DNA of 64,000 nt from assembly GCA_010909165.1 (NCBI GenBank), contig MU008186.1, positions 682,001 to 746,000 of the forward strand, written 5' to 3'. Origin of the DNA: Anthoceros angustus. Lineage: Eukaryota > Plantae > Anthocerotophyta. How positions within the stretch are numbered: position 1 is the first letter of the stretch; each line of letters begins with the position of its first letter. The position numbers and the translations under genes were made by a program. This document shows, one piece after another, positions 1-64,000 of the stretch. The notes below the pieces were generated by a model that searched no databases, was not told the DNA's origin, and saw only the letters and a list, made by a program, of their open reading frames with translations.

Positions 1-689
1 GTTAATTAGGATAGCGGGATAGGAAAATAGGTAGTTTAGATAGAATTAGGATTTTGGAATGATGAATCCAATCTAGGGTTGCGCACCGGCGTACATCCAA
101 AGGAGGCAAAGTGCGCGACCGCGCCTCCACTTCAAGAGCTAGAACGAGAGCTGGAGTTGGAGCGTAAGACGCAAGGAAGGAAAGCGCCATCGCCAGCAAG
201 CCGAGCGAGGCGGAGCCGCGCGCGCCCATCGAAAGGACCGACCAGACAAAGAGGAGAGAAGGAAGAAAGCGAGTACCGAAGCAAGGAAGGGAGCTCACCA
301 CGCCAACCACTGGAAGAGGAAGTGTGAAGCGAACCAAGAAGGCGAGCACTTGGAGAGTCGGGCGGTAAAATTGAGAGCGGGAAGAGCGAGAATCGGCGAC
401 CGCCTCAAGGAAGGAAGGGCCACGGAGAGAAGGTTGGCAGCAGGAACATTCAAGCCGCTAACGTGCTGAAGGAGTGTGTTACCGCAACAAGGAAGAGGTG
501 AAGTGTGAAATTTTGAAGCTCTCAAATTGAGAGTAATTTCCTTCCTTGTGAGCTTGGGAAGGCCACCATGCCTCGAGCTGGAAAGGCAAGGGAAGGAGCC
601 GCCGCAAGGCTCTTCCTCGAGGAGGAAAGGAAAGAAGGAGCACCTGTGAGGGGTGAGGTCGAAATGCCTCAATTCACTTGCTTTGGCAG

Positions 690-2500
690 CTCAACCCCGA
701 GATTTGGTTGATTTTCGAAGGGGGAGGAGGAGAACATCCAACTAGGATGGGTGTATGGCCGCCAATGGGCCTACACCAATTTGGAATTGATTGAGGAGTG
801 TTACATCAACCTCCATCAATCGGAAGCGCCTGCCGCACCGGAGAGGAATGCTAACGGATCCGCTGCTGTGGACACAAGTATTCGATGTGTGTATGGAAGA
901 CCGGAGGAGGAGAGCTCGAATTGCTCTCTCGAAAGGTCGAATGGAGGGAAGAGGACATCTCCGACATCCCGCAGAGTTCCTTGACATGATGGATGGAGGA
1001 GTGAAAGCCCACGCCAAGAATGGTCGGAAGACCGAGAGCATCAAGGAGTCAAGTGGAGGCTCTTCGCAAAGATTGTGCTGGGGTTGGTAAATTACCAACG
1101 CACTTCTTATTTCAAAGACCAACTTCCTCCAATTTTGTGGAAGATTTCCATGGGAGCCAAGCCGGATTGGGGACTATCATGTATGAGGCCTACATCCACC
1201 ATCGAGAAGCTCCTCAAGCCAAATTCGTGGATGAGGAAGGCCAAGGCCTGCTACCTTAGCACCTATTTGGTGCATGGGAAACCGAGGGACTTCTCACAAG
1301 CAAGGAGCTTGAAGATGCATGGCATCCCTTTGAGGTCATCCACTCCACCGAGGTTGGAAAAGGCCTTTACCTTTGCATTGCGAAGACGGTGGGAGGTCGA
1401 CTCCACAAGCATGCTAGAAGCAAGAGGAGAAGATGCGAGGCAACAAGGTTGCCGAGTGGGAATCTTTCCCCACAGTGAGCAAGCAAGGGAGAGGAGCAAG
1501 AAGCGCCGAGGAAGGCCGAATGGTGGTCTATGAGAGAAGGACCACAGTGAGGGGTGATACCAGAGTGGGGAGTCCCCACCATCTCCTTTGTGCCTACGAG
1601 AGAGGCACCCGGCTGCACTACCTAGGGAGGCGCCCACCCAAGGGGTGGGCACCATGGTAGGCGCCACCATGGTAGGTAGGCGATCACAGGGGGAGCAGCC
1701 GGGTAGGGCACCCCACGCCAGCAGCCCCCACGCAGGGAAGGGGAGAAGAACGCGAGGCCGTGAAGGCCGAGGCCACCATCTCCGCTACTGGGTGGGAGAG
1801 CGGATGGAGCGACGGAAGGGACCAAGGCCAGCTGATGGCCCGAAAGGTGTGAGAGCTGGAAATTTCCAAAGAAGAAGTGAGGGGTGGAATTAGGACCCCT
1901 AGGAGAATTGCCGGAGCTTGTGAAGCACTCACCGTGGATTTGAAGGGGCTAGGGACCTAGCAGCCTCCTTGTGGGCATGCCAAGAGGAAGTGAAATCTCA
2001 AGACATGGAAAGAAAGGCAGGACTGGCGTGGCAATTGGAGGCCATGGAGTCGATGAAAAGGCAGCCAAATTGGAAAAGGTCAGGAGAAGCTCCCGACCAC
2101 AGAACACAAGACGAGAAGGTCGAGGGAAGTTGTCACAAGTCAAGAAAGAGCCATTCGGCAACAACCCAAAAGGATTCTTGGAGGCAAAAGGAAGAGCATT
2201 TTGCCCAATTAGAGCAAGAGAGGAAAAGCAAGGCGAGGCACTAGGAAAGGAGAAGCAAGCAACTCGAAGTGGCCGCACATGAGCAGTGTGATGGCTACTC
2301 AAGCTATCAAAATCCGGATATGGGAGAGGAGTTGAGAAGGACCCGACAATTTGGAAGAGGAGCGCTGAGCGAAGCACAAGACCGAGAGGATGCTTGGCAA
2401 GTGAGAAAGAGGGCTTGCTCAATTAGCACCGGAACAAAGGAGGTCTCAGAGGAGGAGCGCCACAAGAAGGTGGTGCATGAATGCCGGTAGTGAGGAAGCG
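690..2500 (+). pseudogene. Frameshifted accessory ORF inside the LTR (unassigned; second copy at ~12220-13990)
   Basis: Peptides shared by both LTRs can be stitched across frames: MPQFTCF..QLNP..YGRQWAYTNLELIEECYINLHQ..IPQEFLDMMDGGVKAH..FKDQLPPILWKI..WGTIMYEAYIHHR, followed by coiled-coil-like AQLEQERK segments. Confidence 0.5.
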
Positions 2501-4321
2501 ATTTTGGGCATTATGCCCTTCGTGCAAAATTGGCCAGCCACCAAAGGAAGTGAGGGAGGAGAATGTAACCTCCATGTGAAGGTGGGAGAATTAACCACCG
2601 CAAGAGATGCCTACAAGGTAGGTGCGAGGATGGAGAGTGGCCCACGAGATTGATGATCTCCAAATGCGATCACAACTTGGGGCTCACCTCCACAACAGAT
2701 CTTGAAGGCCAACAACGAAGTCTTACGGTTGGCCAAGAGGAGGACATTGGGTCCTCATGATGATGACAAGGAGCTGCAAAGTGCAGAGGCCTCCGATTTT
2801 GATGAGGCCATCACGAAATGGACTCCGAGGAACTGAGGAGTCGAGGTGAAGGAGCCACCACAGTGATCGGGAGACGGGCGCGAGAGCAAGGAGGGGGACA
2901 GCCCGCCTCGGGGTCACCCAAGGGGTGGGCACTACCACCTGGTGATCACGGTAGTCCCGACTACCGAGAGGCAGCCCACGGCACGGCAGTTGGGGAGTTG
3001 GGACGGAAGCCCAATCAAGATGGAAAAGGCCGGGGTGCAGATACCGGGAGCAGCTGGGTGGTGGGAGAGACAACCCCACCGAGGAAACTAAGGACGGGTC
3101 CGACCCGAGGAAGGGTGAGGAATCCCTTATCCACGAGTAAGGGAGGAACCGGACCCGAGGAGGAGTCCAACGCAAAAAGGGCCCGAGAGATTAGAAACCG
3201 CATGGTGGGCGATGGGGATGAAGGGTGCTCTATGATAGGTATGGACAACCAAACAAAGGCAAAGAGCAATGAAGATCCCGACCAAGAAACCCTCACCGAG
3301 GAGGAGCGCCACAAGAAGGTGAAAGAAGGAAGAGATAGGCCGACTACCACGATGGTAGTCACTAGTAGTCCGCCACTACCGTAGGGTGCGATGATCGCGA
3401 CGAGGCGACGAGATGGAGGAAGGGAGAGGTGCGGAAGCGCGATTGCCGGAGGGCCGAGGAATCCAGACGCCGCCTGCGAGATGGAGGAAGGGCAAGATTG
3501 TACTTGCCCCACACATTAGGAAGGCGACAAAGATGGGAAAAGAGCAAAAGGAGGGCGAGGGAGCCAATCCACCACGGACACGTCCCTACCCCAAATAGGT
3601 GAAGACTAGATATGGTCAAGGGCCATAAATGCTAGGTAGAAGAATAGGAGGTGATGTAATCGACATCCTTCGAGGATAGACTTAGGTGAAGTTGCTAGAA
3701 TAGATTTACCAAGAAATGCATAATAGATTTAGGTGCCGACATTAAATGTCGGTAGGAAATAATAGAATATTGGAAAAGGTGACCCGCAGAGGGTCACCAA
3801 GGGAGGTTGTATGTGGAAGGCCTCCTATAAGAGGAGGAGGATTTCACAAAGTAAAGTATCATGTCTTGCGCCCACGCCACCGAGTCCTTTGCCATTACAG
3901 AGGAATTTCGTGGCTGTGAGCCAACACAGTCTGCAGAGAGGAAGTCATGTGGTCTGAGTGTTGGTGGAGGACTTGCTCACGCAAGTGCCTAAACGAGTTG
4001 CTCCCTTGTGAATGGTGTGAAATTGCTTTGCTTTGGGTGTGTGGCAAATGCCCAGAACTCGGCTTGAGGGTAGACTACAGGAAAGACTGGAGGTTCTCGG
4101 TGTCAAACTCATAGCAACCGCCCAAGGAAGAACTTGCTGGTGGAGTGTGCACAGTGGCAGTCGAAAAAGAAGCCCGAATCGAGGTTAGAATAGGAGGAAG
4201 AGGATGAGGAGATGAGAAGATGAGTAGAGGATTAGAGGTGTAGGTGTTAGTGGAAGGCCACAGTGCAGCCTAAGGGACGAATCCCAACTGCAAGTAAACG
4301 AGCGCCCCGAGGGAGAAGAGT

Positions 4322-4600
4322 GGTCTTAGAAGTAGGGACGAATCGGAACTGGGGTCCTGGCGCCGTGGTAGGCTGTCCGAGGTGACTGCAATTGTGTTGT
4401 GTCGTTGTAGGTCAAGTTTGGTCTTAGAAGTAGGGACGAAATCGCGGTGTGAACTGGGGGTCGCCTGTAGGTCCTGTCGCCGCGTGACCAATTGTGTTGT
4501 GTCGTTGTAGGTCAAGTTTGGTCTTAGAAGTAGGGACGAAATCGCGTGAACTCCCCGGGCCTGGGTAGGTTGTTGCCGAGGCGTGACCCGCAATTGTTTT
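4322..4600. repeat. ~99-bp tandem repeat in the LTR (3 copies here; 2 copies at 15779-15960)
   Basis: ggtcttagaagtagggacgaa recurs at 4322, 4420 and 4520, and at 15779 and 15881. Confidence 0.85.
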
Positions 4601-4836
4601 GTGTCGCTGTGGGTCGAGGTTGGCGATTTTTCGGGCAAAAGGCTGGTGCACGGAGAGGGAGAGTAGGGCGCCTTGCTTGTTGAGAAGGTCGAGTTGTGAA
4701 GCGATTGGTGACCACAAGGCCTCGAACTTTCACACAAGTCTCATGGGACGAAACCCAACGACGGCGACAGTGGGATAAGTGTGGCCGCTTATAGTGGGAG
4801 GACCGGGAGTGCCCCTGATTCTCCCTACCACATTTT

Positions 4837-4848
4837 TGGCGCCGGGAT
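4837..4848 (+). promoter_or_regulatory. Primer-binding site, tRNA-Asp-like (TGGCGCCG...)
   Basis: TGGCGCCGGGAT lies 4 nt after the LTR end; it resembles the Athila-type TGGCGCCGTTGCCGGGGA with an internal deletion. Confidence 0.7.
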
Positions 4849-5559
4849 TTGTTGTTGAAAGGTTGAAGTTTTGTGGTTTCCATCGCTAGGTCAGCATGCT
4901 TGAGAAGGGACCGAGGGTCACCATGTGTTGTGAGGAAGAATCACGACCTTTAGTTGTCATCGGGTGAATGGTTGAGACACTAGAGGTGGTGTTTTAACCT
5001 CTTAACCCGTGGGTTGGAGGACATGAGGATGGTTGCGTATGTCGGGGGTCGATCTAGGGAGATACACGCGAAGGTCACCACCGCCACCGCAAGAGATTTA
5101 CGAGCCTTGCGAAGAAATCTGGAAGAGACCGCTACCGCTACTCGAGGGCAGCGGAGGAAGTAGAGACGATGACGTGGAAGAAGTCGCTTGACTCTAAGGC
5201 GACGAGGTGCGGAACGATGATCAAAAGTGGAGGAGGAAGAGGCGAGATCACCGGCGAGAGGAAGGAGGTCGAGAAGAGAAGCCGTGACCGCGATTTAGGA
5301 AGGGTCGCGCCTCCGAGCACGAGTTACCGCTCACACCCGCGAACGCCCGCGACGCTTTGCTTCTCAAAGCGGTGACACCACCTCATCTCCAAAGATCAAT
5401 GGACGACGAGGTCGCCGTGAGCGGGAATTTCGTGCTTGGTCGGAGGATTTGGCGGAACGACTCGATCGACCGGGTCGATTGATCTTTGGGACGAACTAGA
5501 GGGAGGTCGCTACTCCTCAAGGATCCCGATTTCTCGTTACCCGGCGAGGAGTGTTGGTC

Positions 5560-6200
5560 CCTGCGGACACCGACCGAGCAACATGAGTGGAGTTGGTGGA
5601 GGAGGAGGACCGCCCCAACTTCATAGTCGCCAAGAATACGCCAAATTCGCGAAGAAGAAGGGAGATGACGCGGAAGCGCTTGTAAGAACTTTGAGCATGT
5701 CTCCCATGCTAACTTGGAGGATGGAGTCGCCGATCGACACGATTTTTCCGGATCTGAGAGGGCATGCAGCTGGTATGGTCGCACCTATAATTCTGTCGCC
5801 GGATTGGGAAGCTCTCAAAGCATTTTGAATCGGTTCGAGGGCTCATATGCACACCACACTTTAGCAAAGAGGACCCTTCAGAGAAGAAACGAATCTTTGT
5901 TTGATTATGTGGAGGTTTTACGTATCCGGATCGAGTTCAAATGTGCACCCGAGACCGGGATCCACCCACTGGTACTCACAAGAGCAAGCGTGGATTGGTT
6001 TGTGAGTGGCTTGTCTCGAAAATGGAGGTACACCGCAGCGTGGACTAAGACGTTGGGGCCTCCGCTGGCCGAGGAATGGGAGTCCGCCGAGTTAGGGAGG
6101 AGAAAGAAGAGAAGTCATAAGAAGAGGAAAGGAACGAGAGATCTAGCCTCGCCTTCCGCCACCTCCTCCTCGCCCCTCATCGAAGCGAGGATAGCGAACT
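5560..6200 (+). pseudogene. gag: Gypsy gag (capsid) fragments
   Basis: QEYAKFAKKKGDDAEALVRT..WEALKAFLNRF..QRRNESLFDYVE..WFVSGL, split over several frames. Confidence 0.65.
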
Positions 6201-7539
6201 CAAGAAAGCTCCACATCGGATGAGGAATCGAAAAGGCCTACGAACGAATAAAGAAGGACCCGAGAAGGTCAAACGAAGAAGCGGAACGCGCATTGGAGAA
6301 GGAGAGGAAGGGAAGACGGGTGGATGGAGGAGGGAGAAACGTCGCAGGAGGGATTAGGACAAGTGGAGGCTTTGACCAAAAGATTGACCGAGTTAGAGGT
6401 CAAGGCGGAAGAATCAAGCTCCACGAAGATCTCCTCACCGCAAGGCGCGCTTGGTGTATTGCTCAATTTGTCATCAAACGACACACCAACCGGAATGTAT
6501 TCGGCACCACGATACGCGTAAACCATGTGGAAACCGCCATGCCGGAGACTTATTGGTATGGTGAAGCTTATCGTGCAAGCGTCACCGAGTCGGCCACCAC
6601 CAATCCATGAGGGCGACTTACCAACCGACTACACCAGCCCTCGAGGTATGGATCGCGACCGACATCGCCAGACCATGGAGACCGATCCATCGCAGGCCGA
6701 TGGCGATTCCACAGTGGTGTTGTTACAATGGAGCACCGTCACTACTCAAATGAATGTCCGTAACCACGAACAAGTGGTTATGTACCCTTTTGTCAAGTGT
6801 AAGGAATTAGGACATAAAATGGGGATCCCAGCTCGGGTGTGGCGAGTGGCACCACCACCAGGGTCAGGAACCAGCTAGAGGAGGCAAGGCCCAACTCAAA
6901 CCGCGATCACCGGACCACAACACCGGTCAAGGTGGAGGCGAGTATGATTCCTCGACGGATCCAAAGGTGACATCGTGATCGTGGAAGAGGGGTATGAAGG
7001 AGAGATGAGTGCGGATGAAGGATTGATGGTGGCCAAGGTGACCACCGATCGCGGGGAGAAAGGCCGAGGTAAAAACGGGGAAGGAGGAAAGGAAGCGAGA
7101 AGGTGAGGGACGACTCACCTGCCTCCGTGAGACGCGCCCAAGCGTGAGGAGGGGAGCAGCCCACCCCAAAGTAGACTTGCACTACCCGGGGCGGGCAGGT
7201 CAAGGAGAGGAGGAACGAACCACGCTTCTCCCGACATCACCGAGAAGTAGCGGCGTGGAAGATGAGCTAAACAGCTCACCCGATGGAAGACAAGAAGTAA
7301 ATTATTGATCCACGGTGGGTCCCAACCGATAGGAGGGATCATGGAATCGAAGTTTTACCAATAAGGTCGGAGTCGACTGTGGCTGCAAGCGGGAGGAAAC
7401 CTTGTCGATAAAATCTCCGCCACGACGCATGACCGCGAATTTGTGGTCGGCCTGAGATGCTTGCGTGAGTCCGAGATCCCGCAAAATTGTGAAGGAGGCG
7501 ATCGGGGAATCAAGGTAGGGAGGGAGAAAGCGGCGGAGG

Positions 7540-10500
7540 TAAATGTGGTCGAACTCATTGATTTGGGGCACCCGAGATTGAGGTTGAAATTGCGGGTGTT
7601 TGGTGCCCGACGTGCCATTAGATTCGGATCGGAGTCAACTTGATGACGGAGGAGACGGCTCATCAACTCGGGTTCACCGAGTTTCACCCGCCCGAGTATT
7701 TTTACGGATGGCACATAAGGAGAAAGCCACTAGGGGGCGTGCCCACCGAATTGGGGACTCACCTTCCATCTTACCTACATTGTGATGCGCCGTTTCGGAT
7801 TTAGGCTATAAGGTTTTGATAGGTAGGCCTTGGTTGTATGGTACGCGCGGTGTTTTTGATTTTGGTCGAGTGGCATCACCTTCAAGTCCGATACGACCCG
7901 CGGCGATTGCTTTCATGGAGCAAGGCTCCTTATGAGGGGAGTCTGCAACCCCCCGACACCCTCGTAGCACGGGGTAAGCTCCTGCAAAGGATCGAGCATA
8001 TCGGGGTCCTCAATGAGGTCAAATAAAGAGTGATTTGGTGTATACCTGCTTACATAGAGGAAGTCATAGAAGAATCAAGATGAGGCCCATAGAGAAGGAG
8101 TAGCCTTTTGGAAGGGCAAAGCTTATGAGCGACTTTCCTAAGAGGGATCCGAACCAAGATAGCAGCATCCGAGGAACATGTAGATCCGACGCGGAAGACT
8201 TAGAGTTAGAACCGCAAGGTAGTCAAGATTTCTAAGTATCTAGGTGGAAAAGAAGAGTTTCAGAGCATGCTTAGGGAGTATGTCGATGTGTTTGCCTTCA
8301 AGATTACCGACATGACAGGATACCGAAGAACCGGGATACATCGAATTGATTTGAAGGAGGGCAAGACACCGAAGGATCAAGCAATACCGGTCAATCCCAA
8401 GTATTCCATGGTTGTTAAGGATCACCGACCAATACTTGAGGGTGATTTATCCGGTTACTCAGAGTGGTCGCCCCCATCGTAATTGTACCAAGCAAAGGAA
8501 AGGTTCGGTGTGTCAAGATTTCGTGAAACTTAATGAAGCAACGAAGGACCACCACCTTGCCTTTCATGGACAGCGTGTTGACACATGGCTGGCCATGAAA
8601 TGTACGTGGATGGGTACTCAATCAATTTCTGAGGAAGGAGGATCGTGATAAGACAACGCTCACAACCGATTGGGGAACTTACGCTTATTCCAAGCTCCCT
8701 TCTTGTGTAACGCCCCGCCACTTTCAACGAGTGGTGAACGCTATATTCGAGATTTTACTAAGTTCATGGAGTATTCCTAGATGATTGTGTTTGAGGAACC
8801 GATCTAGATCATTTGAGGCAATGTTTCAGAGATGCAGAATCGAACATGAAACTTCATCCGGAAGTGTTATTTTGGTAATGAGGGTATCTTTTGCACATCG
8901 AGTTTCGAGAGGATTGCGTAGATAAGGAGAAGGTAGCTATAGTCGAGATGGACGCACCACAAACGGTGAGGCAAAGCGTGCTTTTGTAGGGGGTAGGATT
9001 ACAGTGAGGTTCATCAAGGATTTCGCCAAGAAGGCAGCCTTGTTGACACAATTGACCAAGAAGGATACACCGCTCGAATGGACAACGCGAGGCGTGAGGC
9101 TTTTCAGCTTGAAGGATGCTTGGTGAGCGCGCCAACTTACAACCACCGATTGGGAAAACCGCTTCATGTATACGGATGTGTCCGCTACGCCATTGGGACC
9201 GCTCTTAAGCCGAAGGACGAGAAGAAACGGATCATCCGATTTTCTATGCGGAGACACCAGACGCTGAAAAGAACTACTCAACCACGGAGCGGAGGGTCTT
9301 GGTATCATTTACTCGTAAGAAGTTTAGACACTATCCGCTTGCTTGCAAGGTGACGCTTCATGTTGACCATTTTGCTGAAGTATCTTGTCAACAAGCCGAT
9401 TTGTCGAAGGATTGCCGTGGGTACTATGCTGCAAGAGTTTGACTACGAAACCGCACTGTGAAAGCAACATCGAACGCTGATTTCATTTCTCGAAAACCGG
9501 AGAGCGACTTGAGCCACCGATTTCGACGAGGAGTTGGTCGCCACGACCGGGTCAAGGAGAAGGACACGAGCATAATGAAGACGGCCTAAGAAGTGATCAG
9601 CAAGTCTTGTTAGAAGAGAGGCCAAGTGAGCAAGAAGGAACAGCGTGAAAAGCGCAGCAGGACAACTGGAGATCCGAGGAGAGGGCGCGCAAGGAGGAGA
9701 CTGAAATGCTCTCAAGGGTGAGCAGCAGCTGCAAGTGGAGGCCACGAGTTGGCAACAGGAAGGAGATGCATCCCATGACAAGCTTGAAGAAAACCGCAGG
9801 AGAAGGAAATGGCGGTGTTCATGGGAAATATGGGCAAGACCAGCGTGAGGCCAAGAGGAGCGAAGTCGGCCCATTGTCGGAAGAGGAGTATGCATGAGCG
9901 CAAACCGGGTATGTGAACCTAGGAGAAGCAAGGAGGCGATGGATTTACGACAGATCCACACGGCACGGACGAGAAAGGGTGGAGGCGGGTACGCCTGGAG
10001 GAGGAGATTGAACGCGAGGGCGTTTGCCGAGATATCTGAATGGGAGGTACGCAAATTTCTCGGAGCATGGAACCATGCCCGATGGTTGTGAGGGGCGAGT
10101 CTTTCTCCATAAAGCCTCGCCTACCGCTTGAGGGCGGTGTCCCGTATAAACAAGGTCCGGACGAAAAAGAGATGCCTCGACGCTGAAGAAGCTTCACTGT
10201 CACGAGGCATTACATGCGTAAGAGGGGTGGACACTATTCGCACAGTGACCGTTAAGAAGATTTTGAATGCGGATTCGTGGGCTACGATGCAAAAGGATGT
10301 GTGGGAGTTCACCGAGGTGTGATGCGTGTCGAGGGTTGACGGCCTACGTTGTCACACAATGGCCTCTTACCTACATCTTACCGCACCTTCGAGAAGTGGG
10401 GAATCGATCAGAGGACCGATCAAACCACCAACGCAATGGACTAAGAAGCGACATTTTGGTGGCTACGGATTATTGTACAAAGATGGTGGAAGCAAGCAAG

Positions 10501-11200
10501 GAAGGATGACGACAAAGCAAATTTTTATTCGAGAACATCATAACGAGGTATGGATGTCCTTTAGAGTTGGTCACGACCGGGACACATTTCCTCAACTCGG
10601 TCGTGAGTCCCTAACCACCTACTTCAACATTCGCATCGAAGACGACTCTACAACCCAAAGGCAAAGATGGATTGGAGAAGACGAATGGGTTGCACAATCC
10701 TCACCAAGGTAACTGGACACATGTATGATTGGGATGCTAAGTTGCACTCAAGATTGTGGGCTTACAGGACCGCATGGAGAAGATAACCACAAAGAAGACC
10801 CTTATTATCTAACATATGGCATGTCTCCGTGATGCCCGTGGAATTTGAAGTACCTACCTGTGATCATGGAGGATGAACGATGATCAGAGGATAGTCGTAG
10901 CTAGGTTAGAAGCTTCAGCAGAGGAGCATAGGGAGGATGCTTTAGAAGAAACATGGATTCGTGAACTCGTAAAAGATCGGCATGATGGGAGGTTAAGAGG
11001 AAGCAGACTATCGTGGACGGGATTTGGTTCTTCTATATGATAGTCTACCTAGACTTTCCAGGAAGCGTGAGATGGATGGGACCGAGGTGGTCGCAGATAC
11101 GAGAATGGATCCGCAACTCGGCCGGGCGAATTATGCCGACCGAGTCAATGGGTGGAAGGTCAAGAAGTACCTCACCCGGTACTGTTGTTTGCGAGGACGC
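7540..11200 (+). pseudogene. pol: Gypsy pol: aspartic protease (~7600), RT (~8240-8950), RNase H (~9050-9500), integrase (~10100-11190); heavily frameshifted
   Basis: VPDVPLDS(G)SGVNLM protease; LREYVDVFAF..HRIDL..NPKYSMVVK..QDFVKLNEATK RT; LVSAP..P.GKP.HVY RNase H; VTVKKILNA..WEFT..CDAC zinc finger; RVNGWKVKKY C-terminus. Confidence 0.85.
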
Positions 11201-11205
11201 AAACA

Positions 11206-11218
11206 GTGAGGTGGGGAG
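11206..11218 (+). promoter_or_regulatory. Polypurine tract
   Basis: gtgaggtggggag lies 2 nt before the TG start of the 3' LTR. Confidence 0.8.
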
Positions 11219-11220
11219 TA

Positions 11221-14200
11221 TGTGGTAAAAGTTTGGGCAACCAGCCCAAAAGAGCCAAGACAAACAAGTTTGATTTTTTGGCTAAGAACGATTGAAGAGG
11301 AGCATGCCAAGAAATTTTCCGAGAATCTTGAAGCTGGAGTTGTAGGATATTGTTAGGAAGAAGGATATCCCAGAAGAAGAACGGGTCAAACGACCCCGAC
11401 GAGTGAGGGCGTCAAAGGTTGGTAGGTGCATCATCACCGTAGGTCGCCACACCACGCCGGTAGGTGAGAAGGAAGCATCATCAGTAAGTCGCGTATCACC
11501 GCTAGGTGACAATCTCGCAAAAGGAAATTTAGAATAGAGGGGATATCCACTATATATGCTCACCAATAGGGAATAAATATATAGTAATTAGAAGCGTAAT
11601 TAGGATAGCGATAGGAAAATAGGTAGTTTAGATAGAATTAGGATTTTGGAATGATGAACCAATCTAGGGTTGTGCGCCGCCGTGTGGCGACATCCAAAGG
11701 AGGCAAAGTGCGGCGCGCTCTCCACTTCAAGAGCTAGAACGACTGGAGTTGGAGCGGAAGCGCAGAAGGAAGGAAAGCCGCCATCGCCGCCAGCAAGCCG
11801 GGAGCGAGGCGAGAAGGCGCCCATCGAGAAAGGAGACCAGCAAGAGGGAGAAGTGGAAGGAAGAAAGCGCGAGTACCGCAGCGGAAGGGAGCTCACCACG
11901 CGGAACCAAGGAAGAGGGTGCCAAGAAGGAGCACTTGGAGAGCTGGGTAGAAAATTGAGAGTGAAGAGCGGGAAGGTGGCACCGCCTCAAGGAAGGCCGA
12001 GAAGGTTACAGCAAAGAAACGCCATTAACGTGGCCGCAGAAGGGTGTGCTACGTCAAGGAAGAGTGTTGGGTGAAATTTTGCCTCAAATTGAGAGTAATT
12101 TCCTTCCTTGAGGAAGGAACGCCACCATGCCTCGAGCTGGAAAAGGCAAGGGAAGGAGCCGCAAGGGCTCTTCCTCGCGAGGAGGAAGGAAAGAAGGTGG
12201 AGCTCGGCCACGGAGGTGAGGTGATGCCCCAATTCACTTGCTTTGCCGGGCAGCTCAACCCCGATTTGGTTGATTTTCGGCAAGGCGAGGAGAACATCCA
12301 CTAGGGTGGGTGTATGGCCGCCAATGGGCCTACACCAATTTGGAATTGATTGAGGAGTGTTACATCAACCTCCATCAATCGGCGCCTGCCGCACAGGAAT
12401 GCAACGGATCCGCTGCTGGACCGGACAAAGAAGTATTCGCTGTGTGTATGGAAGACCGGAGGAAGAGAGCTCGAATTGCTCTCTCGAAAGGTCGAATGGA
12501 GGAAGAGGAGCTCTCCGACATCCCGCAGGAGTTCCTTGACATGATGGATGGAGGAGTGAAGGCCCACGCCAAGAATGGCCGGAAGACCGAGAGCATCAAG
12601 GAGTCAAGTGGAGGCTCTTCGCAAAGATTGTCAGTTGGTAAATTACCAACGCACTCTTATTTCAAAGACCAACTTCCTCCAATTTTGTGGAAGATTTCCA
12701 TGGGAGCCAAGCCGGATTGGGGACTATCATGTATGAGGCCTACATCCACCATCGAGAAGCTCCTCAAGCCAAATTCGTGGATGAGGAAGGCCACCTCTTA
12801 GCACCTATTTGGTGCATTTATGGGAAACCGAGGGACTTCACAAGCAAGGAGCTTGAAGATGCATGGCATCCCTTTGAGGTCATCCACCTCCACCGAGGTT
12901 GGAAAGGCCTTTGCCTTTGCATTGCGAAGACGGGAGGTCGACTCCACAAGCATGCTAGAAGCAAGAGGAGAAGATGCGAGGCAACAAGGTTGCCGAGTGG
13001 GAATCCTTTCCACAGAGCAAGGAGAGGAGCCGAGGGCCGAATGGTGGTCTATGAGAGAAGGAGGTGAGGGGTGACCCAGAGTGGGGAGTCCCCACCATCT
13101 CCTTTGTGCCTACGAGAGAGGCACTCGACTACCCTTAGGGACACCCAAGGGGTGGGCTACATAGGCGCCACCACCATGGTAGGTAGGCACTACCACAGGG
13201 GAGCAGCCTCACCGGTAGGGCACCCCACGCCGCCAGCAAGCACGCGGTGGGGGGGAAGAAGCGAGAAGCCGCGAGCGGGCCGAGGCCACTCCGCGTGGGA
13301 GAGCGGATGGAGCGATGAAGGGGACCAAGGCCGCCGCGATGGCCCGGGGTGCAGAGAGCTGGAAATTTCAAAGAAGAAGAGAAGGTGGAATTAGGACCCT
13401 AGGAGAATTGCCGAGCTTGTGAAGCACTCACCGTGGATTTGAAGGGGCTAGGGACCTAGCAGCCTCCTTGTGGGCATGCCAAGAGGAAGTGAAATCTCAA
13501 GACATGGCCGGAGGAAGGCTGGACTAATGGCAAAGGCCATGGAGTCCGAAAAGGCAGCCAAATTGGAAAAGGTCAGGAGAAGCTCCAGCACCTCATGAAC
13601 AACAAGCGAGAAGCCCCGGAGGGAAGTTGTCAGTCAAGAAAGAGCCATTCGGCAACAACCCAAAGGATTCTTGGAGGCAGGCGGAAGAGCATTTTGCCCA
13701 ATTAGAGCAAGAGAGGAAAGCAATGAGGCACTAGGAAGGAGAGAAGCAACTCAAGCCGACATGAGCAGTGATGGCTACTCAAGCCATCAAATCCGGATAT
13801 GGGAGAGTTGAGAAGGACCCGACAATTTGGAAGAGAGCGCCCGGAGCGAAGCACAAGACCGTGAGCCGGAGCGCGAGCGAAAGATGCTTGGCAAGCGAGA
13901 AGAGGGGCTTGCCCAAGAATTAGCGGACTGGAACAAAGGAGGTCTCAGAGGAGGAGCCACAAGAAGGTGGTGCACAAGTAGTAAGGAAGCGCATTTATGC
14001 CCTTCGTGCAAAATTGGCCAGCCAAAGGAAGTGAGGGAGGAGAATGTAACCTCCATGTCAAGGTGGGAGAATTGACCACCTCAAGAGATGCCTACAAAGG
14101 TAGGTGTGAAGATGGAGAGTGGCCCACGAGATTGATGATCTCCAAATGCATCACAACTTGGGGCTCACCTCCACAACAGATCTTGAAGGCCAACAACGAA

Positions 14201-16166
14201 GTCTTACTTGGCCAAGAGGAGGACATTGGGTCCTCATGATGATGATGAAGGAGCGCAATGCAGCCGAGGCCTCCGATTTTGATGAGGCTCAATGGACTCC
14301 GAGGAACTGAGGAGTCGAGGTGAAGGAGCCACCGCGACACCGGATCGGGAGACGGCGGGGAGAGCAAGGAGGGGACAAGCCCAGGGGGTCACCCTACCAC
14401 GGTGGTGACCCCACCACTAGTCCGCCAGACCACCGTGGGACACACCACGCCGTAGTCCGCCGACTACCGAGGGGCAGGCGCTGGGGAGTTGAGCCAACCA
14501 AGATGGAAAGGCCGGGGGGATACCCCGAGGAGCATTGGGTGGTGGGAGACAACCCCACCGGAGGAGACTAAGGACGGTCCACCCGGAGGAAGGAAGGGTG
14601 AGGAATTTATCCCACGAGTAAGGGAGGAACCGGGACCCGAGGAGGAGTCCAACGCAAAAAAGGCCCGAGATTAGGCGAAAATCCGCATGGCGATGGGGAT
14701 GAAGGGTGCTCTATGATAGGTATGGACAAACAAAAGGCAAGAGCAATGAAGATCCCGACCCAAGAAACCTCACCGATGGAGGAAGAGGAAAGAAGGAAGT
14801 AGAAGACTACCACGATGTCACCCCGTAGTCCGCCATCACCGCGGTAGGGTGCGAATAAACGATCGCGACCAGGCGAGAGATGGAGAAGGCGCCAGGTGCG
14901 CGGAAGCGCGATTGCCGGAGGGCCGAGGAATCCACGCCGCCCGGAGATGGAGGAAGGGCAAGATTGTACTTGCCCCACACATTAGGAAGGGACAAAGGCC
15001 GGGAAGGGCAAGAGCAAAAGGAGGGCGAGGGAGCCAATCCACCATGTCACCACCCCAAATAGAAGATGGTCAATGACCATAAATGCTAGGTAGAAGAATA
15101 GGATAGGTGATGTAATCCGACATCCTTCGAGGATAGACTTAGGTGAAGTTGCTAGAATAGAATTTACCAAGAAATGCATAATAGATTAGGTGCGACATTA
15201 AATGTCAGGAAATAATAGAATTGGAAAAGGTGACCTGAGGGTCACCCAAGGGAGGTTGTATGTGGAAGGCCTCCTATAAGAGGAGGAGGATTTCACAAAG
15301 TAAAGTATCATGTCTTGCGCCCACGCCATCGAGTCCTTTGCCATTACAGAGGAATTTCGTGAGCCAACACACCCGTAGAGAGGAAGTCGCGTGGTGAGTG
15401 TTGGTGGAGGACTTGCTGCAAGTGCCTAAACGAGTTGCTCCCTTGTGAATGGTTGTGGAAATTGCTTTGCTTTGGGTGTGTGGCAAATGCCCAGAGAACT
15501 CTCGGCTTGAGGGTAGACTACAGGAAAGACTCGGAGGTTCTCGCCGTGTCAAACCCACATAGCAACCGCCCAAGGAAGAACTTGGTGGAGGCGACCTCAG
15601 TGCCAGCCGTAAGAGTCGAAACCAAGAAGCCCGAATCGAGAATAGGAGGAAGAGGATGAGGAGATGAGAAGATGAGTAGAGGATTAGAGGTGTAGGTGTT
15701 AGTGGAAGGCCACAGTGCAGAGCCTAAGGGACTAATCCCAACTGCAAGTAAACGAGCGCCCCGAGTGGAGAAGAGTTTGGTCTTAGAAGTAGGGACGAAA
15801 TCGCGGTGTGAACTGGGGGTCCCCGCCTGTGGTAGGCTGTCGGGACCCGCAATTGTGTTGTGTCGTTGTAGGTCAAGTTTGGTCTTAGAAGTAGGGAAAT
15901 CGCTGTGAACTGGGGGTCCCCGGGCGCCTGGTAGGCGTCACCGAGGACCCAATTGTTTTGTGAGGTCGAGGACGATGCAAAGGCAAGTGGTGCAAGAGGG
16001 AGAGTAGTGGCGCCTCAGAGAAGAGAGTTGTGCAGTAGCGATTGGTGACCACAAGGCCTCGAACTTTCACACAAGTCTCATGGGACGAAACCCAACGTAC
16101 GGTTTACGGATAAGTGTGGCCGCTTATAGTGGGAGGACCGGGAGCGCCCCTTGACTCCCTACCACA
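11221..16166 (+). repeat. 3' LTR (~4.95 kb)
   Basis: Starts TGTGGTA and ends TACCACA (terminal inverted repeat); matches the 5' LTR. Confidence 0.9.
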
Positions 16167-17004
16167 AGACCGCCGAACCGGGTCAAGATATATGGCGTGA
16201 GATCAAGGTAGCCAAATGAAGCTCCTGGCCGCCAAGACCGGTAATCGAAAGCCGAGAACAAGCATCGCTTGGAAGTCTCATATGCAAGGCTGTGAAGTCT
16301 GCCCGCCTCAAACCGCACCGCTATCCCACCGATCCAAAGCAGAAGACAAGCTTGCCTATCGTTTGACTGCCGCATCACGAAACAAAATGCGGTGGCTTAC
16401 ACCATACCGCGGCTGGATGGAAGCTCGCCGCACTTTCCATGTCTCCATGCTCAAACCTGCGGTTTCGCCGACCTCCTTCCCGATTCCCCTCACCAGTCTC
16501 GCTTCGATGCCCACCGACACCCATGTCCCCACACCCTCTTTTCCTCCTCCACCATCCCACCAAGATCCGAAATCTAACGCCCTGCATCGATCCTAGCCAC
16601 GGAACGCAAACTGCAACCGGACCGTCGTGGGATTTTCTCGTCGGATGGACGACGAGATGATGACTCGCCACCGGAGCCCGCCCTTTGTCTCCGACCCCCA
16701 AACTCCACGCTCATCACCGCCGTGAGGACCCGCCTCTTAAGGGGGAGAATGTCACAACAAAGGATGCACTTACTGGATCCTAAGCTAGGCAATACCTAAC
16801 AAGGTACCGAAGTTCAAACGCTATCCGGGTCATTCGCTATTCGCCATCCGATCGCTATAAAGATGAGGCATTTGATTGTAATTACTAATCCACTATTCGC
16901 TATTATCCCGATATCCGCTATTTCGGTTATTAGGCTATCCGTCATTTACCAGATTCAGAACCATGGCTATTCAAACAGCTTATGACTAGAAATTGTAATA
17001 GACA
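16167..17004 (+). mobile_element. Chromovirus-type Gypsy remnant: integrase C-terminus and chromodomain, PPT, ~255-bp 3' LTR (16750-17004)
   Basis: AYRL..TFHVSMLKP integrase tail; WDFLVGW chromodomain-like motif; PPT aagggggagaa; putative LTR TGTC...GACA with a TATA-like ctataaa. Confidence 0.7.
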
Positions 17005-17154
17005 ATGTAGGATCCCAGAATCGAATCGGTTTTAGGTAGACGAGTAGTTGGGGCAACCTTCTTGGCCATTCCCCACACTGTGAAAAGGGAATTGCCTCAA
17101 GCAAGACAATAATCTTTGCGCTCAAGTATCATTGACCGTGGAATTTGTGTTGTG

Positions 17155-17860
17155 GCACTGGCTTTGCATCTTTGAGGTTGAATCTTGAGAGCAACTGGTC
17201 GACGTAGTGCTCTTGGTGAATGAAGAAGGAATGGTCTGCCGAGTTCCTCTCGAACTGTACTCCAAGTGCGTACTTGAGGATGCCCATGTCGGCTATCTCG
17301 TACTGCTTGGATAACAGGTCCTTGACGTGTTGTATGAGCTGCTGATCACTTCCAAAGATGAAGTTGTCATCTACGTAGAGAGTGACTATGACGAACTTGT
17401 CTTTGCTAGTCCTTAGCATGTATACGCTTGAATCAGCGGTAAGAGGTACGAACCCACATGCTTTAAGGTACAGATCCACAGTCTCATTCCAAACTTGTGC
17501 AGATTGCTTAAGTCCGTATAGAGATTTGAGCAGCTTACAGACTTTGGTCGGGTCCTTTGCGAAACCAGGTGGCTGCAGCATGTATATTTCTTCATGTAGT
17601 GTCCCGTACAAGAAAGCTGTTTTAATGTCTACCTGGTGGATGTCCATCTTGTGCTGGGCAGCGAGGGCCAGGAGTATCCTGATTGATGTTGACTTCACTA
17701 CAGGGCTGAAGAGCCTATTTTCTTCGTAGTCGAAACCTGGGATTTGAGTGAAGCCACGGGCCACCAATCTCGCTTTGTAACGTGAGACGCTTCCATCCGG
17801 GTTGAGCTTCCTTCTGAATGTCCACTTGCAGGAGATTGCTTTTTTGCCAGGTGGCAAACT
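17155..17860 (-). pseudogene. pol: Copia reverse transcriptase (truncated after DAKPV)
   Basis: KWTFRRK..RYKARLVARGFTQ..DIKTAFLYG..KSLYGLKQS..LYVDD motifs. Confidence 0.92.
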
Positions 17861-18449
17861 GGTGAGTGTCTAGGTTTTGTTCGTGATAAGGGAGTCATAT
17901 TCCGATTGCACTGCTGCCTTCCATTCTGGTGTGCTGAGAGCTTCGTCAATGGAAGTAGGTACGCCCGCATCTCGATTGCGAGAGCATGGTGCATGACTAG
18001 CTACAACTGATCAAGGTGATGTGGTGTGTGTGCAGGTACCTCGTCTGTACTTGGTAATGATCTGCCTACCAAGGTGTCTCCAGGTGTGTAGGGTGGTTCT
18101 TTCCACTCATTCCGTGTTGGTCGATTTCTGGTTGACCTTCGAGGAACCGGAACATCAAGGGAAAGACTGCTCTACTGGTGCAATACATCGAGGTTGGACC
18201 TGGACGTTAGTTTGAAGAGGCTGTATCTGGATTGGGATTACCTCTGGGTCTGGATCTGTGAAGGATGTAGGATCCGTTCTCGCCGAGCCAGGGTGGTGGG
18301 GCCGTCAAGTGTATTGTGGGAAAGGACCTCCTCTTGATCTTGAAGTAAAGAGGATGGTAATTCATCATATGTGCCCGTCTCAAGGTCAAGAGGGGATACC
18401 CGAAATCACCGGGTAATGCGGGGTTGAAGTGATGGAGCTGTGAAGGTAA

Positions 18450-19800
18450 GTTTGGAGAAGATGGGATTCGTTGAAGTGGACACTGCGAGAAAGAATAACC
18501 TCTCTGAAGGGTCGAGTTTTGACTTGGTCGGAATAGCCAATGAATAGGAGCTTTCTACCCTTGTCATCCCATTTCTTTCGTGTTTCATCTGCAATGTGAG
18601 CAAAGGCGGGACTACCGAATATCCTAAGATGGGAAATGCGGGGTTTATGGCCCGTCCAGCATTCAAAAGGAGTGGTATTGGGGAGCTCCTTAGTGGGTAG
18701 GCGATTTCGGAGGTAAATGGCGGTGGACACAACTTCTGCCCAGTAGCCTCGAGAGAGGCCTGACAATTTGAGAAGGGAGCGGGAGATCTCAAGGATGGAT
18801 CTGTTGAGACGTTCCGCGAAGGGGTTCTGTGAAGGTGTGTAGGGAACAGGTGAATGCGTTGGATGCCGTGGGATTGGCAGAAAGCTTGAAAAGGATGGCT
18901 GACATATTCTCCGCCGTTGTCTGTGCGCAGGGTGGTGACCTGGAAGCCAGTTTGGCGTTCCGCAGCTAGCACGAAATCCTGGAAACAGGCTAAGGCTTCT
19001 AACTTGTGTTGAAGAAATGAAATGTGACAGTACCTGCTCCATTCGTCTAAAAAGGTGATGAAGTATGAACGGCCTCCAAAGGATGTGGTACTCATGGGGC
19101 CGCAGATATCTGAGTGGACAGTTTCAAGAAGGCGACGGGCTCTGGTGGGAGAACTGTGGGGAAATGGAGACTGATTGAGTTTTGTGTACTGGCATATTTC
19201 GCAGAAAAAGTCTGGCTGGACTCGAAGTTTGATGGGATCTCGGTACATATCTGGGTTGGCGAACTGGTTTAAATAGCGGGGGTTCATGTGACCTGCCCTA
19301 CAGTGCCATAAGAGAGACTCTTTGTGGGAGCTATGAGGGGTGCCTTCCACAAGGAGGGATGATGAAGACTGGATGTTTAGGAGATACAAGTCATTGTAAG
19401 GGAGTCCATGAGCCAGAGCAGCATTACCTGGGTCTTTGGAATGGTGTATAGTGCAGTGGTTACCTTGGAAGGTGATGACCAGATCATGTTCAGTGGCGAG
19501 TTTCCTGACAGAAAGGAGGTTTTTAGTCATGGTGGGAACGTGGAGTACTCCGTTTATGGTGAGGGTCTCTCCATTTGATAGTCGGAGTAGTACTTCTCCC
19601 GTGCCCTCGACTAGAAGTGCGTCGTCCCCTAATACGCGCTGGTCGTTGAGGATGTCGTGGTATGTGCTGAACATGTCCTTGCAGCTGCAAATATGCGTTG
19701 TTGCTCCGGAGTCGAGGAACCATCGTGTTTTATCTGTCCTGGTCAAGGTAAGACAGATGGCGAGAATAGAGTTTGATGGTGTAGCTCTTGTGGTAGTCAT
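18450..19800 (-). pseudogene. pol: Copia protease, GAG-pre-integrase and integrase core
   Basis: WFLDSGATTHIC; LWHCRAGHMN; HSDICGP..FLDE..LRTDNGGEY; QNPFAERLNRSILE. Confidence 0.92.
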
Positions 19801-19809
19801 GTGAGACTC

Positions 19810-20699
19810 ATTTCTGGGAGTCTCTCGCCTAGGCTCTCCGTTCTGCTTCTTCCTGCATTCATGCTCAAAATGGCCGGGTATCTTACACCAATTGCAGGCT
19901 CCCTTTTGTGATTTCTGTGGTGTGAATCGGTTTTGACCGAACGTTGTGGGGCTTGTCCAGGTGGTCTTCGTGAGAAGTTGTTTCTGAAGCCACCTCTTCT
20001 TGAACCACGGCCCCTTGATGCGAAGAGGGCGTGGTTTGGCCCTGTCGTAGCCCTCGTGTTGTGGTACGACTGGCTTCTTCTTCGAGCAATGCGCCTAAGA
20101 CTTCAGCAAAGGTATATGCTGGTATTGAGCCGCTTGGGCTGCACTTTGTGCTTGTCAAGGGCTGAGCTCTTGTGAACTTACGAAAGTTCTGTAAGATGTA
20201 GGCAGAGATGTTAGTAATGCTACTGCTGCTTGATATTCGTTTAAAGTGGTGCCGCTTGACGTGAGTTTGGCTCTCGCGGCTCGAAAGTTGTGCACATGTT
20301 GCTCAACTGTCTCGCTCTCCTTCATTCTCGCAAGTAAAGCGCATGTGGCGTTTACTATGGACATGGAGCTCTGAGCTTGAAACATGTCCTTGAACACCTT
20401 CCATATATCGCAGTCGCCTCGCCTTGCGATGGAGCATGTTCTTATCTAGTCTTGAGAAAGATCGATGGCTCTCTTGTTGCCTTTTCTCCAGCTACGATTT
20501 GGTGGCGATTGCACTGCGGCGGTGGGTTTTGTGACGGTGCCTTCCACGATTTTCATGAGGTCGTGTTCTTCTAGCGCGCCGTAATGCGCATTTGCCAAGT
20601 ATCGTAGTCGTTGCCCGTGAAGCGATCGCGGTCACGGAATTCAACTTTCGTTGTACTTATAATCGGTGTATTTACAACGGATGGCTGTTGAGTGGCCAT
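19810..20699 (-). pseudogene. gag: Copia gag copy A with CCHC zinc knuckle (frameshifted)
   Basis: MATQQPSVV..DRFTGNDYDTWQMRI..; GACNWCKIPGHFEHEC knuckle at ~19850-19905. Confidence 0.85.
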
Positions 20700-21165
20700 G
20701 TTTCTTGCCCTTCGTCTCTTGGGGCAGTGGTCCCTAAGCGGATCGAAGGCGAGCATGCATGATTCGGTGTTCTACCTATTGGCGGCGACTAATGGCCATG
20801 TCTCGCACCATTGCTGAGAGAAATTCCATCTGTGATTCCACCGATGATTTGAACGCAGCAGATGCTCCAGACCGTGTGTGAGTTTCGGGCGGTAGTGAAT
20901 TTGTGCGATGGTCCGACCTCGGATGTGCGATGGCGTGCAAGTAAGGAGATCCGGCGGAGCGTACCGGGTCCCGTAATGAAGCGGCAAACCCTCCGGATCA
21001 ATTTCTCTCGCAATCTTCAGGTCGGCTCGCCTGTGGCGTTTACTATGGACATGGAGCTCGAGCTTGAAAAGGATGGTCGACCTCGGATGTGCGATGCGTG
21101 ATGGGTTTTGTGACGGTGCCTTCCACGATTTTCATGAGGTCGTGTTCTTCTAGCGATGCCGTGGG

Positions 21166-22136
21166 ATTGGCGACTAATGGCCATGTTTCTTGCCCTTCGT
21201 CTCTTGGGGCGGTGGTCCCTAAGCGGATCGGGCGAGCATGCATGATTCGGTGTTCTACCTATTGGCGACTAATGGCCATGTTTCTTGCCCTTCGTCTCTT
21301 GGGGCGGTGGTCCCTAAGCGGATCGGGCGAGCATGCATGATTCGGTGTTCTACCTATTGGCGACTAATGGCCATGTTTCTTGCCCTTCGTCTCTTGGGGC
21401 GGTGGTCCCTAAGCGGATCGGGCGAGCATGCATGATTCGGTGTTCTACCTATTGGCGACTAATGGCCATGTTTCTTGCCCTTCGTCTCTTGGGGCGGTGG
21501 TCCCTAAGCGGATCGGGCGAGCATGCATGATTCGGTGTTCTACCTATTGGCGACTAATGGCCATGTTTCTTGCCCTTCGTCTCTTGGGGCGGTGGTCCCT
21601 AAGCGGATCGGGCGAGCATGCATGATTCGGTGTTCTACCTATTGGCGACTAATGGCCATGTTTCTTGCCCTTCGTCTCTTGGGGCGGTGGTCCCTAAGCG
21701 GATCGGGCGAGCATGCATGATTCGGTGTTCTACCTATTGGCGACTAATGGCCATGTTTCTTGCCCTTCGTCTCTTGGGGCGGTGGTCCCTAAGCGGATCG
21801 GGCGAGCATGCATGATTCGGTGTTCTACCTATTGGCGACTAATGGCCATGTTTCTTGCCCTTCGTCTCTTGGGGCGGTGGTCCCTAAGCGGATCGGGCGA
21901 GCATGCATGATTCGGTGTTCTACCTATTGGCGACTAATGGCCATGTTTCTTGCCCTTCGTCTCTTGGGGCGGTGGTCCCTAAGCGGATCGGGCGAGCATG
22001 CATGATTCGGTGTTCTACCTATTGGCGACTAATGGCCATGTTTCTTGCCCTTCGTCTCTTGGGGCGGTGGTCCCTAAGCGGATCGGGCGAGCATGCATGA
22101 TTCGGTGTTCTACCTATTGGCGACTAATGGCCATGT
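21166..22136. repeat. Perfect tandem array, 10.2 x 95 bp, derived from the Copia leader just upstream of the gag ATG
   Basis: The unit attggcgactaatggccatgtttcttgccc...ttctacct starts every 95 nt from 21166 to 22021. Single-copy versions lie at ~20695-20795 and ~22980-23080. Confidence 0.97.
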
Positions 22137-22139
22137 CTC

Positions 22140-22984
22140 CATGCTCAAAATGGCGGGTATCTTACACCAATTGCGTGCTCCCTTTGTGATTTACGTGGTG
22201 TGAATCGGTTTCCTTGACCGAACTTGTGGGGCTTGTCCGGTGGTCTTCGTGAGAAGTTGTTTCGGCCACCTCTTCTTGAACCACGGCCTTGATGCGAAGG
22301 CGTGGTTTGGCCTGTCGTAGCCCTCGTGTTGTGGTACGATCGCTTCTTCTTCGAGCAATGCGCCTAAGACTTCAAAAGGTATATGCCGGTATTGAGCCGC
22401 TTGGGCTGCACTTTGTGCTTGTCACATCGAGCTCGTGAACTTACGAAAGTTCTGTAAGATGTAGGCAGAGATGTTAGTAATGCTACTGCTGCTTGATATT
22501 CGTTTAAAGTGGTGCCGCTTGACGTGAGTTTGGCTCTCGCGGCTCGAAAGTTGTGCACATGTTGCTCAACTGTCTCGCTCTCCTTCATTCTCAGCAAGTA
22601 AAACTGCCGTGTGGCGTTTACTATGGACATGGAGCTCTGAGCTTGAAACATGTCCTTGAACACCTTCCATATATCGCAGGCTGTCTTCTGGCCTTGCGTA
22701 TGCTGGAGCATGTTCTTATCTAGTGCTGAGAAAAGGATACTGATGGCTCTCTTGTTGCCTTTTCTCCAGGCTACGATTTGGTGGGCAGTTGCACCTGATG
22801 CAGCAGTGGGTTTTGTGACGGTGCCTTCCACGATTTTCATGAGGTCGTGTTCTTCTAGCAGTGCCGTAATGCGCATTTGCCAAGTATCGTAGTCGTTGCC
22901 CGTGAAGCGATCGCGGTCACGGAATTCAACTTTCGTTGTACTTATAATCGGTGTATTTACAACGGATGGCTGTTGAGTGGCCAT
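22140..22984 (-). pseudogene. gag: Copia gag copy B (duplicate of ~19860-20699)
   Basis: ORF 22364-23041 encodes MATQQ..LLEEHDLMKIVEG..WKVFKDMFQ; the sequence is colinear with copy A. Confidence 0.85.
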
Positions 22985-23504
22985 GTTTCTTGCCCTTCGT
23001 CTCTTGGGGCAGTGGTCCCTAAGCGGATCGAAGGCGAGCATGCATGATTCGGTGTTCTACCTATTGGCGGCGACTAATGGCCATGTCTCGCACCATTGCT
23101 GAGAGAAATTCCATCTGTGATTCCAGCCTGATGATTTGAACGCGCAGATGCTCCAGATCTGTGTGAGTTTGCGCTGGGCGGTAGTGAATTTGTGCAGATG
23201 GTCTGACCTCGGATGTGCAGTGGCGTGCAAGTAAGGAGATCCGCCGGAGCAGCGCGCTGGGTCCGTGTGAAGCAGCAAACCCTCCGGATCTGAATTTCTC
23301 TACGCAATCTTCACAGGGTCGGCTCGCCGCGCGCGGCGGTAGGCGTTGTGGCGCATACGATGCCGGTGTGCGTCTGCGAGGCATATTGGGGACTCAGGAT
23401 CTGATGCTGAGGTTGCCGCTGGCTGGCCTTGGCGCCATGGTGCTTGGTGATTGCTGACCAAGCTCGGGGCGCAGAGGCTAAGCCATACAGCAAGGAGCTC
23501 TTCG

Positions 23505-23516
23505 GCTCTGATACCA
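23505..23516 (-). promoter_or_regulatory. Primer-binding site, tRNA-iMet
   Basis: Reverse complement is TGGTATCAGAGC. Confidence 0.92.
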
Positions 23517-23710
23517 TAAAGCAGTCGCGCATAGAATGAAGAAAAAACATTGATTATTGATGTACTGTTGAACTCTTAAATACAGGTTTGAATTAGCAGT
23601 TGAACTGCTCAAGCTACTTTACGGTTATTGGTAACTACTTTAACCACACGTAGAACCCTAAGTGAAACGTGCCCTAATCTCCGTTACCCCCCTAGTCCGG
23701 CGGCGCATAC
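23517..23710 (-). repeat. Probable short 5' LTR of the Copia element (outer boundary uncertain)
   Basis: Adjacent to the PBS; TATA-like cctgtatttaag on the minus strand. No second LTR is available for comparison. Confidence 0.45.
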
Positions 23711-24514
23711 AATTAAACGTATTTGTTACAACAGCTCACAAGATGATGTATGAAGGTAGCCCAAGTTGGCGCTCACATTCTCTAGTCTCCACTAATTTTG
23801 CTGATGGTAAGCATGCTGATGGCCTCAGGAAGTTTGCTTCTGGTAAGAAAAACCATCTGCAGAATGCTGCAAAAATGTGGAGGGAGAGAAGAGTGTGACC
23901 TAATGAGCTCTTCCATTGGCAGATTAGAAAGCAGGCAAGCTTACTTCAGAAGCTTTGAGGCCTCAAGGACTCCACACTGTATACAAGAACAACCAGTAGT
24001 TATGCACCCGAGTATGCATCTATTACTATTATGTTGATACATATTAGTTTACATCCAATCTTGAAATACACCTCAGTTTTACAACAAACGGGGCTGCAAA
24101 TGCGTGCGTTTGATATTTGCAGCCCTGTTGTGGTTTTCCCACATACGGTATTGTTTTTACGTCCTAAGTGCTGAGGAACAATATGGTAGGACTATCATCG
24201 AAACTGGTGCAACACTCGAGATAATTCAGATGAAGAATCATTCATTTCATTCGTTTGAAAGCAAGATGCAATATTAGACTTACACACATGAGGAATCACA
24301 ACTGTTTCACCGTCTAGCTGTTCACATAAAAAAAACTAGTAGAGGTGGGGTGGCAACCTTCCTCAACTGATGAGTCAGCATAAAATTGTCACACATGCTT
24401 GCAATTTCATTGCAAGTGTTATACCGCGTATACTAACAAGGTGAAACCAAAGAAGGTGTGACCAATTTCAACTGTTACACCGTCTATACTAACAAGGTGT
24501 TCAGATGGAAATGA

Positions 24515-26578
24515 CTAGTAGAGGTGGTGTGATAGTCTTGGAGTCGGTACCGCCTCCAGGACGTGGGCTCTAGGAAGGGTGAGTCCCCACACTTCCTCCA
24601 TGTCCACGTCACTTGGTTTCAAGCCCTTGGGAGGGGTCCAGTCGAAAGCTTGAAGAAGCCTGGCCAGTCCATATTGCACCATTATTAGGGCCAGACCCAT
24701 CCCTGGGCACCCTCTGCGTCCTGTTCCAAATGCCAACAGTTCGTAGTGCTGCCCTTTAACATCCATGTCGGGTCTGCACACGTGAGTTCACATCGCTTGC
24801 AACGTAAGTGCTCATGCTATCTACTGTACATGTACTTCGTGATTTGATGCACTGAATCCTCAGAGCCGTAATTCGCAATGCAGGAGCTGCTACACAACAC
24901 GAATATGAGACGCTGCTCGTACTTTGTTCCAAATCTTACCTCTTCAGAAACCTGTCGGGATGGAATCCCATCGGATTGTCCCAGACTGCAGGGTCTCGGC
25001 CTATGGCCCAAACGTTGACGAAGAGGTGGTGTTGATAGGGATGTCGTAGCCCATCAGCTTTGTATGTTGAACGGACGCATGGGGCAAGCTCAAAGCGGAG
25101 GCAGGATGGAGTCGGAGTGTCTCCTTCACCGCAGCTTGGAGGTAGGGCAGGTTAGGAACGTCAGCTTCCGCCACCAGCCTCTCCTTTCCCACAACACTGT
25201 CCAGCTCTGCCTGCAGTTTGGCAGCGATTTCGGGATGCCGGACTAGCTCAGCCAGCGCCCATTCCAGGGCGTTGGAAGACGTGTCTGTGCCCCCACTATC
25301 ATGTTCTACACGAGGTGAAGTTGCACGTGTCAGGATTCCATCACTTCCAAACCCATGCAGTAGCTCTCCTCGGAGCCTAGAGCAATGTGTGAGGAAGAGT
25401 ACGTAATAAACGACTAACCAGGCAGAGTGCTTTGATGGTTGTGTCATTTAAATGGTCCAATCCATGTCTTGCTTGAAGCACAAGGAGATCATCAACAAAG
25501 TCGGGGTCCTTCTGCTTGGGATGTTGCCTGTGCTCCTGTAGTATTCTGGTCAAGAACTCGTCCACCCTCTTGTGACATTTCTTCATGCGAGCTTTCAAGT
25601 TGGTGAACAGATCCAGAACAGACAGATAGGGAATGTAATCCCCAATCAGCGGTAGTCCGAGCAGCACGAACATCTCTGAAATCACTTGTATAAACTCCTT
25701 CGCCTCCTCCGCCTGAACAAGGTACCCCGCTGCCACAGGTCAGTACCAGGTAGAATTTTTCCCAGTTCTACCGGACAGTCTCTACAAATTGGAACACATC
25801 CGTAGATGAAAAACATACATCGATCTCCAGCGGGTCGTCTCCTCCGGTTGCTCCACCCGCTGTTGACCCTAATCTCAGAAAATATTTGCTGAAGCAGATT
25901 CTCGTCATGGAATTGAAGGTGAACGCTGGCAGCACTGAGTTCATGTTGATGGTAGCTGACTGGGCCGCGTCGTGGTAGATGGCTTTCACCATAGCGGATG
26001 CTGCCTCCTCTCTGATGTTCGAAAATGTTGGATTTTCTGCTGCGTCAGAAGCTCACTTGTAACAATCTTCCTGCAGGTCACACAACAAAAAGCTCCTGAG
26101 GGTCCATCCAGGAGAGAGAGGTTCCCAACATCTTCTCGTTCGTCCACGTACTGAAGCAATTGATGCTTCCTAGTTCCGCTCACCTTGCGAACCGCCAGTG
26201 TTCCCCGTATGGAGAGAACGCAACATCCCTACCACCATACGCCAGGAGCTGAATGGCGGAAGTACGTGGTCGAGATGCGAAAATGTGGTCCTGGCGTTTG
26301 AACAACTCTTTGCACACCTCTGGAGAGGAGACCACAACGCAAGGTGTCACTCCCAGTCGCAGGAACATGATGGGCCCGTACCGCTTAGCCATATCCGTGA
26401 GCACATGGTGAGGCTTGCGCAGCTTGGAGGCAGTGAAGATGGTCAGATTTCCCAGCACCGGAATCCCCGCAGGCCCTGGTGGCAACATCAGTTTCGGCCA
26501 CTTCAGCCACCAATTGTACTTCAGCACAGCAAGGCTGAGGACAACAGTAACGAGAGCGGGCCACAGCCACACCGCCAT
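24515..26578 (-). CDS. Cytochrome P450, CYP71 clan (CYP-1); exons 26578-26184, 26070-25819, 25712-25419, 25305-24940, 24773-24515
   Basis: TM anchor plus [39 protein letters not shown] heme motif; four GT-AG introns. Three apparent -1 frameshifts (~26026, ~25292, ~25026) are all in homopolymers. Confidence 0.9.
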
Positions 26579-26829
26579 GGCAGACTATTTCACCACCCAG
26601 TGTATCGATTTGCGATGATATGGAAGGGAACCACCTACAGTACAAGTAAAGGATGCCCAAAGTCGAGGGCAGCTTGTTCGGTCCAATTTCAGAGGCTTTG
26701 TGCTGCTCTGGACGGCTTCTGTCCTTGAGCTGCATAAGCTATGTCTAGTCATGTCCAGTACATTACTACTGCTACAAAGATGATGGAGACAGTGGATATA
26801 TGTAAATTGGGTGATGGGTGCATAGTGGA

Positions 26830-27125
26830 TGTAGTGTTATTACAATATATCAAAATAGGTTATAAAGAATGTTCTAACAACAGGTTAACAGGTTACGGAG
26901 AATGCCTAAAATAGGTTATAAAGAGTGCCCTAAAATATCAAACTCGTATACTTTCCAGAAAGTCATATACTTTTTAGAAAGTAGTCTTCTTGAGTTTACT
27001 TTCTAGAAAGTCATACACTTTTTAGAAAGTAGTCTTCTAGAAAATCAAGAATAAAGGGCAAGTCAAGTCACCAGTAGGATTCAAGGTCAAGTGGCCAAAT
27101 AGGAGTCAAGATCCAGTGACCAATA
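26830..27125 (+). mobile_element. Degenerate solo-LTR fragment, same family as the Copia LTR at 55222-55575
   Basis: Shares ttattacaa.atatcaaaata, gagtgccctaaaa, ctagaaagt repeats and aaagggcaagtcaagt..ggattcaaggtcaagtg.cc with the reverse complement of 55380-55570. Confidence 0.7.
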
Positions 27126-27523
27126 GGAAAATTTATCATTTCATTAGTGTATATCTGTTATCCATCCGTCTATGTACGTAAACCCTAAATCTAATGGTGA
27201 AGAGAATAACCTAAAAACTCATGTTTCACAAGCAATATGTGCAAGCAAGGCAGTTGTCCTCATGTCGTGGTTTTGTCTAATAGTCTGTTACAGTTTTGTT
27301 GCTTCCTAGGTGCAAAGGATGAAATATGGATGAAGCCAGAGCAAGCCCAGTAGGCAATTGGCAGTATGGCAGGACTATGTTGAAAAGGCCTGCGTGAAAC
27401 ACTGAACATAACCACATGAAGAACCAATGATTCCAAAGCAAGCGTGCAAGATCTAGACATACGCACACGGAGAAACACCACTGTAACAAGGTCTATACTA
27501 ACAAGCTGTAAAGATGGAAATGA

Positions 27524-29580
27524 CTAGTAGAGGTGGTGTGATAGTCTTAAAGTTGGAACTGTCTCCAAGGCGCGGGCTCTGGGAAGGGTGAGTCCCGACG
27601 CTTCCTCCATGTCCACGTCCTCTGGTTTCAAGCCCTTCGGAGGGGCCCAGTCGAAAGCTTGAAGAAGCCTGGCCAGTCCATACTGCACCATTGTGAGGCC
27701 GAGACCCATCCCTGGGCACCCTCTGCGTCCTGTTCCAAATGGCAGCAGTTCGTAGTGCTGCCCCTTCACATCGATGTCGGGTCTGCACTCGTGAGTTGAG
27801 ATCACTTACAACGTAAGTAGTGCCATGATATCTACTGTACATGTCTTTAGTAATTTCACGCACTCAATCTACAAGGCAGTAATTCTCAATGCTGGCAGCT
27901 GGTACAGCAACACGAAAACGAGACGTTGCTGGCCAGCACTTTGAAACCTTACCTCTCCAGAAATCTGTCGGGTCGGAATTCCTTTGGATTGTCCCAGACA
28001 GCAGGGTCTCGGCCTATGGCCCAAACGTTGACGAAGAGGGTGGTGTTGGCAGGGATGTCGTAGCCCATCAGCTTTGTCTGTTGAAGGGACGAATGAGGCA
28101 AGTTCAAAGCGCCAGCAGGATGGAGCCGGAGTGTCTCCTTCACCACAGCTTGGAGGAAGGGCAGGTTAGGAAGGTCAGCTTCCGCCACCAGCCTCTCCTT
28201 TCCCACAATACTGTCCAACTCTGCCTGCAGTTTGGTAGGAATGCCGGGATGCCGGACTATCTCAGCCATCGCCCATTCCAAGGTGTTGGCAGAAGTATCT
28301 GTGCCTCCCAGTAACATGTCCTGCATGAGTAGGAATTGCACGCGTGTGTCATGATTCAACCACCTCCAAACCCGTGCAGTAGTTCTCCTCAAAGCCTAGA
28401 GCAACGTGTGAGGTTAGAGGAATAAACGACGAACCAGGCAGAGAGCTTTGATGGTTGTGTCATCTAAATGGTCCGATCCATGTCTTGCTTGAAGCACAAG
28501 TAGATCATCCACAAAGTCGGGATCCTTCTGCTTTGGATGTTGTCTGTGCTCCTGTAGTAATCTGGTCAAGAACTCGTCCATCCTCTTGTGACATTTCTTC
28601 ATGCGAGCCCTGAAGTTGGTGAACAGATCTAGCACAGACAGGTAGGAATGTAGTCCCCAATCAGCTGTACTCCAAGCAGCGCGAAAGTCTCTGAAATCAG
28701 CTCTATGAACTCCTTCGCCTCATCTGGCTACACAAGTTACCCAGCTGCCAAGAGTGAGTACAAATTATTGAGCAATCATCTCCACAAATTGGGACATCTA
28801 GATGAAAACAATTTGCATACATCGATCTCCAGCGGGTCGTCGCCTCCGGTTGCTCCAGCAGCTGCTGAGCTCATTCTCACGAAACATTTACTGAAGCAGA
28901 TTTGCGTCATGAAATTGAAGGACAGCGCTGACAGCACTGTGTTCATGTTGGTGGTAGCTGACTGGACCGCGTCGTGGTAGATAGCTTTCACCATGGCAGA
29001 TGCTACCTGCTGTCTGAAGATCGAGAACTGATTGATTTTCTTCTGCGTCAGAAGCTCCAGTGCAACTATCTTCCTGCAGATCACGAAACAAAACAGAACT
29101 CCTCAATCACAAATCGAGACGGGTTCACCAGTTCTTCTAGTTCTTCCACTTCCCGAAGCAACAGACGTTTCCTAGCTCCACTTACCTTGTGAATCGCCAG
29201 TATTCCCCGTAAGGAGAGAACCCGACATCCCTACCACCATACATCAGGTTCTCGATGGCGGAAGTATGTGGTCGAGATGCGAAAATGCGGTCCTGTCCTT
29301 TGAACAGCTCTTTGCACACCTCTGGAGAGGAGACCACGACGCAAGGTGTCACTCCCAGTAGCAGGAACATGATGGGCCCGTACCGCTGAGCCAGATCAGA
29401 GAGCACATGGTGAGGCAGCTTGGAGGCAGTGAAGATGGTCAGATTTCCCAGCACCGGAATCCCTGCAGGCCCTGGTGGCAACTTCAGCGTCGGCCAGTTA
29501 AGCCACCGATTGTACTTCAGCACAGGAAGGCTCAGCATAATTGTCAAGAGAGCAATCCACAGCACTAGTAACACCGCCAT
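27524..29580 (-). CDS. Cytochrome P450, CYP71 clan (CYP-2); exons 29580-29186, 29073-28821, 28727-28435, 28320-27953, 27782-27524; ~522 aa
   Basis: All P450 motifs present ([27 protein letters not shown]). One -1 frameshift in a CCC run at ~28645. Confidence 0.92.
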
Positions 29581-30229
29581 GGCAGTGCACGACCCACTGT
29601 ATCTGAGATTTTCGATGATGTTCTAAGAGAAACTATTTCAACTGTCCAGCACACTACTGCTACTTCTACACGGGACCTTCTCTGTCTTCAAATCCGTGTG
29701 TGGAGTACAACCAGTTCCATGGATGCTTCGGCTCAAACCTTGAGTAGTTGTCGACACCATCTCAAGATCAGGCAACGAGTAACGATCGAGTAGGTGGACG
29801 GCCACCTAATTTGTTCACGATGACAGATCATTGTGACAACGACTCACCTGGAGGCTGCTAGAGTGCTCCTGCTCCAGCTGGAGCCTGGATAGGCGCCAAA
29901 GTGATGGTGACAAAGAGAAAACCACCCCATTTGCTGAAGACAAAATGGATATCTATCTGTAGAGTTGTGTAGGTGATGCAGAGCATCGGGCCAAGCTCGA
30001 CATCAAACACAGGTGTAGTGTCACTCTTCTCGACCGGACCTCTACTGGAACCGAATCAGGTGGAATCCAAGCTTGCAATATGTGCGTAATAGAAATTTGT
30101 CCATTCCTTGCAATTTTCTCAACCCAGAAAGATTCGTGGAAAAGTATCTAATCACGTTTTCACCAGCAAGTTGCTTTATCCTCTGCAGTAGCAGTCCCAC
30201 AAGAGCGGCCATGGACGTGTGATGCTGGT

Positions 30230-30390
30230 TGGGATTTTGACATAACTGGCAAGAATTCTGGGTTCAGCCCTTCCGGAGACAGGTTGTCTTGGCATACAAT
30301 TAGGCCTCACCATGTTTATCATGGTATGGTCCAGCTGTTGGTAGCTTTGGTGGGCAAAGCCTGGATCCCCGGCCCAGAAGCCCAAGAATT
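30230..30390 (+). pseudogene. Degenerate P450 last-exon remnant, opposite strand to the cluster
   Basis: DFDITGKN..PF..RGCLGIQLGLTM..QLLVALV..PGPEAQEL across frames; resembles the heme-binding exon. Confidence 0.4.
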
Positions 30391-30423
30391 ATCTAACTTT
30401 AAAACAAAATAAAGTTGTTATCA

Positions 30424-30569
30424 GGGCATTTGGTCTAGTGGTATATGGTTCTTGATTCATGGCCCATGGCGGCATGTCCGTCCTTAGTGGACTCGAAATA
30501 AATTGTTTGTTTGTTTGTTTGTTTGATTAGGATGTCAAAGGTACGCGAGTTTGATATTCGCAATGCCCT
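30424..30569 (+). pseudogene. tRNA-Pro(AGG)-derived pseudogene interrupted by a 65-bp insertion
   Basis: 5' half GGGCATTTGGTCTAGTGGTAT and 3' half AGG..GCGAGTTTGATATTCGCAATGCCC match plant tRNA-Pro as recalled. The acceptor stem and T-stem still pair. Confidence 0.75.
30458..30522 (+). mobile_element. Short 5'-truncated non-LTR retroposon-like insert with (GTTT)n tail and a 6-bp TSD (TTGATT)
   Basis: TTGATT at 30452-30457 and 30523-30528; AAATAAA followed by (TTTG)5 at the 3' end. Confidence 0.6.
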
Positions 30570-30984
30570 AAACAATGAACAACATTACCTATGTTTGCTT
30601 TTTAGATAAAATTAATTTTGGCGTCCAAGCCACAACTTAGCCATGACTCATCGGAAACTTTGGCGGCCAAGCCTCAGTCAAGCGTAACCCTGGGGGAAAA
30701 AATGGGGTGTTTGACGACCCAACATTCGAGGGCGAGCGGGTGACTACTGGGATGGGATCGGGTGTTTGCCTCAAGAGTCGAGGACATCTCAAAGATTGAT
30801 CAGCCCAATGTTTTAAACATAGTTACAACAAGTAGCAACGACGGCACACGACTGACAGATGGAATGATCCTGGAAAAGAACCGTCTAGCTTGCCCTGATC
30901 TACGTACACATCTACCTAGTCTAACTGCTGAGACACGTGTGGCCAGTAGAATGTACAACAAGCTGTCCGGAGAAGTGCAAATGA

Positions 30985-32942
30985 CTAGTAGAGGTGGTGT
31001 GGAAGTCTGATGGTTGACACTGCCTCCAGGGCATGGGCTCTAGGATTGGTGAGCCCCCACACTTCCTCAGTGTCTACGTCTTCTGGCTTCAAGCCTTTGG
31101 GAGGGGACCAGTGAAAAGCTTGAAGAAGCCTGGCCATTCCATACTGCACCATGATGAGGCCCAGAGCCATCCCCGGGCACCCTCTACGTCCTGCTCCGAA
31201 TGGCAGCAGCTCGTAGTTCTGCCCTTTCACATCGATGTCGGGTCTGCATCCAAGCATCCGGTACACTTCAATGGAAAACATCGACATTGCAAAAGCAGCA
31301 CTTTTAAGTTGCAAGTTTGAATCCAAGGTTACCTCTCCAGAAATCTGTCGGGACGGAATTGCAACGGATCGTCCCACACAGTAGGGTCTCGGCCCATGGC
31401 CCAGACGTTGACGAAGACGATGGTGTTGACAGGGATATCGTAGCCCATCAGTTTGGTCTGCTGAAGGGACAAATGAGGCACGTTCAAGGCACCGGCAGGA
31501 TGGAGCCGGAGTGTCTCCTTCACTACAGCTTGGAGGAAGGGCAGGCTAGAGAGGTCGGCCTCCGTCACCAGCCTCTCCTTGCCCACCACTGAGTCCAGCT
31601 CTGCCTGAAGCTTGCCAGCAACGTCGGGATGCCGGACTACTTCAGCCATCGCCCATTGCAGAGTGTTGCCAGATGTATCTGTGCCCGCCAGGATCATTTC
31701 CTGCACCAAGTGGAGTTCCAATGCGTTTTTGTCATACGATCCAACCTCCAAACCCACGGGTTTCTCGACTCGGAGGTCCAACTGCTTCCAAGGAGCTGTA
31801 CCAGGCAGAGTGCTTTGATGGTTGTGTCATCCAAGTGATCGCATCCATCTCTTGCTTGGAGCCCGAGGAGATGACCGACATAGTCAGGGGACGGGTCTTC
31901 ATGCTGCTCGGAATGCTTCCTGTGCTCCTGCAGTAATCTGGTTAGGAACTCGTCCAACCTCTTGTGAGCTTTGATCATACGACCCTTGAAGTTGTTAAAT
32001 CGATCCAGCAGAGACAGGTACGGAATGTAGTCTCCAATCAGCTGTACTCCAAGCAGCGTGAATGCCTCTTCAATCAGCTCAGTGAACTCCTTTGCCTCCT
32101 CTGCCTGAACAACCCAAATGCATCATCCCACAAGTTACAACTAATGTGAAGTTGGACAAAACAAAAAACAAAGTGCAGTCCTAGATCTGCATATCACACA
32201 TGGGGACTGCGAGGTGAAAGCAAACCTCACTTCGATCTCCTTGAGCTCCTCCGCTGCGGTTGCTTCAGGTGCCGAGTTCCACGGTAGTAAATATTTGCCG
32301 AAACAAATTTGCGTCATGAAGTTGAAGGTGAGCGCTGTCAACATAGTCCTCATGTTGGTGTGAGCTGCCTGAACCGCATCGTGGTAGATGGCTTTCATCA
32401 CACCAGATGCAACCTCCTCTCTGAAGCGCGAAAACTCATGGATTTTCTTGTGCGTCAGAAGCTCCAGGGTAGCAATCTTCCTGCCAGTGTGGGTGACGGA
32501 TTCAACAAAAACGCTAGACAGCTGGCGAGCATGGTCTTCATGATCATGATCCACTCACCTTGCGAATCGCCAGTGCTCCCCGTATGGAGAGAAGGCGATA
32601 TTCCTACCATCATACAGCAAGTGGGAGACGGCGGAAGTACGAGGACGAGATGCGAAAATGTGGTCCTGGTTTCTGAAAAGCTCTCTGCACACCTCTGGAG
32701 ACGACACCACGACGCAAGGTGTCAATCCCAGTCGCAGGAACATGATCGGGCCGTACTGCTCGGCCAGATCGGAGAGCACACGGTGAGGCAGCTTGGAGGC
32801 AGTGAAGATGAGCAGATTCCCAGCACCGGCACCCTGACAGGCCCCGGTGGTAAATTCAGCTTCACCCAGCTCCACCGCCGGTTATACTTCAGCACAGCAA
32901 ATGGGAATAGGAGGCAGCAATGATCCACACCATTACCGCCAT
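30985..32942 (-). CDS. Cytochrome P450, CYP71 clan (CYP-3); exons 32942-32559, 32480-32231, 32104-31802, 31700-31333, 31243-30985
   Basis: [30 protein letters not shown]. Two apparent frameshifts in exon 1 (~32912, ~32818). Confidence 0.9.
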
Positions 32943-33293
32943 AGCAAATCTCCGATTTGCGATGGGCTCTCAAGTCCTCACCCACAAGACACGTGAATAG
33001 TTCAGATGTTGAAGGAATACTGACGTCTTGTGAGTGACTGCAGTTCGTGGACTTGGAGTGGATCAAACTCCCAGTTGAGCTTCACCACCTAACTCAGGCA
33101 AGAGGTTTTCAATGGGAACATGGGAAGAAGAAGAGGAGAAGTCTCTTACAGTCCACTTGGATGGAATTTTCCTGTAATGGGGCAAGACAAAAGACAAAGT
33201 CATCCGTTTCGTCACCGACATCGGAGACAAAGACTGAAGTGGGTCGAAGACGCTAATTTCCGTAAAATTTAAAACAACACATACTAATTGCAG

Positions 33294-33364
33294 GTGGCAG
33301 TGGTATAGTGGTAGAGCAGAATCCCACCATTCCGTTGACTCAGGTACGATTCCCGGCCGGCATT
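33294..33364 (+). pseudogene. Degenerate tRNA-Gly-like sequence (pseudogene or SINE head)
   Basis: A box TGGTATAGTGG and B box GGTACGATTCCCGG at tRNA spacing; colinear with tRNA-Gly(GCC), but the acceptor and anticodon stems are broken. Confidence 0.5.
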
Positions 33365-34569
33365 CCTCTCCTGCAGATTATGTACAAACAATAACCGAGT
33401 TAAACTGTAAACCATGGTAGGATGCACCTGTAGCCACCTTTTCGTTGTTTTTCCTTTGCTGATTAACCTTAAAGGACGAACCTATTCAAATTGAGTGGTT
33501 GATGATGAGCCTTCTTCCTTTTCCTTTGTTGATTAACCCCTTAAGAATGAACCTACTTAAATTAAGTGGTTGTTAATGTGCATTTTGGGGTGTGGGATTT
33601 CTTCTACATCGATTCTTTATCTGAGCATATGTGCCTGGCATTGAGGAAAACATGTGGATTTTTAGAGCGGAAAAAACCCTAAATCCTAAACCTGTCCTGG
33701 TCCATGTCCAATGATGGGCATGGAGGCGAGATTCTTGAAAGATCCTTGAACCAAGGCCCGACTACATGCGAAAGGAGGGTCTTAGTGTGAAAGGCCGAAG
33801 TGTTGCTTTGTAAATTTGGATGGGTATGCTTCTTATCTCCAATCATAGTGATTTTTTGTGAGGATGACTATGGCCTCGCCAGGAATCCGGACAAAGTTTG
33901 CTCAACCCAAGAGTTTGCCATGCTCCTTCCCCGAGTAAGGATGCTCTTCCATCTCACCGTGAGCATGAAGTGCCGCAACGCATTAGAAATTTGTGGAACG
34001 GGCGTCTAAGACCCTCTCTTCTTACAAACACATGAGCGGATACAACTCTGCATAATGGTAATTGTAGGAGTGAAAACAAGGTCACCTGATTTTCTTGTAT
34101 TTAAATATGAATAAATAGCTGCAATTTAGCCCAGAAAACAGGCTTTGTATTATAAGGGTTAATCTGCTACTTGGCAGCCGATTTATGAGCCACAGGCTAG
34201 GGAGTTTGTTGATTAACTTGCTGCTTGGCAAAGGGTAGGAGTGCGAAGAACATGGTTGGAATGCATGATCCATCATGTTGGTAGAACAAGTTACTATATA
34301 AAAAGGTTATGATTTATGTGATAAAATAGTAATTTTTAAATTAATTATTATTAAATAGATAAAGAAAATTGATTATAGGACTTGGCAATGCACAAACACG
34401 ATACCATGAACAGATACCATGATAATGCACAGGCAGGATAGCGCTCTACATAGACATCAATCAAAACCTATTCACTGAGATAATGAGAATGAGATATTCA
34501 CTCAAGCTCCTCCCTACGTAACAAGCAAGCATACGCTGATTGTCGGACAATTTCTTCTCACAGCTTTGG

Positions 34570-34710
34570 ATGGGAATGCTCCAAGTTCTTGCCAGCTCGA
34601 ATGGGAATGCTCCAGGTTCTTGCCAGCTCGAATGGGAATGCTCCAGGTTCTTGCCAGCTCGAATGAGAATGCTCCAGGTTCTTGCCAGCTCGAATGGGAA
34701 TGCTCCAAGT
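34570..34710. repeat. Minisatellite, ~4.5 x 31 bp
   Basis: atgggaatgctcca(a/g)gttcttgccagctcga at 34570, 34601, 34632, 34663, with a partial copy at 34694. Confidence 0.95.
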
Positions 34711-35213
34711 CCTAGCAAGCGGGAATGAGATAAAAGAATGAACGCTTCGAGCTTCGCAATGGATGATCAAGACCGGTAAGTGCTCCACAGAGTGAATACT
34801 CGAACGACATGGCATACACCAGTGATAGGATTTCCTTTTTGGTGAATAGTGATCATGTTAAATAAAAAGTGTTTATTTTTTCCAACTCAAAGGAATGTTT
34901 CCGAGTGTATTGGATTAAATTTTATATGCTAGATATCTATTCTCAAAAGTCAAGGAAAACTTAGTGAACACCAAGACTCAAGGAGACTTTCCCTATATAT
35001 GCTTCAGAACTCTCAACCACTTATCTTAAAACTAATTTAAGAGGCTCATAATCCGTTCAATCTCACAGATAATTTAGGTGAGACCAGAATTAAAGAAAGC
35101 TTTCTCTATATATGCTTCATAACTTCCAAGAGCTAGTGTTGTATGTAAAACAAAGGGTCATCATTTGTCTACCTCAAACCAGTAACTAGCACTAAGATTC
35201 CCTTTAAAGTTCC

Positions 35214-35825
35214 ATGGATATTTCGACAAGTGCCAGTCATATGAAACAAGTGGATAAGATTGTTGCAGGGGATACGGTCGTTTTGGAGGGGCGTCCTTGT
35301 TATGTAGAGGAAAATACAAAAGGTGGTAATTTTTACTTTCTACGTGGTAAAGATATTTTTACTGAGAAAGAAGTCCACACTTATCTCTTATTTTCCAAGC
35401 AATGTCATACGTGTGAGGTTGTACACATCAAGTATTTGGTAATGTCCATACATCAACTAGATGGAGGAGCATACGTTGTAACATTGTCACGTGACAATAT
35501 AGAAGCACCCTTCCAGCTTCCTTCTGAAGAGGAGAAGCTTGTGAATCTAGTAAAGGACGGCCTAAACAAGGGACATGATATGCAAATGACTCTAGTCTTC
35601 GTCTTAAAAGAAACTCAAATATCAAAAGAGTTTTATATTGAGTATTTATATGATATGACTTCGACACAACCACTTTGGGACTTTCACAAAATTAGGTCAA
35701 ATACCACGGATGATAAGTTTGATTGGTGGTCATTCAACAAACAAAAAGTTGAAAGACATTCCTCTTTAGGAACTTGGACCCGCAGGGAACTGAAATATTT
35801 ACCATGGTCAGCAAAGAAGATGTGA
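35214..35825 (+). CDS. Divergent intronless eIF5A-like protein (203 aa) lacking the hypusine motif, with a ~65-aa C-terminal extension
   Basis: GRPC..DIFT.K..C.V.H..Y..LP..L...KDG..GHD...V...ETQI aligns over the full eIF5A length. TATA-like ctatatatgc at ~34995 and ~35105. Confidence 0.75.
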   Translation: MDISTSASHMKQVDKIVAGDTVVLEGRPCYVEENTKGGNFYFLRGKDIFTEKEVHTYLLFSKQCHTCEVVHIKYLVMSIHQLDGGAYVVTLSRDNIEAPFQLPSEEEKLVNLVKDGLNKGHDMQMTLVFVLKETQISKEFYIEYLYDMTSTQPLWDFHKIRSNTTDDKFDWWSFNKQKVERHSSLGTWTRRELKYLPWSAKKM

Positions 35826-36817
35826 TCCAAGTGAGCATGAACGCGATTCTGGTCAGGACTAGGGAAGGTTGAAGGATGGAGATGTCATGAAGGTTATACT
35901 TTAAGAGCTAAATTGTTGAGCGCGGAGAAATGCATAGCCATTAGACTCTAGCCACATGTCCTCTAAAGTTGTAGCTAGGTTATTCTTTGGAGGCACATGC
36001 AAGGTTAGTTTTTTGTTAATCCTTCTCTATTGTACAAGGCCATTTGAGCCTTTCTTAATATGTAGCTAGGTTATTCTTAAGAGTTATATTCGAGGTAATT
36101 GTTTTGTCAATCCCTCTCTATTGTACAAGGCCATTTAAACCTTTTCTTAATATGATTGTCATCATAAAAAAATATATACATAGGAATCATAGCAATCAAT
36201 TCTAGTGATCACTTGGGGCCATTAGAACACTAGTCTACACCAATTTACAAAGTCCGTCCTTGTCAACGGAACCCTTACAAAAGGAAAACATCCACTATGG
36301 TGAACATACATAGATTGTTCATACTATATCACTTTCTTGTTTTTGGATCCCATGATTATTTTTTATTATCTAATAATTAAATATAAATATTAGCTTAGAA
36401 AAATTTGTGAAAAACTTTGTACCTTTATAGATTCTAGTTTCTTAATTGATTTTCATAATGCTATGATATTTTATCCTAAGTTTCGTTCCATTTGAATGCT
36501 TAGGAAAGAAAACAAAGTGCCGATAGATGGACAAGACGAACGCTTAGGAAAGAAAACACAGTGCCAATAGATGGACATAGACGTCATACATTGGTTCAAT
36601 TGTTGCTGTTTGTTATTGGAGATTGAACAACATAAACCTATAAACTTTCCGGCATCCTTTCAATTCCTTTGCTAACGAGTTCTACTAACAAGTGTAAACA
36701 TTTGTAGAATTTATACCTTATCTTTTAAGGTGTCGACGTGCTAAGATGGCTGAATATTTTTCACTATTATACTCATAATTTCTTCCTCCAATAAGTAAGA
36801 ACCCCGGTACTCATCGG

Positions 36818-36991
36818 CTATAGTAACCTAAATGGGGACAATATATTCTCTCATCCAGGCGGCTTCGCTTAGTAGAGAGAGAGCGGCAAGCGAGGGGTTG
36901 GAACTATAGTAATCTAAATGGGGACAATATATTCTCTCATCCAGGCGGCTTCGCTTAGTAGAGAGAGAGCGGCAAGCGAGGGGTTGGAACT
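36818..36991. repeat. 86-bp tandem duplication covering a P450 stop codon
   Basis: ctatagtaa.ctaaatggggac...ggttggaact occurs at 36818 and 36904. Confidence 0.9.
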
Positions 36992-37413
36992 GCTTTGAGG
37001 TGATGCGTTCTTGGAACAGCCAGTCCAAAGGTCTCAGACATGTCTAGGGCTTCAGGTCTCTGGCCTTTTGGAAGGCACCAGTCGAAGCTATGGAGCAGCT
37101 TAGCAATGAGGGAGCCGGGCATAGTCAAGCCTAGAGTGGCTCCAAGGCATCCCCTTCTACTGCTTCCAAACAGAACCAAATTGAAATTCTGCCCCTTGAT
37201 ATCAATCTCACTGTTCCACATTGCAACAAACAGAACTTCAATTTGATCACCTGCAGAAATTGTGCGCAAGGAAATTTGCGACTGTAGGTGAAGATGTGAT
37301 GACATACCTTTCGATGAATCTCTCCGGCCTGAACTGGAGAGGACTGTCCCAAGCTTCTGGGCTCCTGTGAATGTTCTGCAGGCTAGTGAATACAACGGTA
37401 TTGGCCAGAATAG
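36955..37413 (-). pseudogene. 5'-truncated P450 (end of exon 4, 37413-37308; exon 5, 37210-36955)
   Basis: ILANTVVF..WDSPLQFRPERFIER, intron at the same phase-2 position as CYP-1 to CYP-3, then EIDIKGQNF..FGSSRRGCLG (degenerate heme motif). Cut by the Copia LTR at 37414. Confidence 0.85.
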
Positions 37414-38332
37414 TGAAGATAGAACATCTCTAACCCACAAAGATAAACTAGGGTTAGTAGAGGTGTGGATTCAATAGCTTTATAAGAAACCATTTTGGTA
37501 TTGTGAACGTATCAATGAAAGAATCTAGTCACGAGTTCCTCTCGTTTTTCTCTTATCCTTCACTTGGTATGAGAGCCTAGTGTTTGAATGCATTATGATG
37601 CGTATGATTGCGATGCTTAGTGTGCGCAGATGTCGATGATGCTAATGCCGCGCGTCGATGCGCCGTTTGTTACTTCACAATTGTTCAAAGATGCCTAGGA
37701 GAAGGAACAATTGTGTATGGTGCATGGCCCCTCCCGTCGCGCGGGTTGGGGAGCAATTCTCTTGTAATTCTTGGGAAAACTGGGCGCCTCCACAACGTGA
37801 TCAGGGCAGGGCTAACACCCATCAACATTGGGCATCCTTGCCAAGTAATTTGAGCAGGACAAATTCCAATAAGAGAAGGCAATCTTTTCTTTGGGAGAAT
37901 CTAAATCCTGACAGAAACCAATCTGCAGCACGAAAGGCCAACCGTTTCTGTGCAATTGGATGCTCACCTCCCCTCCAGGGTAATTGCTCAAGCCATCAAT
38001 CGAATCAATTGCAAGATTGACACACTTATCTCCATGGTTGAAGGCCTACAACGACCTAGGGAACAAACCCTAAATATACGGAGGGATCAAACCCCTCCCC
38101 CTACTGAAGACTGAACCGTCGCGCTCCTTCAAACCACAGCACTTGCAAGGGTAACATAGTCAGGTGTCTGTTGGTCAAATTGGTTTTCATGTGAAGCTTG
38201 GTAACCACAAACCAAGGGTGCAACATACCTAGCAGGTTGTTACTGTAACTGGTGTTGTGAGGATCATAATCACCACAATCCACTTACAGGCATCAACAGT
38301 GACAGTAATAGCACACCTGATCTTCCGCTGCA

Positions 38333-39541
38333 ATGGCTTTAAATATTTCCAACACAACAGGAATCGATTATCGTGATCGATTCAATGGAACCAAGTATAA
38401 CATTTGGACAATCAGGATGAAGTCTATGCTAGAATTCAAAGAGGTTTGGCAATACGTGGATGGTTCCTTACCTCGTCCCACAATAGCTGCAGCCTCTACG
38501 GCCACAACCAGCGCGGGAACAGTAACCCAAGCTGATGTTGATCTCTGGAACCGTGGAGATAAAACTGCGAAGCATCTGATCATCAATGCCTTAGATGAAA
38601 GCATGATGGATCATGCTTCAGGATATGACACATCTAAAGAAATTTGGGATGGTCTGGCTAATCTCTACCAAGTTCAGAATATCATGACTCTTGTAGAGGC
38701 AAGGATGAATTTTCAGTCCTTGCGTTTGAAAGAGAAGGAGAGTGTTTCGGTTTACCTAGGAAAATTCAGGTATCTCCGCTCGCAGCTCTCACTCCTCGGC
38801 TCTAAGATGACAGAGCTGGATGCCGTTGCACAATTACTGGCCAGTCTTCCACCAAGTTGGGAGAGTTTTGCCTCACAGCAAAACGGGCCCTTACAAACTG
38901 CTTCAGCAGCTGTTGCAGCGGGTGGATCTTCAACTCTTACTGTTGCTGGTCTATCAGCCTTAATGCTACAAGAGGAGATAAGGAGAAGACTAAGCGCCGC
39001 CTCATCTTCAACTGTTAATTCAGACAAGGTGCTGATGGCTGAAAGGAAGCCTAAATGGAATAAGAAAGGAGGGCAGGGAAAGCCTACCAGCAGTACCTAC
39101 AATAAAGGTGATAAAAAGAAGAAGAAAGGAGCATGCAATTGGTGTCTAATTGAAGGGCATTGGGAGGATGACTGCCGTAAGAAAAAGGCAGGCGAACCAC
39201 GCAAGAACAAGCCTCATGAGACACATATTGCTCAATCAACAAGCAGGACTGTACCTTCAATTATGATAGTATGCTTCCTTTCTACTTGTACACCATCCTC
39301 TTCGTGGTACATGGACTCCAGAGCATCTGCTCACATATGCAACAATATGAGTTGCTTCACAACATTTGCTGCTGATTCCACAGGGCAAGTTGTTATAGTA
39401 GCTGATGACAGATCAGTTGCTGTGAAGGGCAAAGGGACAGTGATCTTACACACCTCTGTAGGAACAGATTTACACCTACAGGATGTTCTCCATGTACGCA
39501 AGGGCTGCAAGTTATTCCAGGGTGACACAATTGATCAATGA
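38333..39541 (+). CDS. gag: Copia gag, zinc knuckle and protease (402-aa ORF)
   Basis: DRFNGTKYNIW; LLASLPPSW; GACNWCLIEGHWEDDC; WYMDSRASAHIC. Confidence 0.85.
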   Translation: MALNISNTTGIDYRDRFNGTKYNIWTIRMKSMLEFKEVWQYVDGSLPRPTIAAASTATTSAGTVTQADVDLWNRGDKTAKHLIINALDESMMDHASGYDTSKEIWDGLANLYQVQNIMTLVEARMNFQSLRLKEKESVSVYLGKFRYLRSQLSLLGSKMTELDAVAQLLASLPPSWESFASQQNGPLQTASAAVAAGGSSTLTVAGLSALMLQEEIRRRLSAASSSTVNSDKVLMAERKPKWNKKGGQGKPTSSTYNKGDKKKKKGACNWCLIEGHWEDDCRKKKAGEPRKNKPHETHIAQSTSRTVPSIMIVCFLSTCTPSSSWYMDSRASAHICNNMSCFTTFAADSTGQVVIVADDRSVAVKGKGTVILHTSVGTDLHLQDVLHVRKGCKLFQGDTIDQ

Positions 39542-39568
39542 ATCGCTGAAGGAATAGAGCAGGACGAC

Positions 39569-40652
39569 TTGTATGTACTACAACTCTTACCTGCAGGTTC
39601 TTCAACCACCCCATTGAGCGAGAGTAATATTGCTTGTGTGGCAGACTCTATTTCTTCGAGAACTCTCTTATGGCACATGCGGTTTGGCCACATGAATCTC
39701 CCAAAACTTATGCGTCACACACAAGCTGATTATTTTAGAACAGGTCAAGGTCTTCCCAAATTAGGAAAACAAATGCAAGTCTGTGAGTCTTGTGTAATGG
39801 GTAAGCACAAGCAACTACCCTTCACCAACACTAACCTTGTAAGAGCAACCAGCCTGTTAGAATTGTTGCACGCAGATATATGTGGACCTTTAAGTGAACT
39901 CTCACTAGGAGGAGCAGAGTATTACTTGGTTATCGTTGATGATTACAACAGGTTTACTCATACCTATCCACTGAAGAGGAAAAGTGAAGCATTCACCATC
40001 TTCCAGGACTTCAAAACAATGGCTGAATCACAAACAGGATCCAAAGTTCGCTGCTTACGAACAGACAATGGCGGCGAGTTTAGCTCAAATGCATTTAAGG
40101 ACTGGTGTAAGGCTCATGGCATCATGCGTCAATACACACTACCTTATACATCCCAACAGAATGGGATAGCTGAGAAGAAGGTTGGGGACATTGCTAGCGC
40201 AGCAAGGACGATGCTTTATGCCTCCAATCTTCGCAAGCCCTATTGGGCCGAGGCTATGGTAACAGCGACTTACGTAATGAACAGGATGTACATCAGCCAT
40301 ACCGTTAGGGACAACACCATATGAATTGTGGTATAAGAGAAAACCAGCAGTAGCTCACCTTAGAATTTTCGTTTGCATAGTTTGGGCACTTGTTCCCCTT
40401 CAGGGCAGGCCTAAGTTAGGAGAAAGGGCAACCAGGCACATCTTTGTCGGTTATGGAGATCATGTGAAAGCCTATAAACTGTATTCTCCGTCTACTCGTC
40501 AACTTACACATGCTAGGAGAGTTGTCTTCAACGAAGCTCCTACCATAAGGAGTGCAGTGGGAGTTTCCACTGCAATTGGAGAATCGAGCCAGCAACCATC
40601 AAGGGAATTTATTCCTACAGAACCAGATTGGTTCATGAAGGAGAAAGTTTAG
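39569..40652 (+). pseudogene. pol: Copia integrase (in-frame stop at ~40322)
   Basis: LWHMRFGHMN; HADICGP; LRTDNGGEF; QQNGIAE; YWAEA; IFVGYG. Confidence 0.88.
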
Positions 40653-43600
40653 AATTTCACACATACCCTGATGATGACAATCCGATACCTTTATGGGCAT
40701 GCCTGAAGGTCATTAATGTGCTTGATGGAAGCATTAGGCAAGGTAATTAGGTCAAGCAAGGGCCTGAGAGCTACGAAGGCCAGACCAGAGTGAAGATATT
40801 CGGCATAGGAGTCTTTTGCAGCAGCTAAGCATTTGGAGCGTGAAGGATGCAGAGGCAGAAAGAGGCCAGTGAGCAGCACTTATCTACATTGGGTCGGCCG
40901 AACGCGCGAGCGGGGTCGGCTACGGCAGTCAACCTATCGGACTCCCTTGGTATGGCCAGTCAAGCTTGTTCACAGGTGAGTTCACTCACAATTCGAGACA
41001 TGAAGTGAAATGGTACAGCGAACGGAGGCGGTTGCACAATGCAGGCGGTTTCGATATGCTTCCTAAGCGTCTTGATCTGCTCCCTCTTCCTCTGCATCGA
41101 CATCTCCTTGTGCACCGAGGATGTGAGATGGCACCGCGTTCTTGCATTCAGCAACCCTTGAAATTCAAGTAGCCTCACAAATCCAGCTCCTGCAGCACAA
41201 GGTTGTCTTGCAAGCTTAAGCCTGATAAGAGGGCCAACGCCGCTGACTCCAGATCTTCAAGGAATGCACGCAGTTCCAGCGCATGCGTCAGACGGTATGC
41301 CTTGGCCTTTCTTTTCCCACGATGTGCCCTAGCCTCCATAGAGATTTGCTTCAGGTTGGTGCTAATTGGTGGACAGAGATGCAATCAGGTCTTCGAATAT
41401 ATCCTCGTCCTCCAGCCCTAGGCAGCCATGTGCAACGAACACCACCCCTGTGCAGGGTATGACGGGTGCTGGCTGCTGTCCTGTTTGCATATTAGATGCG
41501 CATAGGGCATGTCATGGGGGCACGATGAGGGCTGCAGGATCTTGCAGCCACGGCATGGTACGGCAACAGCGCGGCTGGGGTCACTGGCAACAGATGGAAG
41601 GCATGCAGAATGATTGGGTACAGCAGCAGGTTGGGTAGAACTCAAGCGTACCAGGAGGATGAACAGGATATGAAGCGGGCCAGGCGGATTCACTCGACAC
41701 AGGGAGAAGCAGCATAGGAAGTGTATGCAAAGTGTGTGCTGCAGGAGGAGGGCTGCAGGATCTTGTAACCACGGCATGGTCCAGCAACGGCACGGTGGGG
41801 TCACTGGCAGTAGAAGGCTTGCATAATGATTGTAGTGAGCTGTTGCAGGAGAGCTCCTCAGAGCAGGGTTTCGATTGCAGGTTCTACGAGAACTCTTGAA
41901 GTTCGAACTGTACAGGTGTTGAAGCACGTGAATTCTGTGATGCTGCTGTTGTGAGCCAGACAAGTGCCCACAACCCGCGATGCACAAAATAGCTGGTTAC
42001 TGTCATGAGCTCCAAACTGGTGCCGGTTTTGCCCAAAGTATGCCAGCCACAACTTCTGCGAGCCTAGCCCTCACAGAGCGCTATAACCCCCCTGTGCCCA
42101 CCCTGCTGTTACCTCAGGCCGGAGCTTGGTGATGGATTGATTGAATGCGGAACGGCGCTTGGATTGTGAGACTGCGACTCCGACTGAGAGAAGGAGGATA
42201 CGTGGTAGCTCAAAGCAACCAGCGAGGAATCAACATGGGCCGAATGGATTTTTCTCACAGTATGCTGCGCGCCCGCATCATTCATCCCGACAACATGTCA
42301 TGGTCCCATTCATGATTTATATAAAAAAGTTTGTCTCGATGTAAGTGCGTGTACATTAAACAAGACCGCAGATACTGAAAAGAAGAAAATGGTCATATCT
42401 AAGGAGGATCATTCTTTTGAGGATCGAAGTGAGAAGCGATAAAACCATAGTTAGTAGAAGAGAGAGATAAAGGGCAGGGAAAAGAACCAGATCCTGCATG
42501 CCATGGATGTATGTATTCAGAGTTGTAGTTACGAGTAAGTGCCCTTTCCTTGAAAAGTACAGTTGCTATGTCTGCAGAACATTGAGGCACACATATCAGC
42601 ATTGAAACAGCATTCTGGTTCCTGGGGCAGTCACACCTATGTAGCACTAGTGACAAGGCATATGCCGACTTACGATTTGCATACAGGACTTTCCCTCTGA
42701 TGTTCTACTTTCAATCGAACCATCCAAATTGGTTGCTTCTTTTGGAACGTAGAGTGCAATTGCACCTACGATGCCACCTTCATTTCTGAGCACTACAGAT
42801 CACAGCGTGGGCTTTGAAATTCAGCGTTGGATGAGGCGTGCAACACCTACCGACACCACTAGCATGACCGAACAGCAACAACAACCCAAGATGCTAAAGC
42901 AGTAGTGGAATTGGGATGCAATAGCAGTAGTAGAACAGCTGGTGGGCTCGGGTAAGATTTGAGATTCACAGACCTGCATCAAGATGTTTTTGTTAGAGAA
43001 AGATTGGATTGACGGTTTCTGGGACGGAAGGGTGGATATATTTACCAAAAACGGATGAAAACCCGACCAATATTGAATGCGCTTGATAGGTATGCCGGTG
43101 GGGCGTGCACAAGAATGGAAACCCTAAAATCACCTGCATTGCGCATCAAACGCACTAGCTCGTCAGCAAGGGTGTATCCAGAGGGGGCACAACATAGTAT
43201 CCTGGCAGCACTGTGCATCAGTACCTGAACCAGTGCAGCGTACGGAACTGCTGTTACAAATTCTCACAGTGACAAGGTCTGCAAACATGGATGTAAAATT
43301 TTGGGTAAGAAAGAAACACAAGTAGATTGAGAAGGTGGCCGACGCTCAACATCAAGAGGTTCAAGCAGCAGGGGTGGTGCATAAAGCAACACATTCATCT
43401 TCACTTGCTCCAGTACTGCTGCTGGCTTGTGCACATGGGCAGGCTAAGGTGATCTATCAGCTGTGTCCCATGCTGCCAGCTGGGGGGGAAAGAAGACCAA
43501 TTTGTCTCCAGCTGTTTGCTGTGTTTTTCCCAGCTGACCTAATGTATTCAGCTGATTTGGTGATTCATGACAATCACCAAATCCTGATTTGGTGATTCAT

Positions 43601-44172
43601 GATTCTCAGGGTCTCTCGATCTGTCAGTCGGGTGCCGTAGTTGCTACTTTGTTCTGACAATAGCAAAAGACGAAATCGCACTTGCAGCATTTGCTCAGGG
43701 TAACCTAAAACCGGAGCCGGTTTCTGCTAGACAGGCTAGTTGCCACAACACACAAACCGGATAAACCAGATGACAAAGACGAGCTATTAAACCTACTCAG
43801 CAATCGAATGACACGACCGATGTCTGACTCCCATTGTGAATCCCAATTGCAAACGTTTCGCATTCAATCTCAGAGCGACAGTTGCAAGCGGCATCTTTTG
43901 ACACGCAAATAAAGGAGACGCTCCAAACCTTATCTGCATAGCATCTGGGAACATGGAAGGAAGGACGACTTGTGCAGCATTGCGCTAGGCACAGTGCTTA
44001 CCGATTTGAGCCAAGTCTTGGAAAGGAATCACGAGGTCCAAATCATCTCCGGTGCAATTTCGATAACAGAGCTTATGGAATGCACCAGCTACTCCGCAGC
44101 ACATTCAAGTTCAGAACGGTAGAGCCTTGGATTGCACAATTGTTGCGCTCGAAAACAAGCAGCTGTTGGATC

Positions 44173-45708
44173 ATGGACTGGGTTAATGCAATCCTGTTTG
44201 CGGTAGCGGGATTGTTGGCCATTGTCCATATTGCGACTCAAGCAGATAAGTGGTCCAGCAGCGGAAGAAAGTTTCGCCTTCCCCCAGGCCCGCCGGCATG
44301 GCCAGTGGTGGGAAACCTCTCCATTTTCTCCGATCCCAGTCCCCACGCCCGCCTGGAGGAGCTGGCCAACAAGTTCGGACCTGTCATGTCCATCCGCCTG
44401 GGCTCAAACCTGGCTGTGGTTGTCTCATCCGCGGACATGGCTAGAGAGGTGATGAAAGTGCAGGACAACAATTTCGCATCCCGTCCCCGCACCAGCCTTC
44501 CATCACCTGGTTTTCCAGGAAGGAACGTGCGGATTTCAACCCCTCGGACCCAGGCACCAGTACGTGAGGTAATACTGATTGATGGTCTTTGCAAGATTAG
44601 AAATTTTGCAACCTTAACCTTGCTCTGGTGCTCACATGATGGACATGGTTCAATTTTCAGGAAGATCATGGTGACAGAGCTGTTGACTCCCAAGCGAACT
44701 CAGCGATTCGAGGAATCCAGACGGCAAGAACTGGATGCTGCCATGAGATCTGTATTGCACAAGAGTGGGCAAGAGGTCGACATCCATGGCCTGGGAATCA
44801 CTCTGACAATGAACAACATGACGCGGATGTTGATGAGCAAGCGCTTCTGCGAATTCGAGCCTGGAGAGCAGATTGGAGAAGAATCTTCCCTGGTTAGCTT
44901 CAGAGCTTCTTCTGTCGTCCTTGAACGACATCTTGGACAGATGTGAATCCATATGCTCCAGCCTGGAGCATTTCAAGAGCTAGCGTGCATAAAACGTCCT
45001 GACATGTGGCATCTATGGTGTGCAGGTAGATCCACAGGAAGCAGCCGAGTACGGCTGGTTGATCTGTGAGATCAACCGGTTGCTGGGAATCCCTGTGCTC
45101 GGGGACAGCATTCCTTTCCTGGGATTTCTGGACATGTTCACTGTAAGGAGCATGCAGAACTCTAGGAGCAGGCTGAACAACTTTCTGTCCAAGATCATCG
45201 ATAACCAGGCAGCGAATGAGCCAATCCTGTACCTCCTAACCACATGACTTCCTTGAGGTATTGCTGAACCTCCCGGGGGAGAAAGGAGTCGACAGAGATC
45301 AGGCCACCAAAGGAATTTTGACGGTAGGACAAACCGAAAGCTTGATCATCCGACCATGATGGTGTTTTGTGCACGCCACATATACTGTATATGCTCACTC
45401 TCAGATTGTGTGTCGTCCTGAGCTGCGATCGCAGGATATGTTGCTTGCTGGAGTCGACTCCTCTGCCGTGGTAACAGAATGGGCTTTGTCAGAACTGTTC
45501 AGGAACCCGTGCGTGCTAAAGAAGGCACAGCAAGAGGTGGACTGGGTTGTAGGGAAGGATCGTCAATTGCAGGAATCAGATCTGGCTAATCTTCCCTACG
45601 TTCAAGCTGCTGTGAAGGAGACGCTGCGACTGCATCCCGTCTCTCTCTTACTTATCCCACATTACTCCATGCAAGACAGCACACTTGGGGGCTACGATGC
45701 CCGCCAAA
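44173..45708 (+). pseudogene. 3'-truncated CYP71-clan P450 (CYP-4); stops in exon 4 after [11 protein letters not shown](V)PAK
   Basis: MDWVNAILFAVAGLLAIV..LPPGP..FASRP; introns at the same three positions as CYP-1 to CYP-3; DMLLAGVDSS I-helix. PERF and heme motifs are missing because the AAA block starts at 45709. Confidence 0.88.
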
Positions 45709-47667
45709 TCAGGTATAATCTTCCGTCTGATTTAAGCGGTCATCTTCGCTCAGCTGCATTTCGATGACTTGGTTAACATGGTTGATGCCCCAGCCTTTGC
45801 CTCCCCAAATCTTGGCAACGTTGATGATGTTGCGAATCTCCCGGCCGTGGAACGGATGGCTTGTAAGCTTCAAGAAGTCGATGTTGCCGTCCTGCAACCC
45901 TACCTTGTTCAACATTTGCCTCCAGATCTCAGCACGCTGTTGTTGATCTAGGGGAGGGTAGTATATGGACAGGGAGATGCGGGAGCGGAAGGCAGCGTCG
46001 AAGCACTTGGCTCTGTTGGTGGTGAGGAACATGATGCCTGAGTAGTACTCGAGCTGGCGGAGGAAGATGCCGGTGGAAGCATTTGTGTGCGGAGAAGAGG
46101 CGGACGATCTCTTTTCCATGTAGACATCGGCTTCGTCCAAGAGGAGGATTGCTTGCCAGGTGTAGGACAACTCAAAGATTGTGAGAAGTCGTGCCTCCAT
46201 GGCGCTCGAGTCTGTGCTCGGCAGCTCGAAGGCGTTCACGGAGTAGAGCGGCCTTTGCAATCTCTCCGCAAGCGACTCTGCTGTTAGGGTTTTGCCTCCC
46301 CCTGGAGGGCCATAGCACAAGATGATGCAACCGCTGCCCTTGTTGGCGATGTTGTCCACCTGCTGTACGCTCTGGTTGCTCGTGCAATTGGTGGCCATCT
46401 TGAGGAGCATGTCCTTCTTCCGTTGCTCCATCACCAGGTCGTTGAAGGGCTTGTGGGAGAAGACGATGTCGGAGAATCCGCACACATCAAAGCATCCCCA
46501 CAGCTTGCGGGAGAGGGAGAACCCGTAGACGAAGGCTGGGGACTTCTTGAGGTCCTCACTGTGGGGCCTTGGAACCTTGGGACATGTGGCGGCTCCTCGT
46601 AGCAGATCGCAGGGAGGCTCCGCGTTGCCCATGGGGTATCCAGGATTCATCCTGGCGAAGCTCTTGAGATCAACCATCACCCGGCCATCTCCCGGGTGTT
46701 TTTGTATCATCCAGCAGCTTCCTTTCCTCCTCGCGGTGGCTACTGAGCCCTTGTATTCCATGTAAGCTGGCTGGCCTGCTTCTTCCAACATAAGCTTGTA
46801 GAACATCAGTCCTTGGCTCAGAAATCTGTCTTCCCTCTGCTTCCTGTCGGTGTCGTGGAGATACTTCAAAGGAACAACTTCCAATGATGAGAACGGCTGC
46901 TTGTCGGTGTACTCCATAATACTGCTGGTCACCGTGCATTCCTTGTAGCTTTGCAGGTCGAAGTCCCTGACACCAATAGTGATCCGCCAGAACTTGGGGC
47001 TTTGGCCCCCGCCCTTCTGCTTCACCTTCAAGATGGTACCGGAAACAAGCTGAGTTGTTAGCTGGCACTTGTAAGATACCACCTCACCGGGCACAAGTAC
47101 AGTCCACAGGATGTCCCAGTCAATGCTCTTCTGCTCCAGTGCCTGCTGCTGTTTAAACAGAGTGTTCTTATACTCCTCTTTCACGAACCTAACAAGGTGA
47201 CGGAGATGGAGGTGGCGCTTCCCCGTTGCAGCTCTCAAGGACCGCTCCATTTCATCCCGAGCAAGAAAAAGAGTTCGGCCATTGATCTCCGGCTCGTCAT
47301 CAGTATCTGCTGCAGTGCCTGGAATGAGCGTGTTCACAATCTCGATTAGCCAGGAAGAGTACAGAGTGACACGGACGCGCATATCGCCGTCCCCATGATC
47401 TTCCTGAGTCACAATGAAGGGTGGTGTTCTCCCTGATTTCTCCTTGTGCTCCACAACCCGTTTCCGGACCTTTCTGCCGTTCCGCATCAGTGTCTCGTAG
47501 CGTGGCCATTTCCAGTCCGGCGCTTCCAGCTCCGACTCCTGGTCCGGATGCTCAGCGTCATTGGCACCCGCGTTCAGCTTCTCTAGGTCATCTGCGTAGT
47601 CGTCGTCGTCGTCGTCGTCGTGCATTCGCTGCACCATCTTGCTTACTTCGCGGACACATTGCGACAT
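45709..47667 (-). CDS. AAA+ ATPase of the family typical of filamentous fungi (DUF7025-like N-domain + AAA + lid), 652 aa, intronless, intact (AAA-L1)
   Basis: Walker A YGPPGGGKTLTAE, Walker B ILLLDEAD, sensor-1 FLTTNR, Arg finger AFRSRI; family-type motifs HLVRFVKEEY..DWDILWTVLVPG, GRVMVD, GFSL..K.W, KGSGCIIL, FLRQLEYY.GIMFLTTNR. Confidence 0.88.
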   Translation of the reverse strand: MSQCVREVSKMVQRMHDDDDDDDYADDLEKLNAGANDAEHPDQESELEAPDWKWPRYETLMRNGRKVRKRVVEHKEKSGRTPPFIVTQEDHGDGDMRVRVTLYSSWLIEIVNTLIPGTAADTDDEPEINGRTLFLARDEMERSLRAATGKRHLHLRHLVRFVKEEYKNTLFKQQQALEQKSIDWDILWTVLVPGEVVSYKCQLTTQLVSGTILKVKQKGGGQSPKFWRITIGVRDFDLQSYKECTVTSSIMEYTDKQPFSSLEVVPLKYLHDTDRKQREDRFLSQGLMFYKLMLEEAGQPAYMEYKGSVATARRKGSCWMIQKHPGDGRVMVDLKSFARMNPGYPMGNAEPPCDLLRGAATCPKVPRPHSEDLKKSPAFVYGFSLSRKLWGCFDVCGFSDIVFSHKPFNDLVMEQRKKDMLLKMATNCTSNQSVQQVDNIANKGSGCIILCYGPPGGGKTLTAESLAERLQRPLYSVNAFELPSTDSSAMEARLLTIFELSYTWQAILLLDEADVYMEKRSSASSPHTNASTGIFLRQLEYYSGIMFLTTNRAKCFDAAFRSRISLSIYYPPLDQQQRAEIWRQMLNKVGLQDGNIDFLKLTSHPFHGREIRNIINVAKIWGGKGWGINHVNQVIEMQLSEDDRLNQTEDYT

Positions 47668-49192
47668 CGCGTCTGCTGCTTGTGCGAGGGATGCTGCTCA
47701 AGCCACATGTACGACACCACAAGAGACACCTAGGTGAGATTACTTCAATTTGGTCACTACGGTTGTCACAGCACTCGTAGAAGACGTGGTGCAGTGCCCT
47801 GGATGTCAAGCAATACTAGTTGTCATCATCGGAACGTGTGAAATGTGCACCTTGAGCTTCGGTTTGTATGATATCTGGTGTTTCGGAGTTGATCCTTCTG
47901 TCCCTCTGAAATAAAGCAAACGCTTGCTCAAAAAACCATCTAGGTCGTAGCCAGCAGGGCACCAAAACCAGATACAAGAATGTTACCACCAACCTGGCTT
48001 CTTGAGCTACTTTCTCGGCCCCAAGAGATGTTCTTCAGTAGCTCAAAGGGGAGAAGGCCAAACTTGCGTATCGTGCCTGCAACCCGTATCAGTACTTGGC
48101 ACTGAATTTGTACTTTGAGACCTCCTTCTGTCACACATGAATTGTTTTTGACGAATCAATTGCAAGGTGAAAGCTGGAGATGGAGACATCTGTATTCATC
48201 ACCTGATTTAACCAACCTTGTGAGATGGCGTTGTCCAAGTTGAAAGAGCCCCCATGTTGTGAGCCACACGCTTGCCACCACCAGTGCTTGGAGAAGTCCC
48301 TTGAAAAACGTAAGCTGATACAGCAGGAGCACAATGGATCCAATAACAGCATCCGACAGTGATGGCCAGTCCAGAGGTGTAACGTTTTCTGTCACAATGT
48401 AGTAGACTTGTAAGCAAGTTTGAATTCCAAATTGTCACGCAACTAGTTGCAACTAAACCCTAAAGCCGCAAACCTACTTTGCTTCCATTTCAGAAGCATG
48501 GTCCTAGAAGTTGGCAAAACATTTTACCGATGTTCCTCAAAAGGATTGCTCGAGTCCGGAAAATTGTTGGTTCCTTCACTTCGCCAATAGGCACGGTTTT
48601 CGTAGCGTATATCCATATGTCGACTGCTGTATCCGCGAGGTCAGAGGGTAGCCTTGCCACTCCCCGCTCCACGCCTGGCACAATCTATAAATGCAGCCCA
48701 AACGCATGCTCATGATCTGGAAAGAGACTCTGTGGGCTTACAAAATACACAGTGGTCAACATTATTATGAATAATAACAGTAAAGGCACCTCATCCTCGT
48801 CCCATGTCACATCTAACGCATGCTTTCGTTCAGCTGTTGCCGCATATACACAGACTGGCCCCTCACCTTTGAGATGCAATCCATAAACACTTATCTTGTC
48901 TACAAGTGAAATGCAAACACGAGTTCGTTTACAGGGAAAAAGTTTCACATTCGGCCGCAAGTAAAAGCAATAAACACAGAAACAAGCGAAAACAGTTTTC
49001 AACGCTACGGCTTAACGAATATTACCAGAGGTAATACGAGTGCACATCACAAGAGTGGGAAGATCCTCCTCCATGAAACGCTCTAGTCGATTTGTACCTG
49101 GAAACTCATCATATTAGTTGAGCTCGCATTGCGGCATCTGTGATACGACCTACACGATAAACAATCTCGCCTTCTCTCTCCCATCCCATATA

Positions 49193-50113
49193 CTAAACGA
49201 AATTGAAGGTGTACGACGATTTCATACCTTGGTCCCAAACCCCCCAGTGCCCTAGCTGAATTGTGCAACTCTCAGACAAGTTGAAGGCAGCCAGCTTTTG
49301 AAGCAACCCGCGGAGTCCGTCAACCAATTGCCCTTCTTCAAACGAAATGCTGGTTTGGAAAATGTGGGATCCCGAAATTTCAATTGCCTGCTCGTTAGGC
49401 ATGGCGCTCCTCACACGTTGCAGCTCAGGTGTCGAGAGATCTTTATCAATTACCACAAGAATTTCGATGTCCGTGGTGCTCTTCTTTGACACACCATTTT
49501 CGGCCGCCCCCACTTCCGTACTCTCGCTATCGCAATCGAAAGGGAGATCGGCAGGAGTACGCTTCCCGATCCGACACTCATCCTCCAACTCCTCAGGCTT
49601 TGGACATGTTCGCTTTCGAAATCCATTCCCAACAGATCCACAGTGAAGAGCAGCTCCACTATCGGCCTCCGCCTTTGACTTCTTCACCTCCTCGTTGATC
49701 ACGTGCCGTTGAGGAAAACGATGGGCAACATCCCGTAGAAGTTCCCTATTGAGTTCCCCCTTCGCCCCTTTCGTTTCACCAAAAAGACGGACAATCTCCC
49801 GTAGAAGTTCCCTATTGAGTTCCCCCTCCGCCCCTTTCGTTTCACCAAAAAGACGGACAATCTCCCGTACAAGTTCCCTATTGAGTTCCCGTTCCTCCGC
49901 CCGTTTCGAGCAGCGGCGCCACGACCAAACAACCAGTGCTACCAAAGAAGACGATGCGAGGTTCAAAAGGATCTGGCCAATCCAATGGGCCGTTAAGAAG
50001 TTGTTCACCGCCTCATACAGTGGTTTCTTGTTCACTGCTGTCTCGGTCTCCATCGATGGACTCTCCTCGAGTACCCGTGACGTCTTTCCCATCGCCACAC
50101 CCACAGCTGCCAT
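49193..50113 (-). CDS. Orphan ORF, 306 aa, with one predicted TM segment and a 22-aa tandem repeat
   Basis: ATG start, uninterrupted. Hydrophobic ILLNLASSSLVALVVWSW followed by basic RR; the in-frame 66-bp repeat ELNRELxREIVRLFGETKGAxG occurs 2.4 times. Confidence 0.5.
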   Translation of the reverse strand: MAAVGVAMGKTSRVLEESPSMETETAVNKKPLYEAVNNFLTAHWIGQILLNLASSSLVALVVWSWRRCSKRAEERELNRELVREIVRLFGETKGAEGELNRELLREIVRLFGETKGAKGELNRELLRDVAHRFPQRHVINEEVKKSKAEADSGAALHCGSVGNGFRKRTCPKPEELEDECRIGKRTPADLPFDCDSESTEVGAAENGVSKKSTTDIEILVVIDKDLSTPELQRVRSAMPNEQAIEISGSHIFQTSISFEEGQLVDGLRGLLQKLAAFNLSESCTIQLGHWGVWDQGMKSSYTFNFV

Positions 50114-50361
50114 CTATCCAGGGTGCCTGCACCCTCTCCTGTTGCAATGTCTTGGGCCCTCGCAGGTTTCAACTTCAGCCGATTCAAGATGGCACGTGTT
50201 GTCAACCAGAAGTGCGCACACAGGCTGGAGTGTAACACCCTTCTTGACGGTGAAGCTACGCTATGGGGCATTTTCCTCGACTTTTCTTCTTCATTGACGC
50301 CGCCCACATTGCGAAAAACTAATTCAATAATCGGTTGTGTCAGAGACTTCTACCTTGAATG

Positions 50362-50956
50362 GGCTAGGCCTAAATATCGGTTCGCCAGGGTACGGCCTGG
50401 CGAACCGACATGCCATGCCATGAGCATGGCCTTCCTCTCCCCTGCCCCTCTCTCTCGTATCCGTGCCAACCCGCGACCGGGCCACCGGGGGCGAGGGGAA
50501 CTAATTCAAGTTCCCGTCGTCCTGAATACCGCGGCGATATTCTGGCACGATACAAAGTCGAACTCATTGGCACGCACAGTCATTGAAAGAAAATTTCCCT
50601 CCACCAGGACTCTGAACTGCAAAAGGACAATGCGCTGCAACATCATCTATCCGCTCCCTCACTGGAGCACGTGAATCCTCCTCAGCCTTCGGTCTTTTGA
50701 CTCTTACCGCGTGCCCTGCTTTGAGCAGAGCGCTCCCCGCTCTCGTTCTCAACTGAAACGAACGAAGGGCGAGCAGTATCGCCGCGGGAATTGCCACAAC
50801 AATCAGGGCGACGGGAACTTGAATTAGTTTCCCGTCGCTCCCGGTGGCTCGGTCGCGGGTTGGCACGGATAAGAGAGAGGAGTAGGGAGAGGCCATGCTC
50901 ATGGCATGTCGGTTCGCCAGGCCGTACCCTGGCGAACCGATATTTAAACGTTTCGA
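50362..50956. mobile_element. Non-autonomous TIR DNA transposon (MITE; MULE- or hAT-like), ~165-bp TIRs, 8-bp TSD CTTGAATG
   Basis: TSD at 50354-50361 and 50957-50964; inverted arms ~50370-50530 and ~50795-50946, each with a 13-bp GC-rich hairpin. Confidence 0.7.
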
Positions 50957-52636
50957 CTTGAATGACCCCGCGGATACCCGCGCCGAATCTGACAACGTTG
51001 TCACTAGGCCCACCACTGTAAACTACAACGCGCATCAACGGGCATGGAGATATCTTGTGTAGAAGATACAAGATCTTGTGTACAAGATCTTGCGTAGAAG
51101 ATACAAGATCTTGTACACAAGATTGTTTATCGTGTAGGTCGTATCACAGATGCCGCAATGCGAGCTCAACTAATATGATGAGTTTCCAGGTACAAATCGA
51201 CTAGAGCGTTTCATGGAGGAGGATCTTCCCACTCTTGTGATGTGCACTCGTATTACCTCTGGTAATATTCGTTAAGCCGTAGCGTTGAAAACTGTTTTCG
51301 CTTGTTTCTGTGTTTATTGCTTTTACTTGCGGCCGAATGTGAAACTTTTTCCCTGTAAACGAACTCGTGTTTGCATTTCACTTGTAGACAAGATAAGTGT
51401 TTATGGATTGCATCTCAAAGTTGAGGGGCCAGTCCGTATATATGCGGCAACAGCTGAACGAAAGCATGCGTTAGATGTGACATGGGACGAGGATGAGGTG
51501 CCTTTAGTGTTATTATTCATAATAATGTTGACCACTGTGTATTTTGTAAGCCCACAGAGTCTCTTTCCAGATCATGAGCATGCGTTTGGGCTGCATTTAT
51601 AGATTGTGCCAGGCGTGGAGCGGGAGTGGCAAGGCTACCCTCTGACCTCGCGGATACAGCAGTCGACATATGGATATACGCTACGAAAACCGTGCCTATT
51701 GGCGAAGTGAGGGAACCAACAATTTTCCGGACTCCGGCAATCCTTTTGAGGAACATCGGTAAAATGTTTTGCCAACTTCTAGGACCATGCTTCTGAAATG
51801 GAAGCAAAGTAGGTTTGCGGCTTTAGGGTTTAGTTGCAACTAGTTGCGTGACAATTTGGAGTACTTGATCCCTCGGATGAAATTCAAACTTGCTTACAAG
51901 TCTACTACATTGTGACAGAAAACGTTACACCTCTGGACTGGCCATCACTGTCGGATGCTGTTATTGGATCCATTGTGCTCCTGCTGTATCAGCTTACGTT
52001 TTTCAAGGGACTGCTCCAAGCACTGGTGGTGGCAAGCGTGTGGCTCACAACATGGGGGCTCTTTCAACTTGGACAACGCCATCTCACAAGGTTGGTTAAA
52101 TCAGGTGATGAATACAGATGTCTCCATCTCCAGCTTTCACCTTGCAATTGATTCGTCAAAAACAATTCATGTGTGACAGAAGGAGGTCTCAAAGTACAAA
52201 TTCGCCGTGCCAAGTACTGATACGGGTTGCAGGCACGATACGCAAGTTTGGCCTTCTCCTTTGAGCTACTGAAGAACATCTCTTGGGGCCGAGAAAGTAG
52301 CTCAAGAAGCCAGGTTGGTGGTAACATTCTTGTATCTGGTTTTGGTGCCCTGCTGGCTACGATCTAGATGGTTTTTTGAGCAAGCGTTTGCTTTATTTCA
52401 GAGGGACAGAAGGATCAACTCCGAAACATCAGATATCATACAAACCGAAGCTCAAGGTGCACATTTCACACGTTCCGATGATGACAACTAGTATTGCTTG
52501 ACATCCAGGGCACTGCACCACGTCTTCTACGAGTGCTGTGACAACCGTAGTGACCAAATTGAAGTAATCTCACCTAGGTGTCTCTTGTGGTGTCGTACAT
52601 GTGGCGAGCAGCATCCTTGCACAAGCAGCAGACGCG

Positions 52637-54365
52637 ATGTCGCAATGTGTCCGCGAAGTAAGCAAGATGGTGCAGCGAATGCACAACGACGACGACTACG
52701 CAGATGACCAAGAGAAGCTGAACGCGGGTGCCAATGACGCTGAGCAGCCGGACCAGGAGTCGGCGCTGGAAGCGCCGGACTGGAAATGGCCACGCTACGA
52801 GACACTGGTGCGGAACGGCAGAAAGGTCCGGAAACGGGTTGTGGAGCACAAGGAGAAATCAGGGAGAACACCACCCTTCATTGTGACTCAGGAAGATCAT
52901 GGGGACGGCGATATGCGCGTCCTTGTCACTCTGTACTCTTCCTGGCTAATCGAGATTGTGAAGACGCTCATTCCAAGCACTCTTTTTCTTGCTCGGGATG
53001 AAATGGAGCGGTGCTTGAGAGCTGCAACGGGGAAGCGCCACCTCCATCTCCGTCACCTTGTTAGGTGCGTGAAAGAGGAGTATAAGAACACTCTGTTTAA
53101 ACATCAGCAGGCACTGGAGCAGAAGAGCATTGACTGGGACATGCTGTGGACTGTACTTGTGCCCGGTGAGGTGGCATCTTACAAGTGTTACCTAACAACT
53201 CAGCTTGTTTCCGGTACCATCTTGCGGGTGAAGCAGAAGGGCGGGGACCAAGGCTCCAAGCTCTGGAAGATCACTATTGGTGTCAGGGACTATGACCTGC
53301 AAAGCTACAAGGAATGCACGGTGATCAGAAGTATTATGGAGTACACCGACAAGCAGCCGTTCTCATCATTGGAAGTTGTTCCTTTGAAGTACCTCCACGA
53401 CACCGACAGGAAGCAGAGGGAAGACAGATTTCTGAGGCAAGGACAGATGTTCTACAAGCTTATGTTGGAAGAAGCAGGCCAGCCAGTCTACATGGAATAC
53501 AAGGGCTCAGTAGCCACCGCGAGGAGGGAAGGAGACCGCTGGATCATACAAAAACACCTGGGAGATGGCCGGGTGATGGTTGATCTCAAGAGCTTCGCCA
53601 GGATGAATCCTGGATACCCCATGGGCAACGCGGAGCCTCCCAGCGATCTGCTACGAGGAACCGCCACATGTGCCAAGGTTCCAAGGCCCCACAGTGAGCA
53701 CCTCAAGAAGTCCCCAGCCTTCGTCTACGGGTTCTCCCTCTCCCGCAAGCTGTGGGGATGCTTTGATGTGTGCGGATTCTCCGACATCGTCTTCTCCAAC
53801 AAGCCCTTCAACGACCTGGTGATGGAGAAACGGAAGAAGGACATGCTCCACATGATGGCCACTAATTGCACGAGCAACCAGAGAGTACAGCAGGTGGACA
53901 ACATCGCCAACAAGGGCAGCGGTTGCATCATCTTGTGCTATGGCCCTCCAGGGGAGGCAAAACCCTAACAGCAGAGTCGCTTGCGGAGGTATTGCACAGG
54001 CCGCTCTACTCCGTGAACGCCTTCGAGCTGCCGAGCACAGACTCGAGCGCCATGGAGGCACAACTAACTCACAATCTTTGAGTTGTCCTACACCTGGCGA
54101 GCAATCCTCCTCTTGGACGAAGCCGGTGTCTACATGGAAAAGAGATCGCCCACCTCTTCTCCGCACACAAATGCTTCCACCGGCATCTTCCTCCGCCACC
54201 TCGAGTACTACGAAGGCATCATGTTCCTCACCACCAACAGAGCCAAGTGCTTCGACGCTGCCTTCCGCTCCCGCATCTCCCTGTCCATATACTACCCTCC
54301 CTAGATCAACAACAGCGTGCTGAGATCTGGAGGCAAATGTTGAACAAGGTAGGGTTGCAGGACGG
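52637..54365 (+). pseudogene. AAA+ ATPase paralog AAA-R1, 3'-truncated by the tandem junction
   Basis: Same motifs as AAA-L1; a G-run frameshift in Walker A (~53950), a shift at ~54065, a 14-aa in-frame deletion, and loss of the last ~59 codons. Confidence 0.85.
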
Positions 54366-54514
54366 ATCGTCAATTGCAGGAATCAGATCTGGCTAATCTT
54401 CCCTACGTTCAAGCTGCTGTGAAGGAGACGCTGCGACTGCATCCCGTCTCTCTCTTACTTATCCCACATTACTCCATGCAAGACAGCACACTTGGGGCTA
54501 CGATGCCCGCCAAA

Positions 54515-57046
54515 TCAGGTATAATCTTCCGTCTGATTTAAGCGGTCATCTTCGCTCAGCTGCATTTCGATGACTTGGTTAACATGGTTGATGCCCCAGC
54601 CTTTGCCTCCCAAATCTTGGCAACGTTGATGATGTTGCGAATCTCCCGGCCGTGGAACGGATGGCATAAGCTTCAAGAAGTCGATGTTGCCGTCCTGCAA
54701 CCCTACCTTGTTCAACATTTGCCTCCAGATCTCAGCACGCTGTTGTTGATCTAGGGAGGGTAGTATATGGACAGGGAGATGCGGGAGCGGAAGGCAGCGT
54801 CGAAGCACTTGGCTCTGTTGGTGGTGAGGAACATGATGCCTGAGTAGTACTCGAGCTGGCGGAGGAAGATGCCGGTGGAAGCATTTGTGTGCGGAGAAGA
54901 GGCGGACGATCTCTTTCCATGTAGACATCGGCTTCGTCCAAGAGGAGGATTGCTTGCCAGGTGTAGGACAACTCAAAGATTGTGAGAAGTCGTGCCTCCA
55001 TGGCGCTCGAGTCTGTGCTCGGCAGCTCGAAGGCGTTCACGGAGTAGAGCGGCCTTTGCAATCTCTCCGCAAGCGACTCTGCTGTTAGGGTTTTGCCTCC
55101 CCTGGAGGCCATAGCACAAGATGATGCAACCGCTGCCCTTGTTGGCGATGTTGTCCACCTGCTGTACGCTCTGGTTGCTCGTGCAATTGGTGGCCATCTT
55201 GAGGAGCATGTCCTTCTTCCGCCTGTGAACAGAGATGAGCCTTTATAGAGAGGGAACACAACACTCCCATACAATATGGGTTATATGCACTAGGCACACT
55301 AGATACTAGCACACAAGCACACAAGACACTTGCACACCACACCTTACAAGTAGGTGGGCTTGGCCTTATATAGTCCTAGCCTTGAATCCTATTGGTCACT
55401 TGACCTTGAATCCTATTGGTTACTTGACTTGCCCTTTACTTTTGGACTTTCTAGAAGATACTTTCTAGAAGATGCATGACTTTCAAGTTTGTTATTTTAG
55501 GGCACACTTCATAACCTGCTTTTAGGGCACTCTTCATAATATATTTTGATATGTTGTAATAAATCACTTCTAACACTCCCACTCAACTAACACTCCCACT
55601 CAACATATCAAAATTATTCCCTTAGGCCTAGCATCTTGCTAAACCTAGCAAGAAAATCAAGGCTTTGGTCAAAATATCTGCCGGCATGTCTCCTGTTGGA
55701 CAATACTCTAGCTTTACCTCTTTTGACTTTACCTTCTCTCTTATAAAGTGATGTTTCACTTCGATGTGCTTGGTTCTAACATGAAAAGTTGCATTCTTGG
55801 CTAAGAAGATGCAACCTTGATTGTCGTTGAAGGGCTTGTGGGAGAAGACGATGTCGGAGAATCCGCACACATCAAAGCATCCCCACAGCTTGCGGGAGAG
55901 GGAGAACCCGTAGACGAAGGCTGGGGACTTCTTGAGGTCCTCACTGTGGGGCCTTGGAACCTTGGGACATGTGGCGGCTCCTCGTAGCAGATCGCAGGGA
56001 GGCTCCGCGTTGCCCATGGGGTATCCAGGATTCATCCTGGCGAAGCTCTTGAGATCAACCATCACCCGGCCATCTCCCGGGTGTTTTTGTATCATCCAGC
56101 AGCTTCCTTTCCTCCTCGCGGTGGCTACTGAGCCCTTGTATTCCATGTAAGCTGGCTGGCCTGCTTCTTCCAACATAAGCTTGTAGAACATCAGTCCTTG
56201 GCTCAGAAATCTGTCTTCCCTCTGCTTCCTGTCGGTGTCGTGGAGATACTTCAAAGGAACAACTTCCAATGATGAGAACGGCTGCTTGTCGGTGTACTCC
56301 ATAATACTGCTGGTCACCGTGCATTCCTTGTAGCTTTGCAGGTCGAAGTCCCTGACACCAATAGTGATCCGCCAGAACTTGGGGCTTGGCCCCGCCCTTC
56401 TGCTTCACCTTCAAGATGGTACCGGAAACAAGCTGAGTTGTTAGCTGGCACTTGTAAGATACCACCTCACCGGGCACAAGTACAGTCCACAGGATGTCCC
56501 AGTCAATGCTCTTCTGCTCCAGTGCCTGCTGCTGTTTAAACAGAGTGTTCTTATACTCCTCTTCACGAACCTAACAAGGTGACGGAGATGGAGGTGGCGC
56601 TTCCCGTTGCAGCTCTCAAGGACCGCTCCATTTCATCCCGAGCAAGAAAAGAGTTCAGCCATTGATCTCCGGCTCGTCATCAGTATCTGCTGCAGTGCCT
56701 GGAATGAGCGTGTTCACAATCTCGATTAGCCAGGAAGAGTACAGAGTGACACGGACGCGCATATCGCCGTCCCCATGATCTTCCTGAGTCACAATGAAGG
56801 GTGGTGTTCTCCTGATTTTCTCCTTGTGCTCCACAACCCGTTTCCGGACCTTTCTGCCGTTCCGCATCAGTGTCTCGTAGCGTGGCCATTTCCAGTCCGG
56901 CGCTTCCAGCTCCGACTCCTGGTCCGGATGCTCAGCGTCATTGGCACCCGCGTTCAGCTTCTCTAGGTCATCTGCGTAGTCGTCGTCGTCGTCGTCGTCG
57001 TGCATTCGCTGCACCATCTTGCCACTTCGCGGACACATTGCGACAT
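54515..57046 (-). pseudogene. AAA-L2, interrupted by a Copia 3' fragment
   Basis: Carries the AAA-L1-specific residues (RKGSCWMIQKHP, 7x Asp); insertion at 55222-55822; several frameshifts. Confidence 0.85.
55222..55822 (-). mobile_element. Copia 3' fragment: RNase H C-terminus, duplicated PPT, partial LTR (55575-55222)
   Basis: DNQGCI..FHVRTKHIEVKHHFIRE..DILTKAL; ttgagtgggag-TGTTAG twice; no TSD. Confidence 0.88.
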
Positions 57047-58552
57047 CGCGTCTGCTGCTTGTGCGAGGGATGCTGCTCAAGCCACATGTACGACACCACA
57101 AGAGACACCTAGGTGAGATTACTTCAATTTGGTCACTACGGTTGTCACAGCACTCGTAGAAGACGTGGTGCAGTGCCCTGGATGTCAAGCAATACTAGTT
57201 GTCATCATCGGAACGTGTGAAATGTGCACCTTGAGCTTCGGTTTGTATGATATCTGGTGTTTCGGAGTTGATCCTTCTGTCCCTCTGAAATAAAGCAAAC
57301 GCTTGCTCAAAACCATCTAGGTCATGTGGCAGGGCACCAAAACCAGATACAAGAATGTTACCACCAACCTGGCTTCTTGAGCTACTTTCTCGGCCCCAAG
57401 AGATGTTCTTCAGTAGCTCAAAGGGAGAAGGCCAAACTTGCGTATCGTGCCTGCAACCCGTATCAGTACTTGGCACGGCGAATTTGTACTTTGAGACCTC
57501 CTTCTGTCACACATGAATTGTTTTTGACGAATCAATTGCAAGGTGAAAGCTGGAGATGGAGACATCTGTATTCATCACCTGATTTAACCAACCTTGTGAG
57601 ATGGCGTTGTCCAAGTTGAAAGAGCCCCATGTTGTGAGCCACACGCTTGCCACCACCAGTGCTTGGAAGTCCCTTGAAAACGTAAGCTGATACAGCAGGA
57701 GCACAATGGATCCAATAACAGCATCCGACAGTGATGGCCAGTCCAGAGGTGTAACGTTTTCTGTCACAATGTAGTAGACTTGTAAGCAAGTTTGAATTCC
57801 AAAATTGTCACGCAACTAGTTGCAACTAAACCCTAAAGCCGCAAACCTACTTTGCTTCCATTTCAGAAGCATGGTCCTAGAAGTTGGCAAAACATTTTAC
57901 CGATGTTCCTCAAAAGTTGCTCGAGTCCGGAAAATTGTTGGTTCCTTCACTTCGCCAATAGGCACGGTTTTCGTAGCGTATATCCATATGTCGACTGCTG
58001 TATCCGCGAGGTCAGAGGTAGCCTTGCCACTCCCGCTCCACGCCTGGCACAATCTATAAATGCAGCCCAAACGCATGCTCATGATCTGGAAAGAGACTCT
58101 GTGGGCTTACAAAATACACAGTGGTCAACATTATTATGAATAATAACAGTAAAGGCACCTCATCCTCGTCCCATGTCACATCTAACACTTTCGTTCAGCT
58201 GTTGCCGCATATACACAGACTGGCCCCTCACCTTTGAGATGCAATCCATAAACACTTATCTTGTCTACAAGTGAAATGCAAACACGAGTTCGTTTACAGG
58301 GAAAAAGTTTCACATTCGGCCGCAAGTAAAAGCAATAAACACAGAAACAAGCGAAAACAGTTTTCAACGCTACGGCAACGAATATTACCAGAGGTAATAC
58401 GAGTGCACATCACAAGGTGGGAAGATCCTCCTCCATGAAACGCTCTAGTCGATTTGTACCTGGAAACTCATCATATTAGTTGAGCTCGCATTGCGGCATC
58501 TGTGATACGACCTACACGATAAACAATCTCGCCTTCTCTCCCATCCCATATA

Positions 58553-60319
58553 CTAAACGAAATTGAAGGTGTACGACGATTTCATACCTTGGTCCCAAAC
58601 CCCAGTGCCCTAGCTGAATTGTGCAACTCTCAGACAAGTTGAAGGCAGCCAGCTTTTGAATTGAGAAGAGATGTATTCTCCTCCATTGTCACTCCTAAGT
58701 GTCTTGAGGCATTCTCCACTTTCGTTCTCCACCAAGGCTTTCCACTCCTTGAATGTCTTGAACACTTGGACTTCTCCTTCAAAAGGTATGTCCAACTCCT
58801 CCTTGTGAAGTCATCCACAAACACTAGAATGTAGCGGGCTCCTCCATGGGTAGGGTTCTTCATTGGTCCACACACAGGTGTGTACAAGTTCAACGCCTTT
58901 GCTGCTCGGCGCTCAATCCTTGGGAACTTGGTTGGTGAAGCTTTCCCATCATGCACCCTTGGCACAACTCTCACCAATATCAATCCACCATTTGTTGATT
59001 CTTCATCATCTTGATGTTGTCCACTCCAGTGTGCCCCAAGCGTTGATGCCACAAATCTATTGAGTGCTCTTAGTGAGCTTGACACAAATGTGCAAGCTTG
59101 TTGATCACCTGGAAGCACACAACTTGAGATTGCCTTCCGAACACCTCGAGCTATCACCTTGACATTAGGTGATTACGGTTGCTCGGGTTGGATCGACATC
59201 CTCGAGTTGAACACAATCTCATTCCAGTCGTGATTCTTGCTCGAAAGAAGATTCTTCGCAAGACCAGCACATGGTGTACATCCTTGATTGTACCTTTGGA
59301 TGGTCCTCCGAGTTGAACTTTAATCACACCTCTTCCTTTGATCTCGTGTGACCTATTGTCTCCAAGCGCCACTTTATGCCCTTGACATTTCTTCATAGCT
59401 TGAGAACCAAGGCCGGTTGTAGGTGAAGTGTTGAGATGCTCAGTCGGTACAAACTCTCATCCTTCTTTGATGGGAGGCACGTACTCTTTTCTGTTGAGGC
59501 ATGAAAAGATGTTCTTCCTTCCTCACTTGATTGGCTTGTGACTCCTTTCCCTTCTTCAAACGAAATGCTGGTTGGAAAATGTGGGATCCGAAATTTCAAT
59601 TGCCTGCTCGTTAGGCATGGCGCTCCTCACACGTTGCAGCTCAGGTGTCGAGAGATCTTTATCAATTACCACAAGAATTTCGATGTCCGTGGTGCTCTTC
59701 TTTGACACACCATTTTCAGCCGCCCCACTTCCGTACTCTCGCTATCCGCAATCGAAAGGGAGATCGGCAGGAGTACGCTTCCCGATCCGACACTCATCCT
59801 CCAACTCCTCAGGCTTTGGACATGTTCGCTTTCGAAATCCATTCCCAACAGATCCACAGTGAAGAGCAGCTCCACTATCGGCCTCCGCCTTTGACTTCTT
59901 CACCTCCTCGTTGATCACGTGCCGTTGAGGAAAACGATGGGCAACATCCGTAGAAGTTCCTATTGAGTTCCCCCCTTCGCCCCTTTCGTTTCACCAAAAG
60001 ACGGACAATCTCCCGTAGAAGTTCCTATTGAGTTCCCCTCCGCCCCTTTCGTTTCACCAAAAGACGGACAATCTCCCGTACAAGTTCCCTATTGAGTTCC
60101 CGTTCCTCCGCCCGTTTCGAGCAGCGGCGCCGACCAAACAACCAGTGCTACCAAAGAAGACGATGCGAGGTTCAAAAGGATCTGGCCAATCCAATGGGCC
60201 GTTAAAGTTGTTCACCGCCTCATACAGTGGTTTCTTGTTCACTGCTGTCTCGGTCTCCATCGATGGACTCTCCTCGAGTACCCGTGACGTCTTCCCATCG
60301 CCACACCCACAGCTGCCAT
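58553..60319 (-). pseudogene. Disrupted second copy of the 306-aa orphan ORF
   Basis: Colinear with 49193-50113; frameshifts plus an 888-bp Copia insertion. Confidence 0.7.
58661..59548 (-). mobile_element. Internal Copia fragment (protease to integrase core), degenerate
   Basis: D*ASQHFT..WFSSYEE..LGDNRSHEIKGRG; YILVFVDDFTRRSW; CLKTLRSDNGGEY; no LTR and no TSD. Confidence 0.85.
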
Positions 60320-62899
60320 CTATCCAGGGTGCCTGCACCCTCTCCTGTTGCAATGTCTTGGGCCCTCGCAGGTTTCAACTTCAGCCGATTCAAGATGGCA
60401 CGTGTTGTCAACCAGAAGTGCGCACACAGGCTGGAGTGTAACACCCTTCTTGACGGTGAAGCTACGCTATGGGGGCATTTTCCTCGACTTTTCTTCTTCA
60501 TTGACGCCGCCCACATTGCGAAAAACTAATTCAATAATCGGTTGTGTCAGAGACTTCTACCTTGAATGGGCTAGGCCTAAATATCGGTTCGCCAGGGTAC
60601 GGCCTGGCGAACCATTTCCATGCCATGAGCATGGCCTTCCTCTCCTGCCCCTCTCTCGTATCCGTTGCAGCGCGACCGGGCCACGGGGCGAGGGAACTAA
60701 TTCAAGTTCCCGTCGTCCTGAATACCGCGGCGATATTCTGGCACGATACAAAGTCGAACTCATTGGCACGCACAGTCATTGAAAGAAAATTTCCCTCCAC
60801 CAGGACTCTGAACTGCAAAAGGACAATGCGCTGCAACATCATCTATCCGCTCCCTCACTGGAGCACGTGCATCCTCCCCAGCCTTCGGTCTTTCAACTCT
60901 TACCGCGTGCCCTGCTTTGAGCAGAGCGCTCTCTCCGCTCTCGTTCTCAACTGAAACGAACGAAGGGCGAGCAGTATCGCCGCGGGAATTGCCACGACAA
61001 TCAGGGCGACGGGAACTTGAATTAGTTTCCCGTCGCTCCCGGTGGCTCGGTCGCGGGTTGGCACGGATAAGAGAGAGAGGAGTAGGGGAGAGGAAGGCCA
61101 TGCTCATGGCATGGCATGTCGGTTCGCCAGGCCGTACCCTGGCGAACCGATATTTAGGCGTTTCGACTTGAATGACCCCCGCGGATACCCGCGCCGAATC
61201 TGACAACGTTGTCACTAGGCCCACCACTGTAAACTACAACGCGCATCAACGGGCATGGAGATATCTTGTGTAGAAGATACAAGATCTTGTGTACAAGATC
61301 TTGCGTAGAAGATACAAGATCTTGTACACAAGATTGTTTATCGTGTAGGTCGTATCACAGATGCCGCAATGCGAGCTCAACTAATATGATGAGTTTCCAG
61401 GTACAAATCGACTAGAGCGTTTCATGGAGGAGGATCTTCCCACTCTTGTGATGTGCACTCGTATTACCTCTGGTAATATTCGTTAAGCCGTAGCGTTGAA
61501 AACTGTTTTCGCTTGTTTCTGTGTTTATTGCTTTTACTTGCGGCCGAATGTGAAACTTTTTCCCTGTAAACGAACTCGTGTTTGCATTTCACTTGTAGAC
61601 AAGATAAGTGTTTATGGATTGCATCTCAAAGTTGAGGGCCAGTCCGTATATATGCAGCAACAGCTGAACGAAAGCATGCGTTAGATGTGACATGGGACGA
61701 GGATGAGGTGCCTTTAGTGTTATTATTCATAATAATGTTGACCACTGTGTATTTTGTAAGCCCACAGAGTCTCTTTCCAGATCATGAGCATGCGTTTGGG
61801 CTGCATTTATAGATTGTGCCAGGCGTGGAGCGGGGAGTGGCAAGGCTACCCTCTGACCTCGCGGATACAGCAGTCGACATATGGATATACGCTACGAAAA
61901 CCGTGCCTATTGGCGAAGTGAGGGAACCAACAATTTTCCGGACTCCGGCAATCCTTTTGAGGAACATCGGTAAAATGTTTTGCCAACTTCTAGGACCATG
62001 CTTCTGAAATGGAAGCAAAGTAGGTTTGCGGCTTTAGGCACCTTGGGCGGGGTTTTGTTAGGATATGGTGGTGGAGGCCTTTAGGGTTTAGTTGCAACTA
62101 GTTGCGTGACAATTTAGATGATCCCTCGGATGAAATTCAAACTTGCTTACAAGTCTACTACATTGTGACAGAAAACGTTACACCTCTGGACTGGCCATCA
62201 CTGTCGGATGCTGTTATTGGATCCATTGTGCTCCTGCTGTATCAGCACTGTATCAGCTTACGTTTTCAAGGGACTGCTCCAAGCACTGGTGGTGGCAAGC
62301 GTGTGGCTCACAACATGGGGCTCTTTCAACTTGGACAACGCCATCTCACAAGGTTGGTTAAATCAGGTGATGAATACAGATGTCTCCATCTCCAGCTTTC
62401 ACCTTGCAATTGATTCGTCAAAAACAATTCATGTGTGACAGAAGGAGGTCTCAAAGTACAAATTCATACGTGCCAAGTACTGATACGGGTTGCAGGCACG
62501 ATACGCAAGTTTGGCCTTCTCCTTTGAGCTACTGAAGAACATCTCTTGGGGCCGAGAAAGTAGCTCAAGAAGCCAGGTTGGTGGTAACATTCTTGTATCT
62601 GGTTTTGGTGCCCTGCTGCTACGATCTAGATGGTTTTGAGCAAGCGTTTGCTTTATTTCAGAGGGACAGAAGGATCAACTCCGAAACATCAGATATCATA
62701 CAAACCGAAGCTCAAGGTGCACATTTCACACGTTCCGATGATGACAACTAGTATTGCTTGACATCCAGGGCACTGCACCACGTCTTCTACGAGTGCTGTG
62801 ACAACCGTAGTGACCAAATTGAAGTAATCTCACCTAGGTGTCTCTTGTGGTGTCGTACATGTGGCTTGAGCAGCATCCCTTGCACAAGCAGCAGACGCG

Positions 62900-64000
62900 A
62901 TGTCGCAATGTGTCCGCGAAGTAAGCAAGATGGTGCAGCGAATGCACAACGACGACGACTACGCAGATGACCAAGAGAAGCTGAACGCGGGTGCCAATGA
63001 CGCTGAGCAGCCGGACCAGGAGTCGGCGCTGGAAGCGCCGGACTGGAAATGGCCACGCTACGAGACACTGGTGCGGAACGGCAGAAAGGTCCGGAAACGG
63101 GTTGTGGAGCACAAGGAGAAATCAGGAGAACACCACCCTTCATTGTGACTCAGGAAGATCATGGGGACGGCGATATGCGCGTCCTTGTCACTCTGTACTC
63201 TTCCTGGCTAATCGAGATTGTGAAGACGCTCATTCCAAGCACTCTTTTTCTTGCTCGGATGAAATGGAGCGGTGCTTGAGAGCTGCAACGGGAAGCGCCA
63301 CCTCCATCTCCGTCACCTTGTTAGGTGCGTGAAAGAGGAGTATAAGAACACTCTGTTTAAACATCAGCAGGCACTGGAGCAGAAGAGCATTGACTGGGAC
63401 ATGCTGTGGACTGTACTTGTGCCCGGTGAGGTGGCATCTTACAAGTGTTACCTAACAACTCAGCTTGTTTCCGGTACCATCTTGCGGGTGAAGCAGAAGG
63501 GCGGGGACCAAGGCTCCAAGCTCTGGAAGATCACTATTGGTGTCAGGGACTATGACCTGCAAAGCTACAAGGAATGCACGGTGATCAGAAGTATTATGGA
63601 GTACACCGACAAGCAGCCGTTCTCATCATTGGAAGTTGTTCCTTTGAAGTACCTCCACGACACCGACAGGAAGCAGAGGAAGACAGATTTCTGAGGCAAG
63701 GACAGATGTTCTACAAGCTTATGTTGGAAGAAGCAGGCCAGCCAGTCTACATGGAATACAAGGGCTCAGTAGCCACCGCGAGGAGAAGGAGACCGCTGGA
63801 TCATCTAAAAACACCTGGGAGATGGCCGGGTGATGGTTGATCTCAAGAGCTTCGCCAGGATGAATCCTGGATACCCATGGGCAACGCGGAGCCTCCCAGC
63901 GATCTGCTACGAGGAACCGCCACATGTGCCAAGGTTCCAAGGCCCCACAGTGAGCACCTCAAGAAGTCCCCAGCCTTCGTCTACGGGTTCTCCCTCTCCC
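62900..64000 (+). pseudogene. AAA-R2 (partial, frameshifted in this consensus, runs off the window)
   Basis: Carries the AAA-R1-specific features (HNDDDY, 14-aa deletion, QGQMFY). Confidence 0.85.

Follow-up and report, generated by a model that had tools for sequence, protein, structure and literature searches.

An intact, intronless open reading frame of the hornwort Anthoceros angustus encodes a putative eIF5A-derived protein with a shortened hypusine hairpin

The eIF5A fold in described proteins and its predicted occurrence at the hornwort locus

eIF5A is among the most conserved eukaryotic proteins and, to our knowledge, the only known carrier of hypusine. We know of a single established recruitment of its fold to another job, namely that of HEX-1 in filamentous fungi. 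HEX-1 is the major protein of the Woronin body, is derived from eIF5A and is not hypusinated. An unhypusinated eIF5A-like domain also occurs in the 60S export adaptor Nmd3, where it binds the ribosomal E site beside the L1 stalk (PMC6795138). The literature searched does not describe any hypusine-less paralogue of eIF5A from a plant.

Here, we describe an open reading frame (ORF) of the hornwort Anthoceros angustus whose product most likely has to be added to the derivatives of eIF5A. It lies on contig MU008186.1 within a stretch of 64,000 nucleotides that was analysed as a whole and is called the window below; all positions are counted from its first letter. The eIF5A-like ORF is single-copy within this 64-kb window, and the features of the locus are as follows:

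34000..37000, no strand: AT-rich island holding the ORF (35-39% GC against 50% overall); no other 3 kb of the window is as rich in AT
34950..35129, plus strand: a 67-nt element that occurs twice, 113 nt apart, each time with CTTTCYCTATATATGCTTCA, a TATA-like candidate core promoter
35214..35825, plus strand: intact ORF for the putative eIF5A-derived protein, from the absence of in-frame stops and the homology to eIF5A
35214..35411, plus strand: SH3-like N-domain of the eIF5A type (residues 1-66), its N-terminal arm shortened, from alignments and the AF2 model
35298..35354, plus strand: truncated hypusine hairpin, C29 to D47, from alignments and modelled strands
35412..35663, plus strand: C-terminal OB-fold-like eIF5A domain, residues 67-150, from alignments and the motifs LP.., KDG...G.D and ETQI
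35664..35822, plus strand: new C-terminal tail, residues 151-203, with no homologue and a low-confidence model
35962..36143, plus strand: a 91-nt element present twice in tandem (81% identity between the copies), presumably in the 3' flank

Like canonical plant eIF5A (Arabidopsis 3hks; Marchantia paleacea P0034), the ORF protein shows an SH3-like N-terminal domain followed by an OB-fold C-terminal domain, aligns from end to end and keeps the motifs GRPC, DIFT, LP, KDG..G.D and E.QI. It differs from the plant proteins in a hairpin that is six residues shorter and has no SKTGKHGHA motif, in a shorter N-terminal arm and in a tail of 53 residues, while its gene has no introns (four in Marchantia) and a GC content at third codon positions (GC3) of 36%. 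HEX-1 (1khi) displays a shortened hairpin as well, with 19 residues from RPC to DLFT compared with 17 in the ORF and 23 in eIF5A. Unlike HEX-1, the ORF protein carries no PTS1; it has no significant similarity to HEX-1 beyond the N-domain (E about 1, query 16-60), the structural match stays at a TM of 0.38, and the plant-type motifs of its C-domain point to an independent origin. Nmd3 provides a precedent for a non-catalytic use of the eIF5A fold, but its eIF5A-like domain sits in a larger conserved protein, whereas the ORF would encode a stand-alone eIF5A paralogue. With processed retrogenes and retrocopies of housekeeping genes, the ORF shares the lack of introns relative to the parental gene type, the position alone in intergenic sequence and an upstream TATA-like element of its own. 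In contrast to processed retrocopies, however, it has no detectable poly(A) remnant or target-site duplication, and in contrast to a neutral retrocopy it has diverged far beyond what an open frame would survive neutrally.

Homology to eIF5A, the hypusine hairpin and the fold

Searching the PDB with phmmer revealed Arabidopsis eIF5A-2 (3hks) as the best match (E=7.5e-4; query 7-136 against chain residues 25-157), with other eIF5As ranking next, and the matched span of the query takes in both eIF5A domains. An exhaustive phmmer search of 1.84 billion representative proteins gave four matches, three of them eIF5As with E-values from 7e-5 to 7e-4: P0002 (E=7e-5) and P0004 (E=7e-4) are clearly plant-type, and P0003 (E=2.1e-4) comes from a metagenome and represents one exon of an eIF5A. 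The top match of this search, the bacterial repeat adhesin P0001, was rejected as spurious, being aligned via a repetitive 'GVVSGDTVTL' stretch. With a profile built from 28 plant eIF5As, hhalign reached 96.2% probability (E=2.5e-9) over 129 columns at 30% identity, and tblastn of the M. paleacea eIF5A against the whole window had its sole match, a collinear one, at 35208-35621 (E=1.4e-11). These three kinds of alignment bear out the original prediction, made from the sequence alone, that both eIF5A domains align, and a significant eIF5A match, on which that prediction had made itself dependent, was found at 7e-5 in the 1.84 billion proteins. The identity of the ORF protein to plant eIF5A is about 29%.

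Features of a protein language model led to eIF5A clusters (score 0.93, 209 of 256 features in common), with a recognition score of 2015, while 91% of known-family proteins reach 2300. With 13.9 bits, the Pfam family PF21485 (IF5A-like_N) stayed below its cut-off of 27.1, and PF01287, the eIF5A C domain, gave no match in the ORF protein. Judged from these comparisons, the protein is homologous to eIF5A, yet it stands outside the curated Pfam family envelope.

The identities kept in the C-domain (LP, KDG...G.D and E.QI) are of the plant type and not of the zebrafish type, and together with the ranking of the matches they indicate a plant parent. The ORF thus most likely derives from eIF5A, with a parent of the plant type. 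Affinity to eIF5A or to HEX-1 was judged by bit-score ranking, in which the two tie over the hairpin region only. P0003, which had the highest identity in the exhaustive search (33%), was judged to be no closer to the ORF than the other eIF5As. This exon, 52% identical to the Marchantia eIF5A, lies on a 4.5-kb metagenome contig of ENA (L001:2453-2863), and its loop is three residues shorter and keeps KHGH (VVTSKHGHAMC). It also shows an internal duplication (SHTYSMQAD / STHLMQAD) and consists of GC-rich coding sequence with AT-rich, intron-like sequence on either side, as part of a eukaryotic eIF5A gene.

A word-index search of 5.8 billion proteins gave no match to the ORF protein, and no orthologue or paralogue appeared in collections of 5.8 or 15 billion proteins, which also lack the other proteins of this genome; by exact-sequence look-up, none of four window ORFs, the eIF5A-like one included, was present in the collection. 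Since the genome's own proteome is absent from the collections, the missing orthologues are weak evidence, and the orthologue search that had been proposed for the locus came back empty with little bearing on the question. Viral contigs, PHROGs and metagenome contigs held no relative of the ORF, so a giant-virus or phage origin was dropped as unsupported. An atlas search among unnamed clusters alone gave scores of 0.84, which is chance level.

In canonical eIF5A, the modified Lys is exactly central in the hairpin, 12 residues from Cys and from Asp. The hairpin of the ORF (YVEENTKGGNFYFLRGK) has 17 residues from RPC to DIFT instead of the 23 of plant eIF5As, a recount that gave the same figures as first reported for the replaced loop; each strand is three residues shorter, the centre is G38 and the tip is made up of K36-G37-G38-N39. 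The SKTGKHGHA motif is absent and its basic charges are lost with it, so that the net charge of the loop is about neutral versus strongly basic in canonical eIF5A. One Lys survives two positions ahead of the centre of the turn (K36, in the tip TKGGN, which has no His or Gly context), and MAFFT and hhalign differ as to the canonical Lys with which they pair it. In the AF2 model computed with an eIF5A alignment, the hairpin strands extend over residues 27-37 and 40-47. The canonical eIF5A loop must enter the tunnel of deoxyhypusine synthase (DHS; PMC10042821), and for a shorter hairpin without the motif for this tunnel, modification would be unlikely. We infer with some force that the ORF protein is not hypusinated; the stricter claim of the original prediction, that it cannot be, is backed by the loss of SKTGKHGHA and weakened by the survival of K36 near the tip.

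Conservation was analysed over 105 columns conserved to at least 90% in plant eIF5As, in 96 of which the ORF has a residue. Among the conserved hydrophobic columns, 23 of 27 are still hydrophobic (11 of them identical), compared with 11 +/- 2.3 in a shuffle null (p<1e-4). The conserved polar columns displayed 18 identical residues out of 69 and 29 of the same chemical class; 51 of these 69 near-invariant positions (about 74%) are changed in the ORF. This suggests that the protein has retained the fold but given up the surface specific to eIF5A, a pattern which, as far as the alignment tells, fits selection for an eIF5A fold freed from eIF5A interaction constraints and is unlike neutral decay.

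The AF2 model with the eIF5A alignment revealed a pLDDT mostly >90 in the N-domain (means of 86-94 by 10-residue block over residues 11-70), of 57-83 by 10-residue block in the C-domain and of <50 at residues 161-203, its confidence depending on the alignment supplied and not being independent of it. Foldseek of this model found eIF5A with an E of ~6e-9 and a TM of up to 0.74, and HEX-1 with 1e-5 at a much lower TM. The AlphaFold monomer suggested as a check was therefore eIF5A-like when the eIF5A alignment was given, whereas the single-sequence model, with a pLDDT of 34, was uninformative.

Preferred reading and state of the open frame

The reading we prefer, and to which we would give an even chance, is that the ORF is one intact copy of a putative lineage-specific, fast-evolving, intronless eIF5A-derived family with a job outside translation, a remodelled surface and a tail. 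A plant eIF5A would have been copied by retroposition and would then have diverged to its present low identity, keeping the hydrophobic core of both domains while the hairpin was shortened, about three quarters of the invariant polar residues were replaced and the tail was added. The shortened hairpin would be unable to reach the DHS tunnel or the peptidyl-transferase centre, and a protein with no access to either would not be a translation elongation factor; going by its sequence, the ORF protein probably no longer works in translation. The eIF5A scaffold may instead be reused as a module that binds a new partner via the remodelled surface and the tail. The AT-rich codon composition and the absence from protein collections suggest a family that evolves rapidly and whose expression is weak or narrow.

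Going further, and only tentatively, the locus may represent a second independent neofunctionalisation of eIF5A after HEX-1, that is, a hypusine-less hornwort family under selection outside translation with a self-assembling or scaffolding role or a role in genetic conflict. If true, the plant family would be a second natural experiment in repurposing an essential translation factor and would offer an entry to the genes specific to the hornwort lineage, a poorly known set; should the copies be silent, the locus would simply be an unusually well-preserved retrocopy.

The main rival explanation, possible but on the whole doubtful, is indeed that of a silent relic, an unexpressed dispersed duplicate or retrocopy that is open only through recent copying from a functional or once-functional paralogue and is drifting AT-rich. 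The state of the frame argues against it. Running from ATG to TGA over 203 codons, the ORF has an in-frame TAA at 35205, three codons 5' of its ATG, and is therefore without further 5' extension unless spliced. Its own frame contains no stops, versus 16, 15, 15, 9 and 4 in the five remaining frames across these 609 bases. At the base composition of the ORF, 0.073 stops per codon are expected, and an AT-biased neutral sequence should thus have gained about 15 in 203 codons; the probability that 203 codons stay open at this composition is ~2e-7, and an open run of at least 203 codons never arose when the 3-kb island around the ORF was shuffled 2000 times. The alignment to eIF5A is one collinear stretch with no disabling stops or frameshifts, and the observation that the frame is open despite high divergence holds at a protein divergence of ~70%. 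The hydrophobic core pattern, kept far beyond chance, the GC content by codon position of 46/32/36%, a coding-type asymmetry that persists, and the TATA-like element at a plausible upstream distance speak against a relic as well.

Base composition, on the other hand, is in favour of this rival. The ORF has an overall GC content of 38% and its GC3 is likewise that of the non-coding flanks (36-39% GC) and not that of the host genes in the window, which reach 62-68% in P450 exons and 70% in an AAA ATPase gene, while copia gag displays a GC3 of 41%. The codon composition of the ORF is unlike that of neighbouring host genes and close to that of the flanks and of copia gag. A relic would also be in line with the lack of relatives in any protein collection, the low language-model recognition score, the low confidence at which the C-domain and tail were modelled and the lack of cover in the one possible-RNA data set. 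Sequencing data came from two runs of one sample, a noisy DNA run whose contigs are short and rich in indels and a small run of what may be RNA. No contig of the second run covers the ORF, but the data are too poor to decide expression and unable to show its absence.

With regard to its origin, the eIF5A gene of M. paleacea consists of five exons that are separated near residues 41, 83, 103 and 125, and the ORF spans all four intron positions unbroken, the reference being a liverwort gene and not the hornwort's own parent. On that account the ORF resembles a retrocopy, in agreement with what had been proposed, and it was probably formed by retroposition from the plant's eIF5A. Around the ORF, nothing beyond an A7 run near 36167 came up in the search for a poly(A) remnant, and neither target-site duplications nor flanking direct repeats were found; at such divergence, both kinds of mark are expected to have been eroded.

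On the 5' side, the TATA-like motifs of the original prediction were recovered as two exact matches of CTTTCYCTATATATGCTTCA, at 34987 and 35100, compared with 0.01 expected. They lie 100-220 nt 5' of the ATG, and a role of this element as a candidate TATA promoter is plausible. On the 3' side, the duplicated 91-nt element starts 140 nt after the stop codon, and short local tandem duplications are hence seen on both flanks, the 91-nt element 3' and the promoter-like element 5'. Rfam gave no match over 33-38 kb, and a bacterial promoter and terminator scan was set aside as irrelevant for a eukaryote, its output being equal to shuffled background.

The tail of the ORF protein is basic (pI ~10), has five Trp residues and is predicted to be disordered or modelled at low confidence. 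An exhaustive protein search detected no relative of residues 151-203, which supports the view that the tail was gained. None of its 53 codons is a stop, while each of the other frames has 1-5 of them here (chance of such an open stretch ~0.018). Since the ancestral stop is expected near residue 152, the tail looks like read-through past this stop into former 3' sequence.

Other explanations and genomic neighbourhood

A role like that of HEX-1, in which the protein would self-assemble into a structural or para-crystalline body comparable to Woronin bodies, was the precedent named in the original prediction and appears improbable to us. HEX-1 is a known eIF5A derivative whose hairpin is shortened too, and this one specific point of the parallel stands; when the N-domain is compared by itself, the scores of HEX-1 chains equal those of eIF5A, although without significance (E 0.2-0.4). 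At full length, however, eIF5A reaches 22 bits versus 12 for HEX-1, to which just query 16-60 aligns, the TM values of Foldseek are 0.7 for eIF5A versus 0.38 for HEX-1, and the C-domain motifs are those of plant eIF5A. The canonical PTS1 consensus is [SAC]-[KRH]-[LM]. With ..SAKKM, the C-terminus of the ORF protein has no SRL-type PTS1 and its KKM is outside the consensus, as the first reading of the sequence had stated, which also separates the protein from HEX-1.

We also regard it as quite improbable that the ORF, instead of being a host paralogue, was carried in by a mobile element or one that amplifies selfishly, or was acquired by horizontal transfer. The AT-rich island is compositionally unlike the surrounding host genes and a copia element lies 2.5 kb away, but the ORF is outside this element, with a P450 exon in between, and the island has neither terminal inverted repeats nor long direct repeats at its borders. 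Its best matches are plant eIF5As, neither fungal nor viral, and no viral contig or PHROG matched. The spacers between the tandem P450 genes, compared with each other for insertion boundaries of the island, showed no similarity.

We consider it very improbable that the unmodified protein is a dominant-negative decoy that binds the ribosomal E site or DHS and thereby damps eIF5A activity, since, for all its retained two-domain architecture, its Lys left near the hairpin tip and the ability of unhypusinated eIF5A-like folds such as the Nmd3 domain to occupy the E site (PMC6795138), the hairpin is six residues shorter with its charge neutralised, the 51 changed polar positions would include conserved interaction surfaces, and DHS binding needs the loop inside the tunnel (PMC10042821).

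As to its neighbourhood, the ORF is placed between tandem P450 genes of the minus strand, with exons at 27.5-29.6 kb and 30985-32875 and a 3' exon at 36955-37440. Two complete-looking P450 copies (27500-32900, minus strand) share 75-84% DNA identity. The third P450, represented by its 3' exon, lies 900 nt from the copia-type LTR retrotransposon, which may interrupt it; the copia element (38333-40324) revealed ORFs for gag, a protease barrel and integrase. At 36818-36989, an 86-nt unit is tandemly duplicated with 99% identity (one mismatch) and overlaps the last exon of the third P450 at its stop-codon end. Located 500 nt 5' of the ORF (34539-34724), a minisatellite repeats a 31-nt unit (ATGGGAATGCTCCAGGTTCTTGCCAGCTCGA) about six times with 87-98% identity and creates repetitive ORFs on both strands. 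At the beginning of the window (1-16000), and not elsewhere in it, the sequence displayed a GC skew of +0.11 to +0.31 and an AT skew of mostly +0.1 to +0.39 per kb, which suggests a purine-rich repeat or a long element biased to one strand.

Follow-up and report, generated by a model that had tools for sequence, protein, structure and literature searches.

The window, a 64,000-nucleotide stretch of the genome of the hornwort Anthoceros angustus, contains four copies of an AAA+ ATPase gene. They are arranged as a fold-back pair that is itself tandemly duplicated, and the array adjoins a truncated cytochrome P450 exon (Table 1). The number of copies agrees with the initial annotation, but copy 1 is the only complete one in the window. 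Its ATPase portion is a 652-codon open reading frame (ORF) at 45709-47667 on the minus strand, which encodes 652 aa and, as had been noted, is free of interruptions in the translation of the stretch. In the nuclear genome of the hornwort, this ORF makes up the large last exon of a gene that has eight exons and is expressed. Seven GT-AG introns lie upstream of it and are spliced in RNA contigs, so the earlier description of the gene as intronless is right for its fungal-like core and wrong for the gene as a whole.

A 3086-nt RNA contig (run X1) shows GT-AG joints and agrees with 45130-47693 at every position (0 differences). The joints seen in RNA from copy 1 include 47693/47851 and 47905/47994, and additional contigs link its splice joints as far as 49225. 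The frame from an ATG at 50113 is open through five exon junctions. Relative to the assembled copy 1, the RNA has 2 extra nt after 48103, in exon 6. With these 2 nt included, the eight exons from 50113 to 45709 form a single 1190-codon ORF, a model that depends on this mismatch between RNA and assembly, and contigs of near-identical paralogues can be chimeric. The +2 version of the site is present in copies 2 and 3. The coding start is very probably at 50113 rather than at 47667, which revises the gene model from 652 to ~1190 residues. The RNA-covered region beyond the stop codon (45130-45708, minus strand) runs antisense across the P450 exon at 45369-45767 and represents either a 3′ UTR or overlapping transcripts.

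Table 1. Coordinates of copy 1, its paralogues and the neighbouring P450 gene, in positions of the window.
Feature	Position	Strand	Evidence and remarks
Copy 1, exon 1, coding part	49228..50113	-	RNA and open frame; ATG at 50113
Copy 1, exon 2	49026..49097	-	RNA
Copy 1, exon 3	48790..48899	-	RNA; match to N-extension profile
Copy 1, exon 4	48528..48684	-	RNA; aligns with 'ARLP..V.IYA.KTV', a conserved block in the profile of plant N-extensions
Copy 1, exon 5	48217..48388	-	RNA; second hydrophobic segment, model aa ~419-455
Copy 1, exon 6	47994..48127	-	RNA; two extra letters behind 48103 merge the upstream and ATPase frames
Copy 1, exon 7	47851..47905	-	RNA, GT-AG joints
Copy 1, exon 8, coding part	45709..47693	-	RNA; includes ORF 45709-47667, which encodes the entire DUF7025 N-region and the AAA domain; acceptor at 47693
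Region past stop codon of copy 1	45130..45708	-	Same RNA contig, 0 differences
Copy 2	51120..54365	+	Inverted counterpart of copy 1; 95% identity to 45887-49167
Copy 3	54352..60331	-	Copy-1 unit duplicated in tandem; 98.5% identity
Copy 4	61331..64000	+	Tandem duplicate of copy 2; ATPase exon from 62900 leaves the window
Plant-type cytochrome P450, 5′ part	44173..45728	+	RNA-supported intron 44892-45024

The other three copies are incomplete in different ways. Missing from copy 2 are exon 1 and ~59 codons at the 3′ end, while equivalents of exons 2-7 and an ATPase exon starting at 52637 are present. Copy 3 carries insertions of ~600 bp in the ATPase exon (55222-55822) and ~860 bp in exon 1 (58660-59546), and its unit begins with a duplicated 343-bp fragment of the P450 exon. 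Copy 4 has no exon 1, and its 3′ end lies past the window. Copies 2-4 also have many frame breaks of 1-2 bp that fall within homopolymers and have the appearance of assembly errors; such errors in the array would mislead annotation. The P450 homology ends near 45700-45728, at the ATPase stop codon, and no heme-binding P450 exon was found downstream on the plus strand. A plausible history is one in which a recent duplication produced a head-to-head fold-back of the hornwort gene; the fold-back then underwent tandem duplication, and formation of the array would have broken a P450 gene. The flanks of the array hold copia elements and the plant-type P450.

The product of copy 1 is a protein of ~1190 aa that consists of a plant-type N-terminal extension, a ~390-aa beta-barrel-rich N-region with DUF7025, and one classical-clade AAA+ domain. 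In the numbering of the 652-aa ORF, DUF7025 (PF22942) spans aa 174-270 (53.4 bits against a Pfam cutoff of 27), and AAA (PF00004) lies C-terminal to it at aa 449-570 (score 62.6 bits, cutoff 21.2). Every motif string quoted in the initial annotation was found in the translation. Its assignment to the DUF7025-associated AAA family of filamentous fungi, rather than to CDC48, FtsH, BCS1 or katanin, is correct by the Pfam, cluster and fold matches. The catalytic motifs are intact, as had been stated, since every column that is invariant in an alignment of 45 family sequences is conserved in copy 1. These include the Walker A residues G453/G456/G458/K459/T460 (GPPGGGKT, 453-460) and D511/E512 of Walker B (LLLDEAD, 508-514). 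Sensor-1 reads TTNR (T549-R552), and the second region of homology reads FRSRI (560-564) with the invariant R563, the arginine-finger residues being intact; the Walker A, Walker B, sensor-1 and arginine motifs all fall in invariant or nearly invariant columns. The pore-loop-1 position reads ELPSTDSSAMEA in copy 1 and S-x-EL-G-T-x-x-LE across the 45 family members, none of which (0/45) has an aromatic residue there.

Structure prediction of the ATPase ORF gave a pLDDT of 86.7 and a helical lid at aa 575-651. AAA_lid_13 (PF23232), which occurs in 13-67% of the members of the nearest clusters, was not reported for the copy 1 ORF at E <= 0.01. The AAA part resembles Rpt, AFG3L2, Msp1, ATAD1 and FtsH by structure and CDC48/NSF by sequence. 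The whole fold of the N-region matches models of fungal DUF7025-AAA proteins from Ascomycota-dominated clusters (TM 0.70-0.78 over 345-362 residues). Against solved structures, the best hits (Z ~5) were Tudor/SH3-like barrels that covered the DUF7025 part only, none of them convincing, and Foldseek returned no match for the N-region below E 0.006. PADLOC yielded generic AAA matches only (IetA and TRIP13, E 1e-14 to 1e-8). These generic matches do not indicate a defence system.

The N-terminal 538 residues of the 1190-codon model contain two hydrophobic segments (aa 44-66 and ~419-455) that are probably membrane-spanning. Exon 1 encodes the N-terminal anchor at aa 44-66 as well as three NRELxREIVRLFGETKGA repeats, and had no match in Pfam, PADLOC or Atlas. 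Weak homology links the 538 residues to the extensions of long relatives in ferns, liverworts and mosses; the long plant homologues have 1075-1311 aa and an extension with the same hydrophobic layout as in copy 1. Exons 1, 3 and 4 match a profile of the plant N-extension in colinear order, and each match is weak alone: the end of exon 1 aligns with columns 210-252 (E 6e-4), exon 3 with columns 286-293 (E 0.13) and exon 4 with columns 326-348 (E 6e-4). The profile comparison alone found this likeness. A tblastn search of homologue N-termini against the upstream exons and a blastp search of the joined copy 1 N-terminus against the collected homologue proteins both gave no match. N-terminal fusions vary among the plant members of the family.

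Two known groups of proteins are useful for comparison. The uncharacterised fungal DUF7025-AAA ATPases (PF22942 with PF00004, often with AAA_lid_13, PF23232) have the same domain order as the hornwort protein and share with it the fold of the N-region and AAA domain, the invariant catalytic residues and the missing aromatic pore loop 1. Unlike them, the plant protein has the additional ~540-aa intron-containing N-extension with hydrophobic segments, and no PF23232 was detected in copy 1 at E <= 0.01. Msp1/ATAD1 proteins resemble the hornwort protein in having an N-terminal membrane anchor (predicted in the hornwort case) followed by one classical AAA domain, and the AAA part matches them structurally (Foldseek E ~1e-12). 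However, Msp1 threads substrates by aromatic pore loops and has no DUF7025 N-region, whereas the DUF7025-AAA family lacks both the aromatic loop and so simple a domain layout. The hornwort protein is not a member of Msp1/ATAD1.

The nearest relatives of copy 1 are all from non-seed land plants at ~40% identity, together with a transcript fragment from a second hornwort genus, Nothoceros, that is 90% identical. Plant homologues come from hornworts, liverworts, mosses, a lycophyte and ferns. Named close matches are confined to non-seed plants and Glomeromycota. No seed plant or green alga occurs among the named matches of the word-index and exhaustive searches, and named matches are a minority; the word-index searches, with 42-55 matches against 2174 by full HMMER, are far from exhaustive and cannot alone support absence. 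Fungi hold a very large number of family members. The search gave 2174 clusters at E < 1e-30, and Ascomycota are the source of the nearest Atlas clusters. Bacteria and the glaucophyte Cyanophora also have members, and some clusters are labelled as phage. Glomeromycota members, such as those in the 19-sequence Rhizophagus irregularis cluster to which P0070 belongs, are 36-42% identical over nearly the full ORF; they are short forms of ~700 aa that lack the plant N-extension. Identity to Dikarya members is ~25-30%.

Phylogenetic trees joined the plant proteins to those of Glomeromycota. In a FastTree analysis of 202 rows, support was 99 for plants, 100 for Glomeromycota and 100 for the two together; in an IQ-TREE analysis of 51 rows, it was 91/87 for plants and 98/100 for plants with Glomeromycota. 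Dikarya, the glaucophyte and bacteria fell outside this joint clade, and the hornwort gene fell inside the plant clade, beside ferns. The next sister group, which includes Cyanophora, a Peribacteraceae metagenome-assembled genome and other rows, was placed weakly (70/26). An AU test rejected a grouping of plants with Cyanophora (p = 6e-8), a constraint that costs 134 log-likelihood units. The best reading of these trees is that the core has a horizontal origin. The initial annotation had proposed such a transfer, and the sister relationship of plants and Glomeromycota bears it out in kind; the suggested entry into the hornwort genome itself does not hold. Vertical spread through green plants, named at the outset as evidence against transfer, was found in half: the homologues form one clade of non-seed land plants, with no named alga or seed plant. 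Because the family is common to hornworts, liverworts, mosses, clubmosses and ferns, the transfer would be ancient rather than recent in the hornwort genome. These sequence comparisons are best accommodated by gene exchange in the distant past between early land plants and mycorrhizal fungi, with vertical inheritance thereafter.

The account that we consider probable as a whole is that the DUF7025-AAA core entered the land-plant stem by one ancient transfer from a mycorrhizal-fungus lineage and was fused there to an intron-containing N-terminal extension. The fused gene would then have been inherited vertically in land plants and lost in seed plants, with the hornwort array a recent product and the protein a membrane AAA+ remodeller. 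Movement of a land-plant gene or core into the ancestor of arbuscular-mycorrhizal fungi is, in our judgement, unlikely, although several observations are in keeping with it. Plants and Glomeromycota are reciprocally monophyletic sisters in the 51-row IQ-TREE, so nesting gives no direction of transfer; an earlier quick tree had placed Glomeromycota within plant diversity, next to a group of lycophyte and moss sequences; and other genes are reported to have passed from plants to Rhizophagus (PMC5982333). Against this direction, the wider family is overwhelmingly fungal and Dikarya lie outside the joint clade. Moreover, the fungal members and a moss copy lack the intron-bearing N-extension, and a short fungal gene gaining plant exons accommodates this more easily. 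Still less probable is an old eukaryotic family that descended vertically with massive loss and hidden paralogy and without any horizontal transfer. The wide and patchy occurrence of the family in Cyanophora, bacteria and phage-labelled clusters would suit such a history, but plants group with Glomeromycota (98/100) and not with Cyanophora (AU p = 6e-8), and green algae and seed plants are absent among the named matches.

Two further explanations concern the hornwort genome itself, and we give hardly any credence to either. A recent transfer from a fungus, specific to Anthoceros angustus, might be suspected from the single-exon, fungal-like core and from the position of the copies in a young, rearranged array next to retrotransposons. 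We rejected it: the hornwort gene is nested in the plant clade next to ferns, and the Nothoceros transcript from a second hornwort genus is 90% identical. The best fungal identity, ~36-42%, is not above that of ferns and mosses; the gene is spliced at seven introns, and its N-extension is of plant type. The claim of recent fungal transfer thus gives way to an older and better-supported account. An assembly chimera or endophyte contamination seems to us just as improbable, even though the assembly has homopolymer errors and some DNA contigs of run X2 part from the window at 45699 and 45728. The run X1 RNA contig spans 45130-47693 without mismatch, with GT-AG introns of plant size, and DNA run X2 covers all bins of the examined stretch; RNA run X1 (study P1) and DNA run X2 (study P2) come from different studies of the same sample, S1. 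The flanks contain a P450 of plant type as well as copia elements. Contamination was rejected on the continuity of the spliced RNA contig from the ATPase into the P450 exon, which also settles, without a mismatch, the linkage to plant flanks that had been in question.

The ancient-transfer account has a parallel among bryophyte genes traced to Mucoromycota or mycorrhiza-like fungi. A macro2-domain gene (PMC7181705) is an example with the same pattern, shared between early-diverging land plants and a mycorrhizal fungal lineage; it belongs to a different protein family, whereas the ATPase family also reaches lycophytes and ferns and is multi-copy. A literature search on DUF7025, PF22942, PF23232 and AAA_lid_13 found no paper on the ATPase family, and the family is absent from the main text of the Anthoceros angustus genome, Rhizophagus HGT, fungal timetree and bryophyte pangenome papers. 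Here, a fungal-type AAA+ core with a mycorrhizal-fungus sister group occurs in all sampled non-seed land-plant lineages, within a plant-specific protein that has a predicted membrane anchor. The family is thus a concrete candidate for gene exchange tied to the earliest plant-fungus associations.

The protein may assemble as a ring on a membrane. Through its beta-barrel N-region it would recognise a partner and, powered by ATP hydrolysis, remodel or release it. Since the whole family lacks the aromatic pore-loop-1 motif, a remodeller or switch appears more likely than a processive unfoldase.

Comparison of the paralogues hints at the biological setting. Copies 1 and 2 differ by 4 synonymous and 50 nonsynonymous codon changes (dN/dS 2.6). 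Their introns differ at 2/769 positions, against 62/1780 in the large exon (Fisher p = 5e-8) and 9/700 in the small exons (p = 0.03). With mostly amino-acid changes between the paralogues and introns that are nearly identical, this suggests diversifying selection. The comparison covers a single pair with one truncated member, and the contrast between introns and exons could stem in part from gene conversion in the upstream region. The excess of amino-acid change may point to a function in genetic conflict, for instance in defence or in contacts with microbes. The dN/dS above 1 and the variable N-terminal fusions also lend indirect support to the idea of the initial annotation that the plant gene may be a co-opted defence module. 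A family of arbuscular-mycorrhizal fungi and non-seed plants only could be a relic of exchange at the dawn of the symbiosis, its core fused to membrane-spanning, sensor-like extensions, with a kinase as the partner in one moss lineage. It would now serve as a diversifying, membrane-bound AAA+ module of immunity or symbiosis control that seed plants have lost; we offer this last reading tentatively and with more doubt than conviction. Bryophytes with homologues offer a route to study the ATPase family. Plant homologues are located on chromosomes of 17-181 Mb, and that of Ceratodon, which is intronless, is flanked by RING/LON and PGG-domain genes on a chromosome of 17 Mb.

The ATPase described here belongs to an uncharacterised family that links mycorrhizal fungi and non-seed plants, has a plant-specific architecture and carries signs of rapid evolution. 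The initial annotation had reported it as an intronless fungal-type gene. That observation was real but incompletely described: the gene extends beyond the ORF and its transcript is spliced. Translation of the window gives an uninterrupted minus-strand ORF of 652 codons (45709–47667), in which each of the listed motif strings was found. The family named initially, the DUF7025-associated AAA proteins, was the right one, with both Pfam domains above their cutoffs (see the table).

Contigs from a public run that behaves as RNA (X1) were placed on 43900–49400. They show eight GT..AG-ended joints, of which seven lie on the minus strand. A 3086-nt contig matches 45130–47693 with zero differences and skips four introns upstream; further contigs skip three more, all short and canonical. 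As assembled, the frame from ATG 50113 (the "306-aa ORF", 49193–50113) is open for 493 codons across five splice junctions into exon 6, and from exon 4 on the ATPase frame is uninterrupted. Within exon 6, the X1 contig carries two letters more than the assembly, behind 48103, and copies 2 and 3 of the gene also have two extra letters at this site. With these letters, eight exons form a single ORF of 1190 codons with its stop at 45709. Because of this splicing and this frame, we take the 652-codon ORF to be the final exon of a gene with eight exons. "Intronless" holds for the DUF7025-AAA core but not for the whole gene, which has seven RNA-supported introns upstream.

Coordinates of the ATPase copies, the adjacent P450 and their features (nucleotide positions are those of the window)
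Feature	Position	Strand	Details
DUF7025 (PF22942)	aa 174–270 of 652-aa ORF		Pfam, 53.4 bits vs cutoff 27
AAA (PF00004)	aa 449–570 of 652-aa ORF		Pfam, 62.6 bits vs cutoff 21.2
Introns skipped by 3086-nt contig	47694–47850, 47906–47993, 48128–48216, 48389–48527	minus	X1 RNA
Introns skipped by further contigs	48685–48789, 48900–49025, 49098–49227	minus	X1 RNA
Inverted arms, copies 1/2	45887–49167 vs 54365–51120	copy 1 minus, copy 2 plus	head-to-head, 3.3 kb, 95%
Copy 2 ATPase exon	from 52637	plus	
Copy 3		minus	tandem duplicate, 98.5% to copy 1
Copy 4	from 62900, continues past window end	plus	tandem duplicate
Copy 3 insertion	55222–55822		~600 bp, in ATPase exon
Copy 3 insertion	58660–59546		~860 bp, in exon 1
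P450, plant-type, PPGPPAWPVVGNL hinge	from ~44173	plus	Pfam p450
P450 intron	44892–45024	plus	RNA-supported

The four copies counted initially were all recovered by tblastn and self-blastn. The tandem duplication took in the whole fold-back of copies 1 and 2 plus 343 bp of P450 exon sequence. The arm stops at 51120, so copies 2 and 4 have no exon 1. Homology of copy 2 ends at codon 594, so that its last ~59 codons are missing. Both insertions are specific to copy 3; the shorter contains short tandem repeats, has a high AT content and shows no clear terminal inverted repeats. Relative to copy 1, copies 2–4 (52600–64000) contain 1–2 bp frame breaks and deletions, almost all within single-base runs (G, A, T or C). 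The frame breaks are the signature of long-read homopolymer errors and, given their position, should not be taken for decay. The assembly is apparently unpolished over this stretch, and frame breaks in this genome need caution.

Plus-strand P450 homology ends at ~45700–45728, exactly at the ATPase stop codon, and no heme-binding exon follows downstream on that strand; the ATPase array thus truncates the P450 gene. Three separate minus-strand heme-binding exons (FGxGRRGCPG) at 24730, 27739 and 31200 indicate that the window also holds a P450 cluster. At 45130–45767, the ATPase RNA contig runs antisense over the P450 exon; either the two genes overlap tail-to-tail or the contig builder merged their transcripts.

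The ATPase region is plant DNA. The initial annotation had worried about an endophyte chimera, and contamination is excluded by several observations: an X1 contig joins the ATPase to the P450 exon without a mismatch, contigs from X2 (a DNA run on the same sample from a different study) are present in every bin of the examined stretch, the introns are canonical, copia elements lie on the flanks, and aa 490–652 share 90% identity with a transcript fragment from another hornwort, Nothoceros aenigmaticus. This last match also places the genome among hornworts close to that genus. The flanking Ty1/copia genes (gag, integrase, RVT_2) are at 17129–23041 and 38333–40324.

In word-index searches, the best named matches (~35–43% identity) were only non-seed land plants and Glomeromycota, followed by Dikarya at ~26–31% and lastly Streptomyces-type proteins. 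An exhaustive HMMER search gave 25199 matches (2174 at E < 1e-30), with no relative above 44% identity except the Nothoceros fragment. Names were recovered for 30 representatives, and the majority of matches carry none. The named matches are ferns (two Adiantum species, Pteridium), liverworts (Riccia, Calypogeia, Marchantia paleacea), mosses (Ceratodon, five Sphagnum species), Rhizophagus for the Glomeromycota and, more distantly, the Dikarya Atractiella, Erysiphe and Vezdaea, the glaucophyte Cyanophora paradoxa (P0112) and a Peribacteraceae MAG (P0110). These named matches, which are a minority of all matches, include no seed plant and no green alga. Members thus reach a glaucophyte and candidate-phyla bacteria, and one Atlas cluster (rank 11) is labelled mostly Uroviricota/tailed phages. 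The family's range is therefore wider than "fungal". The Ceratodon homologue P0009 has a single exon of 2412 nt, encoding 803 aa, and its neighbours on a 17-Mb chromosome are ordinary plant genes; a long Adiantum gene spans 22 kb.

The homology search and tree called for initially place plants in one clade sister to Glomeromycota. A quick tree of 64 sequences united all plants and Glomeromycota (99), with Glomeromycota nested. FastTree on 202 sequences put every named plant in one 68-member clade (99), sister to 12 members of the Glomeromycota clade (100; joint clade 100), among ~115 others. A more careful IQ-TREE analysis (LG+C20 PMSF, 51 sequences) gave plants 91/87, Glomeromycota 100/100 and the two together 98/100; the next sister (Cyanophora, a bacterium and unnamed sequences) was weak at 70/26. 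Forcing plants with the Cyanophora group, which was picked after the tree was seen, cost 134 log-likelihood units (AU p = 6e-8). The window sequence groups with ferns (100/98). Bryophytes and vascular plants are mixed in each of three deep plant sub-clades, which implies that early land plants already had more than one or two paralogues, namely several.

A recent transfer into the hornwort is excluded by a plant clade common to non-seed plants, a spliced gene and the 90% Nothoceros relative. The initial interpretation was thus right about family and horizontal origin but wrong about age and the absence of introns. The best reading of these trees is an ancient exchange between an arbuscular-mycorrhizal fungal lineage and a land-plant ancestor, after which the core would have been fused to a plant N-terminal extension, passed on vertically, duplicated early and lost from seed plants. 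The direction was probably fungus to plant, since most of the wider family is fungal and it is in fungi that the form is short and poor in introns. A similar pattern has been published (PMC7181705) for a different gene, the macro2 of bryophytes, which comes from Mucoromycota. We found no paper on the DUF7025-AAA family; large HGT catalogues may list it in their tables.

The N-terminal 538 residues of the 1190-codon model contain a hydrophobic segment (aa 44–66) followed by RRCSKR, three NRELxREIVRLFGETKGA repeats and a second hydrophobic stretch at ~aa 419–455. Local blastp of the joined N-terminus against retrieved proteins gave no match. Long homologues (1075–1311 aa) from Adiantum, Pteridium, Riccia, Calypogeia, Marchantia paleacea and Ceratodon have mutually homologous extensions of the same layout: one hydrophobic segment lies close to the N-terminus, and one to three others follow at ~aa 300–480. 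When a profile of these extensions (A3) was compared with single window exons, the end of exon 1 matched columns 210–252 (E 6e-4), exon 3 columns 286–293 (E 0.13) and exon 4 columns 326–348 (E 6e-4, "ARLP..V.IYA.KTV"). The single matches are weak, and it is their colinear order that argues that the extension of copy 1 is no local accident. In a moss subclade (P0064/P0077, from Ceratodon purpureus and one of its close relatives), a protein kinase domain replaces the hydrophobic extension ahead of the core.

As initially claimed, the catalytic motifs are intact: copy 1 keeps all invariant columns of a 45-sequence family alignment (Walker A G453/G456/G458/K459/T460, Walker B D511/E512, sensor-1 TTNR, R563). 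In sequence the AAA domain most resembles the CDC48/p97/NSF D2 domains (E ~5e-16), and its closest structural matches are Rpt subunits, AFG3L2, Msp1/ATAD1 and FtsH (Foldseek E ~1e-13). The structure model (pLDDT 86.7, pTM 0.83) has a conserved N-region of ~390 aa with small beta-barrels, whose DUF7025 part weakly resembles Tudor/SH3-like barrels (Z ~5). Atlas feature and shape searches group the protein with Ascomycota-dominated DUF7025-AAA clusters (TM 0.70–0.78 over the entire N-region). One classical AAA domain, intact catalytic residues, the beta-barrel N-region and, in the long plant form, hydrophobic anchors suggest a membrane-associated ring ATPase that would bind a partner through its N-region and then remodel it. 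Unlike Msp1 and CDC48, which thread processively, the family lacks an aromatic pore loop 1 throughout, which argues against threading of that kind.

Between copies 1 and 2, 54 codons of the large exon differ and 50 of these are nonsynonymous (NG86 dN/dS 2.6; binomial P ~0.002 on the 4/54 codon count, 0.0005–0.011 on the NG86 path count). Only 2/769 sites differ in the spliced-out introns of the two arms, compared with 62/1780 for the large exon (Fisher p = 5e-8) and 9/700 for the small exons (p = 0.03), where six or more of the nine differences are nonsynonymous. A bias towards exons and replacement sites is not what random assembly error or the neutral decay of a pseudogene would produce. Part of the intron/exon contrast may come from gene conversion in the upstream part. 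The pattern is a signal consistent with diversifying selection between the copies. Taken with the amplification in tandem and inverted form and with the swappable N-termini, it would fit a conflict-type role, which we offer only as a hypothesis. Elsewhere in the window, positions 1–16000 are almost without long ORFs, have a short tandem repeat count of one, and carry a strong, sustained plus-strand purine excess (GC skew ~+0.2, AT skew up to +0.34).
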